Shown one piece after another: positions 1 through 64,000 of a stretch of DNA of 64,000 nucleotides. The DNA comes from an uncultured Planctomycetota bacterium (lineage in GTDB: Bacteria; Planctomycetota; Planctomycetia; Isosphaerales; Isosphaeraceae). Position numbers and translations under genes: made by a program. Within the stretch, counting starts at the first letter, position 1; each line of letters begins with the position of its first letter. The stretch lies in contig CAWJTV010000011.1 in the NCBI GenBank assembly GCA_963845755.1, positions 256,001-320,000 on the forward strand. Reading direction: 5' to 3'. Under the pieces are notes generated by a model that worked only from the letters and a program-made list of their open reading frames with translations, did not search any database and had not been told where the DNA came from.

Positions 1-1214
1 CGTGCCGGGCGATCGTCCGCCGGGCCTCCTCGGCCTGTCCGTGGAGCTCGGCGAATTGCTGACCGAGCCGGCGGATGATCACCGGCTCATCGGCGCGGAG
101 CCGGAGCGTCTCGGCCTCGTCCAGATCGATCGGCCGGCCCAGGTCGCGGAGCAGGCGCCGCGCCTCATGTTCGGCGTCTCGCAGGAAGATCTCCAGGCGC
201 TGCGCGCGGTCCTCGTTCGCCTTCTCCACCGCGCCGAGCCGCTCCCGGAGCGAGCCGATCTCGTCCGCGGCGTCGAGCAGCACCTGGGGCGGGTCGAGCT
301 GGGTGAGCTGGGCGTCGAGCTCGGCGATGGCGGCGCGGGCCTGGTCGATCGTCTGCTCGGCGAGCCGGAGCTGGTCCTGCGCCTGGCGGAATTCGGACCC
401 GAAGTCATCGCGGAGGCGGATCGCGTCGCCCAGCTCTTCCCGAGCCTGGAGGAGCCGGCGCCGCCGTGCCACGATCGGGATCCCCGACTTGATCCGCTTC
501 AGCCGCCCTTGCTCACCACGCGCCGCGCGGATCTGGGTACGGAGTCGCTCCGACTCCTCCAGCGCCTCGTGGTGGGCGCGATCGTGTTGCTGCCACTCCT
601 CGCTCGGCAACTGGTGTTGCTTGAGCTCCTCCTGGGCGTCGCGGAATTCGGTCAGGCCCTTGTTGATCCGCGGGTGCTGGGCCCGGGGCTTGAACAGCTT
701 GTCCAACCCGCCCTGGAGCGTCTCTTGCGCCCGGCGCAATCCGGCGAGCCCGGCGCCGGCGGCGAAGAGCAGCTCGCCGAGCTGCCCCTGGCCGGTGCGG
801 ATCTCCTCACCGGCCCGCGTCAGCCGCTCGTGGTCGATGCCGAAGAGCGTCTTGAACGTATCTTCATTCAATCCGCCGAGAAATCGCGTCAGGCGCTCGT
901 CGGGGACGATCGCGGAATCATCGGGGCCGCGGAGCGTGTTCCGGTTGCCCTTCCGGCGCACGAATTCGAGCCGGTCGCCGTCGCTGTGCCGTAGGGTCCC
1001 CCCAATCCGGAGCTGGTCGTAGGGATGAACGAAACTGTCGGCCGACACGTGCGGGAAGCCGAACAGCAGGTGTGACAAGGCGCGCAGCGTCGAGGTCTTG
1101 CCCGCCTCGTTCGGACCATAGACCAGGTGCAGCCCGTGCTCGCCCTCGGAGAAATCCAGCAGCGAGGTCGGTGAAGGGGCCCACGGCGATCAGATTCAAG
1201 CTGAGCAGTTTCAT
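1..1214 (-). CDS. yhaN: YhaN-like AAA/SMC-type ATPase (Rad50/SbcC-like), runs off the window start; frameshift near 1165
   Basis: N-terminus MKLLSLNLIAVGPFTD. After a 1-bp shift it reads LDFSEGEHGLHLVYGPNEAGKTSTLRAL (Walker A) ... LFGIDHERL, followed by coiled coil. Directly downstream of a YhaO-like nuclease. Confidence 0.85.
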
Positions 1215-1230
1215 GGATCATCACGTCTTG

Positions 1231-2518
1231 TCAAGTTGGGCCGCGACCGTTGGTGCCGTCCCCCTGGGACTTCAGCAGCAGGTCGAGGAGCAAGGGCTGG
1301 ACCTGTCCCAGCAGCGTTCCCAGCCATTCGGCGTCGCCCAGACGTGGACTGTCGGGGTCGTGGATCAGCTCGGAGGGCAGCTTCCGCTTGAGGTCGGCCA
1401 GGTCATCGGTGAACGCGCCGCAGCGCGCCGGGATCGTTGCGGAGTTGTTCCAGGACGTCGAGCAGCTCCTCGATGGGCCCGTCCGGGAGGAGCACGGCGC
1501 TCGGCCGCCGGGTCTGAAACTCGACCCGTTCGATCCAGAGCCGGTCGCCGCCCCGTTCGGTGGCGAGGCCGCGGATCTCGGCCACGAACCGCTCCGGATC
1601 GGCGTGCAGACGGTCGTGCAAGGCGGTGGCGCCGGTGAAGATCATGCGGACGGCCAGCAGGCGATCGGGATCGGACTCGGTCTCGAGCAGGCGATCGAAC
1701 TCCTCGGCCGCGCGGTTGGGAAAATCCGACTCGCTGTCCAGCTCAGAGAGCTCGACGCGGCCCCGTTCCCAGCGGACCTGATCCAGCCGGTGGAAGACCG
1801 GCTCGAAGCTCCGGTCCGAATTGACGGTCACGATCAGGCACCCTTTCGGGCCGGCCTCGCGGATGTGCCGGCCTTGCACGTTGCCGGCGAAGACGACCGG
1901 CGGGTCCTGGCAGAGGACCTCTCGGGCGTGGATGTGACCCAGGGCCCAGTAGTCGTAACCCCGGAGCCGAAGTTCCTCCAGCGAGCAGGGGGCGTACCGT
2001 TCGTGACCGTCCACGCCGCCGAGACCGGTATGCAGCAGGCCGATGTTGACGCAGCCGCCAACGGCCGCCGGATAGGCGGCGGCCAGGTTCTCCGTCACGG
2101 CGGCCTTCGCAAAGCTCTGCCCGTGGATCGCCACGTCCTGTTCGGGCAGGACGAACGTCTCGGGACGATCGTGGGCCAGGAGCCGGACGTTCTCCGGCAA
2201 CGTCAGGATTCGGGTCATCTTGTTGGCGGCGTCGTGGTTGCCGGCGATGAGGACCACGGGAATCTTCTCGTCCCGCAGGCGGTTGAGCTCCTTGATCAGG
2301 TAGAGGCCCGTGCTGTAATCGCGCCAATCGCCATCGTAGAGGTCGCCGGCAATCAGAACGAAATCGACACGCTTCTCGATGGCCAGGTCGATCAGCCGCG
2401 TGAAGGCGCGCCGGGTCGCCTTGCGGATCCGCTCCACCGGGGCGTTCTCGTACCGCTCCAGTCCCTTCAGTGGACTGTCCAGATGAATATCGGCCGCGTG
2501 GAGAAACGTGATAGCCAT
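1231..2518 (-). CDS. yhaO: YhaO-like metallophosphoesterase / DNA repair exonuclease (Mre11/SbcD-like); frameshift near 1410
   Basis: Motifs HAADIHLDSP, AGDLYD, AGNHD, LLHT and ALGHIH. The C-terminus continues in another frame (LADLKRKLP...GPT*) to a stop at 1231. Confidence 0.88.
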
Positions 2519-3436
2519 CAGTGAATATTGTTGCTGAATAACGGTGGAGTGCCGGGCGAGATCGCAACCAGGATGGGAGTCAAGCCGACCCGGATTCATT
2601 GTAAGATTGGAGGGCTAACCCATACAATCGACACATCCGGCATAATCGTGGCTTCGTTTGTCGATAAATGGATCAACGACCGGGAGAAGGCAGATGCACG
2701 AGAGTCCTCGGCGATCCCCACGACGTCGGAGGTGGGACCGCCGGCTGGCGGCGCGGATCGTGACACAAAGTGGCACAAACTGCCATGAATTGGGAAGGTC
2801 CCCATCCCCGATCTCGTTGGCCGGAAGCGAGTTCGGGACGACCGCCGGCCGAGTCGGTACGCTCGGCTCTGGCGACCGGCCGCCGGCCGAGGGCGACGGG
2901 TTCCGGTATCCTCTGACATCGCTTGATGGCGCCTCGGATGCGGCGGGAAAGTGATCGTTGCAGGTCCTCATACTATTAGGATGCCGCAACTTTGGAATTT
3001 CGTTAATGCACCTATGCCCAACGTGACGGTTTTTCGCTCCCGAACTCTCAACAGGAGTGGGAGATCCAGAATTTTTCAAAAAAATTCGGGCTGTGGATTG
3101 CGCGGAGCCATCGGCCTGGCGAGGGGGCCTTTGCCGTCACAGCGCGGCCGATCCACACAAGCGGCGTAACCCATAAAGCCGTAGTCCGTTTGCGCCGGGC
3201 TGGACGGGCGCCCTCGCCGCGAGGAAGCGCGGATCAACCCATGCGATATCCTGCTCCTCGCTGTCTCGTGCGGCTCTCAGTTCGAGGTCGCTGTGGGAGC
3301 GGGGGTCGGATCCTACCGATGAAGACGGATCCCCCGGCGACACTCAACGAGCGGGCGGGGCCGGGAATTTGGTAGGATGGCCGTGGGGAAACCCGGTCGC
3401 GTTCCCAGCAGCCCGGCTTTCCGAGGAGGAGACACC

Positions 3437-3748
3437 ATGGCTGTCGATCAGATGATCCAGAAGGTCCAGGACGCCTTGAAGCTCAACACGTTGAAACCGA
3501 AGCTGCCGCCGAATCCCAAGGTCGTCAACATCCGCGTCGAGGACTACGTCGACTCGGACGGGGAGGATGCGCTGCGGGTGAGGATCGTCATCGACGAGGA
3601 TGTGGACGTCGAGAATGTGAGCGGTCAGGAAATCACCGACCTGAAGAGCGCCGTTCGCCGGCGGATTCGGGAGTTGGGAGTCGAGCTCTGGCCTTACATC
3701 CAGATTGCGAAGCCGAGCGAGCTCGAAGAGGACGACGACGAGGAGTGA
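3437..3748 (+). CDS. Small acidic protein, putative antitoxin / degenerate nucleotidyltransferase-like partner of the downstream HEPN protein
   Basis: GGAGGAG RBS before ATG 3437. 103 aa, with VEDYVDSDGEDALRVRIVID. Ends 3 bp before the HEPN-like gene. Confidence 0.55.
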   Translation: MAVDQMIQKVQDALKLNTLKPKLPPNPKVVNIRVEDYVDSDGEDALRVRIVIDEDVDVENVSGQEITDLKSAVRRRIRELGVELWPYIQIAKPSELEEDDDEE

Positions 3749-3751
3749 ACC

Positions 3752-4261
3752 GTGCACGACCTCCTGGAACAGGCCGTGCGGCTGGCAAAGCTCGATGTCA
3801 AGAAACCGAAGCAGGCCAACCTACGTCGTGCGATCTCGTCGGCCTATTACGCCCTTTTCCATATGCTGGTCGACGAGGCGTGCCGAGTCCAGGTCGGGGC
3901 GCAGCATAACCAGGCGCCGTACCGTCGGGTCCTGGGGCGGGCCTTCGCCCACAGTGTCATGAAGGAGGCCTGCAAATCGTTCGGCGGTGGGACACTCAAG
4001 AAAGGCGTCGCGAAGGGGCTGCCAGGGGGCTTCGCGATCCCCGCGGAAATCCGGGAACTGGCCGAGACGTTTGTCGATCTTCAAGAATGGCGCCACCTCG
4101 CGGACTACGACCTGACGGAACGATTCAAGCGATCGGATGTGCTGTCCTTGATCAACGAGGTAGAGTGGCGAATCCGGGCCTTCGGGCATCTGGCATCCTC
4201 CAACGAGAAACACTTCTTCCTGGCGTGCCTCTGGGCGTGGAAGGAGCTGGCGAATCGCTGA
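3752..4261 (+). CDS. HEPN domain protein
   Basis: RRAISSAYYALFH and LQEWRHLADYD motifs, typical of HEPN (DUF86/UPF0332-like) proteins. Confidence 0.75.
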   Translation: MHDLLEQAVRLAKLDVKKPKQANLRRAISSAYYALFHMLVDEACRVQVGAQHNQAPYRRVLGRAFAHSVMKEACKSFGGGTLKKGVAKGLPGGFAIPAEIRELAETFVDLQEWRHLADYDLTERFKRSDVLSLINEVEWRIRAFGHLASSNEKHFFLACLWAWKELANR

Positions 4262-4324
4262 ATCTCCCTCGGAACGCGGGCGATCAGGACCATCCTCAAT
4301 TAATTCCTGGACGCGATCGCTTCC

Positions 4325-4510
4325 CGCCGCCTTGCGCCGAGCCTCAAGCGCCTCCGCTGGCTTCCCCGTCTGCGACTGCAAACCGCCTATGCTGTTGTGA
4401 GTACGGGCCAGGAAAGCCTGGAAGTCGGTGACGGCGGGGTTGGCGCCAACCAGCTTCTGCTGGAAGGCAAGCCCCTCTTGGAACGCCTGCAGCGCCTCCT
4501 CGGGTCTCCG
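4325..4510 (-). pseudogene. Remnant of a TPR repeat of the type found in planctomycete Ser/Thr kinases
   Basis: Minus-strand translation PEEALQAFQEGLAFQQKLVGANPAVTDFQAFLARTHNSIGGLQSQTGKPAEALEARRKA, with no credible start or stop context. Confidence 0.55.
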
Positions 4511-4652
4511 AGCCAGGGACTGGATACCAACCCGGCGCCGCGTGAAAATGTGCGGGGGAGCCGCCCGCATTTCGACTACCGGCGGGACACCCTCCCCTTT
4601 CGTTTCCTCATCGAAAGCGGTGGTCCGTCGCGGCGATCCGGGAGACTTTGCC

Positions 4653-6201
4653 ATGACGATGTCTTGCAGCCTGGCGACACTGGCCCTGCTTACCCTCGTC
4701 GCCCAGACGAGGCCTCCTGAGGAGCGCAGGCACGCTCCACCTGCGGATCGTCGAGCCGGGAGCGGACGGGCGTCTCGTCCCGGTCCCCGCCCGGGTTCAC
4801 CTGGCGGATGGGAAGGGTCAGCCCATCCTCGCGCCGGGGCTACCCGCGTTCCATGATCACTTCAACTGTGCAGGCGAAGCCCGCCTGGATCTGCTCCCCG
4901 GGCGCTATCACTACACGGTCGAACGCGGTCCGGAGTACCGGCGAGCTTCCGGACGAGTCGAGATCGTCGCGGGCGGGGTTCGGCAGCAGGAGATCGTCCT
5001 CAGACGTCTGATCGATCTGGCCGCTCGGGGCTGGTACTCGGGCGAGACGCACGTGCATCGGCCACCCGAGGACATGGCGCTGCTCCTGCGATCCGAGGAC
5101 CTGCATGTCGCCCCGGTCCTCACCGTCTGGAATCGCACCAACCTCTGGAAAGGCCGGCCCCTGCCGGATCGACTCCTGGTCGAGGTCGAGCCGACGCGCG
5201 ATTACCACATGCTGGCCTGCGAAGACGAGCGCCAGGGGGGTGCTCTGCTGTACTTCAACCTGAGGCGCCCGCTCGACCTCTCCGGCGACGGCCCCGAATT
5301 CCCCTCGCCGGTGACCCATCTCCGCGAGGTCCTCGAGCAGGAAGGGGCCTGGGGCGACATCGAGAAGCCGTTCTGGTGGGACGTGCCGACGTGGGTCGCG
5401 ACCGGTAAGGTCCGCACACTCGGCATTGCGAATAACCACATGTGCCGTTCAAAAATGTATGAGGACGAGGCCTGGGGCAGGCCCCGGGATCTTCGGCGGT
5501 TCCCGCCGCCTCGGGGCAATGGCTTCTACTCGCAGGATCTCTACTACCGGCTGCTCAACTGCGGGCTCCGGATTCCCCCATCGGCCGGCTCGGCCTCGGG
5601 AGTGTTGCCCAACCCGGTCGGTTACAACCGAGTGTATGTCCACCTGGACGGCCCGTTTTCCTACGACGCGTGGTGGAACGGCCTGGGCCGCGGCCGGTCG
5701 TTCGTGACCAACGGCCCGATCCTCCTGGTCCGGGCCAATGGCGAAGATCCCGGCCACGTCTTCCGGGCTCCGACCGGCGAGAAGGCGACCGTCGCTCTCG
5801 ATGTGCAGGTCGCCGGAGATGATCCCCTGGAGGCGGTTGAGGTGATCCGCGACGGCGTGGTCGTCGAGCGACTGGAGGGTCGGTCGCTCGGCGAACGGCC
5901 CACCCTGAAGCCCCTGGTCTTTGAGAGGAGCGGTTGGTTCCTCGTGCGGGCGATCGCGGCGGTCCCCGAGACCTTCCGCTTCGCCAGCACGGCGCCGTTC
6001 TTTGTGGAGATCGGCGACCATCGCCGCGTGATTCACCGAGGCGACGCCTCGTTCTTCATCCGTTGGATCGACGACCGGATCGCCGCCCTGGAGGCGGATC
6101 GCCAGGGGCACTTGCGCGATCCCGCGCAGAAGGCGATGGTCCTGGGGCCGCACCGCGAGGCGCGCCGGTTCTTCCAGGGGCTGCTCCGCGATGCCGATTG
6201 A
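4653..6201 (+). CDS. Secreted CehA/McbA-like PHP-fold metallohydrolase; frameshift near 4725
   Basis: Signal-like N-terminus, then VERGPEY, GWYSGETHVHR, YYRLLNCG, GSASGV, GYNRVYV and GRSFVTNGP motifs. Confidence 0.75.
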
Positions 6202-6209
6202 CGCGTGCG

Positions 6210-6448
6210 TTAGGGCGCCTCACAGTTGGGTGGCGCACACTCGAAGCCTGCTCCCGAAGAACCCCCCCGAACCCCCCCTTCGCAAGGAGGGGATATTTGA
6301 TCGGGAAAAGCCCATTTCCTGTCCCCCCCTTGCGAAGGGGGGGTTCGGGGGGGGTGAGTTCGCAGCGCCTCACGGCGTGCGCAATGCAAAAGTTGAGCGT
6401 TCGAGAGCGCCTCACAGCGTGCGCAACTCAACGGGTGGTTTGTCAAGA
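6210..6448. repeat. REP-like palindromic cassette between convergent genes
   Basis: CCCCCCGAACCCCCCCTTCGCAAGG (~6262) is inverted to CCTTGCGAAGGGGGGGTTCGGGGGG (~6328). GCGCCTCAC(A/G)G occurs three times. The left end resembles the end of the 11946 element. Confidence 0.7.
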
Positions 6449-6465
6449 AACCCCGAGATCCGCCG

Positions 6466-7503
6466 TCATAAATCGATGTCGAGTGGGGCAGATCGCCCGG
6501 ACGCGGCGAGGATCCGGTTGTGGATGACGAACAGGGGACGGTCGTAGATGTCCGCGATCACGATGCTGGCTCCCTTGACGCGGAGCTGGATGCCTGGGAT
6601 CGCGCTCGGGGACCCGAAAAGGACGCCGCTGGGCCTGGCGAGGAAGCGGATTTCCAATAGCTCCGGCCAGCGCACTTCGCCCTGGACGTCGCCCTGGATC
6701 ATCGCCATCCCGTGGGGCCCGATGACCAGGCTGGCGTCCTTCCCGTTCTTGAACGCCGGACCGGCCGGCATCCCCTCCCCGAAGCTGACCACGCCAAGGA
6801 GCGCCCCGGCCACGATCCCGATGAACCCGGCCAGGCCCCACGCGGTCTCGCCGATTCCCGAGAAGGCGTAGGCCGACCAGGCCGCCCCCGCCAGGATCAG
6901 GCCGATGCAAGACGCCCGGTAACCGCGCCGCGAGCCGGTCAGCCGGCGGCTTGCCGCGCGGAAGGTCGCCACGCTGTGCGGGCCGAAGTACTGCTCTTGA
7001 CGTTCCAGGTAGTCGGCCAGGACCGGGTTCACGTCGCGCCCGCCACAATCGGGAACGCGCTCGGCCAGGAACCGGAATACGTCGTGGGATGAGAAATTCA
7101 AGTGCGCGGGGATGTGAAACCGCCCCCTCTCGTGCAGCACCGCGATGCCGCAGGACGCCTTGTCGAATGTCGCCGGGTCGGCCACGCGGCCGCCGACCTT
7201 GATGTTCTGGATGCTGACGTAAGGGACCAGGACCGGGTTCTCCGCACTTTCGATCAGCAGCCCGTCTTCGCGGCATGTCGCGGTGAAATGCGGCTCCTCC
7301 CCGAGGAGCCACAACGATCCCGCGAGCACGAAGGGGAGCACGGCCGCGGCGAAGAGCCCGGGGATCCCGTACATCCCGCCGGCGGCCACAAGACCCAGGC
7401 CCACAGCCAGGAGCAAGAGCGCCACGCGGGAAGACCGCGGTGCGATTCGAGCCGTTCCCCGATCATCCCAGCAGTTCCTCGGCAAGCTTGGGTTTCTGCG
7501 CAT
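6466..7503 (-). CDS. Hypothetical membrane protein (two TM hairpins)
   Basis: 345-aa ORF with two pairs of hydrophobic helices. It overlaps the upstream membrane gene; start uncertain. Confidence 0.65.
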   Translation of the reverse strand: MRRNPSLPRNCWDDRGTARIAPRSSRVALLLLAVGLGLVAAGGMYGIPGLFAAAVLPFVLAGSLWLLGEEPHFTATCREDGLLIESAENPVLVPYVSIQNIKVGGRVADPATFDKASCGIAVLHERGRFHIPAHLNFSSHDVFRFLAERVPDCGGRDVNPVLADYLERQEQYFGPHSVATFRAASRRLTGSRRGYRASCIGLILAGAAWSAYAFSGIGETAWGLAGFIGIVAGALLGVVSFGEGMPAGPAFKNGKDASLVIGPHGMAMIQGDVQGEVRWPELLEIRFLARPSGVLFGSPSAIPGIQLRVKGASIVIADIYDRPLFVIHNRILAASGRSAPLDIDL

Positions 7504-7987
7504 GGGCCCGGAAGGCTAGCGCCGCCTGGATCGCGCGGAACAGGGCGTAGATGATGATGATCTTCACGATGAACCCCCGGGCCAGCGTATCGGAATCCAG
7601 GAGGCCGGAGGCCACCATGGCCAGGATGTAGAGGATCAGGCTCGTGATCGTGATCAGGACCGGGAATTTCTTGATGATCACGCCGAAGACCACGAACAGG
7701 AGGCCCAAGATCGCCGCCGAGCCGTACTGCACGTAACCGGAGATCATGATCGCGTGCCGGAATTCCTCGACCTCGGCCGGCGCGATCTGCTCCTGCTGGA
7801 TCATCTGCTCGATCTGACCCGGGATACTCCAGAGGCCAAGAGTGTTCACGACCAGCGTCAACGCGCCGATGACGATCAGGATGACCCGAGCCCGATTGAG
7901 CTCCTTGCCTCTGGCCGACTGGGCCAGGCTGCCGAGCGGCTTCAGATTTTCGACGGCAGGGGGCACGTTCGGGTCGTTCGCTTCCAC
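7463..7987 (-). CDS. Hypothetical membrane protein (about 4 TM)
   Basis: GAGGAG RBS before a GTG start; four hydrophobic segments. Confidence 0.7.
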   Translation of the reverse strand: MEANDPNVPPAVENLKPLGSLAQSARGKELNRARVILIVIGALTLVVNTLGLWSIPGQIEQMIQQEQIAPAEVEEFRHAIMISGYVQYGSAAILGLLFVVFGVIIKKFPVLITITSLILYILAMVASGLLDSDTLARGFIVKIIIIYALFRAIQAALAFRAHAQKPKLAEELLG

Positions 7988-8071
7988 GACTCAACTCCTC
8001 GATGCCAGGCGGTTCTCGAAGTCTACTGGCAAGTGCTGTCGTTGGCTCGGCTGAGAGCACTCCATCGCTGA

Positions 8072-8191
8072 GCGTCTGTTCCGGAATGGCGAGCGGGGGG
8101 CATCAGCCCCTTGTCTTCGAGGACCGTCGCTCACCGGACAGGGGGCTGACGCCCCCCGCTCGCCAGGACCTGCCCCTTCGGGTACAGACTC
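8072..8191. mobile_element. 120-bp MITE/REP-like element (empty copy)
   Basis: Imperfect terminal inverted repeats G(C)GTCTGTTCCGGAA ... TTCGGGTACAGACTC, flanked by TGA on both sides (8069-8071, 8192-8194). Internal hairpin GGCGAGCGGGGGGCATCAGCCCC...GGGGCTGACGCCCCCCGCTCGCC. A second copy is at 24256-25766. Confidence 0.8.
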
Positions 8192-8336
8192 TGAGCGTCC
8201 TTTTGTACCGGACCGGGGCCCTCATTGTCACCTCCATCCTCTCGAGCCGATCCGGTGGGCTTCGCCTCGATCGATCGCGGCTCGGCCCACCCGACTACGA
8301 CTCCGACTCGAGGGCTCGGGGCACCCGGCATCGCGC

Positions 8337-11300
8337 TCACGAGGGCGTGATGCCCCCGCCTTTGGAGATCGCGAACACGGTGGTTCCTCCCAGCGCACCG
8401 CCCGAAGCGCCGGTCACTCCGCCGAGGACCGTGATCTGGCCGCCGGTCTTGAACGTTTCCTTGCCCACGAACACGATCGTCACCGCGTTCTCGCTGTACG
8501 AGACGCTGAAGTTCATGATCGGCTGAAGGATGTGCTCGACCTTCTTCCTGGCCTTCTTGCTGGTCACCGCATCGACCTGATAATTGGCCGGATTCGACGC
8601 GCTCGCCGGATTGAGCGGGCCGCTGAATTCGAACGTGTATCCGACCAGCATCGGCTTGCCGACGGGCTTGCCCTTCTTGTTGGTCTTGCGCAGGAACGAC
8701 GCCTGCTCGCCGACGATCACCGGTGCGATCGGCGTCGGGATGGGCGTTGATGTGGGCGTCGGGGTCGGGGTGGGGGTGGGTGTCGGTGTAGGCGTCGGAG
8801 ACGGGGTTGGAGTTGGGGTCGGTGTAGGCGTTGGGGTTGGGGTTGGCGTCGGAGTTGGAGTGGGGGTGGGCGTTGGCGATTGAGTCACGTTGACGGAGCC
8901 TGTGGTGGTCGTCACGGACGGCAGCGCCGTGCTGGTGACGAGCACGGTATAGCCGTCGCCGGCTTGATTGATCGACAGGCCGGAGAAGGTGGCGACGCCG
9001 TCGACGGCCGTCGCGTGGAGCGTGCCACTGAGCGTGCCACCTCCCGGATGATTTCCCAGGTCCAGTGTGACGGGGCCGTTGAAGGTCGTGTCCACCTGAC
9101 CGTCGGGGTCTTCGGCAGCGACGGTCAGGTCGAAATCGGCGCCGGGGGCAAGCGACTGGGTCGGCTGGGCCGTCACTACCAGTTGGTCGGTGATCCAGCC
9201 GATGTCGTTCAATCCCGCCCAGTCCAGGGGCGTGACGACTCCACTCCCCGTGTCCGGGGTCATGAGCGCGACCTCACCGTCGGAGACGGTCCCGACGGCC
9301 CAGTGAGTGTCGGGATGTCCCAGCTCGACGCCGGTGCCGGTGTCCAGCGGCACGGGACCGCCGTAGGAGGCCTCGGCATGGGGCCCCGTAAACACGTTGG
9401 TCGTGGTATTGGCATACGTGAACCAGGAGTCCGCCGTGCCGATGCCGAGAACGTGGCCCAGCTCGTGGAGGCACACCGCCAGGAAATTGGAGCCGGGCGC
9501 ACCGGAGAAGTCCCAGGCATCACCCGTATTGAAGGTGACCGAGCCGCCCCAGGGACCGAAGCCGGTCGCGGGATCGGCCAGGGCCCCGGCCTGTCCGCGC
9601 GACGCCAGCAGGTCTTGCCAGGAGGTCGAGCCGCTCTCCGAATACCCGCCGGGCCCGCCGAGGCCGCCGTAATTCCCCGTGGATCCTCCCACATAGACGA
9701 TGAGCGTATTGGCGGGCACATCCAGATTCGTGATGTCGATCTCTTGACCGGTATCGCTGGGGTTGAAGGTGGTCGCGGTCCAGGTGTCGCCGGCGCCCGG
9801 GTCGGGCGCGATCGCGGCCAGGCTGCTGTGGAGCTGGCTGCCGAGGATCTGGCCGGCCTCTTGCAGCACGGTCATGGCCTGGGGATTGGCGGAGAAGAAG
9901 CCCGAAGTGTCGTACGAATCGTCGAATTCGATGGTAATCGATGAGGCGGTGCTCACGGTCACGTTGACGGGATTCGTCGTGGTCGGTGTCAGGCCGACGG
10001 CGCCGGCCTGGAGCGTGTAGCCGTCGCCGACCTGGGCGAGGATCGGACCGGGGAATGTGGCGACGCCGGCGACGGCCGCCGACGTGTCGTCCCCGCCGAG
10101 CGTGCCGCCTGCGGGATGGGCGCCGATCGTCAGCGTCACGCTGCCGGCGAAGCTCGGATCGACATTCCCGAACGGGTCCTCGGCCGAGACGACGACGGTG
10201 AAGGGGTTGCCGGCCAGCACGTCGGAAGGCGGCTCGGTCGTCACCACCAACTGGGTGGCCGGATCCGCGGTGACGGTGAACGCCGAGGTTGTTCCGGAGA
10301 CCAGGTTGGTCGCGCCGGCTTCGATCGTGTACCCAGCCCCGGCCGTATCCAGGGTCAAGCCGGTGAAGGAGGCCACGCCGTCAACGGCCGTCTGGGAACG
10401 CGTCCCGCCGAGTGCGCCGCTTCCGGGATTCGTCCCCAGTGTCAGCGTCACCATACTGTTGAAGCTCGGGTCGGAGTTGCCGAACCCGTCCTCGGCGGTG
10501 ACGGTCAGCCCGAAGTCGGCGCCGGCGGCCACGCTTGACGCCGGCGGCGACGTCACCACGAGCTGCGTCGCCCGGTCGAGAGGCGTGATGTCGAACGAGC
10601 CGGTCGTGGTCGTGATGGAGGATAAGGCGCTGCTGCCGGCCTGGAGCGTATAGCCGTCGCCGACCTGGTTGATCGACAGGCCGGAGAAGGTGGCAACGCC
10701 GGCGGCGGCCGTCGTGTTGGGCGTGCCACCGAGCGTGCCGCTTCCGGGATGATTCTCCAGGGCCAGCGTGATGGGGCCGTTGAAGAGCGTGTCGACCTGG
10801 CCGTCCGGATCCTCGGCGGTGACGGTCAACCCGAAGCCGGCGCCGACGGTGACCAACGCCGGCGGCTGGTCCGTCACCACCAGTTGGTCGGTGGTCCAGC
10901 CGACGTCGTCCAGTCCCGCCCAGTCCAGCGGGGTGAAGGACTTCTGCTGGCCGAGGCTCAGCAACCCGTCCATCATTGGCTCGGCGCCATCGGATTGAAG
11001 ACCTTCGGCCCAGTAAGAGCCACCGGCGCCGAGCGGCACCGGACCGCCATAAGAGGCTTCCGCATGGGCTCCCGTGAAGACCTGGCTCGATGCGTTCACA
11101 TCGGCGTTCCAGGACGCGGCGGTCCCGATCCCCAGAATTGTGCCCATGGCCTGAAGGGCCGCCGTCAGGAAATCGTACTGACTGGCGCCGGGAGGGTCGG
11201 ATGTCCCGCCGAAACTCCAATCGGGGCTCGTGCCGAACGCGATCGCGGCGCTGGTGGGCGCCGAGCCGGCCAGGCCGCCGGTCTGGCCGCGCGAGGAAAT

Positions 11301-11747
11301 CGCGTCGAGCCATGAGTTCGACCCGCTGTCGCTGTATCCCGCCAGGTAAGACTGGTACAAACTCGTGGTCGAACTGCCACCCACGTAGACGATGATGGTG
11401 TCGGCGGGGATGCTCGGGTTGGTCAGATTGATGCTGGTGTTCGGATCGCTCGGATTGGGGATGGTCTGCGACCAGGTATTGCCCCCGCCCGGGGTGATCG
11501 CGGCCAGGCTGTTCTCGAGCTGGCCGCCGAGGATCTGTCCGGCCTCTTGCAGCACGGTCATCGCCTGGGGGTTCGCCGTGAAGAAGCCCGACGTGTCATA
11601 AGAGTCGTTGAAGTCGATCGCGATTCCGCCGTGCAACAACCGGCGCGGCTCCATGGCCTCGAAGCCGGGGCGGTGTCGAGAACCAGCCCGTTTTGATCCG
11701 CGCCATGATGCCGCTCGGCGACACCTGGCCCGCTGACGTTGACCCAT
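8337..11747 (-). CDS. Large secreted protein: two zincin-like metalloprotease domains (first degenerate), four Ig-like repeats, PT linker and C-terminal domain
   Basis: Arg-rich N-terminus with [19 protein letters not shown] motif at ~9453-9467. Repeats of QLVVT..P...F.LTV.AED..G.VD..F and a long (TP)n tract. Confidence 0.85.
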
Positions 11748-11945
11748 GCGTGTCGCCCCGCAATCGCAATTCGGTTGCCCTGTTGCCCACCTCCGGGCGT
11801 CCCTTCGGCGCATCGCGACCGAATTCTGGTCACAACCAAGCTTAGGTCAAACTTGCGCCGATTGCCGTCGGAACTGGCCGAGATGCTGTGCGGAAACTAC
11901 GGAGAGTGATCGGGACTGCCGCACCGGTGCCGAGACGATCCCTAG

Positions 11946-12226
11946 AGCGCCTTACGGTTGGATTGCGCACAGAGACAGCCGATCTTCGGCCTGAAGGGCC
12001 GCAGGAGACGAGCCCCGGGTGAAACCCGGGGTCCGCGAAACGCCCCCCCATCTCCCGCGGCCTGAAGGGCCGCAGGAGACGCGCCCGGCACCCTTTCAGG
12101 GTGCAGACGAGGACGGGGCGCGACCGAGTCCCGGGGTTTCACCCCGGGCTGGGTTCCTGCGGCCCGTTGGGCCGCCGGAGACCGTTCCCGGCACGGGCTG
12201 CGTGCGCAACCCAACCGATTGGCGCT
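11946..12226. mobile_element. MITE-like cassette carrying REP-like palindromes
   Basis: 25-bp terminal inverted repeats (21/25 match; AGCGCCTTACGGTTGGATTGCGCAC), with CTAG on both flanks. Internal CGGCCTGAAGGGCCGCAGGAG units and CCCGGGTGAAACCCGGG hairpins. Confidence 0.7.
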
Positions 12227-12231
12227 CTAGT

Positions 12232-13194
12232 TCATCGCGTGACCGGGTGCGGCAAGGGCTCGCCGCGGAGGCCGGCGAGGAGATTGTTGACCGAGAGTTC
12301 GGCCATGCGACGGCGGGTCTCGACCGTCGCGCTGCCCAGATGAGGGGTGATGATGACGTGCGGCAGGGTCAGGAGCGGGTGATCGCGGGGCAAGGGTTCG
12401 GGCTCAGTCACGTCGAGGGCCGCGGCGGCGATGCGGTGGCGGGACAGGGCTTCCGTCAGAGCCTCGGTGTCGACGACCGGGCCGCGGGCGATGTTGATCA
12501 GGGTCGCGTCGGGCTTCATCAGGGCGAGCTCGCTCGTGCCGATGAGGCCGCGGGTCTGGTCGGTCAGGGGGACACAGAGCATCACGTAATCCGCCTGGGA
12601 CAACAGGTCGGCCTTGCCGGCGAACCGGACCGACGGGGCCAGGGCGCGCTCGACGTCCTCACGACGATGGCGGTTATGGTAGAGCACCGTCATGTCGAAA
12701 CCGATCGCGCGACGGGCGACCTTTTGGCCAATGTGGCCCATGCCGATGATCCCCAGGGTCTTGCCGTGCACCTCGCGACCCAGCATGTAGCCGGGGTCAT
12801 AGCGCACGAACTCGGCCGAGTGCGCGTATCGGTCTCCCGCGACGATCCGACGCGCCGAGGCCATCAGCAGGGCGAATCCCAGGTCGGCCGTCGCCCCCTC
12901 GAGCACGCCGGGAGTGTTCCCCACCAGGATGCCGCGCGCGGCGGCGTCTGCCAGGTTGATGTGGTCCACGCCCACCCCGTAGTTGCTGATCACCTTCAGA
13001 CCGGGGAGCCGGTCGAGCAGGGCGCCGTCGACGTGGACGTGACCGTAGGTGTAGATCCCCGCCACGGGCTCGTCGCTGCCCGATTCGGCCACCGTCCAGG
13101 GGAGGATCTCGACCTGGCCGTTCAGCAGGCCCTCGATGGTCGCATCCAGGGGGGTGTCCGCGACGACGCGGGGAAATTGTGTACTTGTGCTCAT
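12232..13194 (-). CDS. D-2-hydroxyacid dehydrogenase (glyoxylate reductase / D-glycerate dehydrogenase family)
   Basis: GVGVDHI, NTPGVL, GIIGMGHIG, INIARGPVVD, LDVTEPEP and TPHLGSAT motifs. Confidence 0.92.
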   Translation of the reverse strand: MSTSTQFPRVVADTPLDATIEGLLNGQVEILPWTVAESGSDEPVAGIYTYGHVHVDGALLDRLPGLKVISNYGVGVDHINLADAAARGILVGNTPGVLEGATADLGFALLMASARRIVAGDRYAHSAEFVRYDPGYMLGREVHGKTLGIIGMGHIGQKVARRAIGFDMTVLYHNRHRREDVERALAPSVRFAGKADLLSQADYVMLCVPLTDQTRGLIGTSELALMKPDATLINIARGPVVDTEALTEALSRHRIAAAALDVTEPEPLPRDHPLLTLPHVIITPHLGSATVETRRRMAELSVNNLLAGLRGEPLPHPVTR

Positions 13195-13239
13195 ATCATG
13201 GCCCTATACCCAAGGTGTCTTTCCCGTGTCGCTACGCCT

Positions 13240-13470
13240 TTACTCCTCGAGGTCTCTCAGGTGTTCATCATCGTCCGAGACGACGGTGATGAAGCCCTTG
13301 CCCAGACCAGGGGGTGGTCGCAAGCCGGGTTTCGGCTGTGACGGCGAGTTCACCAACTTGGCCACCGGCTGCTGGTTCTCGGTGATGATGACCTCTTCGC
13401 CCGGAGCCAACTGGTGGATCAACTCCTTCAACTTGGCCTGGGCCTCGTCGATCGTGATCGTCGTGGACAT
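13240..13470 (-). CDS. Phd/YefM-like antitoxin (orphan)
   Basis: ITIDEAQAKLKELI...GEEVIITENQQPVAKLV...PGLGKG, with a GAGGG RBS. Confidence 0.8.
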   Translation of the reverse strand: MSTTITIDEAQAKLKELIHQLAPGEEVIITENQQPVAKLVNSPSQPKPGLRPPPGLGKGFITVVSDDDEHLRDLEE

Positions 13471-13580
13471 CGGTGTTCCCTCTCTATCGAAGTCGTTCCA
13501 GGCAATCGAGAATCCCGTTATTTCTTGCTCTTCGTTCGAAGCAATCGAGAATCGGAGACCGTTGTAACCGCACCGGGTTA

Positions 13581-13685
13581 TCTCGTTCCCATGCTCTGCG
13601 TGGGAATGCCGTCCTGGCCGCTCTGCGGCCCCGGCGACGCGGAGCGTCGCACCCGGACGTTCCCACGCAGAGCATGGGAACGAGA
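13581..13685. repeat. REP/REPIN-like long inverted repeat
   Basis: TCTCGTTCCCATGCTCTGCGTGGGAA ... TTCCCACGCAGAGCATGGGAACGAGA, perfectly inverted arms. Confidence 0.8.
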
Positions 13686-13755
13686 ATTCCCCTGGCGTCC
13701 GGAAGAGACCCTCCCTCTTGAGCCCAGTTCCGTTGCGACAGTCTCGAGAATCGTG

Positions 13756-14953
13756 TTATTTCTTGTTCTTCGGCTCCTGACTCGGCGCGGCAGCCAGGCT
13801 GATCGGCAGCGGCTGCGAGCTGGTGGGGTAGCTCCGGCTGAGGAGGATGAGCTGGTCGTGGGTTTGCAGGGGGCCGGCCTCGTCGCCGATGGGGTTGAGC
13901 ATCATCTCGTCGCCGCGCTGGATGCCGATGAGCAAGCAAGAGCGGCGGTCGCTGCGGTACCGGAGGAACGCCTCGCTGAGCTCGGTGAAGTCGCGGCCGA
14001 TCAGGTCCTCTGGGGCCGGCACGAGGAAGACCTCGTTGGCATGGCGGCGGACGGTGAGCAGCTCCTGGTAGAACTCGGACATCCCGTGGAACAGGGCCGA
14101 CCGCGCCAGCAATCGCAATCCCAGGGACTCCGACGACACGACCTCGCTGGCGCCCGCCTTGAGCAGGTGGTGCCGGTTGCCGGGGTTGTGGCACTCGACG
14201 ACGATGTTGGGCTGATGCTCGCCGCGGCAGATCTGGCGGATCGCGATGCAGATCAGGACCGACTTGCCGTCGGCGTGCTTCCCCTCCCGCGCGTCGCTGA
14301 GGACGACGACCGAGTACGCCTTGGGCACGGTGGCCCGTTGGAGGATGACCTCGTTGGTCGGGTCCCCCTTGACGATGTACACGTCGTTGAAGGCGGGGTC
14401 GTCCTGCTTGTCGGGCAGGTCGATCTCGTCGGGATTGTCGTGGATGATCACGATCGGGCGGGGGTCGGCCATGATCTTGTTGTGGACCTCGCGGATCCAC
14501 TCCAGCCCGCGCGTTGAACCAGTTGCAGAGCACCAGGTGGTCGTCCATCTCGAAGTTCGACACGTCACGCCTCCGCAGGTAGCGTTCGACCAGGAGCGAG
14601 GCCACGCTCGCCGTGAACAGGCCGGCCAGCCCGACCCCGGCGACCAGCAAGAACATGGCGGTGGCCCGCCCGGTCGCGGTCTGGGGGGTGTAAGCATCGT
14701 CCAGGCCACTGAAGAGCATCGCCCAGACGCTCCAGAGCGATTCCAGGAAGCTGGAAAAGCCCGAGGTCGTCCGGTGCTCGGCGAAATAGAGGACCACCGC
14801 GCCGGTCAGCCAGGTGACGATCAATCCCAGGATCACCCGGCCGACCTGGTAACGGTTCCAGCTTGTCAGCATCGCCAGCAACGTCAGGCGCCAACTCTTC
14901 CGCTTGGCGGGGCTCCGGGCCGGGCGGCGAGGGCGACGTCGCGATCGAGGCAT
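13756..14953 (-). CDS. 2-TM ion channel with RCK/TrkA-N (NAD-binding) domain; frameshift near 14510
   Basis: TM-pore-TM (FLESLWSVWAMLFSG...PQTATGR...AGVGLAGLFTASVAS), then DHLVLCNW, VKGDPTNEVILQRA, ADGKSVL and AGASEVV. Confidence 0.8.
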
Positions 14954-15154
14954 CGAGCGGAAGACTCCCGAGAGCGCTTCTCTCCGTGAACGGGGCGATG
15001 TCGGAACGGGCTCTCGTCCCCCGGACAGGGTATCGCGAAAGTCGATCGGGAGACAAGCAAAACTTATGCCGAACGCTTGGTGCGGTTCCTCAGCGGTCAT
15101 CCTCCGGCGCCGAATCGCCGAGGATTGTCGCCCAATGTCCCTTCAGGTGGCTCT

Positions 15155-15358
15155 TCAGCCCAGGGTCGCGACGGCAGACAATGCGAAGCGGGCGGCCACT
15201 TCAAGGGCCTCGCCTTCTCCCTCAATGCGGTAGACCGAAAGTCCCTCTTCGCCCACGTCGAGTCTCAAGTCCCGCGACGCCTCCGCCACGTCTTCGGGGC
15301 GTCCCGCGTCCCGCTCGATGCTCCAACGGCGGAGGCGGCCCACTCTCAGGAGATACAC
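15155..15358 (-). CDS. Small hypothetical protein, possibly truncated
   Basis: GAGGAG RBS and a GTG start overlapping the upstream stop; contains EEGLSVYRI. Confidence 0.35.
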   Translation of the reverse strand: MYLLRVGRLRRWSIERDAGRPEDVAEASRDLRLDVGEEGLSVYRIEGEGEALEVAARFALSAVATLG

Positions 15359-15930
15359 GGCGTCTCCTCGACCGTGCTGGAGACTTCCAGCTCATCCTCG
15401 ATCGTCAGCCTGACCTCGTGATCCGATTCGTCGCGAAGCCGGCGAGTCAGCCAGACCTTCGCACGGATGCGGAGGAATCACGCGCAAGCGCGGGAGGCCG
15501 CTTCCCGCAGCTCCGGATCCTCATCAAAGAGATATTGCACCAGGATCAGCTCGATCCGAAGGTCTTGCGTCTCTTGTTGATCGCCAAGCCAGCCCAGGGC
15601 CCAGAGTAATGCCAGTGATTGACCACTTGTGGGCTCGGCCTGGAGCGTCTCCAGGATCGGACCCAAGCTCGCCATACCGAGATCGGCCAGCATCGAGGCC
15701 GCGCCGCGGAGGCGGTCGTCCTGCGGCTCCTCGCGAATCCTGGCGACCAACCACGCGATGCCCGCGAACCCCGACTCGTGCCAGAATCGGCGCGATTCCG
15801 CCTGAGCCTCGGCCGAGGCATCGGAACCTTTCCAGCGCCCCAATTTCTGATAGTGGTCCTCGGCCACCTCCGGCAGGATTGGCATCACCTCGACCATCGT
15901 GTTTCGGTTCTCCGCGTGCTCACCGCTCAT
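15346..15930 (-). CDS. HEAT-repeat-like hypothetical protein; frameshift near 15480
   Basis: GGAGG RBS before MSGEH. LFDEDPELREAA, and in the shifted frame WLTRRLRDESDHEVRLTIEDEL. Confidence 0.5.
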
Positions 15931-16205
15931 AACCGCCTCCTCCGGCCGAGCCGGCCGCAACCAAGGCGCCCGCTGCGCTTCTACTGAGTATATCAGAGAG
16001 CCTGAGCCTCGTCGTGATCCGATCGCTCCTCGGTCGCCTCGGATCGTATCCGCGCTTTCCCACGAGCCGTCCGCCTTCGAGAAACTTGAATCCCGATCCC
16101 GCATACCGTTATGATTCGATGGGCGACGTCTCAGGAGGTTCACCACACAACGCCCCGTGACAAGGCTCCCGCGTTGTTTGCTTTACGGCTGATCGGGAAA
16201 ACACA

Positions 16206-16488
16206 ATGGACCCCTTGCACTCGACGCCCCACGCCAGCCCGAACGACACCGATCCGCGCATCGAGGCGCTGCTGATCGAGGGGTATCGCCGGATGTCACC
16301 GGCTCAGAAGCTCGAACGCGTTCGCGCGCTCGACTCGCGCCGTGCAGGAGCTGGCGCTGATGGACATCCGGCGGAAGCACCCCGAGGCGGACGAGCGGGA
16401 GCAGGCGCTGCGCCTCGCATCGCGCTGGATCGAGCCGGACCTGATGCTCCGTGCGTTCGGGTGGGATGTCCGGAAGGTCGGGTACTGA
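16206..16488 (+). CDS. Small helical protein (putative antitoxin partner); frameshift near 16335
   Basis: DTDPRIEALLIEGYRRMSPAQKLERV, then AVQELALMDIRRKHPEADEREQALRLASRW...GY*. TGA overlaps the next ATG (TGATG). Confidence 0.65.
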
Positions 16489-17069
16489 TGCTTTCCGAGC
16501 CGCTGCTCGTGATCGCGAGGCTGGCGCGTGCGTTCGATGAGCTGGGGATCCGCTACCTGGTCGGAGGTTCGTTCGCCAGCTCGGTCTATGGGGTTCCCCG
16601 CGCCACGCAGGATGTCGACCTCGTCGCGGACATCGGACTGGGTCACGTCGAGGCGCTCATCAGTGCACTCGCGGACGAGTTCTATATCGATGCCGGCATG
16701 ATCCGAGATGGGATCCGAAGGCGGGCGTCGTTCAACGTCGTGCACCTCGCGACCATGTTCAAGGCTGATATTTTCATCGTTCGAGACGACCCCTGGTCGC
16801 ACGAGGAGATGTCGCGGGCCAGGATCGAGCCGTTTGACATGCCGGAAGGCCAAGCGAGCATTCGCTTCGCCAGCGCCGAGGACACTGTGCTGCACAAGCT
16901 GGTCTGGTACAGGCTCGGCAACGAAGTCTCGGATCGGCAGTGGGGCGATATTCTTGGAGTGCTCAAAGTGCAGGCCGATTCGCTGGATCGTGAGTACCTC
17001 GATCGCTGGGCGCGGGTACTCGACGTCCTGGACCTGCTGGATCGCGCAAGGCAGCCCGTATCGGCATAG
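16488..17069 (+). CDS. Nucleotidyltransferase-fold protein (AbiEii/MNT-like)
   Basis: YLVGGSFASSVYGVPRATQDVDLV, EDTVLHKL and DRQWGDI motifs. Confidence 0.78.
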   Translation: MLSEPLLVIARLARAFDELGIRYLVGGSFASSVYGVPRATQDVDLVADIGLGHVEALISALADEFYIDAGMIRDGIRRRASFNVVHLATMFKADIFIVRDDPWSHEEMSRARIEPFDMPEGQASIRFASAEDTVLHKLVWYRLGNEVSDRQWGDILGVLKVQADSLDREYLDRWARVLDVLDLLDRARQPVSA

Positions 17070-17342
17070 ATCGGAAAATCGCGCCGCCCGGCCTGAAGGT
17101 CAGAGCCGGCTGCGGCGCGGTCGCGCCTTTCGCCCCAGCCGCTGGCTGTCCGGCCAGGTGGCCCAATTCGCTCCGGTCAAAGTCACTCGCGACGCGACCG
17201 CTTCCTTCAATATCTGGAGGACGGCGTCGATTTCGTGTTGAGAAAAGGTTAAACTTTCGATTAATCTTCGGGGGAGGTAACGCGCATCCAGGTGGGCCGC
17301 GGGGAGTCGCGGTCGACCCGGTTTCGACCCACGAGCACAGCC

Positions 17343-19952
17343 ATGAGAAATCGGAGTCCCGGGGCAACGATCGTGGCGGTCATGACGGCCTGGCTCGTCG
17401 TGATGGGCTTACCCGCTCACGCTCGGCCGCCGCACAAGAAGGCGCTGGCCGATTATCTCGGCCCGGGCCTGGCGCGGAAGCTCAACGACTGCCGGACCTG
17501 CCACGTCGTGCCCGAGGAGGGTGCCGACGCCTCGGAGGAGGATCGGCCGCACAACGCGTTCGGCAAGCGGCTCAAGGCGGTCAGGACGCAGCTCAAGAAG
17601 GCCGGCAAGCCTTCGGGCATCCCGGCGCGGATCCAGGCGGTCGCGGGCGAGGATAGCGATGGCGACGGCGTGTCGAACCTCCTCGAGTTGGTCACCGGCC
17701 ACTTCCCCGGCGAGGCCGAGGATACGCCGGCCACCGCCGAGCTGGCCCGGGGCCGTGCGATCGTCGCGGCGCTCGAGCGGGCCCAGAGCGGGTATCCGTG
17801 GAACCCATTCGAGCGGGTCAGTCGTCCGGGCGTCCCCTCGGTCCGATCCCGAGACTGGGTGCGCAACCCGATCGATGCGTTCATCGCCGTTGAGCATGAA
17901 TCCCGCGGCCTGATCCCTCGACCCGAGGCGAGCCGGCCGGTGCTCCTGCGACGGTTGTATCTCGACCTGATCGGTCTGCCTCCCACACCCGATGATCTTC
18001 ATGCCTTCCTCGACGACAAATCTTCCGACGCCTATGAGAAAGTCGTGGAACGCCTGCTGGCCAGCCCGCGGTATGGCGAACGCTGGGGCCGGCACTGGAT
18101 GGACGTCTGGCGATACAGCGACTGGGCCGGCTGGGGCAAGCAGGTCCGCGACAGCCAGCCGCACATCTGGCACTGGCGCGACTGGATCGTCGAGTCGCTC
18201 AACGGCGACAAGCCCTATGATGACATGGTCGTGGAGATGCTGGCCGCCGATGAGGCGCGACCCGATGACCTGGACGCCCTCCGCGCCACCGGCTATCTCG
18301 CGCGGAACTTCAAGCTGCTCAGCCGCGAGAAGTGGATGCAGGACGTGGTCGACCACACCGGTCAGGCGTTCCTGGGCGTGACCATCGGTTGCGCGCGATG
18401 TCATGATCACATGTACGATCCAATCCTCCAGAAGGAATACTATCAGATCCGCGCGATCTTCGAGCCGCATCAGGTGCGGATCGACCGCGCTCCCGGCGTG
18501 CTCGACACCGCCCAGGACGGCATCCCGCGCGCCTACGATGCGCAGCTCGATGCCAGGACGCTCTTGTTCGTCCGCGGCGACGATCGCAACCCGACCGGCA
18601 AGCCGCTCTCGCCCGGCGTGCCCGAATCCCTGGGCGGCTCGTATGACGTCCAACCTGTCACGATGCCCCTGGCCGCCATCACCCCGGACCGTCGCAAGGA
18701 CGTGATCCAGACCCAGCTCGACGCGAGCCAGGAAGCACTGGCCCGGGCGATCGTCGCGCTCGAACAACTCACGCGAACCGCGAAGGACGCCGAGACGCTC
18801 GAGCCGGCCCGGCTCGACGTCGACCTGGCCCGGGCGCAACTCACCGCCCAGCGCGCGGTCGATCGGGCCGAGTCGCTGGTCGAGCAGGGGAAGAAGAGTT
18901 CAACGGAGTGGACGAAGGCCGCCATGGCGGCAGTCGCGGCCCAGCGCGATCTGGCGGTCGCCCAGGCGCATCGGGCGGTCGGCGCGGCGCGGCAGGCGCG
19001 GAAGCGGGCCAAACCGGATCAGCGGACGAAGACCGACACGGCTCTGAACGAGGCCCTCAAGGCCCTCGTCGGCGCCCAGGCGGAACTCAAGAAACCGGCC
19101 AGCACGAATTACACGGTTCCCCAGCGGACGACGTATCCCGCCACCAGCACGGGCCGGCGGCTGGCCTTCGCCCGCTGGATCGCCGATGAGTCGAACCCGT
19201 TGACGGCGCGGGTGGCCGTCAACCAGATCTGGGGCCGCCACTTCGAACGTGCGATCGTGCCGACGGTGAACGACTTCGGCCGCAACGGCCAGCGCCTTCC
19301 CATCCGGTGCTGCTCGACTGGCTGGCCGCCGAGTTGATGGACGGCGGCTGGAGCATGAAGGCCATCCATCGCTTAATCGTCACCAGTGCCACGTATCGCC
19401 AGGATTCGAAGCCCGATCCGGCCGACCTCGCGCGCGACCCGGACAATGTCTTCCTCTGGCGATGGACCCCGCGCCGCGCCGAGGCCGAAGTCGTCCGCGA
19501 CTGCGTCTTCGCCGTCGCCGGGGCCCTCGACTCGACCATGGGCGGCCCGGACATCGACCACCAGGCCGGCTTGACCGTCCCCCGGCGCAGCGTGTATTTC
19601 CAGCACGCCGCCGAGAAGCAGATGGAGTTCCTCCAGATCTTCGACGCCGCCGGGGTGACCGAGTGCTACCGCAGGAAGGAGAGCATCCTGCCCCAGCAGG
19701 CCCTGGCCCTGGCCAACAGCGAGCTTTCGCTGCGCATTGCGCGCCGGCTTGCGAAGGCACTCTCCGATGATGCCGGCTCCGACGCGTCCGGGTTCGTCAC
19801 GGCCGCGTTCGAACAGGTGCTCTCGCGCCCGCCGACGGATTCCGAACGCGCCGAGTGCCTGCGCTATCTCGGCCAGGACAATCGTCGCACGCCGACGCGA
19901 AAGCCTCGTCCATGTGCTGCTCAACCACCATGACTTCGTCACGATTCGATGA
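17343..19952 (+). CDS. DUF1549/DUF1553 (PSD1) planctomycete cytochrome c-type protein; frameshifts near 19295 and 19890
   Basis: CRTCH and CARCH heme motifs, NPIDAFI, LLRRLYLDLIGLPPT, YGERWGRHWMDV, NPLTARVAVN, LLDWLAAE, and terminal LLNHHDFVTIR. Confidence 0.9.
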
Positions 19953-19989
19953 CCAGTGAGGTTCGGGGACTCTGGCAGAACGTGGGGTT

Positions 19990-20105
19990 CGAATTCCGGA
20001 TTCCGGATTCGAATTGAGTTCGGATTCGAGATTCCGGATTCGAGATTCCGGATTCGAGATTTATCAAATCAACTATTTTTGAATATTGAATATTGAATCC
20101 AAGAT
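19990..20105. repeat. Heptamer tandem repeats (GATTCCG/GATTCGA, then AATATTG)
   Basis: Directly visible intergenic tandem array. A related array is at 54447-54524. Confidence 0.75.
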
Positions 20106-20152
20106 TCCCGAAGTGACGCGTAAGGCCCAGCAATCCTACGGAGGAAGATGCG

Positions 20153-21599
20153 ATGGGGACCCGAACACGTTGCCGGACACGCCGGTCCTTCCTGGCCGAT
20201 ACGGGCATGGGATTCACCGGGCTGGCGCTCGGCGCGATGCTGGCTCGGGACGGGATCGCGCGCGGCGAGACGGTTGCCGACCGCGCAGCTCATGCCGGAG
20301 GCGAAGGCCAAGGCGGTCATCTGGATCTTTCTCTGCGGCGGGGTCAGTCACGTCGAGAGCTTCGATCCCAAGCCCGAGCTCGATCGCTATGCGGGCAAGT
20401 CGATCGATACCACGCCGTACAAGGACGTGTTGAATCCATCGCGATTGAAGGACATCGTCTCGGGGAATCCGCAACACGGCGGCCGCAAGATCCTGATGGG
20501 GTTGAACACCGGCTTCCAGAGATATGGCGAGAGCGGCCTGGCCGTCGGCGATTGGTGGCGACACGTCGGCTCGTGTGCCGACGAGATCGCGGTCGTGCGC
20601 TCGCTCTGGACCTCGGACAACGACCACGGGGCGCAGCTCCAGTTCCACACGGGCCGGCACGTCCGGGAAGGCGCCCATCCGACGATCGGCTCGTGGATCT
20701 CCTATGGCCTGGGGACGCTGAACGAGGACCTGCCGGAATACGTCGTGCTCGGCGAGCCGACGGGCGATTGCTGCGGCGGCTCGTGGACTCATGGCGCGGC
20801 GTACCTGGGGCCGGAGCACGCCGGGGTCCGGCTCAACCCGGATGGCAAGGAGCCGCTGCCGTTCGTGACGCCGGGCGCGGGCCTGAGCGCCGAGGATCAG
20901 GTCGCCGAGTTCGGCCTGCTGGGCCGGCTCAATCGCCTGGCGGGCATCGACTACCCCGACGACCCGGCGCTGCGGGCGCGGATCAAGGCGTACGAGCTGG
21001 CCTTCGGCATGCAGACGGCCGTGCCCGAGACGCTGAAGCTAGGTGAGGAGGACGCGTCGACGCAGGCACTCTACGGCCTGGACCACGACGCGACCCGCTC
21101 CTTCGGGCGCCTCTGCCTGGCCGCGCGCCGAATGGTCGAGCGCGGGGTGCGGTTCGTCCAGCTCTTCCACGGCGGCGGCGGGGGCGGCGCCTGGGACGCG
21201 CACGCCGGAATCCGCGCCAACCACGGCCAGCTCTCGGCGCAGGTCGATTTACCGATCGCCGGCTTATTGAGGGACCTGAAGCGCCGCGGGATGCTCGATG
21301 AGACGATCGTCGTCTGGGGCACCGAGTTCGGCCGCTCGCCGGGCGCCCAGGCCGACGGCCGCGACCACCACCCGCAGGGCTTCTGCGCGTGGCTGGCCGG
21401 CGGCGGCATCAAGGGGGGCATCGTCCACGGCGCCACGGACGAGATCGGCTTCCATGCCGTCGAGGACCGGCATTATGTCACGGATATCCACGCCACGGTC
21501 CTGCATCAACTCGGCCTGGATCCCCGCAAGCTCGAGGTACCCGGCCGCAAGCGGCTCGAGATCGATTACGGCCAGCCGATTCGCGGAATCCTCGCTTGA
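20153..21599 (+). CDS. DUF1501 domain protein (Tat-like leader); frameshift near 20275
   Basis: RRSFLA leader, AKAVIWIFLCGGVSHVESFDPKP, ARRMVERGVRFVQ, WGTEFGRSP and GRDHHP. Confidence 0.92.
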
Positions 21600-21801
21600 T
21601 AGGTTCATCACGTATAGTTGGGGCAACCAGCAGGGTACGGAGTTCCTGGTCGAGGCGGTTCACGACGGACCCCTGGCCGGTTTCCTGCGGGGATTCTTCC
21701 CCTGATCGAACGGGTGGGCTCCATCAAGATCCCGAGCGGGAGTTCGGCCATCGGGAAATCCACGTCGTCGTGTCATCCGCATGAGCGTGAGGAAAGGCAG
21801 A

Positions 21802-22812
21802 TCAGCCTGTTATCGGGATCCGGCGGGGACTCGGGTGCGCCTTCCAGGTATCGAGGCTGCCTGAGTCGCCGTCATGGAGGACGTCGAACCGCATTGGCCG
21901 GCCGGTGCCTGGAGATCGACAGACGACCACGTACGAGTTGCCGGCAACTTGCCAGCGACCCTCGCGGACCACCAGCGCCGTGGCCTCGTCGATGGCCACT
22001 CCCGCCAGGTCAGGGTGATCGGCCAGGACGCCGAGGAGGCGGTTGATCCGGCTGCGTCGAAGCGCGTGCTGATCGACGATGACGTCGGGCAAGAAGCCGA
22101 ACCCCCTGCCAACAGTGGCCCTGTCCTGGCCGCCGGTGATCATCACGCGGGACATGAGCGCGGCGCCGGCCGACGTGCCGCCGATGACCCCGCCGCGATC
22201 GAGCACGCGGCGCAGGGCTCGCTCGACCTCGGTGTCGAGATAGACCTCCGTCACGCGCGACTGGTCCCCGCCGCTGAACCAGACCCCCGTGGCCTCGTCG
22301 AGAGCCCGGGCGAACGCCGGTTCGTCGGCCTTGGCCCGCGAGCGGGTGTGGAGCATGGTCACCGAAGCCACACCCTGCTTGATCCAGGGCTCCAGGAACT
22401 CGGCGCGCTCGGCAGCCGTCCCATCGGCGGAGCTGCTCGCCGTGGGGATCACCACGATCTTCGCCGGTCGCCCACCCGCGAGTTCGATGAACGTCCGCCG
22501 TACCTTGTCCGGGAGTCCTCCGCCACCGCAGATCACCAGGGCCCCTCGTTGCTGGGGAGTCTGGTGGGCCGGCGCCGCCACCCGCCTGGCCGCCTGGAGG
22601 CCCTCGCCGTCCTTCGCCAGAGCTCCATTGGATCCGGATGTCGTCAGGATCAACGCGATCAGACAGAGCCATGACCCAGGGCCGGTTAACGGATGTTGCG
22701 ACGGCCAAGCCCATCCGGCGAGGTCCTGCCGTACCGCCCTCGCCCCCGGGAACGTTCGATCGTCGATCACTGTCGGTCCTCCCTCGCGCCCGCAGCTTGT
22801 CCGGATCCTCAA
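21802..22812 (-). CDS. Cyanophycinase-like peptidase S51, probably exported (start uncertain)
   Basis: LVICGGG, VVIPTAS, WFSGGDQ, GGTSAGA nucleophile, DQH and IDEATAL. Hydrophobic leader LCLIALILT...ALA. Confidence 0.87.
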   Translation of the reverse strand: MRIRTSCGREGGPTVIDDRTFPGARAVRQDLAGWAWPSQHPLTGPGSWLCLIALILTTSGSNGALAKDGEGLQAARRVAAPAHQTPQQRGALVICGGGGLPDKVRRTFIELAGGRPAKIVVIPTASSSADGTAAERAEFLEPWIKQGVASVTMLHTRSRAKADEPAFARALDEATGVWFSGGDQSRVTEVYLDTEVERALRRVLDRGGVIGGTSAGAALMSRVMITGGQDRATVGRGFGFLPDVIVDQHALRRSRINRLLGVLADHPDLAGVAIDEATALVVREGRWQVAGNSYVVVCRSPGTGRPMRFDVLHDGDSGSLDTWKAHPSPRRIPITG

Positions 22813-23201
22813 GGCTCGGCTTGAGCCATCCAGAAAAGAGACCGGTCACGTATTATACTTGACGTGGCCCGAACCGATATGTTCTAACGGTACCGATCAA
22901 GCAAGCATTCGACGCGATTCCGGCAGATCGATGCAGTCGCACTCTATCCACCTCTCCCCGGATATGGACTCGGATGCGCATCTCGATACCGATCGGATCT
23001 CATGACGAGTTGCTCGTGGATGCGACATTCCCTAGCAGGCCCGAATCCGGTCCCGGCGCCTCGCAAGGGTTCGTCGGGACCGAGAACTGAGGACGCGAGC
23101 GCGTGAGCCGTTGCGCAGCCCCGGTTCCGAAAGACGCCCCACGGTCACTCGCTCCGTACCGATCATCCGATTCCCCGCAGCCCTCTACCGAGGTTTCCAT
23201 C

Positions 23202-24255
23202 ATGGATCGAGTCTCACTTCGCCGTGGCTTTACGCTGATCGAACTCCTGGTCGTCATCGCCATCATCGCCGTACTCATCGCCCTTCTCTTGCCAGCCGTG
23301 CAGGCGGCACGCGAGGCCGCCCGACGGATGCAGTGCACCAACAATCTCAAGCAACTCGGCCTGGCCGCCATGAACTACGAGTCGTCGAACGGCACCTTGC
23401 CGCCAGGGAGCTACGTCGCGACTCGCGATTACGACAGTCGGAATAAGCCGGGCCTGAGCGTCTTCGTCCGGATCCTGCCCTTCGTCGAAGGCCAATCGAC
23501 CTTCAACGCGGCCAACTTCGCCTTCTCGCTGGAATCGTCGGCCAACGCCACCGTCGCCTCTGTCGGCGTGAGCACTCTCTGGTGCCCGAGCGACCCCTCG
23601 GTATTCAGCCCCACCGCGCCGATCGACTCGAGCTACAACTTGCCGAGCAATAGCACCCTCCAGCAATACTACTGCAGCTACGGCGGCAACATGGGACTCT
23701 GGGACCTCGACGTCCTCGCCACCGACGACGTGAACTGGTACCCCGGCGCCTTCGCCGCCCGCAAGGCGAACATGAACGGCGTGATCTTCATGTCCTCGAA
23801 CGTCCGACTGGCCGAGATTACCGACGGCACGAGCAACACCATGGTCTTCGCCGAGCACAACCATGGTCGGCTGGCATCGAACGCCCCCCCGGTGTTCTAT
23901 CAGTGGTGGAACTCCGGCTATTACACCGACACCCTCATCTGCACCTATTTCTCGGTCAATAGCGACACCAAGGCCACCCTGTTCGACGAATCAGCCGAGC
24001 GAATACTTCGAGATTGTCGGCAGCTTTCACCCCGGCGGTGCCAACGTCGGCTTCTGCGACGGCTCGGTGAGATTCATCAAGGACTCGATCCAGTCCCTCC
24101 CCTTCGTGTACAACCCATCGACGCAGGACAACGGCTACTTCCTCTATAACGGTAATACGGGCACCTACACGATCGCCGCGGGCACCCCGATGGGTGTCTG
24201 GCAGAAGCTCTCCACCCGCAACTTTGGCGAGGTCATCAGCTCCGACTCCTATTGA
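23202..24255 (+). CDS. DUF1559 prepilin-type N-terminal cleavage / H-X9-DG domain protein; frameshift near 24000
   Basis: [69 protein letters not shown] and GEVISSDSY*. Confidence 0.93.
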
Positions 24256-24296
24256 GAGTCTGTTCCAGAAGGGGCCGGTCCGGGCGAGCGGGGGGC

Positions 24297-25682
24297 TGTC
24301 ACCCGACAGTAGGTTTTGCCGCGGAATCCCGACATAAAGGTTTTGCCGCATGGACACCCGGCGGTCCCTACTTCCGTCCCGACAATCGCAACCCGCGGAT
24401 CGACTCCGCGTCGATCTCGGGGGCCGGCCGGGCCCGCAGGTTGCTGGCCCCCGCCGTCGTTGATCAGCCACTCGCCGTGCCCCGGGTCGAACTGGACCCA
24501 GACGTCCCGGCCCGCATACAACACTCCTACATAGATATTCCTGTTATAGATCGACACCTTTCCCTGGCTGTCCACCCGGCGCTGGCACGGCCCACTCCGC
24601 CAGGTGGTCGCGCACCCGCCCCAGGCACCACGCCGCCGGCCTCGTCCGCCTCGCGGTAGGCGCGGCCGCTGTGCGCCAGACCCGGGAACAGCTCCCAACG
24701 GCTGTGTCCCCCGGCGACGGGATACCGCTCCCGCTGCAGCCCGGTCGTCGGCGTCCAGGCGGGCCTGCAGCTCCGCCGGGTTGCCGCAGGCGTGCGGCTC
24801 CGCCCACCGCTTGGCCGTCCCCGCGACCGCTCCACCACGCCGTTCTGTTGCGGCCGTCGCGGGTCGTTCCAGATCACGCCGACCCCCAGGCCGATCAGCC
24901 ACAACGCCAGCGGCGGGGGCAGGTCCGCTCCAGGACCCCCACGGCTTGCCGTTATCGACCCGCATGTGGCGCAGGCAGCCCCCACCGCTCGAAGGCGCGG
25001 CGCAAGTGCCGCTGCACCTCGGCCTCGGGGACGTGGGCCCAGTAGTAGTGGGGGGAAAACCGTGGTGCCCAGGAAGGCCCCCGTATATTCATCCACCAGC
25101 CGCAGCCAGCAGGCGCCCGGCCGTCGGCCGTGCGGAGTTGCTCCGCGGCGTCCCTCTGCCAGATGTCATGCGGGGCGATGGCACGATCGGCGGCCGACGG
25201 CGCCCGCCGTCCCCCCGCCGCAGGCGGGTGCCGCTGGCGGCGGAACCAGCGCTGCAACGTGCGCTCGCTGGGCACCGTCGCCGGGTCGGCCTCGGTGGCC
25301 AGGCGGACGCGGATGTAGCCCGCTCCCCAGGTCGGATGCTGCTGTCGCAGGGCCAGGGCCAGGGCTCGGAGCGGGTGGTCGTCGGCGGGCCGCCCCGGAC
25401 CGGGCCGATAAGCGGTCCCCTGGGGGCTCGCCGGGTCGCGAGCCCGCTGGAGCAGGTGCCGGACCGTGCGGGGGCAGAGATGCAGGGCGTCCGCGATGGC
25501 CGCCGCGGTCTGGCCGCGACGGGATCGTAGCAAGATGAGGGCGCGGGTTGTCGGCGGGAGTGGAGCGGGCATAGTGACCCTCGCAGGAGTTGGCAGGATC
25601 GGACCATCACAGACTACCCCCCGCCGCGAGGCGGCAAAACCTTTTTGTCGGGATTCGCGGCAAAACCTACTGTCGGGTGACA
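24297..25682 (-). mobile_element. IS481-like insertion sequence (1386 bp)
   Basis: TGT...ACA ends and ~52-bp imperfect TIRs (TGTCACCCGACAGTAGGTTTTGCCGCG...), each with two CCCGACA..AGGTTTTGCCGC sub-repeats. 5-bp target duplication GGGGC (24292-24296, 25683-25687). Confidence 0.88.
24368..25572 (-). CDS. DDE transposase (HTH + integrase core), several frameshifts
   Basis: N-terminal HTH, LRQQHPTWGAGYI, PSERTLQRW, HDIWQRD, VDEYTG, RVDNGKPW, PQQNGVVERS and C-terminal RRVDSQGKVSIY, spread across three frames. Confidence 0.85.
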
Positions 25683-25866
25683 GGGGCGTCAGCCCCCTGT
25701 CTTCGAGGTCCGTCGCTCACCGGACAGGGGGCTGACGCCCGCCGCTCGCCCTTCTGGGACAGACTCTGAGGGGGAGAGTCTCTCGACGGCCCTGGAGAAA
25801 AAGAAATCCGTCCGGCCTGTGGACAACGGCTCGTGCTTGCCGGATATCTGATCAGGGAGCCGAACG

Positions 25867-26511
25867 ATGACCGAGCAGGCCGACGACGAAAACCAGATCC
25901 TCATCCATCGCGCTCTGGCCGGCGACGAGTCGGCGCTGGCTGCGCTTTTCGATAGCTATCGCGACCGGCTGCGGCGGATGATCCGCCTGCGGCTGGACCG
26001 CCGGCTCTCCGGCCGGGTCGATTCGTCGGATGTGCTCCAGGAGGCGTATCTCGACGTCCGCAAGCGGATTGCCGAGTACGCCCGCGACCCCGCGGCCATG
26101 CCGTTCCACCTCTGGCTCCGGCTGGTGACCGGCCAGAGGATGACCGACGTGCATCGCCATCACCTCGGCTCTCAGATGCGCGATGCCGGCATGGAGGTCT
26201 CGCTGCATCGCGGGCCGTTCCCCCAGGCCGACTCGATCTCGCTGGCCGCCCAGCTCCTCGGCAAGATGACCAGCGCCAGCAAGGCCGCGATCCGCGCCGA
26301 GCACAAGCTGATCGTCCAGGAGGCACTCAACGGCATGGATCCGATCGACCGGGAAGTCCTGGCCTTGCGACATTTCGAGCACCTCTCCAACGATGAGACG
26401 GCACAGGTACTCGGTCTGAGCAAGTCGGCGGCGAGCAACCGTTACATCCGGGCCCTGAAGCGGCTCAAAGAGATCCTGTCGTCCATCCCGGGACTGAGAG
26501 AGCAATTGTAG
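25867..26511 (+). CDS. ECF sigma-70 factor (planctomycete kinase-associated type)
   Basis: YRDRLRRMIRLRLDRRLSGRVDSSDVLQE, WLRLVT, DREVLALRHFEHLSNDETAQVLG and RYIRALKRL. Confidence 0.93.
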   Translation: MTEQADDENQILIHRALAGDESALAALFDSYRDRLRRMIRLRLDRRLSGRVDSSDVLQEAYLDVRKRIAEYARDPAAMPFHLWLRLVTGQRMTDVHRHHLGSQMRDAGMEVSLHRGPFPQADSISLAAQLLGKMTSASKAAIRAEHKLIVQEALNGMDPIDREVLALRHFEHLSNDETAQVLGLSKSAASNRYIRALKRLKEILSSIPGLREQL

Positions 26512-26629
26512 GACGTTCTTCGAGCATCGAGCACGTGCAAGGTGCCTGCCGGCGCCGATCCCTGCAATGAGCACCGATCGAAGACTCGTCGCTCACGGGC
26601 ACCCCACGGGCCACTGGAGAAGCACGCCG

Positions 26630-29600
26630 ATGAATACGTCGAGCGACCAGCGGAACCCCGTCGAGCTCCTGGCCGAGGAGTTCCTCGACCGCAAGCGCCG
26701 CGGCGAGCAGCCGACGCTCCGCGAGTACCTCGAGCGCTACCCCGAGCTGGCCGAGGAGATCCGCGACCTGTTCCCGGCCCTGCTGATGATGGAGGACCTG
26801 GGCGAGAGCTCCGGCGGCACCACCGGCTCGCTGGCCGCCGACGGCGCCGCGGTGGGTATCCGGCTCCAGCGGCTGGGCGATTATCGCATCCTCCGCGAGA
26901 TCGGCCGGGGCGGCATGGGCGTCGTCTACGAGGCCGAGCAGGAGTCGCTGGGCCGACGCGTGGCCTTGAAGGTCCTCTCGGCCGGCTCGCTGCTGGACCC
27001 GAAGCAGGTGCGGCGGTTCGAGCGCGAGGCCAGGGCCGCGGCACGGCTGCACCACACCAACATCGTGCCGGTCTTCGGCGTCGGGCCGGCAGGACGGCCA
27101 CCATTACTTCGTCATGCAGTTCATCGCGGGCGTGGGGCTCGACGTGGTCCTGGATGACCTGCGACGGCTGCGCCAGGCGAAGTCGGAGGCGGGGCCGGCC
27201 GCGGTGCTCGCGGCGGCGTCGAGCCGCATCGCCGGCCTGTCGGCGGCGGACGTGGCCCGATCGCTGCTCACCGGCCGGTTCGAGGCCGATGGGCCGCTCG
27301 GGGATGGGTCCATGACCGAGCCCTTCGACGACGCGGCTCCCGCGCCACCCGCCGGCGACAACGGCCCGCCGGCCGACTCCTCCCCGGCGATCCTGCCCGG
27401 CTCCTCCGAGCTGTCGGCCTCATCGGATCCCGACCGCCAGTTCTACCGCTCGATCGCCCGCATCGGCATCCAGGTGGCCGAGGCGCTGGAGTACGCCAAC
27501 CGCCAGGGCATCCTCCACCGCGACGTCAAGCCGTCGAACCTGCTGCTGGACAACCACGGCAACGTCTGGGTGGCCGACTTCGGTCTGGCCAAGACGGCCG
27601 AGGCCGATGACCTGACCCACACCGGCGACATCCTCGGCACGATCCGCTACATGGCCCCGGAGCGGTTCTCGGGGCATTGCGATGCGCGGTCGGACGTCTA
27701 CAGCCTGGGCCTGACGCTCTACGAGCTGGTGGCGTTGCGTCCGGCGTATGAGGCGTCGGATCGACATCGGCTGATGGAGCGGGTGCTGCACGAGGAGCCG
27801 GAGCGGTTGAAGAAGCTGGCTCCGGGCGTGCCGCGGGACCTGGAGACGATCATCGCCAAGGCGACGGCGCGAGACCCGGCGATGCGGTACGCGACGGCGG
27901 CGGCCATGGCCGAGGACCTGCGGCGGTACGTGGAGGACCGGCCGATCCGGGCGCGGCGGGTGTCGCTCTGCGGAGCGATTGGCGCGGTGGTGCCGGCGGA
28001 ACCCAGTGGCTGGCCGGCTCGATGGGCGTGGCGGCGGCTGTCACTGGTGATCGCGCTGGTGTTGGCCCTGGTCTATGCCGACGGCAAGCCGAGGCGAACC
28101 AGCGGATCACCCGGTTGGCCGAGCGACCTGGAGAAAGAGAGCAGCGCCCTGAAGGATGAGCGCCCGCATCGAGGAACGAGCGCGGCCGCCTCAAGACCGC
28201 CCTGTCCGAGTCGAACCGCCGGCTGGCCATGCTGGACCTGGAGCGAGGCCGGGTCGCCTTCGAGAAGGGGCAGGTCGGCCTCGGGATGCTCTGGACCGTC
28301 GAGTCGCTGCGGATGGCGACCGAGGCGGGCGACGAGGCCGGCAAGCACCTCGCCCTGGCCAACCTCTCGGCCTGGCGGCGCCAACTCGTCGAGCTCAAGA
28401 TGATCTTCTCCCCCATCGGCGATGTCATGTCGGTCGCCTTCAGCCCCGACGGCAAGACCATCCTCACCGGGAGCATGGACAAGACGGCGCGGCTGTGGGA
28501 CGCCGCCACCGGCCGGCCCATCGGCCAACCCCTGGTGCATTCGGCCTGGGTGATGTCGGTGGCGTTCAGCCCCGACGGCAAGGCCATCCTCACCGGGTGC
28601 TATGACAACGACGGCGCGGCTGTGGGACGCCGCAACCGGCCGGCCCATCGGCCCGCCCCTGGCGCATTCGGATATGGTGCGCGCCGTGGCGTTCAGCCCC
28701 GACGGCCAGACCATCCTCACCGGGTGCTATGACGGGACGGCGCGGTTGTGGGATGCCGCCACCGGCCGACCCATCGGCCAACCCCTGGCGCATTCGGGCC
28801 GGGTGACGTCCGTGGCGTTCAGCCCCGATGGCAAGACCATCCTCACCGGGGGCCAGGACAAGACGGCGCGGCTCTGGGACGCCGCGACCGGCCGGCCCAT
28901 CGGCCAACCCCTGGCGCATTCGGGCGCGGTGTGGTCCGTGGCGTTCAGCCCCGACGGCAAGACCATCCTCACGGCCGTTTTGACAAGACGGCGCGGCGGT
29001 GGGACGCCGCCACCGGCCGGCCCATCGGCCAACCCCTGGCGCATTCGGACATGGTGCACGCCGTGGCATTCAGCCCCGACGGCAAGACCATCCTCACCGG
29101 GTGCTAGGACAACACGGCCCAACTTGGGACGCCGTCACCGGCCAACAGATCGGCAGGTCCCTGGAGCATCAAGACCAGGTCTGGTCCGTGGCATTCAGCC
29201 CCGACGGCCGGTCGATCCTCACCGGCAGTCAGGACGGGATGGCGCGCCTCTGGGACGGCGCGGTCGGTCAGCCCGTCGGCCGGCCGCTGGATTATGGGAG
29301 GCGGTGGAGACGATGGCATTCGGCCCGGACGGCAAGACCCTCGTCGCCGCGGGTGCTGACGGCAAAGTGCGACTTCAGGACGTCGCGTCGGGCCATCTTC
29401 GCGGCCAGCCCGTGGAGCAGGGATCCGAATCCGTGCCGTGGCCTTGAGCCCGGATGGCCGGACGATCCTCACCGGGAGCGCTGACAAGACGGCGCGGCTC
29501 TGGGACGCCGACACCGGCCGGCCTCTCGGCCAACCCATTGGCATTCGGAGCAGGTGTGGACGGTGGCGTTCAGCCCCGACGGCCGGGCGATCCTCACCGG

Positions 29601-31080
29601 GAGCGCTGGGACAAGACGGCGCGGCTCTGGGACGCCGCCACCGGCCGGCCCATCGGCCAGCCCATGGTCCATCCGGGCGACGTGTTGTCCGTGGCGTTCA
29701 GCCCCGATGGCCAGACCATCGTCACCGGGAGCGATGACAAGACGGCGCGGCTCTGGGACGCCGCACACCGGGCGACCTCTCGGCCAGCCCATGGTGCATC
29801 CGGGCTTGGTGGTCAGTCGTGGCGTTCAGCCCGGATGGCCGGACCATCCTCACCGGGGGCTTGGACAAGACGGTGCGGCTCTGGGACGCCGCGACCGGCC
29901 GGCCCATCGGCCAACCCCTGCCGCATCCGGGCTATGTGAGGTCCGTGGCGTTCAGCCCCGATGGCCGGACCGTCCTCACCGGCTGTTAGGACAAGACGGC
30001 GCGGTTGTGGGACGCCGCCACCGGCCAGCCGATCGGCCCGCCTCTGCCGCATGCGAAGGCACTGGTGACGGTGGCGTTCAGCCCGGATGGTCGGTCCCTG
30101 CTCACGAGTGATCGCGAGACGGCGCGGTGGTGGGACGCGCCGGCGCCGCTGCCCGAGGACCTGCCGCGGCTGGCCGCCTGGGTCGAGGCCGTCACCGGGC
30201 TGGAGCTGGATGAGCGCGGCTCGATCCGCCTGCTCGACCGCGCCGCCTGGCTGGAGCGTCGGCGTCGTCTGGAGCAGCTCGGCGGCCCGCCCCGGCCGAT
30301 CCGTCGCCGCGGCTGGACCCGATCCTCTTCGGCCCCGAGCCGCGGCGCGGGGCGACGCCTGGAAGGAGCGGGGCGAATGGGATCGGGCCGAGGCCGCCTA
30401 CGCCGAGGTGATCCGCGCCCGACCGCTCAACCGATCGGTCCGGGACGCCCTGGCCCGCTTGCACGCCGAGCGCGGCCATCTCGACCGGGCCGCGGCGACG
30501 CTCGCCGACGCCGTCCAGCAGATGCCCGATGACGCGGGGCTCCGCCGTCGATGGGGGCTGGCCCTGCTCGGGTCGGGCGATCGCGCCGGCTGGCGGAATG
30601 CGACCGCCGCGCTGCTGGACCGCTTCGGCGGCACGATCAACCCACGGACGGCCAACCAGGTCGCCTGGGCCTGCGTCTCGGGGCCCGAGGCGGCCACCGA
30701 TCCCGCGGTGCCGGTCCGGCTGGCCGAGGCCGCCGTCCAGGGCGCCGACGAAACCCTCAAGGCCGACGCCTTGAGCACGCTCGGCGGCCGCGCTGTACCG
30801 CGCCGGCCGGTGCGACGAGGCGATCCGACGGCTGGAAGAAGGCAACCGGCTCCGAGGCGAGGAGGGTCTGCCTTCGGCCTGGCCGTTCCTGGCGATGGCC
30901 CATCACGGCCTGGGACATCACGATGAGGCGCGACGCTGGCTCGACCGACTGCGGGAGCGTCAGCCGAGCACGGACCCGGCCCAGTTCTGGGACGAGCTGG
31001 AGATTCGCCTGCTGCGCAGCGAGGCCGAGGCGCTGATTCTCTATGACCCGGTCTTCCCGGCCGACCCGTTCGCGCCGTGA
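26630..31080 (+). CDS. Ser/Thr kinase 1 - TM - 14 WD40 blades - TPR; many frameshifts and two in-frame TAG codons
   Basis: [24 protein letters not shown] and YMAPE. 126-bp blades [34 protein letters not shown]. Ends [11 protein letters not shown]. Confidence 0.88.
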
Positions 31081-31204
31081 TGGCCGGCCTCGGGAGCTCA
31101 GCCCGATGGTTGTCGGGTGGGTGAAACCCACCGATGACGTCGTCTGGTTACCAGTGGATTTCATCCAACTTACCACATCAACGCGATCCCGAAAGGAGCC
31201 TCCG

Positions 31205-31573
31205 ATGCCGAACTCCGACTTCCAGCACATCCGCATGAGCATGGTCAACGACGTGGCGGTGGTCGAGATCCGCACCAAGGACGTGCAGGGCACGAAGCTG
31301 GCCCAGGAGCTCGGCGCCGAGCTGGCCCTGGTCACGACCCAGGATTGGGCCAAGCGACTCCTGGTCAACTTTCACCGGGTCGGCTACTTCGGCAGCACGG
31401 GCTTCGCCGTGCTGTTCAAGCTGGTCAGCCAGGCCAAGGCCGACGGTCGGGAGGTCAAGTTCTGCGACATGAAGCCGGAGGTGCGCCTCGGGGCCGAGAT
31501 CGTCGGCCTCGAGAAGGTCGCTGCGATCCACGAGAACGAGCGGTCGGCCCTGACCGCTTTCGCGCACGCCTGA
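31205..31573 (+). CDS. STAS domain anti-sigma-factor antagonist-like protein
   Basis: AAGGAG RBS; LLVNFHRVGYFGSTGFAVL...GREVKFC...VGLEK pattern. Confidence 0.85.
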   Translation: MPNSDFQHIRMSMVNDVAVVEIRTKDVQGTKLAQELGAELALVTTQDWAKRLLVNFHRVGYFGSTGFAVLFKLVSQAKADGREVKFCDMKPEVRLGAEIVGLEKVAAIHENERSALTAFAHA

Positions 31574-31594
31574 GCCGTCCCCAGGAGGCCCCCG

Positions 31595-34500
31595 ATGACG
31601 ACGTCCAGCGATGCGCGCAACCCGTCGAGCTGCTGGCCGAGGAGTTCCTCGAACGCAAGCGCCGTGGCGAGCAGCCGACGCTCCGCGAATACCTCAGCGC
31701 CACCCCGAGCTGGCCGAGGAGATCCGCGACCTGTTCCCGGCGCTGTTGATGATGGAGGACCTGGGCGAGAGCTCCGGCGGCACCACCGGCTCGCTGGCCG
31801 CCGACGGCGTCGCGGTGGGGGTGAGGCTCCAGCGGCTGGGCGATTACCGCATCCTCCGCGAGATCGGCCGGGGCGGCATGGGCGTGGTCTACGAGGCCGA
31901 GCAGGAGTCGCTGGGCCGGCGCGTCGCCCTGAAGGTCCTCTCGGCCGGCTCGCTCCTGGACCCCAAGCAGGTGCGGCGGTTCGAGCGGGAGGCGAAGGCC
32001 GCGGCCAGGCTGCACCACACCAACATCGTGCCCGTCTTCGGCGTGGGCCGGCAGGACGGCCACCATTATTTCGTGATGCAGTTCATCGCGGGCGTGGGAC
32101 TCGACGTGGTCCTGGATGACCTGCGGCGGCTGCGCCAGGCGAAGTCGGAGGCAGGGCCGGCCGCGGGGCTCGTCGCGGCATCGAGCCGCATCGCCGGCCT
32201 GTCGGCGGCGGACGTGGCCCGCTCGCTGCTCACCGGCCGGTTCGAGGCCGATGCCGACCTCGTGGATGGGTCCATGACCGAGCCCTTCGACGACGCGGCT
32301 CCCGGCCCAACCACCGCAGTCAACGGCCCCCCGACCGACTCCTCCCCGGCGATCCTGCCCGGCTCCTCCGAGCTGTCGGCCTCGTCGGATCCCGACCGGC
32401 AGTTCTACCGCTCGATCGCCCGGATCGGCGTCCAGGTGGCCGAGGCGCTGGAGTACGCCAACCGCCAGGGCATCCTCCACCGCGACGTCAAGCCGTCGAA
32501 CCTGCTGCTGGACAACCACGGCAACGTGTGGGTGGCCGACTTCGGTCTGGCCAAGACGGCCGAGGCCGACGACCTGACCCATACCGGCGACATCCTGGGC
32601 ACCATTCGCTACATGGCACCGGAGCGGTTCTCGGGCCATTGCGATGCGCGGAGGGACGTCTACAGCCTGGGCCTGACGCTGTACGAGCTGGTGGCGTTGC
32701 GGCCGGCGTATGAGGCGACCGACCGGCATCGGCTGATGGATCGGGTTCTGCACGAGGAGCCGGAGCGGCTGGAAGAAGCTGGCTCCGAGCGTGCCGCGGG
32801 ACCTGGAGACGATCGTCGCCAAGGCGACGGCGCGCGACCCGGCGGCGCGGTACGCGACGGCAGCCGCGCTGGCGGAGGACCTGCGGCGGTTCGTCGAGGA
32901 CCGGCCGATCCGGGCGCGGCGGACCTCGCCGGCGGAGCGGCTGGCGCGGTGGTGCCGGCGGAACAAGGGGCTGGCGGCGGCGATCGGCCTGGCGGCGGTG
33001 GCGCTGGTGGCCGCGGTCGTCTTGTCGCTGCCTACGCCGAGCAGCAGCCCGGGACTCGCGGCTGCCCGGAAGCTCGACGCCGCCGAACAAGCCCACGCGC
33101 CGACGACAGGCTGCGGCGGCGGCGAGCACAAGGCCGCCCTGTCCGAGTCGAACCGCCGGCTGGCGATGCTCGACCTGGAGCGAGGCCGGGTCGCCTTCGA
33201 GAAGGGGCAGGTCGGCGTCGGGATGCTCTGGACTTTCGAGTCGCTGCGGATGGCGACCATGGCGGGCGACGAGGCCGGCCGGCATGTGGCCCTGGCCAAC
33301 CTGTCGGCCTGGCGCCGCCACCTCGTCGAGCCGAAGGCTGTTTTCCCCCTGGCGATGTGGTGGGCTCGGTCGCCTTCAGCCCCGACGGCAAGATCTTCGT
33401 GACGGGATGCCGATGGCAACACGGCGCGGCTCTGGGACGTCGCCATCGGCCGGCCCATCGGCAAGCCCTTGCTGCAGCCGGTGCAGTCCGTCGATAGCGT
33501 TCAGTCCCGACGGCCGGATCCTCCTCACGGGATGCGCCGAGGGCCACCTGGCGCAGCTCTGGGACGTCGCCACGGGCAAGCCCATCGGCCCGCCCCTGGT
33601 GCATTCGGGCCCGGTGACCTCGGTGGCGTTCAGCCCGGATGGCAAGACCATCCTCATCGGGGGGACAGCCAGTGACAACCTGTCCGTGGAAGCCACCCTC
33701 CCCGGGGGATCCGAGGACGGCGCGGCTCTGGGACGTCGCCACGGGCAAGCCAATCGACCCGCCCTTGCTGCATCCGGGCCCGGTGATGTCGGTGGCGTTC
33801 AGCCCCAACGGCAAGACGATCCTCACGGGAAGTACTGACACTACGGCGCGGCAGTGGACGCCCATACCGGTCGGCCTATCGGCCAACCTCTGGCGCATTC
33901 GGGCACCGTGACGGCCGTGACTTTCAGTCCGGATGGTCGGACCATCCTCACCGGGAGCTCCGACAAGACGGCACGGCTCTGGGACGCCGCCACCAGCCGG
34001 CCCATCGGCCAGCCTCTGGCCCATTCGGCCAGGTTGTGCTCCGTGGCCTTGAGCCCAGACGGCAAGACCATCCTCACCGGGGGCTTTGATGGCTCGGCCC
34101 AATTGTGGGACGCCGCCACAGGTCGCCGATGGGCAGGCCACTGGACCATCCAGGCATCGTCTGGGCTGTGGCGTTCAGCCCCGACGGCAAGACGATCCTC
34201 ACCGGCAGCACGGACTGGGCAGCGCGACTCTGGGATGGCGGGATCGGTCAGCTCGTCGGCCAGCCGCTGGACTATGGAGCTCGGTGGTGGACGTGGCATT
34301 TAGCCCCGACGGCAAGACCCTCGTCGTCGCGAGCGGTGACGGTAAAGTACGACTCCGTGACGTCGCGTCAGGCCAGCTTCGCGGCCAGACCGTGGAGCAG
34401 GGGTCCCCGATCATTCACGTGGCATTGAGCCCGGATGGCCGCACAATCCTCACATCGGGTTTCGACAAGACGGCGCGGCTCTGGGACGCCGATACCGGCC

Positions 34501-36494
34501 GGCCTGTCGGCCAGCCCATGCTGCATCCGGGCGGGGTGCGGGGGGTGGCGTTCAGCCCGGATGGCAAGACCATCCTCACCGGGAGCTCTTACCAGACGGC
34601 GCGGGTCTGGGACGCCCACACCGGGCGGCCGATCAGCCTGCACTTGGAGCAGGCGGAGCCCATGCCCAGCGTGGCGTTCAGCCCGGATGGCAAGACCATC
34701 CTCACCGGGGGGATCGACAGGACGGCGCGGCTCTGGGACGTCGCCACGGGCAAGCCCATCGGCCCGCCCCTGGTGCATTGGGCCCCGGTGGCGTCGGTGG
34801 CGTTGAGCCCTGACGGCCAGACTGTCCTCACCGGTAGCTCGGACAGGACGGCGCGACTCTGGGACGCCCAGACCGGCCGGCCCATCGGCCAACCCCTGGA
34901 ACATCCGGATATGGTGGGGTCGGTGGCGTTCAGCCCCGACGGCAAGACCATCCTCACCGGCTGTGCGGACCTTGCGGCCCGGTTATGGGATACCGTCACC
35001 GGCCGGCCCATCGGCCGGCCCATGCCGCATGCTTCATCACGACCCAGACGGAATTGCGCGGCATTCAGCCCCGATGGGCGGTTCGTGCTCACGAATGATC
35101 TCAGAACGGTGCGGCTGTGGGATGTCCCGGCGCCGCTGCCCGAGGACCTCCCACGGCTGGCGGCCTGGGTCGAGACTGCCACCGGCCTGCAGCTGGATGA
35201 GCGCGGCTCGATCCACGTGCTCGATCGCGCCGTCTGGCTGGAACGCCGGAGCCGGCTGGAGCAGCTCGGCGGCCCGCCGCCGCCCGATCCGGCCTCGCGG
35301 CTGGACCCGATCCTCTTCGGAGCGGATCCGGCGGCGCGGGGCGACGCCTGGAAGCAGCGGGGCCACTGGGACCGCGCCGAGGAAGCCTACGCCGAGGCGA
35401 TCCGCGCCCGGCCGCTGGAACGATCGGCTTGGGATGCCCTGGCCCGCCTGCACGCCGAGCGCGGCCAGCTCGACCGGGCCGCGGCGACACTCGCCGACGC
35501 CGTCCGGCGGATGCCCGAGGACACGGGCCTCCGCCGTCGATGGGGACTGGCCCTGCTGGAGTCGGGCGATCGGTCCGGCTGGCAGGTGACCGCCGCGCTG
35601 CTGGATCGTTTGGGCAGCACGATCAACCCCCGGACGGCAAGCGATGTGGCCTGGGTCTGCGCCTTGGGGCCCGACGCGACCGGCGATCCCGGCCGGCCTC
35701 TCCGGCTGGCCGAGGCCGCCGTCGAAGGCGCCGAGGAACGCTTCAAGGCCGACGCCTTGAGGACGCTCGGCGCCGCACTGTACCGCGCCGGCCGGTACGA
35801 CGAGGCGATCCGACGGCTCGAGGAAGGCAACCGACTCCCGGGCGGTGAGGGTCTGCCTTCGGCCTGGCCGTTCCTGGCGATGGCCCACCACCGCCTGGGT
35901 CACCGCGATGAGGCACACCGATGGCTCGACCGCCTGCGCGAGCATCAGCCTAGCCTGGATTCCCATGGAGGCAAAAACGGGGTAGGCTACGACGCAATCC
36001 ATAAAACGAAGCAAAATTCGTCGAAGTGGGTTTTCCCCTGGATTTCAAGTGGTTCTGGCTTGAAACGGCTCATCGAAACGCCTCTCTCGATGTTAGGTGA
36101 TCCGTAAACTGAAAAAAGAGCATCCACGGTGTCAACTCAATGCATCCACTGTGGTGAATTCGATAGATTTGTCGCAAGAACCCCTTGTTTTCCAGGAGGA
36201 AGTGAGATTCGATCGACGAACATATCATCCATGGTGATCAAGTTAACATAGTGGGAGACCCACCTTTAACTCTTGGAGGAGCATAACCAGTTCCGAGGCG
36301 AAAAGCTGAGTATCGCGGGCTTTTTTCCAATCATGCGGCAACAAATGTTAGCCCAATCTGCCTCCATGGGAATCCAGGCTAGCAACGACCCGTCGCAATT
36401 CTGGGACGAACTGGAGATCCGTCTGCTGGGCAGCGAGGCTGAGGGCGTAGTCTGTTATGATCCCGCGTTCCCGGACGACCCGTTCGCGCGTTGA
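31595..36494 (+). CDS. Ser/Thr kinase 2 - TM - 14 WD40 blades - TPR; frameshifted, 3' end interrupted by a MITE
   Basis: Paralog of kinase 1 in the same blade register. The original tail [19 protein letters not shown]...DPAFPDDPFAR* is split by the insertion at 35954-36378. Confidence 0.85.
35954..36378. mobile_element. 425-bp non-autonomous element (MITE) with IS1380-like ends
   Basis: Perfect 20-bp TIR CCTGGATTCCCATGGAGGCA, with CTAG duplicated (35950-35953, 36379-36382). Visibly lower GC and no transposase ORF. Confidence 0.88.
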
Positions 36495-36591
36495 CCGGCG
36501 GGCGATGTCGAGTGGGGTTCCCGGCTCCGCCCTCCGCCGGACTGAAGGTCTCCAGAGACGTAGGATCCATCGAAGGACCAGGAGCCGACCC

Positions 36592-39500
36592 ATGAACACC
36601 TCCAGCGACGCAGCGCAACCCCGTCGAGCTCCTGGCCGAGGAGTTCCTCGACCGCAAGCGCCGCGGCGAGCAGCCCACGCTCCGCGAGTACCTCGACGCC
36701 ATCCCGACCTGGCCGACGAGATCCGCGACCTGTTCCCGGCGCTCCTCATGATGGAGGACCTCGGCGAGAGCTCCGGCGCCACCACCGGCTCGCTGGCCGC
36801 CGACGGCGCCGCGGTAGGGGTGCGGCTCCAGCGGCTGGGCGATTACCGCATCCTCCGCGAGATCGGCCGGGGCGGCATGGGCGTGGTCTACGAGGCCGAG
36901 CAGGAGTCGCTGGGCCGACGCGTGGCCTTGAAGGTCCTCTCGGCCGGCTCGCTGCTGGACCCGAAGCAAGTCCGGCGGTTCGAGCGCGAGGCCAAGGCCG
37001 CGGCGCGGCTGCACCACACCAACATCGTGCCGGTCTTCGGCGTGGGCCGGCAGGACGGGCACCATTATTTCGTGATGCAGTTCATCGCGGGCGTGGGGCT
37101 CGACGTGGTCCTGGACGACCTGCGGCGGCTCACGGGCGAAGTCCGAGGCGAGTCCGGCCGCGATGCCCGCGCCGGCGGCGAGCCGGATCGCCGGCCTGAC
37201 GGCCGCCGAGGTGGCCCGGTCGCTGATCGCCGGCCGGTTCGACGGCCGATGGGCCGCCGCTGGACGGGTCCGTGACCGAGCCTTCGAGGACGCCGACCCC
37301 GCCCAACCACCGCCGCCAACGGCCCCCCGGCCGACTCCTCCCCGGCGATCCTGCCCGGCTCCTCCGAGCTGTCGGCGTCGTCGGATCCCGACCGCCAGTT
37401 CTACCGCTCGATCGCCCGCATCGGCATCCAGGTCGCCGAGGCCCTAGAGTACGCCAACCGCCAGGGCATCCTCCACCGCGACGTCAAGCCCTCCAACCTC
37501 CTGCTGGACAACCACGGCAACGTCTGGGTGGCCGACTTCGGTCTGGCCAAGACCGCCGAGGCCGACGACCTGACGCATACCGGCGACATCCTGGGCACCA
37601 TCCGCTACATGGCCCCCGAGCGGTTCTCGGGCCATTGCGACGCGCGGTCTGACGTCTACAGCCTGGGCTTGACGCTCTACGAGCTGGTGGCGTTGCGGCC
37701 GGCGTATCGAGGCATCCGACCGCCATACGCTCATGGACCGCGTGCTGCACGAGGAGCCGGAGCGGTTGAAGAGGCTGGCTCCGGGGGTGCCGCGGGACCT
37801 GGAGACGATCATCGCCAAGGCGACGGCGCGGGACCCGGCGGCGCGGTACGCGACGGCGGCGGCACTGGCGGAGGACCTGCGGCGGTTCGTGGAGGACCGT
37901 CCGATCCGGGCGCGGCGGGTGTCGCTGGCGGAGCGGGCGTGGCGGTGGTCGCGGCGGAACAAGGCTCTGGCGGGACTGATGGCGGTCGTGGCCGCTTTGT
38001 TGATCGTCGTAGCCGTTGGCTCGATGCTTTCCGCTCTTCAATTCCGGGGGATGAATCGGAACCTAGAGGGAATGAACCGGACCTTGGAATCGAACCTCTA
38101 CTTCAGCAATGTCGCCCTGTGGCACCCCAGGAGTGCATCGCGGACAACCCGGGGCCTCAGCCGAGCCATTGCTCTACGGCTGCCCGACCCACCTGCGCGG
38201 TTGGGAGTGGCATTACTTGAAGCGCCAGAGTTCTACAGCCCTGCTGACAATCCCCGCGCACGACTCACATACCTTCAGCGTGGCGTACAGTCCGGACGGT
38301 AAGACACTGGCCACCGCGAGCGAGGACGGGACCGTCCGGACCTTCGACGCGGCGAGCGGCCGTCGGCTCCGCACGCTCCTTGCTCACTATCCGAACATCT
38401 GCTGGCGGGCGACTTATACCGCCGATGGGACAATGCTCGTCTCGGCCGGCCGCGACAAGACCGTAAAGATCTGGGATCCAGCGACCGGCGACTTGATTCG
38501 TGTTCTCGGCGGGCACCTGGATACGGTCTGGAGCGGCGAATTCAGTGCCGACGGCAGTCTCCTGACCTCGTCCACTCCCGGGCTCGTTCGAGTGTGGGAT
38601 ACGAAAACGTGGAGCGAGATCCGCAAGCTACCGGGCGGATGGTTCACGAGGTTCAGTCCCGATGGCTCTATGCTCGCATCGTCGGGCCTCGGCCCGGCTC
38701 GAGTTTGGATGACATCCAGCTTGCGCGACGAAGTGGACCCCCATCCGCGGACCTTCGGTGCAAAGGAGGACAACTCGCGGGTCGCCTTCAGCCCGGATAG
38801 TCGATCGATCGCCTTCGGTGCCAGGGACAACTCCGTGATGATCGTGGACCTGAAGAGCGGCCTGCCTGCCTTCAAGCCTCTGGTCGGACACACGAACTAC
38901 GTCTGGGAGCTGTGTTACAGCCACGACGGTTCCTATCTCGCATCGACCAGCGCCACCGGACCGTGAAGGTCTGGGATGCGAAGACGGGTCGCTTGCTCCA
39001 TACGTATCTGGGACATACGAATCGCACCACCGGTCTGTCTTTCGCCCCCGACTCGCGCCGGCTAGCCTCAGCCAGCGTGGACGGAACCGTGAAGATCTGG
39101 GACCTGGCCGATCTGCGAGAACCGGCGGTCCAGGCTGCGCGCACTCTCCCCCGCCACCCCGGCTCCGCACTCAGCGTGACGCATCGCCCATCCGGCCGAT
39201 TCTTCGCCACCGCCCACGGGTTCGATATCAATCACACCGCCACAGTGGGTCGGCGACAAGAACCGCCCCGGATTGAGTCGGTGACAATCTGGGATGCGAA
39301 GTCCAACAATGAGGTCCACACCCTCACCGTCCCTGATCCCGCGGCGGGTGCCTGCCACGATGTCGCCTTCGACAAGGACTTCGGGCGTATCGCGTGGGCC
39401 AGGGGCAACGGGACGATTGAGATCCGGGACGCGGCGACCGGCCGGCTGATCCACGTCCTGACGGGCCACAATGAGTGTGCCTGGCGGGTGGCCTTCAGCC

Positions 39501-40093
39501 CCGATGGGCGGTTGCTAGCCTCGGCGGGCCGCGACGCGACCGTGCGGGTCTGGGACACGGCGACCGGGCGACCCTTGTATACTCTGCCCGGAGTTAGCGA
39601 CCTGATCGTGGGTCTTGGGTTCAGTCCCGACGGCCGGCGGCTCGCCCTGGCGGGAGCGGACTTCGATCTGCTCAAACCCTCTCAATTGCGGGTCTGGGAT
39701 GTGGCGACCGGCCGGCCGCTCGGCGTACTCGGCGAGTCCTTCGACTACGCCACCATGGCGTTCCACTCCGGCGAGCCACGGCTCGCCCGATCGGTCGGCG
39801 CGGAAATCTTCGTTCTGGACGTGATGACCGGCGGAGAGTTACTCCGCCTTCGTGGGCATACCGAAGCCATCACAAGCATGGCCTACAGCCCCGACGGCCG
39901 CCGTCTCGCCTCAGTCGCGCATGACGGGACCGTCAAGCTCTGGGACTCGGCGACTGGCCGGGAAATCCTCACATTGCTCCACGGCCGCAGCGAATTGATG
40001 ACGGGCGTGAGCTTCAGCCCCGACGGCCGGCAGATCGTCACGACCAGCGAGAGCGGGACCATCAAGGTCTGGGATGCGACACCGTTACCGTGA
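36592..40093 (+). CDS. Ser/Thr kinase 3 - TM - divergent WD40 domain (no TPR); frameshifted
   Basis: Kinase region nearly identical to kinases 1 and 2, then LRGWEWHYL and heterogeneous GH...WD repeats ending IKVWDATPLP*. Confidence 0.87.
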
Positions 40094-40168
40094 GCATCAA
40101 GAGCGGCGAAGACCAACGACGGCCGAGCGAATGGAGTGACAGGGTCCGCAACCGGGGAGCACAAAGCG

Positions 40169-43100
40169 ATGGCTACCTCCAGCGATGAGCGCAACCCCGT
40201 CGAGCTGTTAGCCGAGGAGTTCCTCGACCGCAAGCGCCGCGGCGAGCAGCCGACGTTGCGCGAATACCTCGGCCGCCATCCCGACCTGGCCGATGAGATC
40301 CGCGACCTGTTCCCGGCCCTGCTCATGATGGAGGACCTGGGTGAGAGTTCCGGCGATACCTCGGGGTCGTTGGCCGCCGATCACGGCGCGGCGGTGGGTT
40401 TCCGCCTGCGGCGGGTGGGCGACTACCGAATCTTGCGCGAGATTGGCCGAGGGGGCATGGGCGTCGTTTATGAGGCGGAGCAGGAGTCGCTGGGCCGCCG
40501 CGTCGCCTTGAAGGTCCTCTCGGCCGGCTCGCTGCCCGACCCCAAGCATCTGCGGCGGTTCGAGCGCGAGGCCAGGGCCGCGGCGCGGCTGCACCACACC
40601 AACATCGTCCCGGTCTTCGGCGTCGGCCAGCAGGACGGCAACCATTACCTCGTGATGCAGTTCATCGCGGGCATGGGGCTCGACCTGGTTCTCGAGGACC
40701 TGCGTCAGCTCCGGCGGGCGAAGGCCGACGCGGGCCAGGCCTCGGGGTCCGCGCCGCCGGTGTACGACCCGGCCGGGCCGACGGCCGACGTGATCGCTCG
40801 CTCGCTGATGACCGGCCGGTTCGCCGCGGCCAGCACGGTCACCGTGCGCCTCGGAGAGTCGCCCCCGGACGTCTCTCTGCTGCTCCCCAGAGACGGGCCC
40901 GGGGCCGACGCCGGCTCCCGTCCGGCGCCCTGACCGGCGCCTCCGACCTTTCGGCCCTGGCTGACTCTGACCGGCGGTACTATCAGAGCGTGGCCCGGAT
41001 CGGCGTGCAGGTCGCCGAGGCCCTCGAGTATGCCAACCGCCAGGGCGTCCTCCATCGCGACGTCAAGCCGTCGAATCTCCTGCTGGATAGCCGCGGCAAC
41101 GTCTGGGTCGCCGACTTCGGGCTGGCCAAGACGGCTGAGGCCGATGACCTGACTCACACAGGCGACATCCTGGGCACCATCCGCTATATGGCCCCCGAGC
41201 GGTTCTCGGGCCATTGCGACGCGCGGTCGGATGTATACAGCCTGGGCCTGACACTCTATGAGCTGGTGGCACTGCGGCCGGCGTTCCAGGCGACCGACCG
41301 GCACGCGCTGATCGACCGGGTGCGGCACGGCGAGCCGGATCGGCTCAAGAAGGTGGTGCCGGGCGTGCCGCGGGACCTGGAGACGATCATCGCCAAGGCG
41401 ATCGCCCGCGACCCGTCGGCACGGTATGCGACCGCCGGCGCGCTCGCGGAGGACTTGCAGCGGTTCGTGGAGGACCGGCCGATCCGGGCGCGGCGGGTGT
41501 CGGCGTCCGAGCGGCTGGTCCGATGGTGTCGGCGCAACCCCTGGATCGCCGGGTCAATCGGCGTGGCGGCGTCCGCGACGGTCGGCTTGTTCGTGCTGGC
41601 GCTGGTGTACGCCGCGGATCGAGATCGTTTCGCCAAGCAACAGACCATTCGCGTCGCCGAGCAGACGAAGGCGACCAACGAGATCACGCGGTTAGCCGGC
41701 GCCCTCGAGCGGCGCGGCAAGGCCCTCGAGTCGTCCCTGGCCGAGTCGACCCGCCGACTGGCGATGCTCGACTTCGAGCACGGGCGAATCGCCTGCGAGC
41801 AGGGGCAGATCGGACCTGGGTTGGTCTGGATGATCGAGAGCCTGCGCACCGCCACCGACGCGGGCGATCCGGCCTGGAGGCATGCCGCCCTGGCCAGCCT
41901 CTCCGATTGGCGGCGATACCACACCGACCTGAAGGGCATCTTCACTCATCAGGGCGCCGTCGCCGCCGTCGCGATGAGCCCTGACGGCGCGATGGTCCTC
42001 ACCGGGAGCTACGACAAGACGGCGCAGCTCTGGAATGCCGCGACCGGCCAACCCATCGGAAGGCCGCTCTCGCACGAGAGGCGGATCGTGGCCGTGGCCT
42101 TCAGCCCGGACGGCAAGACCGTCGCCACCGGGAGCTACGACAAGACGGCGCGGCTCTGGGACGCCAGCACCGGCCAGCCCATCGGAGAGCCGCTCCCGCA
42201 TCACGCCGAGGTCCTGGCCCTGGCCTTCAGCCCCGATGGCAAGGCCATCCTCAGCGGCTGCTGGGATCAGACGGCGCGGCTCTGGGACGTCGACACCGGC
42301 CAACCCACCGGAAAGCCGCTCTCACATCAGAGCGGGGTCGCCGCCGTGGCGTTCAGCCCCGACGGCAAATCCATCGTCACCGGCTGTCAAGACCGGACGG
42401 CGCGGCTCTGGGACGCCGGCACCGGTCAGCCTGTCGCCAAGCCCATGGAGCATCCTGACGCGGTCGTGGCCGTGGCCTTCAGCCCCGATGGCAAGACGAT
42501 CCTCACCGGCTGCCGTGACGGCAAGGCGCGGCTCTGGGACGCCGACACCGGACGACTGTTCGGCCAACCCATGGAGCATTCGGGCTGGGTCCTCAGCGTG
42601 GCGTTCAGCCCGGATGGCAAGACCGCCGTCACCGGGAGCTCGGACCGGACGGCGCGGCTCTGGGACGCCGACACGGGACGACCCATCGGCCATCCCCTGC
42701 CGCAATCGGGCGAGGTCGTGGTCGTGGAGTTCAGCCCGGATGGCAAGACCGTCATCACCGTGGATCAGGTGGGGATGACACGGTTGTGGGACCCCGCCAC
42801 GGGCCGCCCCGTCGGATCGTCCTCCGCGGGTTCGGAGGAGGCCGCTACCGTGACGCTCAGTCCCGACCATAGGACCCTCCTCATCGTCAGCGAGGACGGA
42901 ACGTTACGGCGCTGGGACGCCGCTACGGGCCGACCCGTCGGATCGCCCCTACCTTACCACGGTGTGGTCATGGATGTGGCGTTAAGCTTCGACGGCAAAC
43001 GGATACTCACCGGAGGCTATGACAAGACGGCGCGGCTGTGGGACGCTGCTACTGGCCGACCCCTCGGCCCGCAACTCCGGCATTCTGCCGCGGTCGAATC

Positions 43101-44227
43101 GGTGGCCTTCAGCCCCGATGACAAGACGATCCTCACCGGCAGCCAGGATGGTACGGCGCGGTTGTGGGACGCCGCGACCGGCCAGCCGATCGCCAGGCCC
43201 CTGGAGCATCGCGACATGGTCGTTAGCGTGGCGTTCAGCCCCGACGGCCAGACCATCCTCACCTCTGACAAGAGCATCCTCGCCAGCAACCCGAGAGGGA
43301 CGGTACGACTGTGGGAAACCCCGAAGCCAGTCCCCGACGATCTCCCGCGCCTCACCGCCTGGGTGACCACTTCCACCGGCCTGGAGTTGGATGAGCAAGG
43401 GGCGATCCGGGTCCTCGACGGTGACACCTGGTGGCGGCGCCGCGTCCAACTTCGTGAACTGGGCGGCCCGCCCGCAGCCGGTCCCGCGCAGTCGCTCGAC
43501 CCGATCCTCCTCGGTCTCGACCCGACGGCCCGGGCCCGCGCCTGGAATCCAGCGCAACCGCTGGGCGGAGGCCGAAGCCGCCCTCGACGAGGCCGTTGCC
43601 GCGCGACCACTGAACCGCGACGTTCGGACCGAGCGCGGTCGGTTCTACCTGGCCCGTGCACAGCCGGAAAAGGCCGCCTCCAACTTCGCCGAGGCTGTCT
43701 TGCTCGATCCGGCCGACCTCGCCGCCCGACATGACCTGATCCTGGCGCTGTTGGCCGCCGGCGATCGCGACGGAGTGCGGCGGGCAGCCGCCGACCTGCT
43801 CGACCGGTTCGGCACGACGGCCGATCCAGACGAGGCCAACAAGGTTGCCTGGTCCTACGTCCTGGCGCCCGACCCGGTCGCCGACTGTGAGGCCCTGGTG
43901 CGACTGGCCGAGAACACCTTGAAGACTCACGGTGCGGCCTTGTACCGGGCCGGTCGGTACGACGAGGCGATCCGACGGCTCGAGGAAGGCTTTCCGCTTC
44001 GGAACGGCACGAACGTGCCACAGGGCTGGGCGTTCCTCGCCATGGCTCATTGCCGGCTCGGTCACCAGACCGAGGCCCACCGCTGGCTCGACCGGCTGAA
44101 ACAGCATCAGCCCAGCACGGACCCGGCTCAATTCTGGAACGAGCTGGAGGTCCGCCTGCTGCGGAGCGAGGCCGAGGCTGTGGTCCTTCATGATCCCGCG
44201 TTCCCGAGCGATCCGTTCGCATCATGA
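40169..44227 (+). CDS. Ser/Thr kinase 4 - TM - 11 WD40 blades - TPR; frameshifts near 40900 and 43545
   Basis: Same N-terminal [19 protein letters not shown] motif, complete kinase motifs, 42-aa blades, and ends DPAFPSDPFAS*. Confidence 0.9.
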
Positions 44228-44288
44228 GCGGAAGGAATGAGTCCGATGGGGCATTCGATCCCATCCGGCCGAGGACCACGGCTCGGGG

Positions 44289-44726
44289 TCATTCGATCTC
44301 ATAGATCGCGCCGCTGGGGTCACGGGGCACCACGCGCTGGTTCTGGCAATCCACGAGCAGATCGAGGGCTTCGAGGACGATCGCGCCGATCAGGGCCGTG
44401 TCACGGTTTGGTTCGCTGATGGCCGAGAAAGTGTTATCGCGTCCCAGGAGTTTGAGGAAGACGCCCTTGGCCTCGCGGCGCTGGGCCTTGCGACCGTCGG
44501 CGTGGCGGACCTTGACCGGATTGCCCAGCGGCAGGCCCAGCCGCTTGACCACGGCCTGTGGCAACACCAGCATTGCCGCGCCGGAATCGACCACGCCCTT
44601 GATCGTCTCACGACGAACCTGGTCCGGCGGCAAGGTGCCGTCTTCAGCCCGAATCAAGTCGGCATAGTTGGCAACCTCGAACTCCACGCTGAATCGTCCC
44701 ACGCCGTTAGCTCCTCTGGCTCGCAT
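44289..44726 (-). CDS. Clan AA (retropepsin-like) aspartic protease
   Basis: GVVDSGAAMLVLP and LIGAIVLEALDLLVD motifs; AAGGGAG RBS. Confidence 0.87.
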   Translation of the reverse strand: MRARGANGVGRFSVEFEVANYADLIRAEDGTLPPDQVRRETIKGVVDSGAAMLVLPQAVVKRLGLPLGNPVKVRHADGRKAQRREAKGVFLKLLGRDNTFSAISEPNRDTALIGAIVLEALDLLVDCQNQRVVPRDPSGAIYEIE

Positions 44727-44901
44727 GGTCTTGCTCCCTTCGTTAGCACACAGCGTTCGCGCCCCGAGCGATTATACCAAGAAGCCGGGTTAGCCATCGG
44801 TTCATTGCATCGTGGCGGCTGATCCGATCTCGACGGTGGCGGCAGGCCCTTCGTCGTGCTCTAATGCCCAGAAATGCATCGCCGGGAAACCCTGACCCCA
44901 G

Positions 44902-46572
44902 ATGATGAGCGAATCGGGGAATTGCATCATGCCGCTCCAGACCATGACGAGTGCCCAGGCCCTGGCGTACGGGGCCCTGGTCTCCGGGGTGAAGGTCATC
45001 ACGAGCTACCCGGGCTCGCCCAGCTCCGAGACCGTCGAAGTGCTGACCACGCTGGCCGAAGGCCACGGTCTGCACGTCGAATGGTCGAGCAACGAGAAGG
45101 TGGCGATGGAGATCGGCATCGGCGTCTCGATCGCCGGCCGGCGAGCCCTGGTCGGCACCAAGAGCGTGGGGATGAACGTCATGATCGACCCGCTCATGGC
45201 GCTCAACCTGACGCCCCTGCATGGCGGGCTCGTCATCCTGCTGGGCGACGACCCCGGCGGATACGGCTCGCAGAACGACCAGGACTCCCGATCGCTGGCC
45301 CCGATGCTCGAGATGCCCTGGCTCGAGCCGGCGACGCCCGCCGAAGCCTTCGCCATGATGCAGGCGGCGTTCGCGCTCTCCGAGGAGCATCACACCGCGG
45401 TGGTCGTGCGGCTCACCCGGAGCTTCATCCAGCAGGCCGAGGCGATCGATATCCCCGACGGGCCTTATCCGCAGCCCGACCTGGGCCTGGTCCGCGAGAC
45501 CTGGCGGTTCGTGCCCGTCCCCCGCAACGTTGTGGAGAAGCACCGCGCCTTGCATAAACGCCTGGAATTCATGGAGCAGTGGGCCGGCGAGGCGCCGTTC
45601 AATCGGATTGAAGGGGACGGGGAGCGGGGGATCATCGCGGCCGGGTTTGCTTATCGGAAGCTGTGCGATGTGCTCGGTGACGAGCCGGTCGGTGCTCACA
45701 GAGCACCCTACAACCGAGATGGTGTGCGAATCCTCAAGCTGGGTGCGTGGTTTCCACTGCCGAGGGATCTCGTTTCTCGGTTTCTATCCGGCTGCCGCGA
45801 GGTGCTGATCCTCGAAGAGAACGAGCCGTTCCTCGAAACCCAGATCAAGGCGATCGCTCATGATTGCGGGTCTCGCGCTCGGATCCTCGGCAAGGCCACG
45901 GGCCACACCCGGCGCGAGGGGGAGCTATTCCGCTGGCAGATTCAACGGGCGCTGGACCGATTTCTGCCGGGGTTCGTCCCGGGGCGGGCCTATCTTGAGG
46001 AGCATGAATCATCCGAGCGTCCGCCGCGCGAGAACTATTGTGCGGGCTGCCGGTTCGGATTGATCGTGGATGCGCTGAAAGCGGCGGCTGCGCATCTCGG
46101 TCAGGACCCGGTGCTTGCCGGCGACCCGGGGTGTCTGGCACCGATCGGCGACCGGATGGATGCCAAGTTGGCGATGGGCTCGGCCGTCGGCATGGCCGAG
46201 GGTTGGAATCGGGCCGGGATCCGTGAGCGCGCGGTTGCGCTGTTCGGAGACTCCTCGTTCTTCCACGCCACGATGCCAGCCATCGCGAACGCGGTGCATC
46301 ACGGCAGCGATATCCTGATGGTGGTGCTGGACAACGGCTCAACGGTCACCACGGGGTTCCAGACGAATCCCGGCGTCCCGCGCAATGCGCTGGGCCGGCC
46401 GGCGCGGGCGCTGGACATCGCGCGGATCGCACGGGCCATCGGGGTCGAGTTCGTCCGCGACGTCGGGCCGGATGACCTCGAGCTGCGGCTTCCCGAAGTC
46501 TTCCACGAGGGACTGTCTCACCGCGGACTGGCGCTGATCGTGGTGCGCACGCCGTGCGATGCGGTGGAGTAG
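44902..46572 (+). CDS. iorA: Indolepyruvate:ferredoxin oxidoreductase alpha subunit-like (TPP enzyme)
   Basis: SYPGSPSSE, EWSSNEKVAME, KSVGMNV, GDDPG...SQNDQD, CAGC, GDPGC, GDSSFFH and LDNG..TTG.Q.NP. Confidence 0.85.
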   Translation: MMSESGNCIMPLQTMTSAQALAYGALVSGVKVITSYPGSPSSETVEVLTTLAEGHGLHVEWSSNEKVAMEIGIGVSIAGRRALVGTKSVGMNVMIDPLMALNLTPLHGGLVILLGDDPGGYGSQNDQDSRSLAPMLEMPWLEPATPAEAFAMMQAAFALSEEHHTAVVVRLTRSFIQQAEAIDIPDGPYPQPDLGLVRETWRFVPVPRNVVEKHRALHKRLEFMEQWAGEAPFNRIEGDGERGIIAAGFAYRKLCDVLGDEPVGAHRAPYNRDGVRILKLGAWFPLPRDLVSRFLSGCREVLILEENEPFLETQIKAIAHDCGSRARILGKATGHTRREGELFRWQIQRALDRFLPGFVPGRAYLEEHESSERPPRENYCAGCRFGLIVDALKAAAAHLGQDPVLAGDPGCLAPIGDRMDAKLAMGSAVGMAEGWNRAGIRERAVALFGDSSFFHATMPAIANAVHHGSDILMVVLDNGSTVTTGFQTNPGVPRNALGRPARALDIARIARAIGVEFVRDVGPDDLELRLPEVFHEGLSHRGLALIVVRTPCDAVE

Positions 46573-46891
46573 CGCGCTTCGGCGCAACCGTGTTGCTTTC
46601 GTCGTGCCTCGCGCGGGATGCTGGAGGGACGTGCGGCGACGGCGGGACGGTCGTCGAAGTCGAGTCGGTGAGGCGCGGCCATGCCGGAGATGGCGAAGAC
46701 TCCGGCCGCTGAAAGCGCCTCCCGAATGCGTTGGGCACAGCGGCGCTCGGTGTTGCGCGGGCACCGCTCGAGCGTGAGGTGCTCGAGAACCGTCCACCTG
46801 ATAACAGGTGGAATAACGTGCGGGTCAATCGTACACTAAATGCATTGACGCCAATATAACTAAATAATATATTTAAATCTTTGGCAATTTT

Positions 46892-47191
46892 ATGCACATT
46901 ATTTTTGAACTGACCTATGATGTGTTTCTCTCGCACGGATCGCCCGACAAGCCGTGGGTGCGCACGCTCTGCGACGAGCTCGTCAAGTTGGGCCTGAGCG
47001 CCTTCCTCGACGAGCGCGAGCTGGAGACCGGCGAGAACTGGACGCTCCGTCTCAGCCGGGAGCTGAACCAGAGCCGCGCCCTGGCCCTGGTGATCTCGAC
47101 CCAGGCGCTGGAGCGCCCGTGGGTCGATCACGAGTGGACCTCGTTCCTGGCCAAGCATGGGCCGACGTCCGGCCGGCTGATCCCTAGGTGA
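46892..47191 (+). pseudogene. Truncated TIR domain
   Basis: YDVFLSH, AFLDEREL..GENW, LNQSRALALVIS and PWVDHEW; stops right after RLIP. Confidence 0.78.
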
Positions 47192-47252
47192 GCCAGGCGG
47201 GCCGGCCTCGGAAGCCGAGTCCACGGCGAAGCGGCTCCGCCGTACCTCGCTA

Positions 47253-47918
47253 TTGGAGCAAGTCGATCTGATGACGACGCGCGAGGGCCTCGTCCGCCGG
47301 GACACGATGCATCCGGCGACGGTCCAGTTTGTCGCCCGGCGGTTCGGCGATTATCCGGAGCTCCGACGGAAGGCCCATAACCGCGTCGGCGACTGGTACG
47401 AGATGAAGATCAAGACCTCACCCTACATCGAAGATGGCCTCGAGTCCGGTCATCACTTGTTCCAGGCCGGGGAATACGACCGGGCTTATGACATGCTGGG
47501 GTCGGCCTCTGACTGGCTCCAGCAGCATGGTCGGGTCCACGAGAGCCTCCAGGCCCTGGAGCCGTTTCTGACCGAGACGGTGCGAGGGACGATGACGCCG
47601 GACCGGGTCGGCCGGCTGCTCGGGACGGTCGGCATCGCCTACGCCAGCCTGGGCCAGGTGGACCGGGCCATCGGATTTTACGAGCAACAACTCGTCATCG
47701 TCCGTGAGATCGGCGACCGGCGCGGCGAGGGGAACGCCCTGGGCAACCTGGGCAGCGCCTATGCCAACCTGGGCCAGGTGGAGCGGGCCATCGGCTTGCT
47801 GGAGCAGGCGCTACGGATCGGCCAGGAGATCAAGGACCCGCGGATGGTTCGGATCTTCACGCCTCAATTGGAACGACTGGGCGGGGGCGGGGCGGCGGCC
47901 GAGGCCGATGAGGCGTAA
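47253..47918 (+). CDS. TPR-repeat protein, probably the C-terminal fragment of a larger TIR-NTPase-TPR gene
   Basis: LGQVDRAIGFYEQQLVIVREIGDRRGEGNALGNLG repeats, preceded by an MHPAT winged-helix-like end segment. Confidence 0.7.
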   Translation: MEQVDLMTTREGLVRRDTMHPATVQFVARRFGDYPELRRKAHNRVGDWYEMKIKTSPYIEDGLESGHHLFQAGEYDRAYDMLGSASDWLQQHGRVHESLQALEPFLTETVRGTMTPDRVGRLLGTVGIAYASLGQVDRAIGFYEQQLVIVREIGDRRGEGNALGNLGSAYANLGQVERAIGLLEQALRIGQEIKDPRMVRIFTPQLERLGGGGAAAEADEA

Positions 47919-48018
47919 GCCGCTCTGGCGATCGGTCCGCCTTCGGGTGGGACGTGGGGAGACCTGCGGTCGGCCTCGGAGTGGGGTCGGGAGGCCCGCG
48001 CCGCAGCGCAAGACCTCG

Positions 48019-48222
48019 TCACGGCGGCCCAAGGGGCCGCAGGAGCCCAGCCCGGGGTGCCAACCCCGGGGACCGGTCTCGCGCCCCCCCTTTGGTTGCA
48101 CCCTGAAAGGGTGCCGGCGACGGTTCCTGCGGCCCTTCAGGCCGCCGGATGTGGGTGTCGTCGGACTGGCTCCCGGGGTTCCACCCCGGGCTGGGCTCCT
48201 GCGGCCCCTTGGGCCGCCGTGA
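48019..48222. repeat. REP-like palindromic cassette between convergent genes
   Basis: TCACGGCGGCCCAAGGGGCCGCAGGAGCCCAGCCCGGGGTG ... CACCCCGGGCTGGGCTCCTGCGGCCCCTTGGGCCGCCGTGA inverted arms; same family as the interior of 11946-12226. Confidence 0.8.
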
Positions 48223-48289
48223 ACTCATCGTGAACCTCTTCCCATCAGCGCAACGCCGATTCCTGATATCGGGCGTTCGACATGGGGGC

Positions 48290-49202
48290 TCACTCTGCGC
48301 GGAGCAGATCGTCCCAGGTCTGGATCTCCACATCGAGGAGTCGGTCGCCCATCGCTTCCAACCGGTCAAGATCCTGGATGGCCTCGATGGCGGCGACGGT
48401 GGCGGCGTCGGGCTCGCCGAACCGCTTCGTCCCCTGACGAACCAGGAACCGCCGCGCCTCGTCGATTCGGCCCTCCACGCGTCCTTTCATGATGCCCTCC
48501 TCACGTCCAACGGCAATGCCCTCCTGCCGGCCTTCCTGCAAGATGGCCTGATAGGTCGTCGATTCTCGCATGATTTCCCGCTTTCCTTTCAGGAGTTGGG
48601 CCACCAGCTCTTCCGGATAGCGCAGTCCCATCAGGATGTACGTCGCGGTCCAAAGCTGACCGGCCTGGGTTCCTTGTCGATCCGTTCCTCCATCCGCCGG
48701 ATCAGCCCGGGGAGATCCGCTTCCGTCACGTTGGTCAGCGGAGCCAGGGGAACCAGGCTGATGCCGGCCTCGAGGTACGTCTCCGGGTCTCCGGGTCTTC
48801 TTCCCAGAGCCGCACCACCTGGAAATTATACCGATTCGTGATCCAGCCGTCCGGCATCTGACGGTCGTAACGGCCGGTCAGGCCGGGGGAGTTGGCCTCC
48901 TTGCGCAGGAGGATCAGCACGGTGAGCACCGGCAGGTTGTGTCGGTAATCGAGCGCGACCTGGCGGTACCAGAGTCGTCGAAGCAGCGTCAGGTCGTGGT
49001 ATGAGTGAGGCTCGAGGACGAGGAGGTAGGGATGGGGACCTTCGACTTTGAGGACTTTGTCGGCCTCGGCGGTCATGGTGGTGATATTGGAATCGATGAT
49101 CGTGACCGTTCCGATCGGGCCGGTCGTGAAGCGTGCCAGCCAATCGGCCGCGCCTTCCCAGCTCAGTTCCTTGGTGGTGACGTCGGACGCGTTGGATTCC
49201 AT
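48290..49202 (-). CDS. Rpn/YhgA-like PD-(D/E)XK protein with DUF4351-like tail; frame broken near 48785 and 48660
   Basis: AEADKVLKV, VLILLRKEAN, VVRLWEED, LVPLAPL, MRESTTYQAILQEGRQEG...GTKRFG and TWDDLL. Confidence 0.75.
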
Positions 49203-49294
49203 CCCGGGCCTCCGGGTTCGACCAGACCAGCCACGAGCGCGACGGAGCGATCGTTGACCGATCCAGAATCGTCCTGGAATGGCCCGGCGGTCGA

Positions 49295-51197
49295 CTATTT
49301 CCGGAGTGCCTCGACCGGGCTGGCGGATTCCGCCGGCCGGTGGCCGGCGTCGCGCCACCAGAGGGCGGCCCGGTCCTGGTCCCAGTCCGGAGCGCAGCGC
49401 AGCGCCTAAGGCGCGCTCCAGGCTGGCGGCGTCCGGGAACCGCTCGGCCGGGTCCTTGGCCAGGCAGCGCAGGACGACACGCTCCAGATCCTCGGGGATG
49501 CCGGTGCGAAACGTCGACGGGGGCCGCACCGGCTCGTGGGCGTGCGCGATCATCACGCCCACGCTGCCGCCGCGATCGAACGGCGGCCGGCCGGTCAGCA
49601 GGTAATAGGCGACCGCGCCCATCGAGTAGATGTCGCTCCGCTCGTCGAGGTCCCGGTCGCCCAGGGTCTGCTCCGGCGACATGAACATCGGCGTGCCGAG
49701 GATCCGGCCCTCGCCGGCCCGCTGGGTCTCGCCGGCCTGCGCCACGGGGAGGACCAGGCCGAAATCGAGCAACTTGGCCACGTCCTCCATCTGGCCGCGC
49801 CGGGCGGCGAAGATGTTCGACGGCTTGACGTCGCGATGGATCAGCCCGGTCGCATGCGCCTCGTTCAACGCCATGCAGACCTGCCGCAGGAGATAGACCA
49901 CGCGCTCCGGCGGCAACGGGCCGTGGCGCACGACCAGGTCCGCCAGGCTCAGGCCCGGCAGGTACTCCATCACGTAGTAATAAGTGCCGTCCTCGGTGCG
50001 GCCGTAGTCGTAGATCTCGACGGTATTCGGGTGGGACAAGGTGGCGGTCAACCGGACCTCCCGCTCGAACCGCTCCAGGGCCCCTCGGTCGGCGACGTGG
50101 CCCGGCCGGATGAGCTTCAAGGCGCAGGGACGCTTCAAGAGCTGGTGCTCGGCCAGGTAGACCTCGCCCATCCCGCCGGAGCCGATCCGGCCCCGGAGCC
50201 GGTACTGGCCGAGCTGGCGGGCCTCGACGACCTGCCGGCGCAGGCTCGACATCATCTGCGCGCCGTAGGTCGAGCCGACGGCCAGGATCACCAGCAGCAT
50301 GGCGTCGAAGCTGAACAGCGCCACCGGCGTGACCTCCCGGTTCATCCACCCCCGCTCCAGCCACCCCATCGCCTCGCGGTGCCGGAGCCAGAGGGCCAGC
50401 AGGGTCGCGAACGGCAAGAGCGCCAGCGGGCCGACCACCAGCGCGACCCGTCGCCAGCTCTTGGGGACGTAGAGCCCGTTCGTGAGGATCAGGATCGACG
50501 TGATGAGCACGACGTTCTTCATGGTCAACCACGCCGACATCGGGTCGCCGGCGAGCGAATAACGGAGCATGCTCCGATACTGGGAGAACGCATATTTGCC
50601 CGCGAGCATGCCGATCATGGCCAATTCCAGGAGCCGGAGCTGGGCCGTCGAGACGGGGCGGCGGCTCCAGAGCAGGGCGGCGATGCCGCCGAGGATCAGG
50701 ATGACGGTGACGTTCAGGGCCGGGACCGTCATGTCCGCATACTGATTGACGATGCCCCGGTAGACGAACGCCATCGCGACGATCAGGATGTAGATCATCG
50801 GCAACTCGCGCAGTCGCGCCCGCACGACCGTCTGGATCTCGGAGCGGGAATGCGAGCCCTCGTCGGCCCGGATCGCCGCCTTGGGCTCGAAACCCCAGGT
50901 GTCGCCGGTCGAGCCGGCGCCGGAGTCCTCGATCGACCCGGGCCGGCGCGGGGGGTGGAAACCGTCGCGAGGCGGCCAGCTCGTCGTCTCGTCCAGAGGC
51001 CGTCTCCAGGCCTCGGGCGGCGTCAGGAACCCGTTGCGGGTGGCCCGGTCGTCCTCGGCCAGCAGGCGCCCGACCTCGTCGCGCAGGGCGTCGTCACCGC
51101 CGCACGCCTGGCGGAGCCAGTCCCCGCGCCGGGCGGGGTCGATCCGGATCGCGGCATCGAAGAGGTGGTCAATCTGTCGCCAACGGTCCGGCGTCAT
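49295..51197 (-). CDS. Membrane Ser/Thr kinase (N-terminal MTPDRW domain, multi-TM, kinase); frameshift near 49400
   Basis: MTPDRWRQIDHLFDAA..., 5-6 hydrophobic helices, [20 protein letters not shown] and FMSPE. The shifted frame ends DWDQDRAALWWRD...LRK*. Confidence 0.88.
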
Positions 51198-51810
51198 GGG
51201 CCTCGTTCTCCCGGAGCTGGCCGCGGAGCCACGCCCGCGCGAGTCGCCAATCTCGCTCCACGGTCACCACCGAGACGCCCAGCGCCGCGGCGATCTCCGG
51301 CACCGTCAGTCCACCGAAGTACCTCAAGGTCATCACCTGGCTCTGACGCGCGTTCAACAATGCCAGCCGGTCCAGGGCCTCATGGACGGCGAGGATGTCC
51401 AGATTCTGCGCCTCGAAATAGTCGACCACCGAGTCGAGCGAGACCCGCCGCCATCCGGCGCCGCGACGGCCGGCGGCCCGCCGTCGCGCGTGGTCGATGA
51501 GCACCTCCCGCATGGCCCGGGCCGCCGACGCGAGCAGGTAGCCGTGATCCGTGGCCGCGAAATCCGCGTCGCGCATCAGCCGGATCACCGCCTCGTGGAC
51601 CACCGCCGTCGGGGAAAGGGTATGGTCCGACCGCTCCTTCCTCATCAACCGGGCCGCCACCTGGCGCAGCTCGTCATACACCCGGGCGAGGAATTCTGCC
51701 TCGGACCGGTCACTCCTGCCCCGAAACCCATCCGGGACGAGGTTCCCCTCTTGGCGCGGCTTGACCCTCATCGTCCCTCCCAGCAATTCCATGAAGGGTT
51801 TTATCGCCAT
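51169..51810 (-). CDS. ECF sigma factor, TIGR02999/ECF43-like (start uncertain)
   Basis: VYDELRQVAARLM, HTLSPTAVVHEA, AMREVLIDHARRR, LRYFGGLT and TVERDWRLARAWL; overlaps the kinase start. Confidence 0.9.
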   Translation of the reverse strand: MAIKPFMELLGGTMRVKPRQEGNLVPDGFRGRSDRSEAEFLARVYDELRQVAARLMRKERSDHTLSPTAVVHEAVIRLMRDADFAATDHGYLLASAARAMREVLIDHARRRAAGRRGAGWRRVSLDSVVDYFEAQNLDILAVHEALDRLALLNARQSQVMTLRYFGGLTVPEIAAALGVSVVTVERDWRLARAWLRGQLRENEAHDAGPLATD

Positions 51811-52021
51811 TATTCGCAGTAATTATGAGAGGACAAGACACCGCACGTTTTTCATGAGCCCGCCGGCACGGGTCGCGGTTCGTTGCGCGCGAAGAGGCTC
51901 GGTTCACCTCGGTCCGATTTCCATAGGTATGGATACCCGAAGTCCGCGGCATGGCGATCTCCCCATCCATACACTAACCCGCCCAGAAACCCTGGGACGA
52001 AAGCTCTTGAGGCCAACTCTT

Positions 52022-53641
52022 ATGCGTCCACCAATTCGTGCATTGACTGCACTCCTCGCGGCAGGATTCGTCTTCCTGATCGCCCCATCGCAAAGTTGGG
52101 CAGGCGAATCCAAGGATCAATCCCGGACCAAGGATCGTCCTTCTCAAACTCAGGACACTCCGGATATTCCCACGGTCAACCTCCTGGACGCCCTGCGCAC
52201 CAAGCAGGTCTCGGCCCAGGTTGAAGGGACCGGCGATGGCCGGGTGACCGTCTCGTTGACCAACAAGACCCCGCGCAAACTCCGCGTAGTGCTGCCACCC
52301 GGCATCATCGCCCAGAGTGCCACCGGCCAGATGGGTGGCATGATGGGTGGTATGGGCGGTGGCATGGGCGGCGGCGGAATGGGCGGTGGTATGGGCGGCG
52401 GCGGAATGGGCGGTGGTATGGGCGGCGGCATGGGCGGTGGCATGGGCGGTGGCGGTGGCATGGGCGGTGGCGGAAGTACAATGCCGCCGATGATGGGCAT
52501 GATGATGCTCTCGAACATCATCATGTACTTCTGCGGGGATTTCGATAGCTGGGACCGCCGATCCCTGATGATGGGCATGGGCGGCGGCGGCATGATGGGT
52601 GGTATGGGCGGCATGGGCGGCGGTGGCATGGGCGGCGGCGGCATGATGGGCGGTGGCATGGGCGGTGGCATGGGTGGCATGATGTCGGTTCCGCCGTCGG
52701 GCCTGCCGTTCGCTGATCTCAACTCCAAGCAGACCCGGCACTTGCCGACGCAGTTCGTGAGTCTCTCGCCGCCGGACCCCCAGTCGGGTGCGAGCCTGCC
52801 GGCGAAGGGTGAAGGGCTGAGGATCCTCGGCGACATCAGCCGGGCGAGCGACGATCCTCGGGTGCAGAAAGCGCTCCGACGGCTGGCGGCCGAGACGGCT
52901 CCGGCGACGATCACGCAACTGGTGATGTGGCGATTGGCCGCGGGGCTGGACTGGGAGACGATTTCCCGGTTGTCGGATCGCTGGGCGAACCGCTCGGAGC
53001 TGACCCTGGCCCAGGACTTCGTCGAGCGTCTGGATGCGGTGACGGTCGGCGAGAGCGGTCGGCTCTTGTTCCAGGTGCAGGGTAGCGATGCGGCGGGCGA
53101 GTTGCTGGCGGCCGAGGTGGGCAAGGCGGTGAGCGGCAAGATGGTGCTGGGCCTGATGGCCGAGATGGGAATACCCGCTCAGCCCCAGGGGCCGGCCGTG
53201 GCTTGCCAGGTCCGGATCACGGGGACCGAAGCCCTGGTCCAGGTCACCGGAAGCGACGAGACGGGCCTGCAGCTGGATCCCGTTCGGCAAGTTCACGCTC
53301 CCCATCACCCGGGAGCGGGAGAAGTTTGATGCCTCGCGGTTCGCCGATGCGATGGCCCAAGGGATCTTGAACCGGATGGTCCGGATGCAGTTGACCAAGG
53401 GCCCGCGCGCAAGGGAAGGCTGACCTACCAGATCCGGATCGACAACGCGTCGCCGTGGATCCTCAATGGACTGTCGGCCCTGGGGACGACGAGCAAGGAC
53501 AGTGAGGCTGCCAGGCTGATGTCGGGCCTCAGCATCCCGCCGCGCAAGAACATGACGGTCCCGGCCAGTGAGGACGTGGTTAAGCTGCTGGGTCTGAAGA
53601 AGGGGATCCGGGTCATGGCGGTCAACCTGAGCGGGCTCTGA
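52022..53641 (+). CDS. Secreted hypothetical protein with two Gly/Met-rich low-complexity tracts; frameshifts near 53275 and 53420
   Basis: Signal peptide (ALTALLAAGFVFLIAPSQSWA), two (GGGM)n tracts, and TQLVMW. Continues in other frames to VNLSGL* at 53641. Confidence 0.7.
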
Positions 53642-54446
53642 GCCCGGCTGGGTCGGATGATCGGCGCGTTGTGACCGGGTCACCGAGCGGTCTTGGCCGA
53701 GGTGCTGGATTGCGGCTTTGAGCACGCAGTTTGGCACCTCGGTTTTCGCGCGCGCACGGCCAGCTTCTCCGCATTTGCCCGACGCACCGCCGTGGCGTGC
53801 CCGCGTTCCTCTCCGCTGGTCTTCCCCTGTATTGGGTCCCACCCTATAATGCGAACCCTCTCGAGTCTCTAGAGCACCTACCGAATGGGTGGCAAGACAG
53901 CTTCTGGCTCTGGGTAGATGCTCTGTGAGCTCCGGAGAGGACCCGGCGCGGGGATCGGTGTTTACCGAACACGACGCGCCGGTGTGCAACCCCACCGTGA
54001 GGCGTTCGAGCGAGGATACCGGGCCTGGGAATTCGGCCCCGATGCCGGTCTCGATGCAACCGTCTCACCCTCTCGATCGTTACGGGTTTCCCGATCCGAA
54101 GACGATCGAGTCTTCGGCACTCGAAGGGACTTGTGGGATTCCAATCATTCGACGAATCGGGCGGATTCTCCAGGCTCCTCGCGATCACCGAATTTTCGAC
54201 GAAGGCGAATGTCGAGCTAGACTTTCCAAGGGAGCTCGTGCTCTCCCAACCCGAGCCGAGCGGTCAGGAACAACGACAGACCGGCCGCGTTCGGTCGCTA
54301 AAGTCGCGTCGATTCGCGATCGATGATGGATGGATGCCGGGTGACCGGCGAGTCTCGCGAGTCGGTGGACTCTCCGCTTGATGCAAGACGACGACGACGT
54401 CTGGAAACGTCCGCCGTCGAAACTCTGCGCCATGCCGCGCATCTGG

Positions 54447-54524
54447 GGATTCCGGACTCGAGATTGCCGATTCCCGAATCATTCCCCCTCTCGAATCCGG
54501 AATCTGGAATCGTGAATCCCGATT
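54447..54524. repeat. Heptamer repeats in inverted arrangement
   Basis: GATTCCG-like units followed by complementary GAATCCG/GAATCTG units. Confidence 0.55.
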
Positions 54525-54589
54525 AGGTTGCGGCCGAAGGTCGCGTCAGGGCGTGCTGGATCGAACTTCCCTGCCTCCTCCCGCCAGAG

Positions 54590-57500
54590 GTGACCTCGAT
54601 GTTATTCCCTCGCCCACGCCGTCCCTCCGTCAGGGGACGCCGGCCGATCGCGGCCCGCCGATTTCACCTTGAGGGACTGGAAGATCGGACCCTGTTGACG
54701 CTGAGTGCCATCAATCTTGGCGTCACGGTGAAGTCAACGCCGGTGGTGATGAACGGCGAGCTGTTCTTCGCCGGCTACGACGCCACCCACGGCGTCCAGC
54801 TCTGGGAGTCCAATGGGACCGCCCAGGGCACCGTCCAGCTCACCAACTCGAACGACGTTAACAACGGCATCAACCCCCAGGACCTCACCGTCGTCGGCAA
54901 TACCCTCTTCTTCGCTGCCGACGACCTCACCCACGGCGGACCAGCTCTGGAAGAGCGACGGCACCGTGGCCGGCACAACCTACGTCACCGACAGCAACGA
55001 CGGCGTCGCCAACTTCGGCATCTACCCCTCGTACCTCACCAACGCGAACGGCACCCTCTACTTCACCGGCCTGGACCTCAACGACGACACCCAGGTTTTC
55101 CAGAGCAACGGGACCGCCGCCGGCACCACGATGGTGGCCGACATCCCTGGGGCCAACAACGAGCCCGGCTGCTATCCCAGCGACTTTACCGTTGCCGGCG
55201 GCATCCTCTACTTCCAGGCCGCCAACGCGACTGCCGGCGCCAGTTGTGGGAAACCAACGGGACGGCCAGCGGGACGACGATGCTCACCAGCGGCAACGCC
55301 AGCGGGGGCGGCACGGTCCCGCAGGATCTGACGGCGGTCGGCAATACCTTGTACTTCAACGGCTTTGACGCGACCAACGGATTCCAGGTGTGGCAGAGCG
55401 ACGGGACAGCCAGTGGGACCGTGCGGCTGACCAGCGGCGGAGCCACCGGATTGGGCCTGAATCCCAGCGACCTCACGGCGGTGGGGAGCACCCTGTACTT
55501 CGCGGCCAATGACGGGACCCACGGCGACCAGTTGTGGTCATTCAGCGGTGGCTCGGCGACGATGCTCAGCAGCGGCAATGCCAGTGGCGGGGGCCTGAGC
55601 CCCACGAACCTGACCGCCGTGGGCAACACGCTGTTCTTCGTGGGTGATGACGGCGCGCACGGTAACCAGTTGTGGTCGAGCAACGGGACGGCCGGCGGCA
55701 CGGCAATGGTGGCCGACATCAACGGCACGTCCACCGCCGACGTGACCAACCTGATCAACATGAATGGGATACTGTACTTCTCTGCCTACACGACGAAGAA
55801 CGGGTTCCAGGTGTGGCAGAGCGACGGGACGTCCGCCGGCACGGTGATGGATACTGACCTCAACACCGGCGTGAGCAACGGCCCAACCAACTTCACCATC
55901 ATGGGCAACGCCCTCTACTTCACCGCCCCAGGCGCACCGATGTGGATGTGGGTGCCAACGTCGACGCAAACGACGCCGACGATCACCTGGGCCGACCCCG
56001 CGAATATCGTCTACGGCACCGCCTTGAGTGGGACCCAGCTCGACGCCACCGCCAGCGTCCCGGGAACCTTCACTTATACCCCGGCCGCCGGTACCATCCT
56101 GAATGCGGGCAACAACCAGACGCTCTCGGTCACATTCACGCCCACGGACACCACCGATTACACGGATGCTACCGCTACGGTCGCGATCAGCGTATCGCAA
56201 GCCACACCCACGCTCACCTGGGCCAACCCCGCGAATATTGTCTATGGCACGGCGCTGAGTAGCACGCAGCTCGATGCGACCTCAAGTGTGCCGGGAACTT
56301 TCACCTATACTCCGGCCGCAGGCACGGTCTTACGTGCGGGCAACGGCCAGACGCTCTCGGTCATGTTCAAGCCCACGGACACCACCGATTACACGGATGC
56401 CACGGCCACAGCCACGATCAACGTGGCACAGGTCACGCCGACCATCACCTGGAACAATCCGGCGGGCATCGTCTACGGCACGGCCCTGAGCGGGACCCAG
56501 CTCGACGCCACCGCCAGCGTGCCGGGGACCTTCACCTATACGCCACCCGCCGGCACGGTCCTGAGCGCGGGCAACGGCCGGACGCTCTCGGTCACCTTCA
56601 CGCCCACCGATACGACCGATTACGCGGATGCCACGGGGACGGCCACGATCAACGTGGCGCAAGCCACGCCCACGCTTACCTGGACCAACCCCGCGGACAT
56701 CGTCTATGGCACCGCCTTGAGCGGGACCCAGCTCGATGCCACGGCCAGCGTGCCGGGGACCTTCACCTATTCGCCGGCCAGCGGCACGATCCTCCCGGCG
56801 GGCGCCGACCAGACGCTCTCGGTCTCCTTCACACCCACCGATGCCACCGATTACACCGATGCCACGGGAACAGCCACGATCAACGTCGCGCAAGCCACAC
56901 CGACGCTCACCTGGGCCAACCCGGCGAATATCGTCTACGGCACCGCGCTAAGCAGCAGGCAGCTCGATGCGACCTCAAGCGTGCCGGGGACGTTCGCGTA
57001 TTCCCCGGCCGCGGGTACGATCCTGAGCGCGGGGAACGGCCGGACGCTCTCGGTCACCTTCACGCCCGCCGATACCAACGATTACACCCATGCCACGGAC
57101 ACAGCCACGATCAACGTGGCGCAGGCCACTCCCGTGATCACCTGGGCCAACCCGGCGAGCATCGCCTATGGCACGGCGCTGAGCAGTACTCAGCTCGATG
57201 CGGGGGTGAATGTCCCCGGGACTTTTGCCTATACTCCGGCCGCGGGAACGGTCCTTCCGGCGGGCAACGGCCAGACTCTGTCGGTCACCTTCACGCCCAC
57301 CGACACGACCGATTACACCACCGCCACGGCCACTGCAAACCTCAATGTCCTACCAACGACACAAACCACGCCCACGATCACTTGGGCCGACCCCGCGGAC
57401 ATCGTCTATGGGACCGCCTTGAGCGGGACCCAGTTCGACGCCACCGCCAGCGTGCCGGGGACCTTCACCTATTCGCCACCCGCCGGCACGATCCTGAGCG

Positions 57501-60235
57501 CGGGCGCCGACCAGACGCTCTTCGTCACCTTCATGCCCACCGACACGACCGATTACACCACCGCCAGGGCCACGGCGAGCCTCAACGTGGCGAAGGCCAC
57601 ACCGACGCTCACCTGGGCCAACCCGGCGAGCATCGTCTATGGCACGGCGCTGTCCGGGACCCAGCTCGATGCCACTGCCGGGGTGCCGGGTACCTTTGCC
57701 TACACCCCAGCCGAGGGCACTCTCCTGAGACCGGGCAATGGCCAGACGCTCTCGGTCACCTTCACGCCCGCCGATACCAATGATTACACCACCGCCACGG
57801 CCACGGCGAGGATCAACGTGGCGCAAGCCACCCCGACGATCGCCTGGGCCAACCCGCCGAGCCTTGTCTTTGGCACCGCGCTGTCCGGGACCCAGCTCGA
57901 CGCCACGGCCAGCGTACCGGGGACCTTCACCTACACGCCGGCCGCCGGCACGGTCCTTTCGGCGGGCAACGGCCGGACCCTCTCGGTCACCTTCACGCCC
58001 ACAGATACCACCGATTACGCGGACGCCACGGGCACAGCCACGATCAACGTGGCGCAAGCCAAGCCCACGCTCACCTGGGCCAACCCCGCAAATATCGCCT
58101 ACGGGACAGCCCTGAGCGGGGCCCAGCTCGATGCCACCGCCAGCGTGCCGGGGACCTTCACCTATTCGCCACCCGCCGGCACGGTCCTGAGCGCGGGCGA
58201 CGACCAGTCACTTTCGGTCTCCTTCACGCCCACCGACGCGACCGACTACACCAGCGCCAGGGCCACGGCGAGCCTCAACGTGGCGCAAGCCACGCCGTCG
58301 ATCATCTGGGCCAACCCCGCAAATATCACCTACGGCACGGCGCTCAGCAGCAAGCAGCTCGATGCGACCTCAGGCGTGCCGGGGACTTTCATTTACGCCC
58401 CGGCGGCGGGAACGGTCCTTCCGGCGGGCGACGGCCAGACCCTCTCGGTCACCTTCACGCCCACCAATACCACGGATTACACCACCGCCACGGCCACGGC
58501 AAGCCTCAATGTCCTACCAACGACACAAACCACGCCCACGATCACCTGGGCCGGCCCCGCGGACATCGTCTATGGCACCGCATTGAGCGGGACCCAGCTC
58601 GACGCCACCGCCAGCGTGCCGGGGACTTTCACCTACACACCGGCCGCCGGCACGGTCCTACCGGCAGGCGACGACCAGACGCTCACGGTTTTCTTCACAC
58701 CCACCGATACCAAGGACTACACCACCGCCAGGGCCACGGCGAGCCTCAACGTGGGGCAAGCCGCGCCCATGCTCACCTGGGCCAACCCGGCGAGTATCGT
58801 CTACGGCACGGCACTGAGCAGCCGGCAGCTCGATGCGACCTCGAGCGTGCCGGGGACGTTCGCTTACTCCCCGGCCGCCGGTACGATCCTGAGCGCGGGC
58901 AACGGCCGGACCCTCTCGGTCACCTTCACGCCCACCGACACGACCGATTACACGGATGCCACGGCCACGGCCACGATCAACCTGTCGCAGGCCACGCCCA
59001 CGCTCACCTGGGCCCACCCCGCGAGCATCGTCTATGGCACGGCGCTGTCCGGGACCCAGCTCGATGCGACCTCAAGCGTGCCGGGGACCTTTGCCTATAC
59101 CCCGGCCGCGGGTACGATCCTGAACGCGGGCAACGGACGGACGCTGTCGGTCACCTTCACGCCCACCGATACCAACGATTACACCACCGCCGGGGCCGAG
59201 GCGAGCCTCAACGTGGCGCAAGCCACGCCGACGATCACCTGGACCAACCCGGCGAGCATCGTCTACGGGACCGCCTTGAGCGGGACGCAGCTCGATGCCA
59301 CTGCCAGCGTGCCGGGAAGCTTCGCGTACACCCCGGCCGCCGGTACGGTCTTGCATGCGGGACGCGACCAGACGCTCTCGGTTTCCTTCACGCCCACGGA
59401 TACCATCGATTACACCATTGCCGATGCGACAAGTACAATCAATGTGGCACAAGCCACGCCCACGATCACCTGGGCCAATCCCGCGGACATCGTCAATGGC
59501 ACGGCGCTGTCCGGGACCCAGCTTGATGCCGCCGCCAGCGTGCCCGGAACCTTCGCGTACACGCCGGCTGTCGGCGCCGTCCTGAATGCAGGCAACGACC
59601 AGACGCTCTCGGTCACGTTCACACCCAAGGATACCACCGACTACACCACCACCCGAGCGACTGCGGCGATCAACGTTCTCTCAATACCCACACCGACTCC
59701 CACGCCGACGCCAACTCCTCCCCCATTGGTCACAGTCAGTTCGGTTTCGCCGGCCTTCGGGAAGCACCACGAGGTCAGCACGGTGCTCGTCCAGTTCAGC
59801 GGGCCCGTCAACGTGGCTCTGGCGAACTCGGTCGCGGAATACCGGCTCGCGATCGCCGGCAAGCACGGCTCGTACGATGCCAGGAACGCGCGGGTCATCG
59901 CACTGAAGTCAGCCGCCTATAACAGCGCGACGAACACAGTGACACTGACACCTGTGAAGATGTTCAACCTGAGCAAGCCCGTGGAAGTGCGGGTCGAGGG
60001 CGAGCCACCCTCGGGAATGCTCGACTCATTCGGCCGGTTGATCAGCGTCGTCCCGAATGCCGCTGGTGGTGGCGATACCAACGCAATCTTGAAGAAAGGT
60101 GGGGTGACGATCCTGGCGCGGGAAGCGGTTGTCCGGCCAGATTCGGCTCACGCAGCCGTCCGGCTGCTCCATCGTAGCCGACCGGGGCATGCCGCCATCT
60201 CCGGCCCGCGGAGTCGCCACCGTGCGCGGTCTTGA
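54590..60235 (+). CDS. Giant secreted adhesin-like protein: ELWxxDGT repeats + 16 tandem ~77-aa MBG/Ig-like repeats + PT linker + C-terminal domain; compensating frameshifts near 54938 and 55235
   Basis: LEGLEDRTLL motif and QLWESNGT/QVWQSDGT repeats. 16 copies of TPT(I/L)TWANPA.IVYGTALS..QLDAT.SVPGTF.Y.PAAGT.L. Confidence 0.88.
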   Translation: MTSMLFPRPRRPSVRGRRPIAARRFHLEGLEDRTLLTLSAINLGVTVKSTPVVMNGELFFAGYDATHGVQLWESNGTAQGTVQLTNSNDVNNGINPQDLTVVGNTLFFAADDLTHGGPALEERRHRGRHNLRHRQQRRRRQLRHLPLVPHQRERHPLLHRPGPQRRHPGFPEQRDRRRHHDGGRHPWGQQRARLLSQRLYRCRRHPLLPGRQRDCRRQLWETNGTASGTTMLTSGNASGGGTVPQDLTAVGNTLYFNGFDATNGFQVWQSDGTASGTVRLTSGGATGLGLNPSDLTAVGSTLYFAANDGTHGDQLWSFSGGSATMLSSGNASGGGLSPTNLTAVGNTLFFVGDDGAHGNQLWSSNGTAGGTAMVADINGTSTADVTNLINMNGILYFSAYTTKNGFQVWQSDGTSAGTVMDTDLNTGVSNGPTNFTIMGNALYFTAPGAPMWMWVPTSTQTTPTITWADPANIVYGTALSGTQLDATASVPGTFTYTPAAGTILNAGNNQTLSVTFTPTDTTDYTDATATVAISVSQATPTLTWANPANIVYGTALSSTQLDATSSVPGTFTYTPAAGTVLRAGNGQTLSVMFKPTDTTDYTDATATATINVAQVTPTITWNNPAGIVYGTALSGTQLDATASVPGTFTYTPPAGTVLSAGNGRTLSVTFTPTDTTDYADATGTATINVAQATPTLTWTNPADIVYGTALSGTQLDATASVPGTFTYSPASGTILPAGADQTLSVSFTPTDATDYTDATGTATINVAQATPTLTWANPANIVYGTALSSRQLDATSSVPGTFAYSPAAGTILSAGNGRTLSVTFTPADTNDYTHATDTATINVAQATPVITWANPASIAYGTALSSTQLDAGVNVPGTFAYTPAAGTVLPAGNGQTLSVTFTPTDTTDYTTATATANLNVLPTTQTTPTITWADPADIVYGTALSGTQFDATASVPGTFTYSPPAGTILSAGADQTLFVTFMPTDTTDYTTARATASLNVAKATPTLTWANPASIVYGTALSGTQLDATAGVPGTFAYTPAEGTLLRPGNGQTLSVTFTPADTNDYTTATATARINVAQATPTIAWANPPSLVFGTALSGTQLDATASVPGTFTYTPAAGTVLSAGNGRTLSVTFTPTDTTDYADATGTATINVAQAKPTLTWANPANIAYGTALSGAQLDATASVPGTFTYSPPAGTVLSAGDDQSLSVSFTPTDATDYTSARATASLNVAQATPSIIWANPANITYGTALSSKQLDATSGVPGTFIYAPAAGTVLPAGDGQTLSVTFTPTNTTDYTTATATASLNVLPTTQTTPTITWAGPADIVYGTALSGTQLDATASVPGTFTYTPAAGTVLPAGDDQTLTVFFTPTDTKDYTTARATASLNVGQAAPMLTWANPASIVYGTALSSRQLDATSSVPGTFAYSPAAGTILSAGNGRTLSVTFTPTDTTDYTDATATATINLSQATPTLTWAHPASIVYGTALSGTQLDATSSVPGTFAYTPAAGTILNAGNGRTLSVTFTPTDTNDYTTAGAEASLNVAQATPTITWTNPASIVYGTALSGTQLDATASVPGSFAYTPAAGTVLHAGRDQTLSVSFTPTDTIDYTIADATSTINVAQATPTITWANPADIVNGTALSGTQLDAAASVPGTFAYTPAVGAVLNAGNDQTLSVTFTPKDTTDYTTTRATAAINVLSIPTPTPTPTPTPPPLVTVSSVSPAFGKHHEVSTVLVQFSGPVNVALANSVAEYRLAIAGKHGSYDARNARVIALKSAAYNSATNTVTLTPVKMFNLSKPVEVRVEGEPPSGMLDSFGRLISVVPNAAGGGDTNAILKKGGVTILAREAVVRPDSAHAAVRLLHRSRPGHAAISGPRSRHRARS

Positions 60236-60253
60236 AACTCCCGCGGGGCTCGG

Positions 60254-62704
60254 TCACGGCACCATCGTGATCCTCGACTCGGTGACGGACTCGACCTTCG
60301 GGCGCGAGAAAAATGCGGGGAAATACCGGCCGTTGGCCCAGGACTCGAACAGGTCGCGGTAATGAGGGCTGTCCGGGTCGCCGGACTGGCCCGGCGCGTT
60401 GGTGCCGGCCGAGGCGTCCCAGTCGGACGTGTCGGCGATGATCCGGAAGGAGGCGCCCGACGCCTGGTTGTCGTTGTCCGACGTGCTGTTGACGGTATGT
60501 CCATAGCCGCCGCGCGGCAGTGGGCCGAGGTCCAGCTTCGCCCGAAACCCGGAGGCGACGGCACCGCTCAAGGGATGCTTGAGCAAGACATGCTTCAACC
60601 GGTCCTGGCCGTACTTCCAGTCGTTCATCTCCGGCCCCAGGCGACGATTCAGCTCGACCAAGGCCTGGTCGAGCGACCGGAGCAAGAGCGCGTCACGACC
60701 GGCGGTCGGGTCGGCGCCGAAGCGGCCGTCGGGCACCATGAGCCAGGCGATCAGCTTCTCGGTCGACAACGATCGAGCCGGGAGGATCGCATGGGCTGCC
60801 TCCGGGACCAGTAGGTGGTGCACCGAGATCTTGAGGTGCTTCTCCCAGGTGGCGTAGATCGTCGCCGCGATCGAGTCCCGGTCGAGCACGTCGTCCCAGG
60901 CGAGCAGCGTTTCGATGGCACGGGCCTGCCCCTGTCGGGCCGGCTTGCGTCCCCGGAGCAGCGGCACCAGCGCCCGGGCCGGCAGCGACAGCTCGTCGTG
61001 CTGGAGCCGCATCGAATCCATCAGCGTGAAGCGACGGCTCGCGCCGAGGACTTCCTCGATGCGGGCGAACCGGAACGGGTCGGTCCACTGGAAGCTGACG
61101 GCGAACGGGTAGCCCGGCGGGAGGTTGTCCTGGTTGGCGGTGGCGAGCCATCCGCGGGGCGGATCGGCCACATGAGGCAGGTCGAGGATCGGCAGGAAGC
61201 CGTCCCACTCGTAACGCCCGTCGCCGGGGACGGGGATGAGCCCGTTGCCGTTGGTGCGCCGGGGCGAGAGGCCCACGGCCTGCCAGCCGATGTGGCCGTC
61301 GCGATCGGCCCAGACCATGTTCTCCGAGGGGACGTGGAAGGCGCGGCACGCTTCGCGGAACTCCGTCCAGCTCGCAGCCTGGTCGAGCCGCAGGCTGGCC
61401 AGGTACGGGGCGCCGCCTTCCTCGAGCCAAGCGGCCCGGAGAGAATACGCCCGATGATGAGCCGGGTCTTCGAACACGACCGGCCCGTGCCGGGTGTACT
61501 TCAACTCGACCGATCCCGAGTTGCGCCCCTTCACCGCGATGGTCTCCCGGATCGTCCGCATGGATTCCCAGCCGTCGCGATACCGATAGCGGGACGGGTT
61601 GGCGGGGTCGGTCTCGTAGACGTAGAGATCTTCCTGATCGATCGGGAAGATCGTGAATCCCCAGGCGCCGCGCTCGTTGTGGCCGACCGAGACGCCGGGC
61701 AAGGCCGGCTCGCCGGCGCCGATGACGTTCCAGCCCGGCGCGACCAGGTGGACCCAGTAGCGCAGCGACGGCAACAGCAAGGCCCGGTGCGGATCGTTGG
61801 CCATGATCGCGCCACCGGCGAACGTCCGCGCGCCGGAGATCACCCAGTTGTTGCTCCCCTCCGCCTCGCGATCGAGATCGAAGAAGGTCGCTCCGGATTC
61901 CGGATCGATCGCGGCGACGGCCCGGTCGCCCTTTTCGAGGCCGGCCGCCTTCAGGCGGAACCCGGGCACGACCTCTTCCGGACGGAAGTGGACCGGGGCG
62001 CGCGAGGCGGTGTAGCTCTCGATGAGGGCATCGGAGATGAGCGACAGATCGATCGCTGCGTCGGGCTTCAGCTCGGGCCGACCAGGATGGAGATTGAGCA
62101 GCTCCCGCGCGCGATCGGCGCCCAGGACGTGGACAAGCTGCGCGTACTGCACCTCCTGGGTGACATTGCGATACAGCCCATTGTGTCGCGAGACCACGAT
62201 CTCGGGCGTCCACTTCCCCGGCGGGATTCCCAGGATTTCGAACTCGATCGGCAGCCGCTCCTGCTTTCGTTCGGTCCGGTCGATGTAAGCGTTGATCCCC
62301 TCGACGAAGGCCCCGACGATCTCGGCGCCCCGGGGATGGTAGTGATTTAGCTCGCGACCCAGGTCGCCGCGGAACTTCAGCATCCGCGCGCCGATGTCGC
62401 CGGAGAGGGCCCGCGGACCCTGGAGCTCGGCCAGCGTCCCTGTCGCCCGACGCCGCCACAGCTCCAGTTGGAAGAGCCGGTCGCGCGCGGCGGAGTAGCC
62501 CTGGGCCAGGAACAGGTCGTGCTCGTTGCGAGCATAAATATGAGAGATCCCCCAGCGGTCGCGCAGGATCTCGACGGGCTCGCGAAGTCCGGGGAGGACT
62601 TGCTTCTCTTCCGCCGCCCAGGCGATCGACGCCATCGAGGCGATCGCGACGACCACCGCGACGATCCGATGCGGCAGCTCAATGAGACAGAATCGATCAC
62701 ACAT
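60254..62704 (-). CDS. Penicillin acylase family (peptidase S45, Ntn hydrolase)
   Basis: Signal peptide, RDRWGISHIYA, QGY..ARDRLFQ, GSNNWVISG, ANDPHR, ATAN and PGQSGDPDSPHY. Confidence 0.93.
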   Translation of the reverse strand: MCDRFCLIELPHRIVAVVVAIASMASIAWAAEEKQVLPGLREPVEILRDRWGISHIYARNEHDLFLAQGYSAARDRLFQLELWRRRATGTLAELQGPRALSGDIGARMLKFRGDLGRELNHYHPRGAEIVGAFVEGINAYIDRTERKQERLPIEFEILGIPPGKWTPEIVVSRHNGLYRNVTQEVQYAQLVHVLGADRARELLNLHPGRPELKPDAAIDLSLISDALIESYTASRAPVHFRPEEVVPGFRLKAAGLEKGDRAVAAIDPESGATFFDLDREAEGSNNWVISGARTFAGGAIMANDPHRALLLPSLRYWVHLVAPGWNVIGAGEPALPGVSVGHNERGAWGFTIFPIDQEDLYVYETDPANPSRYRYRDGWESMRTIRETIAVKGRNSGSVELKYTRHGPVVFEDPAHHRAYSLRAAWLEEGGAPYLASLRLDQAASWTEFREACRAFHVPSENMVWADRDGHIGWQAVGLSPRRTNGNGLIPVPGDGRYEWDGFLPILDLPHVADPPRGWLATANQDNLPPGYPFAVSFQWTDPFRFARIEEVLGASRRFTLMDSMRLQHDELSLPARALVPLLRGRKPARQGQARAIETLLAWDDVLDRDSIAATIYATWEKHLKISVHHLLVPEAAHAILPARSLSTEKLIAWLMVPDGRFGADPTAGRDALLLRSLDQALVELNRRLGPEMNDWKYGQDRLKHVLLKHPLSGAVASGFRAKLDLGPLPRGGYGHTVNSTSDNDNQASGASFRIIADTSDWDASAGTNAPGQSGDPDSPHYRDLFESWANGRYFPAFFSRPKVESVTESRITMVP

Positions 62705-62807
62705 CGCGCAGGTTCCTCGATCTCTGGACGGCGGAATTGCCGACTCTCCTGCCTATCTTGCTGTCCGTTTCCGCTCGAGGGAAGATGCGCCTGGATCGAT
62801 CCTCGGA

Positions 62808-63179
62808 TCAGAGGATGGTTGCCTTGATATGCCAATCGTCGGGCAGTTGCGGATACTGGACTGCCTCGTCCGCAGTGATGGGACGCTTGGCCCGGATGGT
62901 GAAGTGGATCCAGCCACCGCATCGGGGGCACCGGCCGACGAATCCCGTATCATTCCACCAGGCGCGTACCAACGGATCATGGACAGCACGTCCGTGGTCT
63001 TCCAGCCGGAAATCAATCGCCTGCATCGGCTGGTCACAATCATCATGGGGGCAGGATGTCTCCGGATAGACGATTTGCGGTGCCATCTGTTGTTCCTGAC
63101 CGCCCTGCCGGTAGAGGGCATGCATCTGTTCCAATTCTTCCACTGAGGGAGTCATTGCCTCGGTCCGTACCTCGGCCAT
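62808..63179 (-). CDS. Small Cys-containing (zinc-ribbon-like) hypothetical protein
   Basis: AAGGAGG RBS; CPHDDC and CPRC pairs. Confidence 0.6.
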   Translation of the reverse strand: MAEVRTEAMTPSVEELEQMHALYRQGGQEQQMAPQIVYPETSCPHDDCDQPMQAIDFRLEDHGRAVHDPLVRAWWNDTGFVGRCPRCGGWIHFTIRAKRPITADEAVQYPQLPDDWHIKATIL

Positions 63180-63313
63180 CGCCCACCTCCTTTATCCTCG
63201 ACCCGGCATGAACGCGACTCAAGAGACACCTGATGAATAGTCTACTCGAATTCGAGGGCGATCGAAATGGCTCGATCAGATCGTCCGGCTGAAGACACCA
63301 GGACATCCCTGCG

Positions 63314-63978
63314 TCATCTCGTTCGGCCGCCGTAATCGCCGATACCGTGCTCCAGCAGGTCGAGTGCGGCCTCGGCCGCGGAGGTGAGGAAGGCGTGGAT
63401 CGCCTTCGCGCTCTCGCCGGCGCGGCGGCGGCGCTCGGCTTCGAGGAACAGGGAAGCGTAGAGCGCCAGGACCTGGCTCGCCACCAGCCGGGGAGTGGGA
63501 TCGTTCGGCCCTTTGCCGGCGTCCTTCGCCAGGGACGCGGCGAGGGTGTCCTCCGCGCCGCGGGCCGCCCCCCGTTGCCGATGCACCGCGCGGACCTGCA
63601 AGGCGGGGCTGCCCTGGAAGACTCGCCGAACGGATGCCTGGTGCCCGCGATTGCCCTGGAGCTGGGATGTCTCGTGGAACTGCTCGATCCGCTCCGACAG
63701 ATGACGGCGAGGAATACAGTCACCGGCTCGCCGGGCCGGCGGTCGCTCGCTAGTCGATCGAACGCGGACGCCATCGGCTCCTCCGAGCCGAAGAAGAGGT
63801 CCTCCTTGGTCGGGAAGTGGTTGAACACCGTGTTGATCGACACGTCCGCCGCCTCGGCCACCTGGGCGACCGTCACCTCGTCGAAGCCCCGCTCGACGAA
63901 CAGGCGCATCGCCGCCTCGGCGATGACTCGCCGCGTCTGCTCCCGCTTCCGCTCGCGACGACCCGATTGCCCGTTCAT
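63314..63978 (-). CDS. TetR family transcriptional regulator; frameshift near 63705
   Basis: RRERKREQTRRVIAEAAMRLFVERGFDEVTVAQVAEAADVSINTVFNHFPTKEDL; the C-terminus AALDLLEHGI is in another frame. Confidence 0.9.
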
Positions 63979-64000
63979 GCCCGAATTCCTGAGAGCCTGC

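Follow-up and report, generated by a model that had tools for sequence, protein, structure and literature searches.

Activation of ECF sigma factors by Hanks-type kinases is, to our knowledge, understood for just two pairs, both from proteobacteria, and none of the dozens of ECF/Hanks-kinase pairs that each planctomycete genome carries has been studied. In Xanthomonas citri, PknS phosphorylates EcfK at T51 and at residues of the linker, and the N-terminus of PknS holds a conserved helical segment of 83 aa that the available part of the report leaves unexplained (PMC13147305). For STPK-regulated ECFs in general, the accessible sections of a review state that DAED is replaced and that a phospho-Ser/Thr gives the charge back (PMC8103513). 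Excerpts of a study on Gemmataceae put the number of kinases at ~100-140 per genome, a lineage-specific expansion (PMC11032199). In Mycobacterium tuberculosis, the receptor Hanks kinase PknD, which carries a beta-propeller sensor, phosphorylates the STAS anti-anti-sigma homolog Rv0516c, according to the part of that paper at hand (PMC1847690). Earlier publications cover both ECF-kinase pairing and the planctomycete receptor kinases with WD40/TPR arrays (PMC7826278, PMC11032199).

As far as the accessible accounts go, the locus described here resembles PknS-EcfK and PknT-EcfP (Vibrio parahaemolyticus), ECF43-type pairs with a transmembrane Hanks kinase, in that an ECF without an anti-sigma factor stands beside a single-pass receptor Hanks kinase (PMC13147305, PMC8103513). 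The host is a soil planctomycete, and the array sits in the middle of a 1.49-Mb contig. Coordinates throughout are positions within the window, i.e. the whole stretch of 64,000 nt that was analysed. All genes lie on the + strand in the order ECF sigma, K1, STAS, K2, K3, K4:

25867-26511, + strand: ECF sigma factor, 214 aa (Pfam PF08281, PF04545, PF07638; DAED-position scan; alignment A1)
26630-31080, + strand: K1, with N-terminal motif, Hanks kinase, TM, 14 WD40 blades and TPR (Pfam, blade count, frame-followed translation)
26654-26810, + strand: N-terminal helical motif of K1 (alignment A2), a predicted sigma4-docking element (complex model)
28393-30140, + strand: WD40 array of K1, 14 blades with a unit of 42 aa each (blastn, blade count)
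31205-31573, + strand: STAS single-domain protein, 122 aa (Pfam PF01740)
31595-36494, + strand: K2, of K1-type architecture, 14 WD40 blades and TPR, 3' end split by a MITE (Pfam, blade count)
35950-36382, no strand assigned: MITE-like element, 433 bp (24-bp perfect terminal inverted repeat; repeat copies by blastn)
36592-40093, + strand: K3, a chimera of a K1-type N-terminal motif and kinase (to ~37960), TM and an unrelated WD40 domain, without TPR (Pfam, identities)
40169-44227, + strand: K4, with N-terminal motif, kinase, TM, 11 WD40 blades and TPR (Pfam, blade count)
26630-28014 in K1, 31595-32977 in K2 and 36592-37960 in K3, + strand: homogenised (gene-conversion) tract (window identities; 4-fold and NG86 synonymous distances)

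The initial annotation had gene content and order right: Pfam places Sigma70_r4_2 and Sigma70_ECF in 25867-26508 and finds Pkinase and WD40 in all four kinase genes, with TPR in K1, K2 and K4 and absent in K3. The positions it gives for the ATG starts (26630, 31595, 36592 and 40169) and for the end (44227) hold, and a recount gave the same blade numbers for K1 (14), K2 (14) and K4 (11); its level of identity was too high, and the frameshifts, the MITE in K2 and the many other modules of the genome escaped it or received too little weight, as described below. K1 begins 119 bp past the ECF stop codon, and its WD40 blades share 73-83% pairwise DNA identity. K2, K3 and K4 likewise carry the K1-type motif at the 5' end (alignment A2; 40193-40348 in K4). 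In the frame-followed translations, the catalytic motifs VAxK, HRDxKxxN, DFG and APE are complete in K1-K4; the TM helix is readable in K2, K3 and K4, and the TM region of K1 is garbled by frameshifts. K4 is the most diverged and the cleanest of the four copies. We regard K1-K4 as Hanks-type transmembrane receptor kinases whose topology is suggested by likeness to the kinases of PMC11032199, with sensors that are probably periplasmic.

The sigma factor consists of the sigma2 and sigma4 domains only (PF07638, PF08281 and PF04545 cover residues 13-202 of 214). It scored 73.9 bits against TIGR02937 (cut-off 42.9). Among NCBIfam models, TIGR02984 (Planctomycetaceae subfamily 1) comes nearest, at 179.3 bits just below the cut-off of 183.75. 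At the DAED position of ordinary ECFs it has DSSD (D52 S53 S54 D55), which is the hallmark of kinase-activated ECFs. S54 is nearly invariant in alignment A1, and a T135/S136/S138 cluster is conserved in the sigma2-sigma4 linker. Across the genome, Ser occupies the position of the DAED Glu in 40 of 48 ECF tblastn matches, or 42 with the ECF of the locus itself and one Thr-Ser variant; the other six comprise five with Glu/Asp and one unaligned. No anti-sigma family was found among the scanned ORFs (24 window ORFs outside the array and 21 array fragments). With its domains, its Hanks-kinase neighbour in place of an anti-sigma gene and its uncharged, phosphorylatable DAED site, the protein appears to belong to the kinase-regulated type (ECF43 / ECF59-62).

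The N-terminal motif is tied to ECF genes across the genome. By tblastn, we found 163 Hanks-kinase loci, 43 ECF loci of this sigma's family and 44 N-motif kinases; K2 and K3 escaped the last scan because they are frameshifted. Thirty-one of the 44 N-motif kinases lie <400 bp downstream of an ECF, six more are in arrays within 20 kb and seven have no ECF nearby; conversely, 31 of the 43 ECF loci carry an N-motif kinase <400 bp downstream. The locus is not singular: it is one of ~43 modules that pair an ECF with a kinase in this genome, and one of at least 4-5 arrays with several kinases.

A complex model of the ECF with residues 1-78 of K4 gave ipSAE values of 0.68, 0.67 and 0.68, against 0.01 for the best of three controls. 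Of 157 solved complexes, 116 attained that mark, as did 2 of 215 mismatched pairs; the score expresses model confidence, and the alignments behind it, which we made ourselves, were small (12 and 10 rows). The docking runs agreed in at least 74% of contacts, with a partner pLDDT of at least 69, and the modelled contacts join sigma residues 165-204 to kinase residues 6-23 and 46-58. Compared by eye, the contact residues of the kinase are identical across K1-K4 save position 7. Class I anti-sigma domains, which bind sigma4/sigma2, are recognisable as a sequence family; for the 78-aa N-terminus, Pfam gave no hit with E up to 10, and none of the PDB sequences matched it better than E 0.19. In light of the model, the motif is probably a docking element for sigma domain 4, and all four kinases may feed the one sigma factor, as suggested by the DSSD together with the shared motif. 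A docking motif of 50 residues on sigma4 is a candidate answer to the question of how a kinase finds its sigma, and would also account for the unexplained N-terminal segment of PknS.

The kinases could also be mere neighbours that act on neither the sigma factor nor the STAS protein, with co-orientation reflecting their duplication history and with other substrates. Hanks kinases are often pleiotropic, and the seven N-motif kinases without an ECF nearby would fit. Nevertheless, we consider this improbable, given the 31 N-motif kinases directly behind an ECF and the six in arrays, the DSSD in the sigma factor, the lack of an anti-sigma gene among the scanned ORFs, the difference between the docking model and its control, and the experimental precedents of PknT/EcfP and PknS/EcfK.

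The four kinases are paralogs. In blastn, K1 and K3 are 91.3% identical over 1379 bp and K2 and K3 90.0% over 1403 bp; K1 and K2 are homologous over their full length (83.0% over 4418 bp, ~93% in the kinase part, 72-89% past the TM), and K1 and K4 are 74.9% identical. The paralogy is far above chance (E = 0 across kilobases). Over the N-terminal motif and kinase domain, K1-K3 are ~90-93% identical, which falls short of the near-identity first reported. Window identities bear out the proposed constant cytoplasmic module joined to variable sensors. The sensors were said to differ past the TM, which needs qualifying: only K3 is a true chimera, whose unrelated WD40 domain has no paralog above ~41% aa identity in the genome, in keeping with the suggested domain swapping, whereas K1 and K2 differ by divergence rather than by a swapped domain.

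Synonymous distances speak for the gene conversion that had been proposed. In the kinase, dS is 0.19 for K1-K2, 0.23 for K1-K3 and 0.27 for K2-K3, and 0.28-0.32 to G012A, the ortholog in the related genome G012 (0.32 for K1); in the WD40 scaffold the order is reversed, with 0.33 for K1-K2 and 0.20 for K1-G012A. At 4-fold sites, the test gave 40/269 vs 66/258 in the kinase (Fisher p = 0.002) and 60/248 vs 49/277 in the WD40 part (p = 0.07), the latter being the weaker side of this topology test. These distances show that homogenisation among the paralogs reached the kinase half, while the sensors kept older histories. The dN/dS ratio rises from the kinase (0.19-0.23) through the WD40 scaffold (0.36-0.43) to the TPR (0.47-0.55). 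For the 10 variable positions of each blade, as defined on K4, it amounts to 1.89 for K1-G012A (bootstrap 95% interval 1.16-3.28), a value drawn from 119 codons by NG86 in a GC-biased genome, with a noisy assembly on the side of the ortholog, and to 1.13 (0.72-1.77) for K1-K2. These values support fast evolution of the variable blade positions, which we take to be ligand-facing.

Copy number turns over among relatives, as the initial annotation had expected: there is one kinase in the related genome G001, two in tandem in G012 and four here. The flanks of G012A and G001A are not syntenic, so the orthology of both is based on similarity. The low copy numbers in relatives, together with a metagenome-type assembly of locally poor consensus, could mean that only one or two genes exist, whose strain variants or haplotypes were misplaced side by side. 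We consider such an artefact very improbable, since the copies are 7-25% different, their sensors and blade numbers differ, the MITE is private, the array is placed midway along a contig of 1.49 Mb, G012 itself has two tandem kinases and there are four other arrays in the genome.

None of K1-K4 is an open reading frame in the assembly; all are frameshifted, with ~16-17 frame switches in K1, ~10-12 in K2, ~5-8 in K3 and ~3 in K4 (two frameshifts, at ~40915 and ~43545). The array could be decaying by birth-and-death, with real frameshifts: repeated tandem duplication would have left K1-K3 and perhaps K4 as pseudogenes, and no more than one kinase would still work with the sigma. The counts of ~16, 12, 8 and 3 would agree with this, as would the MITE inserted in K2 and the divergence of 7-25% between copies, which should not confuse read mapping. 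The density here also far exceeds that seen in the majority of paralogs: of 42 other N-motif kinases, 21 are free of frameshifts in the first 1.4 kb, and high counts concentrate in secondary copies of other arrays (C39 14, C25 7 and 4, C19 4, C33 3). The pattern of changes argues against decay. All 17 K1-lineage indels are of non-3n length (13 of one bp, 4 others, none 3n), with insertions and deletions balanced; substitutions in this lineage (54 synonymous, 53 non-synonymous) look selected, with 24 S vs 7 N within the kinase; and no in-frame stop occurs along the best frame path of ~5500 codons. The assemblies of G012 and G001 show similar private 1-bp indels, and their completeness (60% and 87%) is low for so few contigs. 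Decay of the array is unlikely on balance, and the many 1-bp frameshifts most likely stem from errors in the consensus of a long-read metagenome assembly. For genome scans this is a caution, as what looks here like an array of pseudogenes most likely reflects a local problem of the consensus. The MITE inside the K2 3' end is probably real. It makes the K2 frame as assembled end at 36107, and the original last ~35 codons resume at ~36383-36494. From 21 blastn matches, some 20 more copies of the element could be aligned. Taken as an internal control on the assembly, the K2 copy shows 2 differences from the consensus of the element, and 2 or more are likewise seen in 5 of the 19 other copies.

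The STAS gene ends 22 bp upstream of K2. Its product scored 33.7 bits against PF01740 (Pfam, ORF 31037-31570; cut-off 22.6) and 34.6 bits against TIGR00377, below the cut-off of 53.45. It contains a G-S-T-G stretch at the presumed place of the SpoIIAA phospho-serine motif. The gene is absent from both related loci (G012, G001) and hence seems to be a lineage-specific add-on and no core part; its product would most likely be an extra kinase substrate.

Taken together, we favour, with moderate confidence, the reading that the locus is a many-to-one version of the known module in which a Hanks kinase activates an ECF sigma by phosphorylation. One sigma, lacking the acidic DAED contact to RNA polymerase and having Ser in its place, would be served by four tandem paralogous single-pass receptor kinases. 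In each, a cytoplasmic N-terminal helical motif would dock on sigma domain 4, followed by a catalytically complete kinase domain and, past the membrane, a WD40 propeller pair, joined by TPR in three of the four. The array would have arisen by tandem duplication, and gene conversion would hold the docking motif and kinase half alike, so that all copies remain matched to one sigma. Meanwhile the sensor halves would diverge by point change at variable blade positions and as blades are gained or lost, and K3 would have had its entire sensor exchanged. The outcome would be an OR-gate, in which any of several periplasmic ligands turns on a single regulon.

A bolder version, which we consider doubtful, makes the N-terminal motif a built-in, anti-sigma-like sigma4 tether. 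Each kinase would hold the sigma at the membrane and free it by phosphorylating Ser54 and the linker; conversion would match tether and kinase to the one sigma, and diversifying selection would act on the periplasmic WD40 faces, alongside gains and losses of blades and exchanges of entire sensors. If so, a bacterium would possess a receptor repertoire that evolves the way immune-receptor clusters do, and the STAS protein would make the system a Hanks-kinase form of partner switching. Under the many-to-one reading, the locus lets one ask how several sensors are wired to one regulon, and how this wiring survives sensor diversification, namely by gene conversion of the signalling half.

In two-component networks, several sensor kinases converge on one regulator; the same holds for the arrangement proposed here, but its chemistry would run from Hanks kinase to sigma factor. 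NLR-type receptor clusters have highly conserved WD40 repeats with few hypervariable positions and turnover of copy and repeat number. The sensors here share these features, but the locus has no death or effector domain and no NACHT/NB-ARC NTPase, Pfam finding no NTPase domain in the four kinase genes. The immune-receptor analogy drawn initially thus holds for the mode of evolution and not for the family, the NTPase core being absent; of that interpretation, the account of module and sensor evolution is supported. The combination of a propeller-type receptor kinase with a STAS protein, here a putative substrate, recalls PknD/Rv0516c. Unlike in SpoIIAA/RsbV-type systems, the scan of 24 window ORFs outside the array and of 21 array fragments yielded no RsbW/SpoIIAB-type kinase anti-sigma and no PP2C phosphatase.

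With the membrane Ser/Thr kinases of Gemmataceae and other planctomycetes, as presented in the accessible text of PMC11032199, the four kinases share a cytoplasmic Pkinase domain, a TM and periplasmic WD40/TPR arrays, and the genome has its 163 kinase loci. Arrays that follow a single ECF, a kinase half under concerted evolution and blades that evolve fast at specific positions are not described in that text, and the term 'gene conversion' has 0 occurrences in PMC11032199. As in the available accounts of PknS-EcfK and PknT-EcfP (PMC13147305, PMC8103513), the acidic sigma2 contact is changed to Ser/Thr, Ser/Thr residues are conserved in the sigma2-sigma4 linker, a helical N-terminal extension precedes the catalytic domain and the periplasmic sensor is made of repeats (TPR in PknS). 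Docking of the extension on sigma4 is a prediction made here, and is not stated for PknS in the available part of PMC13147305. The locus differs from both pairs in its candidate acceptor, the Ser in DSSD, described for ECF59/60 types in the sections at hand of PMC8103513, in its WD40 double-propeller sensors with or without TPR, and in having four kinases for one sigma factor.

The array is real and richer than first described. Six co-oriented genes with intergenic gaps of 22-125 bp occupy 25867-44227, and Pfam models and the confirmed starts bore out the initial annotation of one ECF sigma factor, four co-oriented Hanks kinases and a STAS gene:

25867-26511, + strand, ECF sigma factor, 214 aa, matching the Sigma70_ECF and region 4 models
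26630-31080, + strand, Hanks kinase K1
31205-31573, + strand, STAS gene, 122 aa
31595-36494, + strand, Hanks kinase K2
35950-36382, MITE-like element within K2, 433 bp, low GC, 24-bp perfect terminal inverted repeat
36592-40093, + strand, Hanks kinase K3
40169-44227, + strand, Hanks kinase K4

The Planctomycetaceae-specific model TIGR02984 scored 179.3 bits on the ECF, slightly below its cut-off of 183.75. All four kinases have an N-terminal helical motif of ~55 residues (N-motif), a kinase domain, one transmembrane (TM) helix, a helical stretch and WD40 blades, and a 15-residue motif sequence (not shown) and the APE motif are present in each of them. The sensors were likewise as annotated, with 14, 14 and 11 blades plus TPR in K1, K2 and K4, and a distinct WD40 domain without TPR in K3, the length of which suggests about 14 blades.

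The array lies in a genome of 14.27 Mb (49 contigs, completeness 87.9%), and its neighbours belong to the planctomycete signature families DUF1501, PSCyt2/DUF1549, PSD1/DUF1553 and DUF1559. These families and the number of kinases suggest a Gemmataceae-like genome. A promoter and terminator scan returned 3 and 6 sites versus 1.2 and 5.4 expected, no signal above chance. Among three related ECF loci (window 25790-25866, L002 and L003), the conserved stretch 5' of the ECF start is only ~70 bp long; within 25790-25866, TGGACA, a 17-nt spacer and GATATC, followed by a GGGAG ribosome-binding site, make up a possible promoter. Directly upstream of the ECF, two overlapping minus-strand ORFs (24252-25088 and 24955-25716, the second with a homeodomain-like HTH, PF13384) resemble a transposase that spans two frames. 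A TIR-domain ORF at 46877-47188 (+; PF13676, 3e-19) is directly followed in a different frame by a TPR ORF at 47181-47915 (+), and the two may be a single TIR-TPR gene split by a frameshift. The window also holds a further Hanks kinase at 48738-51263 (-), an intact ORF of 842 aa with ~350 residues ahead of the kinase domain and without an N-motif of the ECF-linked type, and an intact ORF of 1902 aa at 54527-60232 (+) with ASH/HYDIN/CFAP65-like Ig repeats.

The front halves of K1-K3, initially described as almost identical in DNA, are clearly homologous, but the degree was overstated: identity is 91.3% over 1379 bp between K1 and K3 and 90.0% over 1403 bp between K2 and K3. K1 and K2 are 83.0% identical over 4418 bp, K3 and K4 81.4% in the kinase part, and K1 and K4 74.9%. 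The sharp drop expected at the TM helix appeared as a clean break in K3 only. Between K1 and K2, identity in 150-200-bp windows was 89-97% in the kinase, 54% at the TM helix and linker, 92% immediately beyond, 72-83% in the blades and 83-89% in the TPR; these two genes therefore differ by graded divergence. Consequently, the proposed domain swapping holds for K3, with its break at the TM helix and foreign sensor, and not for K1 versus K2. The best paralog of the K3 sensor within its own genome is ~40% identical, and no match to it was found at E <= 1e-85 in 30 relatives. K3, one of the new elements of this locus, would be a chimera of a K1-type front end fused to a foreign sensor.

Synonymous distances support the gene conversion postulated initially, since those of the kinase half and of the WD40 scaffold stand in opposite order. 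In the kinase, dS is 0.19-0.27 among K1, K2 and K3, 0.28-0.32 from these to G012A (the K1 ortholog, by similarity, in the related genome G012) and 0.42-0.54 to K4, G012B and G001A, the last two being further kinases behind related ECFs in G012 and in the related genome G001. The WD40 scaffold shows the opposite order (K1-G012A 0.20, K1-K2 0.33, K2-G012A 0.37). Counts at 4-fold sites point the same way, at 40/269 versus 66/258 in the kinase (Fisher p = 0.002), and 60/248 versus 49/277 (p = 0.07) and 74/244 versus 49/277 (p = 0.0009) in the WD40 part. These distances are most simply read as gene conversion between array members over their 5' 1.4 kb, later than the divergence of the sensors. A signalling half that appears to evolve in concert, set against fast-evolving sensors, is a second new element.

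The dN/dS ratio was low in the kinase (0.19-0.23) and higher in the sensor (scaffold blade positions 0.36-0.43, TPR 0.47-0.55). Ten variable blade positions were picked from the blades of K4 itself in order to avoid circularity. At these positions dN/dS was 1.89 for K1 versus G012A (bootstrap 95% interval 1.16-3.28; 0.2% of resamples <= 1) and 1.13 for K1 versus K2 (interval 0.72-1.77). The variable positions fall in H-x-x-x, G-S-x-D-x and G-x-P-L-x stretches, which we take to be the top-face loops D-A and B-C of WD40 propellers. The ratios suggest diversifying selection at these positions, but do not prove it, because the numbers are small, the method is NG86, the codons are GC-biased and the ortholog is noisy.

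The array is one of many such loci in the genome, which contains 163 Hanks-kinase loci and 39 matches to the array ECF at E <= 1e-20 (43 loci by a tblastn filter). A scan for the N-motif, which left out K2 and K3 because their motifs are frameshifted, recovered 44 kinases; 31 have such an ECF less than 400 bp upstream of their start, six lie further along the same array and seven are without an ECF within 1.5 kb. Further multi-kinase arrays are found at C33:438000-451400 (ECF and three kinases), C39:77000-99000, C19:101500-112500 and C25:108000-124200 (contigs of the same genome), with 5' halves 82-90% identical between copies and divergent 3' halves; on C39 the duplicated unit comprised the ECF together with the start of the kinase (87% over 1574 bp). 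In a search with the long K4 ORF, 7980 of 8000 scored candidates had E <= 1e-30. Full-length relatives measure ~1470-1500 aa, and the best non-self matches among those listed are at most 65% identical, several of them forming pairs or triples on one contig. G001 and G012 carry ECFs 91% identical to that of the array, followed by one and two kinases, respectively, versus four here. The suggested turnover is seen in copy number, and among the sensors that of K3 is unmatched; none of nine proteins flanking the array was matched at the G001 and G012 loci. The analogy with an immune-receptor cluster stands for the mode of evolution and for nothing beyond it.

The biggest weakness of the finding is the state of the assembly, in which all four kinases are broken. 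Because a GC3 frame plot was too noisy in the WD40 repeats, a codon-usage Viterbi path trained on 518 ORFs >= 900 aa of the same genome was used. It needed ~16, ~12, ~8 and ~3 frame switches in K1, K2, K3 and K4, counts that include a few tiny terminal segments. In addition, the MITE-like element splits the last ~35 codons of K2; the frame as assembled enters the element and stops at 36107, and the original C-terminus continues on its far side up to 36494. The genome holds ~20 more copies of the element at scattered sites (21 blastn matches, of which 19 were aligned; e.g. C11:979784-980215 and C47:49794-50228), and the core is identical to the consensus in 12 of the 19 aligned copies, so the burst is recent. 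As an internal control for assembly errors, the K2 copy shows 2 differences from the consensus, and 5 of 19 other copies show at least as many.

We consider it probable that the kinase frameshifts are consensus errors. When K1, K2 and the G012 ortholog were aligned together, 67 indel events appeared; those of a length not divisible by three were mostly of 1 bp, private to one sequence and not linked to long homopolymers. The K1 lineage has 17 such indels, 7 of them insertions and 10 deletions (13 are of 1 bp), and none divisible by three. Its substitutions look selected (54 synonymous versus 53 non-synonymous overall, 24 versus 7 in the kinase), and damage of the same kind occurs in the G012 and G001 assemblies, where completeness is low for few contigs. 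No in-frame stop was met in ~5500 codons, which is weak evidence because the path was built to avoid stops. Real birth-and-death decay of extra array copies would also produce frameshifts of this pattern, and the damage is indeed local: elsewhere in the window, genes have open frames of up to 1902 aa, and of the 42 N-motif kinases located outside it, 21 show no frame switch in the first 1.4 kb. High counts elsewhere fall in secondary array copies (C39:94198, 14; C25:113318, 7; C25:118236, 4; C19:107383, 4), a concentration that fits either a poor array consensus or real decay. Against decay stand the selected-looking K1-lineage substitutions and the fact that 17 of 17 indels are out of frame, and consensus error is the reading we prefer. 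Sequencing runs showed small shares only (0.03-0.14 soil metagenome, 0.05 one RNA run), which is no evidence of anything.

The STAS protein scores above the Pfam STAS cut-off and below that of TIGR00377, and its gene is absent from the related G001 and G012 ECF loci. Its single paralog elsewhere in the genome (C11:904468, 46%) was set aside, having no kinase neighbour. The receptor Hanks kinase PknD is described as phosphorylating the STAS homolog Rv0516c (PMC1847690), a precedent for the array protein as a substrate. With low confidence, we regard it as a lineage-specific accessory and a probable kinase substrate.

DAED in sigma2 is the ordinary ECF state, and the array ECF has DSSD in its place. 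Of 48 tblastn matches to the ECF in the genome, 40 have Ser at the Glu position (42 including this locus and a Thr-Ser variant); of the remainder, five have Glu or Asp and one is not aligned. Across 12 aligned relatives, S54 is almost invariant. The sigma factor was modeled in complex with K4 residues 1-78 from our own alignments (12 and 10 rows). Three runs scored 0.68, 0.67 and 0.68 (best of three controls, 0.01), with at least 74% of contacts in common and a partner pLDDT of at least 69. Of 157 solved complexes, 116 attain a score at this level, as against 2 of 215 mismatched pairs. In the model, sigma4 contributes residues 165-204 to the interface, and the kinase residues 6-23 and 46-58. 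As read from the sequences, interface residues are identical in K1-K4 except position 7, and the few motif differences, at positions 35-42, lie outside it. A15, F18, R23, I44, R45 and P49 of the motif are invariant. The N-motif has no Pfam family and no sequence relative in the PDB, and its only matches in the protein Atlas are planctomycete clusters (70-83 aa) that lack annotation; recall of a similar complex by the model is therefore less likely, the fold level aside. The model supports binding of the N-motif to sigma4 and makes it a concrete candidate for a sigma-docking element, the third new element.

The array belongs to a known kind, that of kinase-activated ECF sigma factors and planctomycete WD40/TPR receptor kinases; the many-to-one arrangement of four kinases behind one ECF is new. 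ECF43, ECF59-62, ECF217, ECF267 and ECF283 are listed as kinase-associated, usually without anti-sigma factors in that account (PMC7826278). According to PMC8103513, uncharged residues replace DAED in STPK-regulated ECFs, and phospho-Thr (ECF43) or phospho-Ser (ECF59/60) restores the contact with the beta' clamp. In PMC13147305, EcfK is shown to be phosphorylated by PknS both at T51 and within the sigma2-sigma4 linker, and a conserved helical N-terminal segment of 83 residues in PknS is left without explanation; the array ECF likewise has a conserved T135/S136/S138 cluster in this linker.
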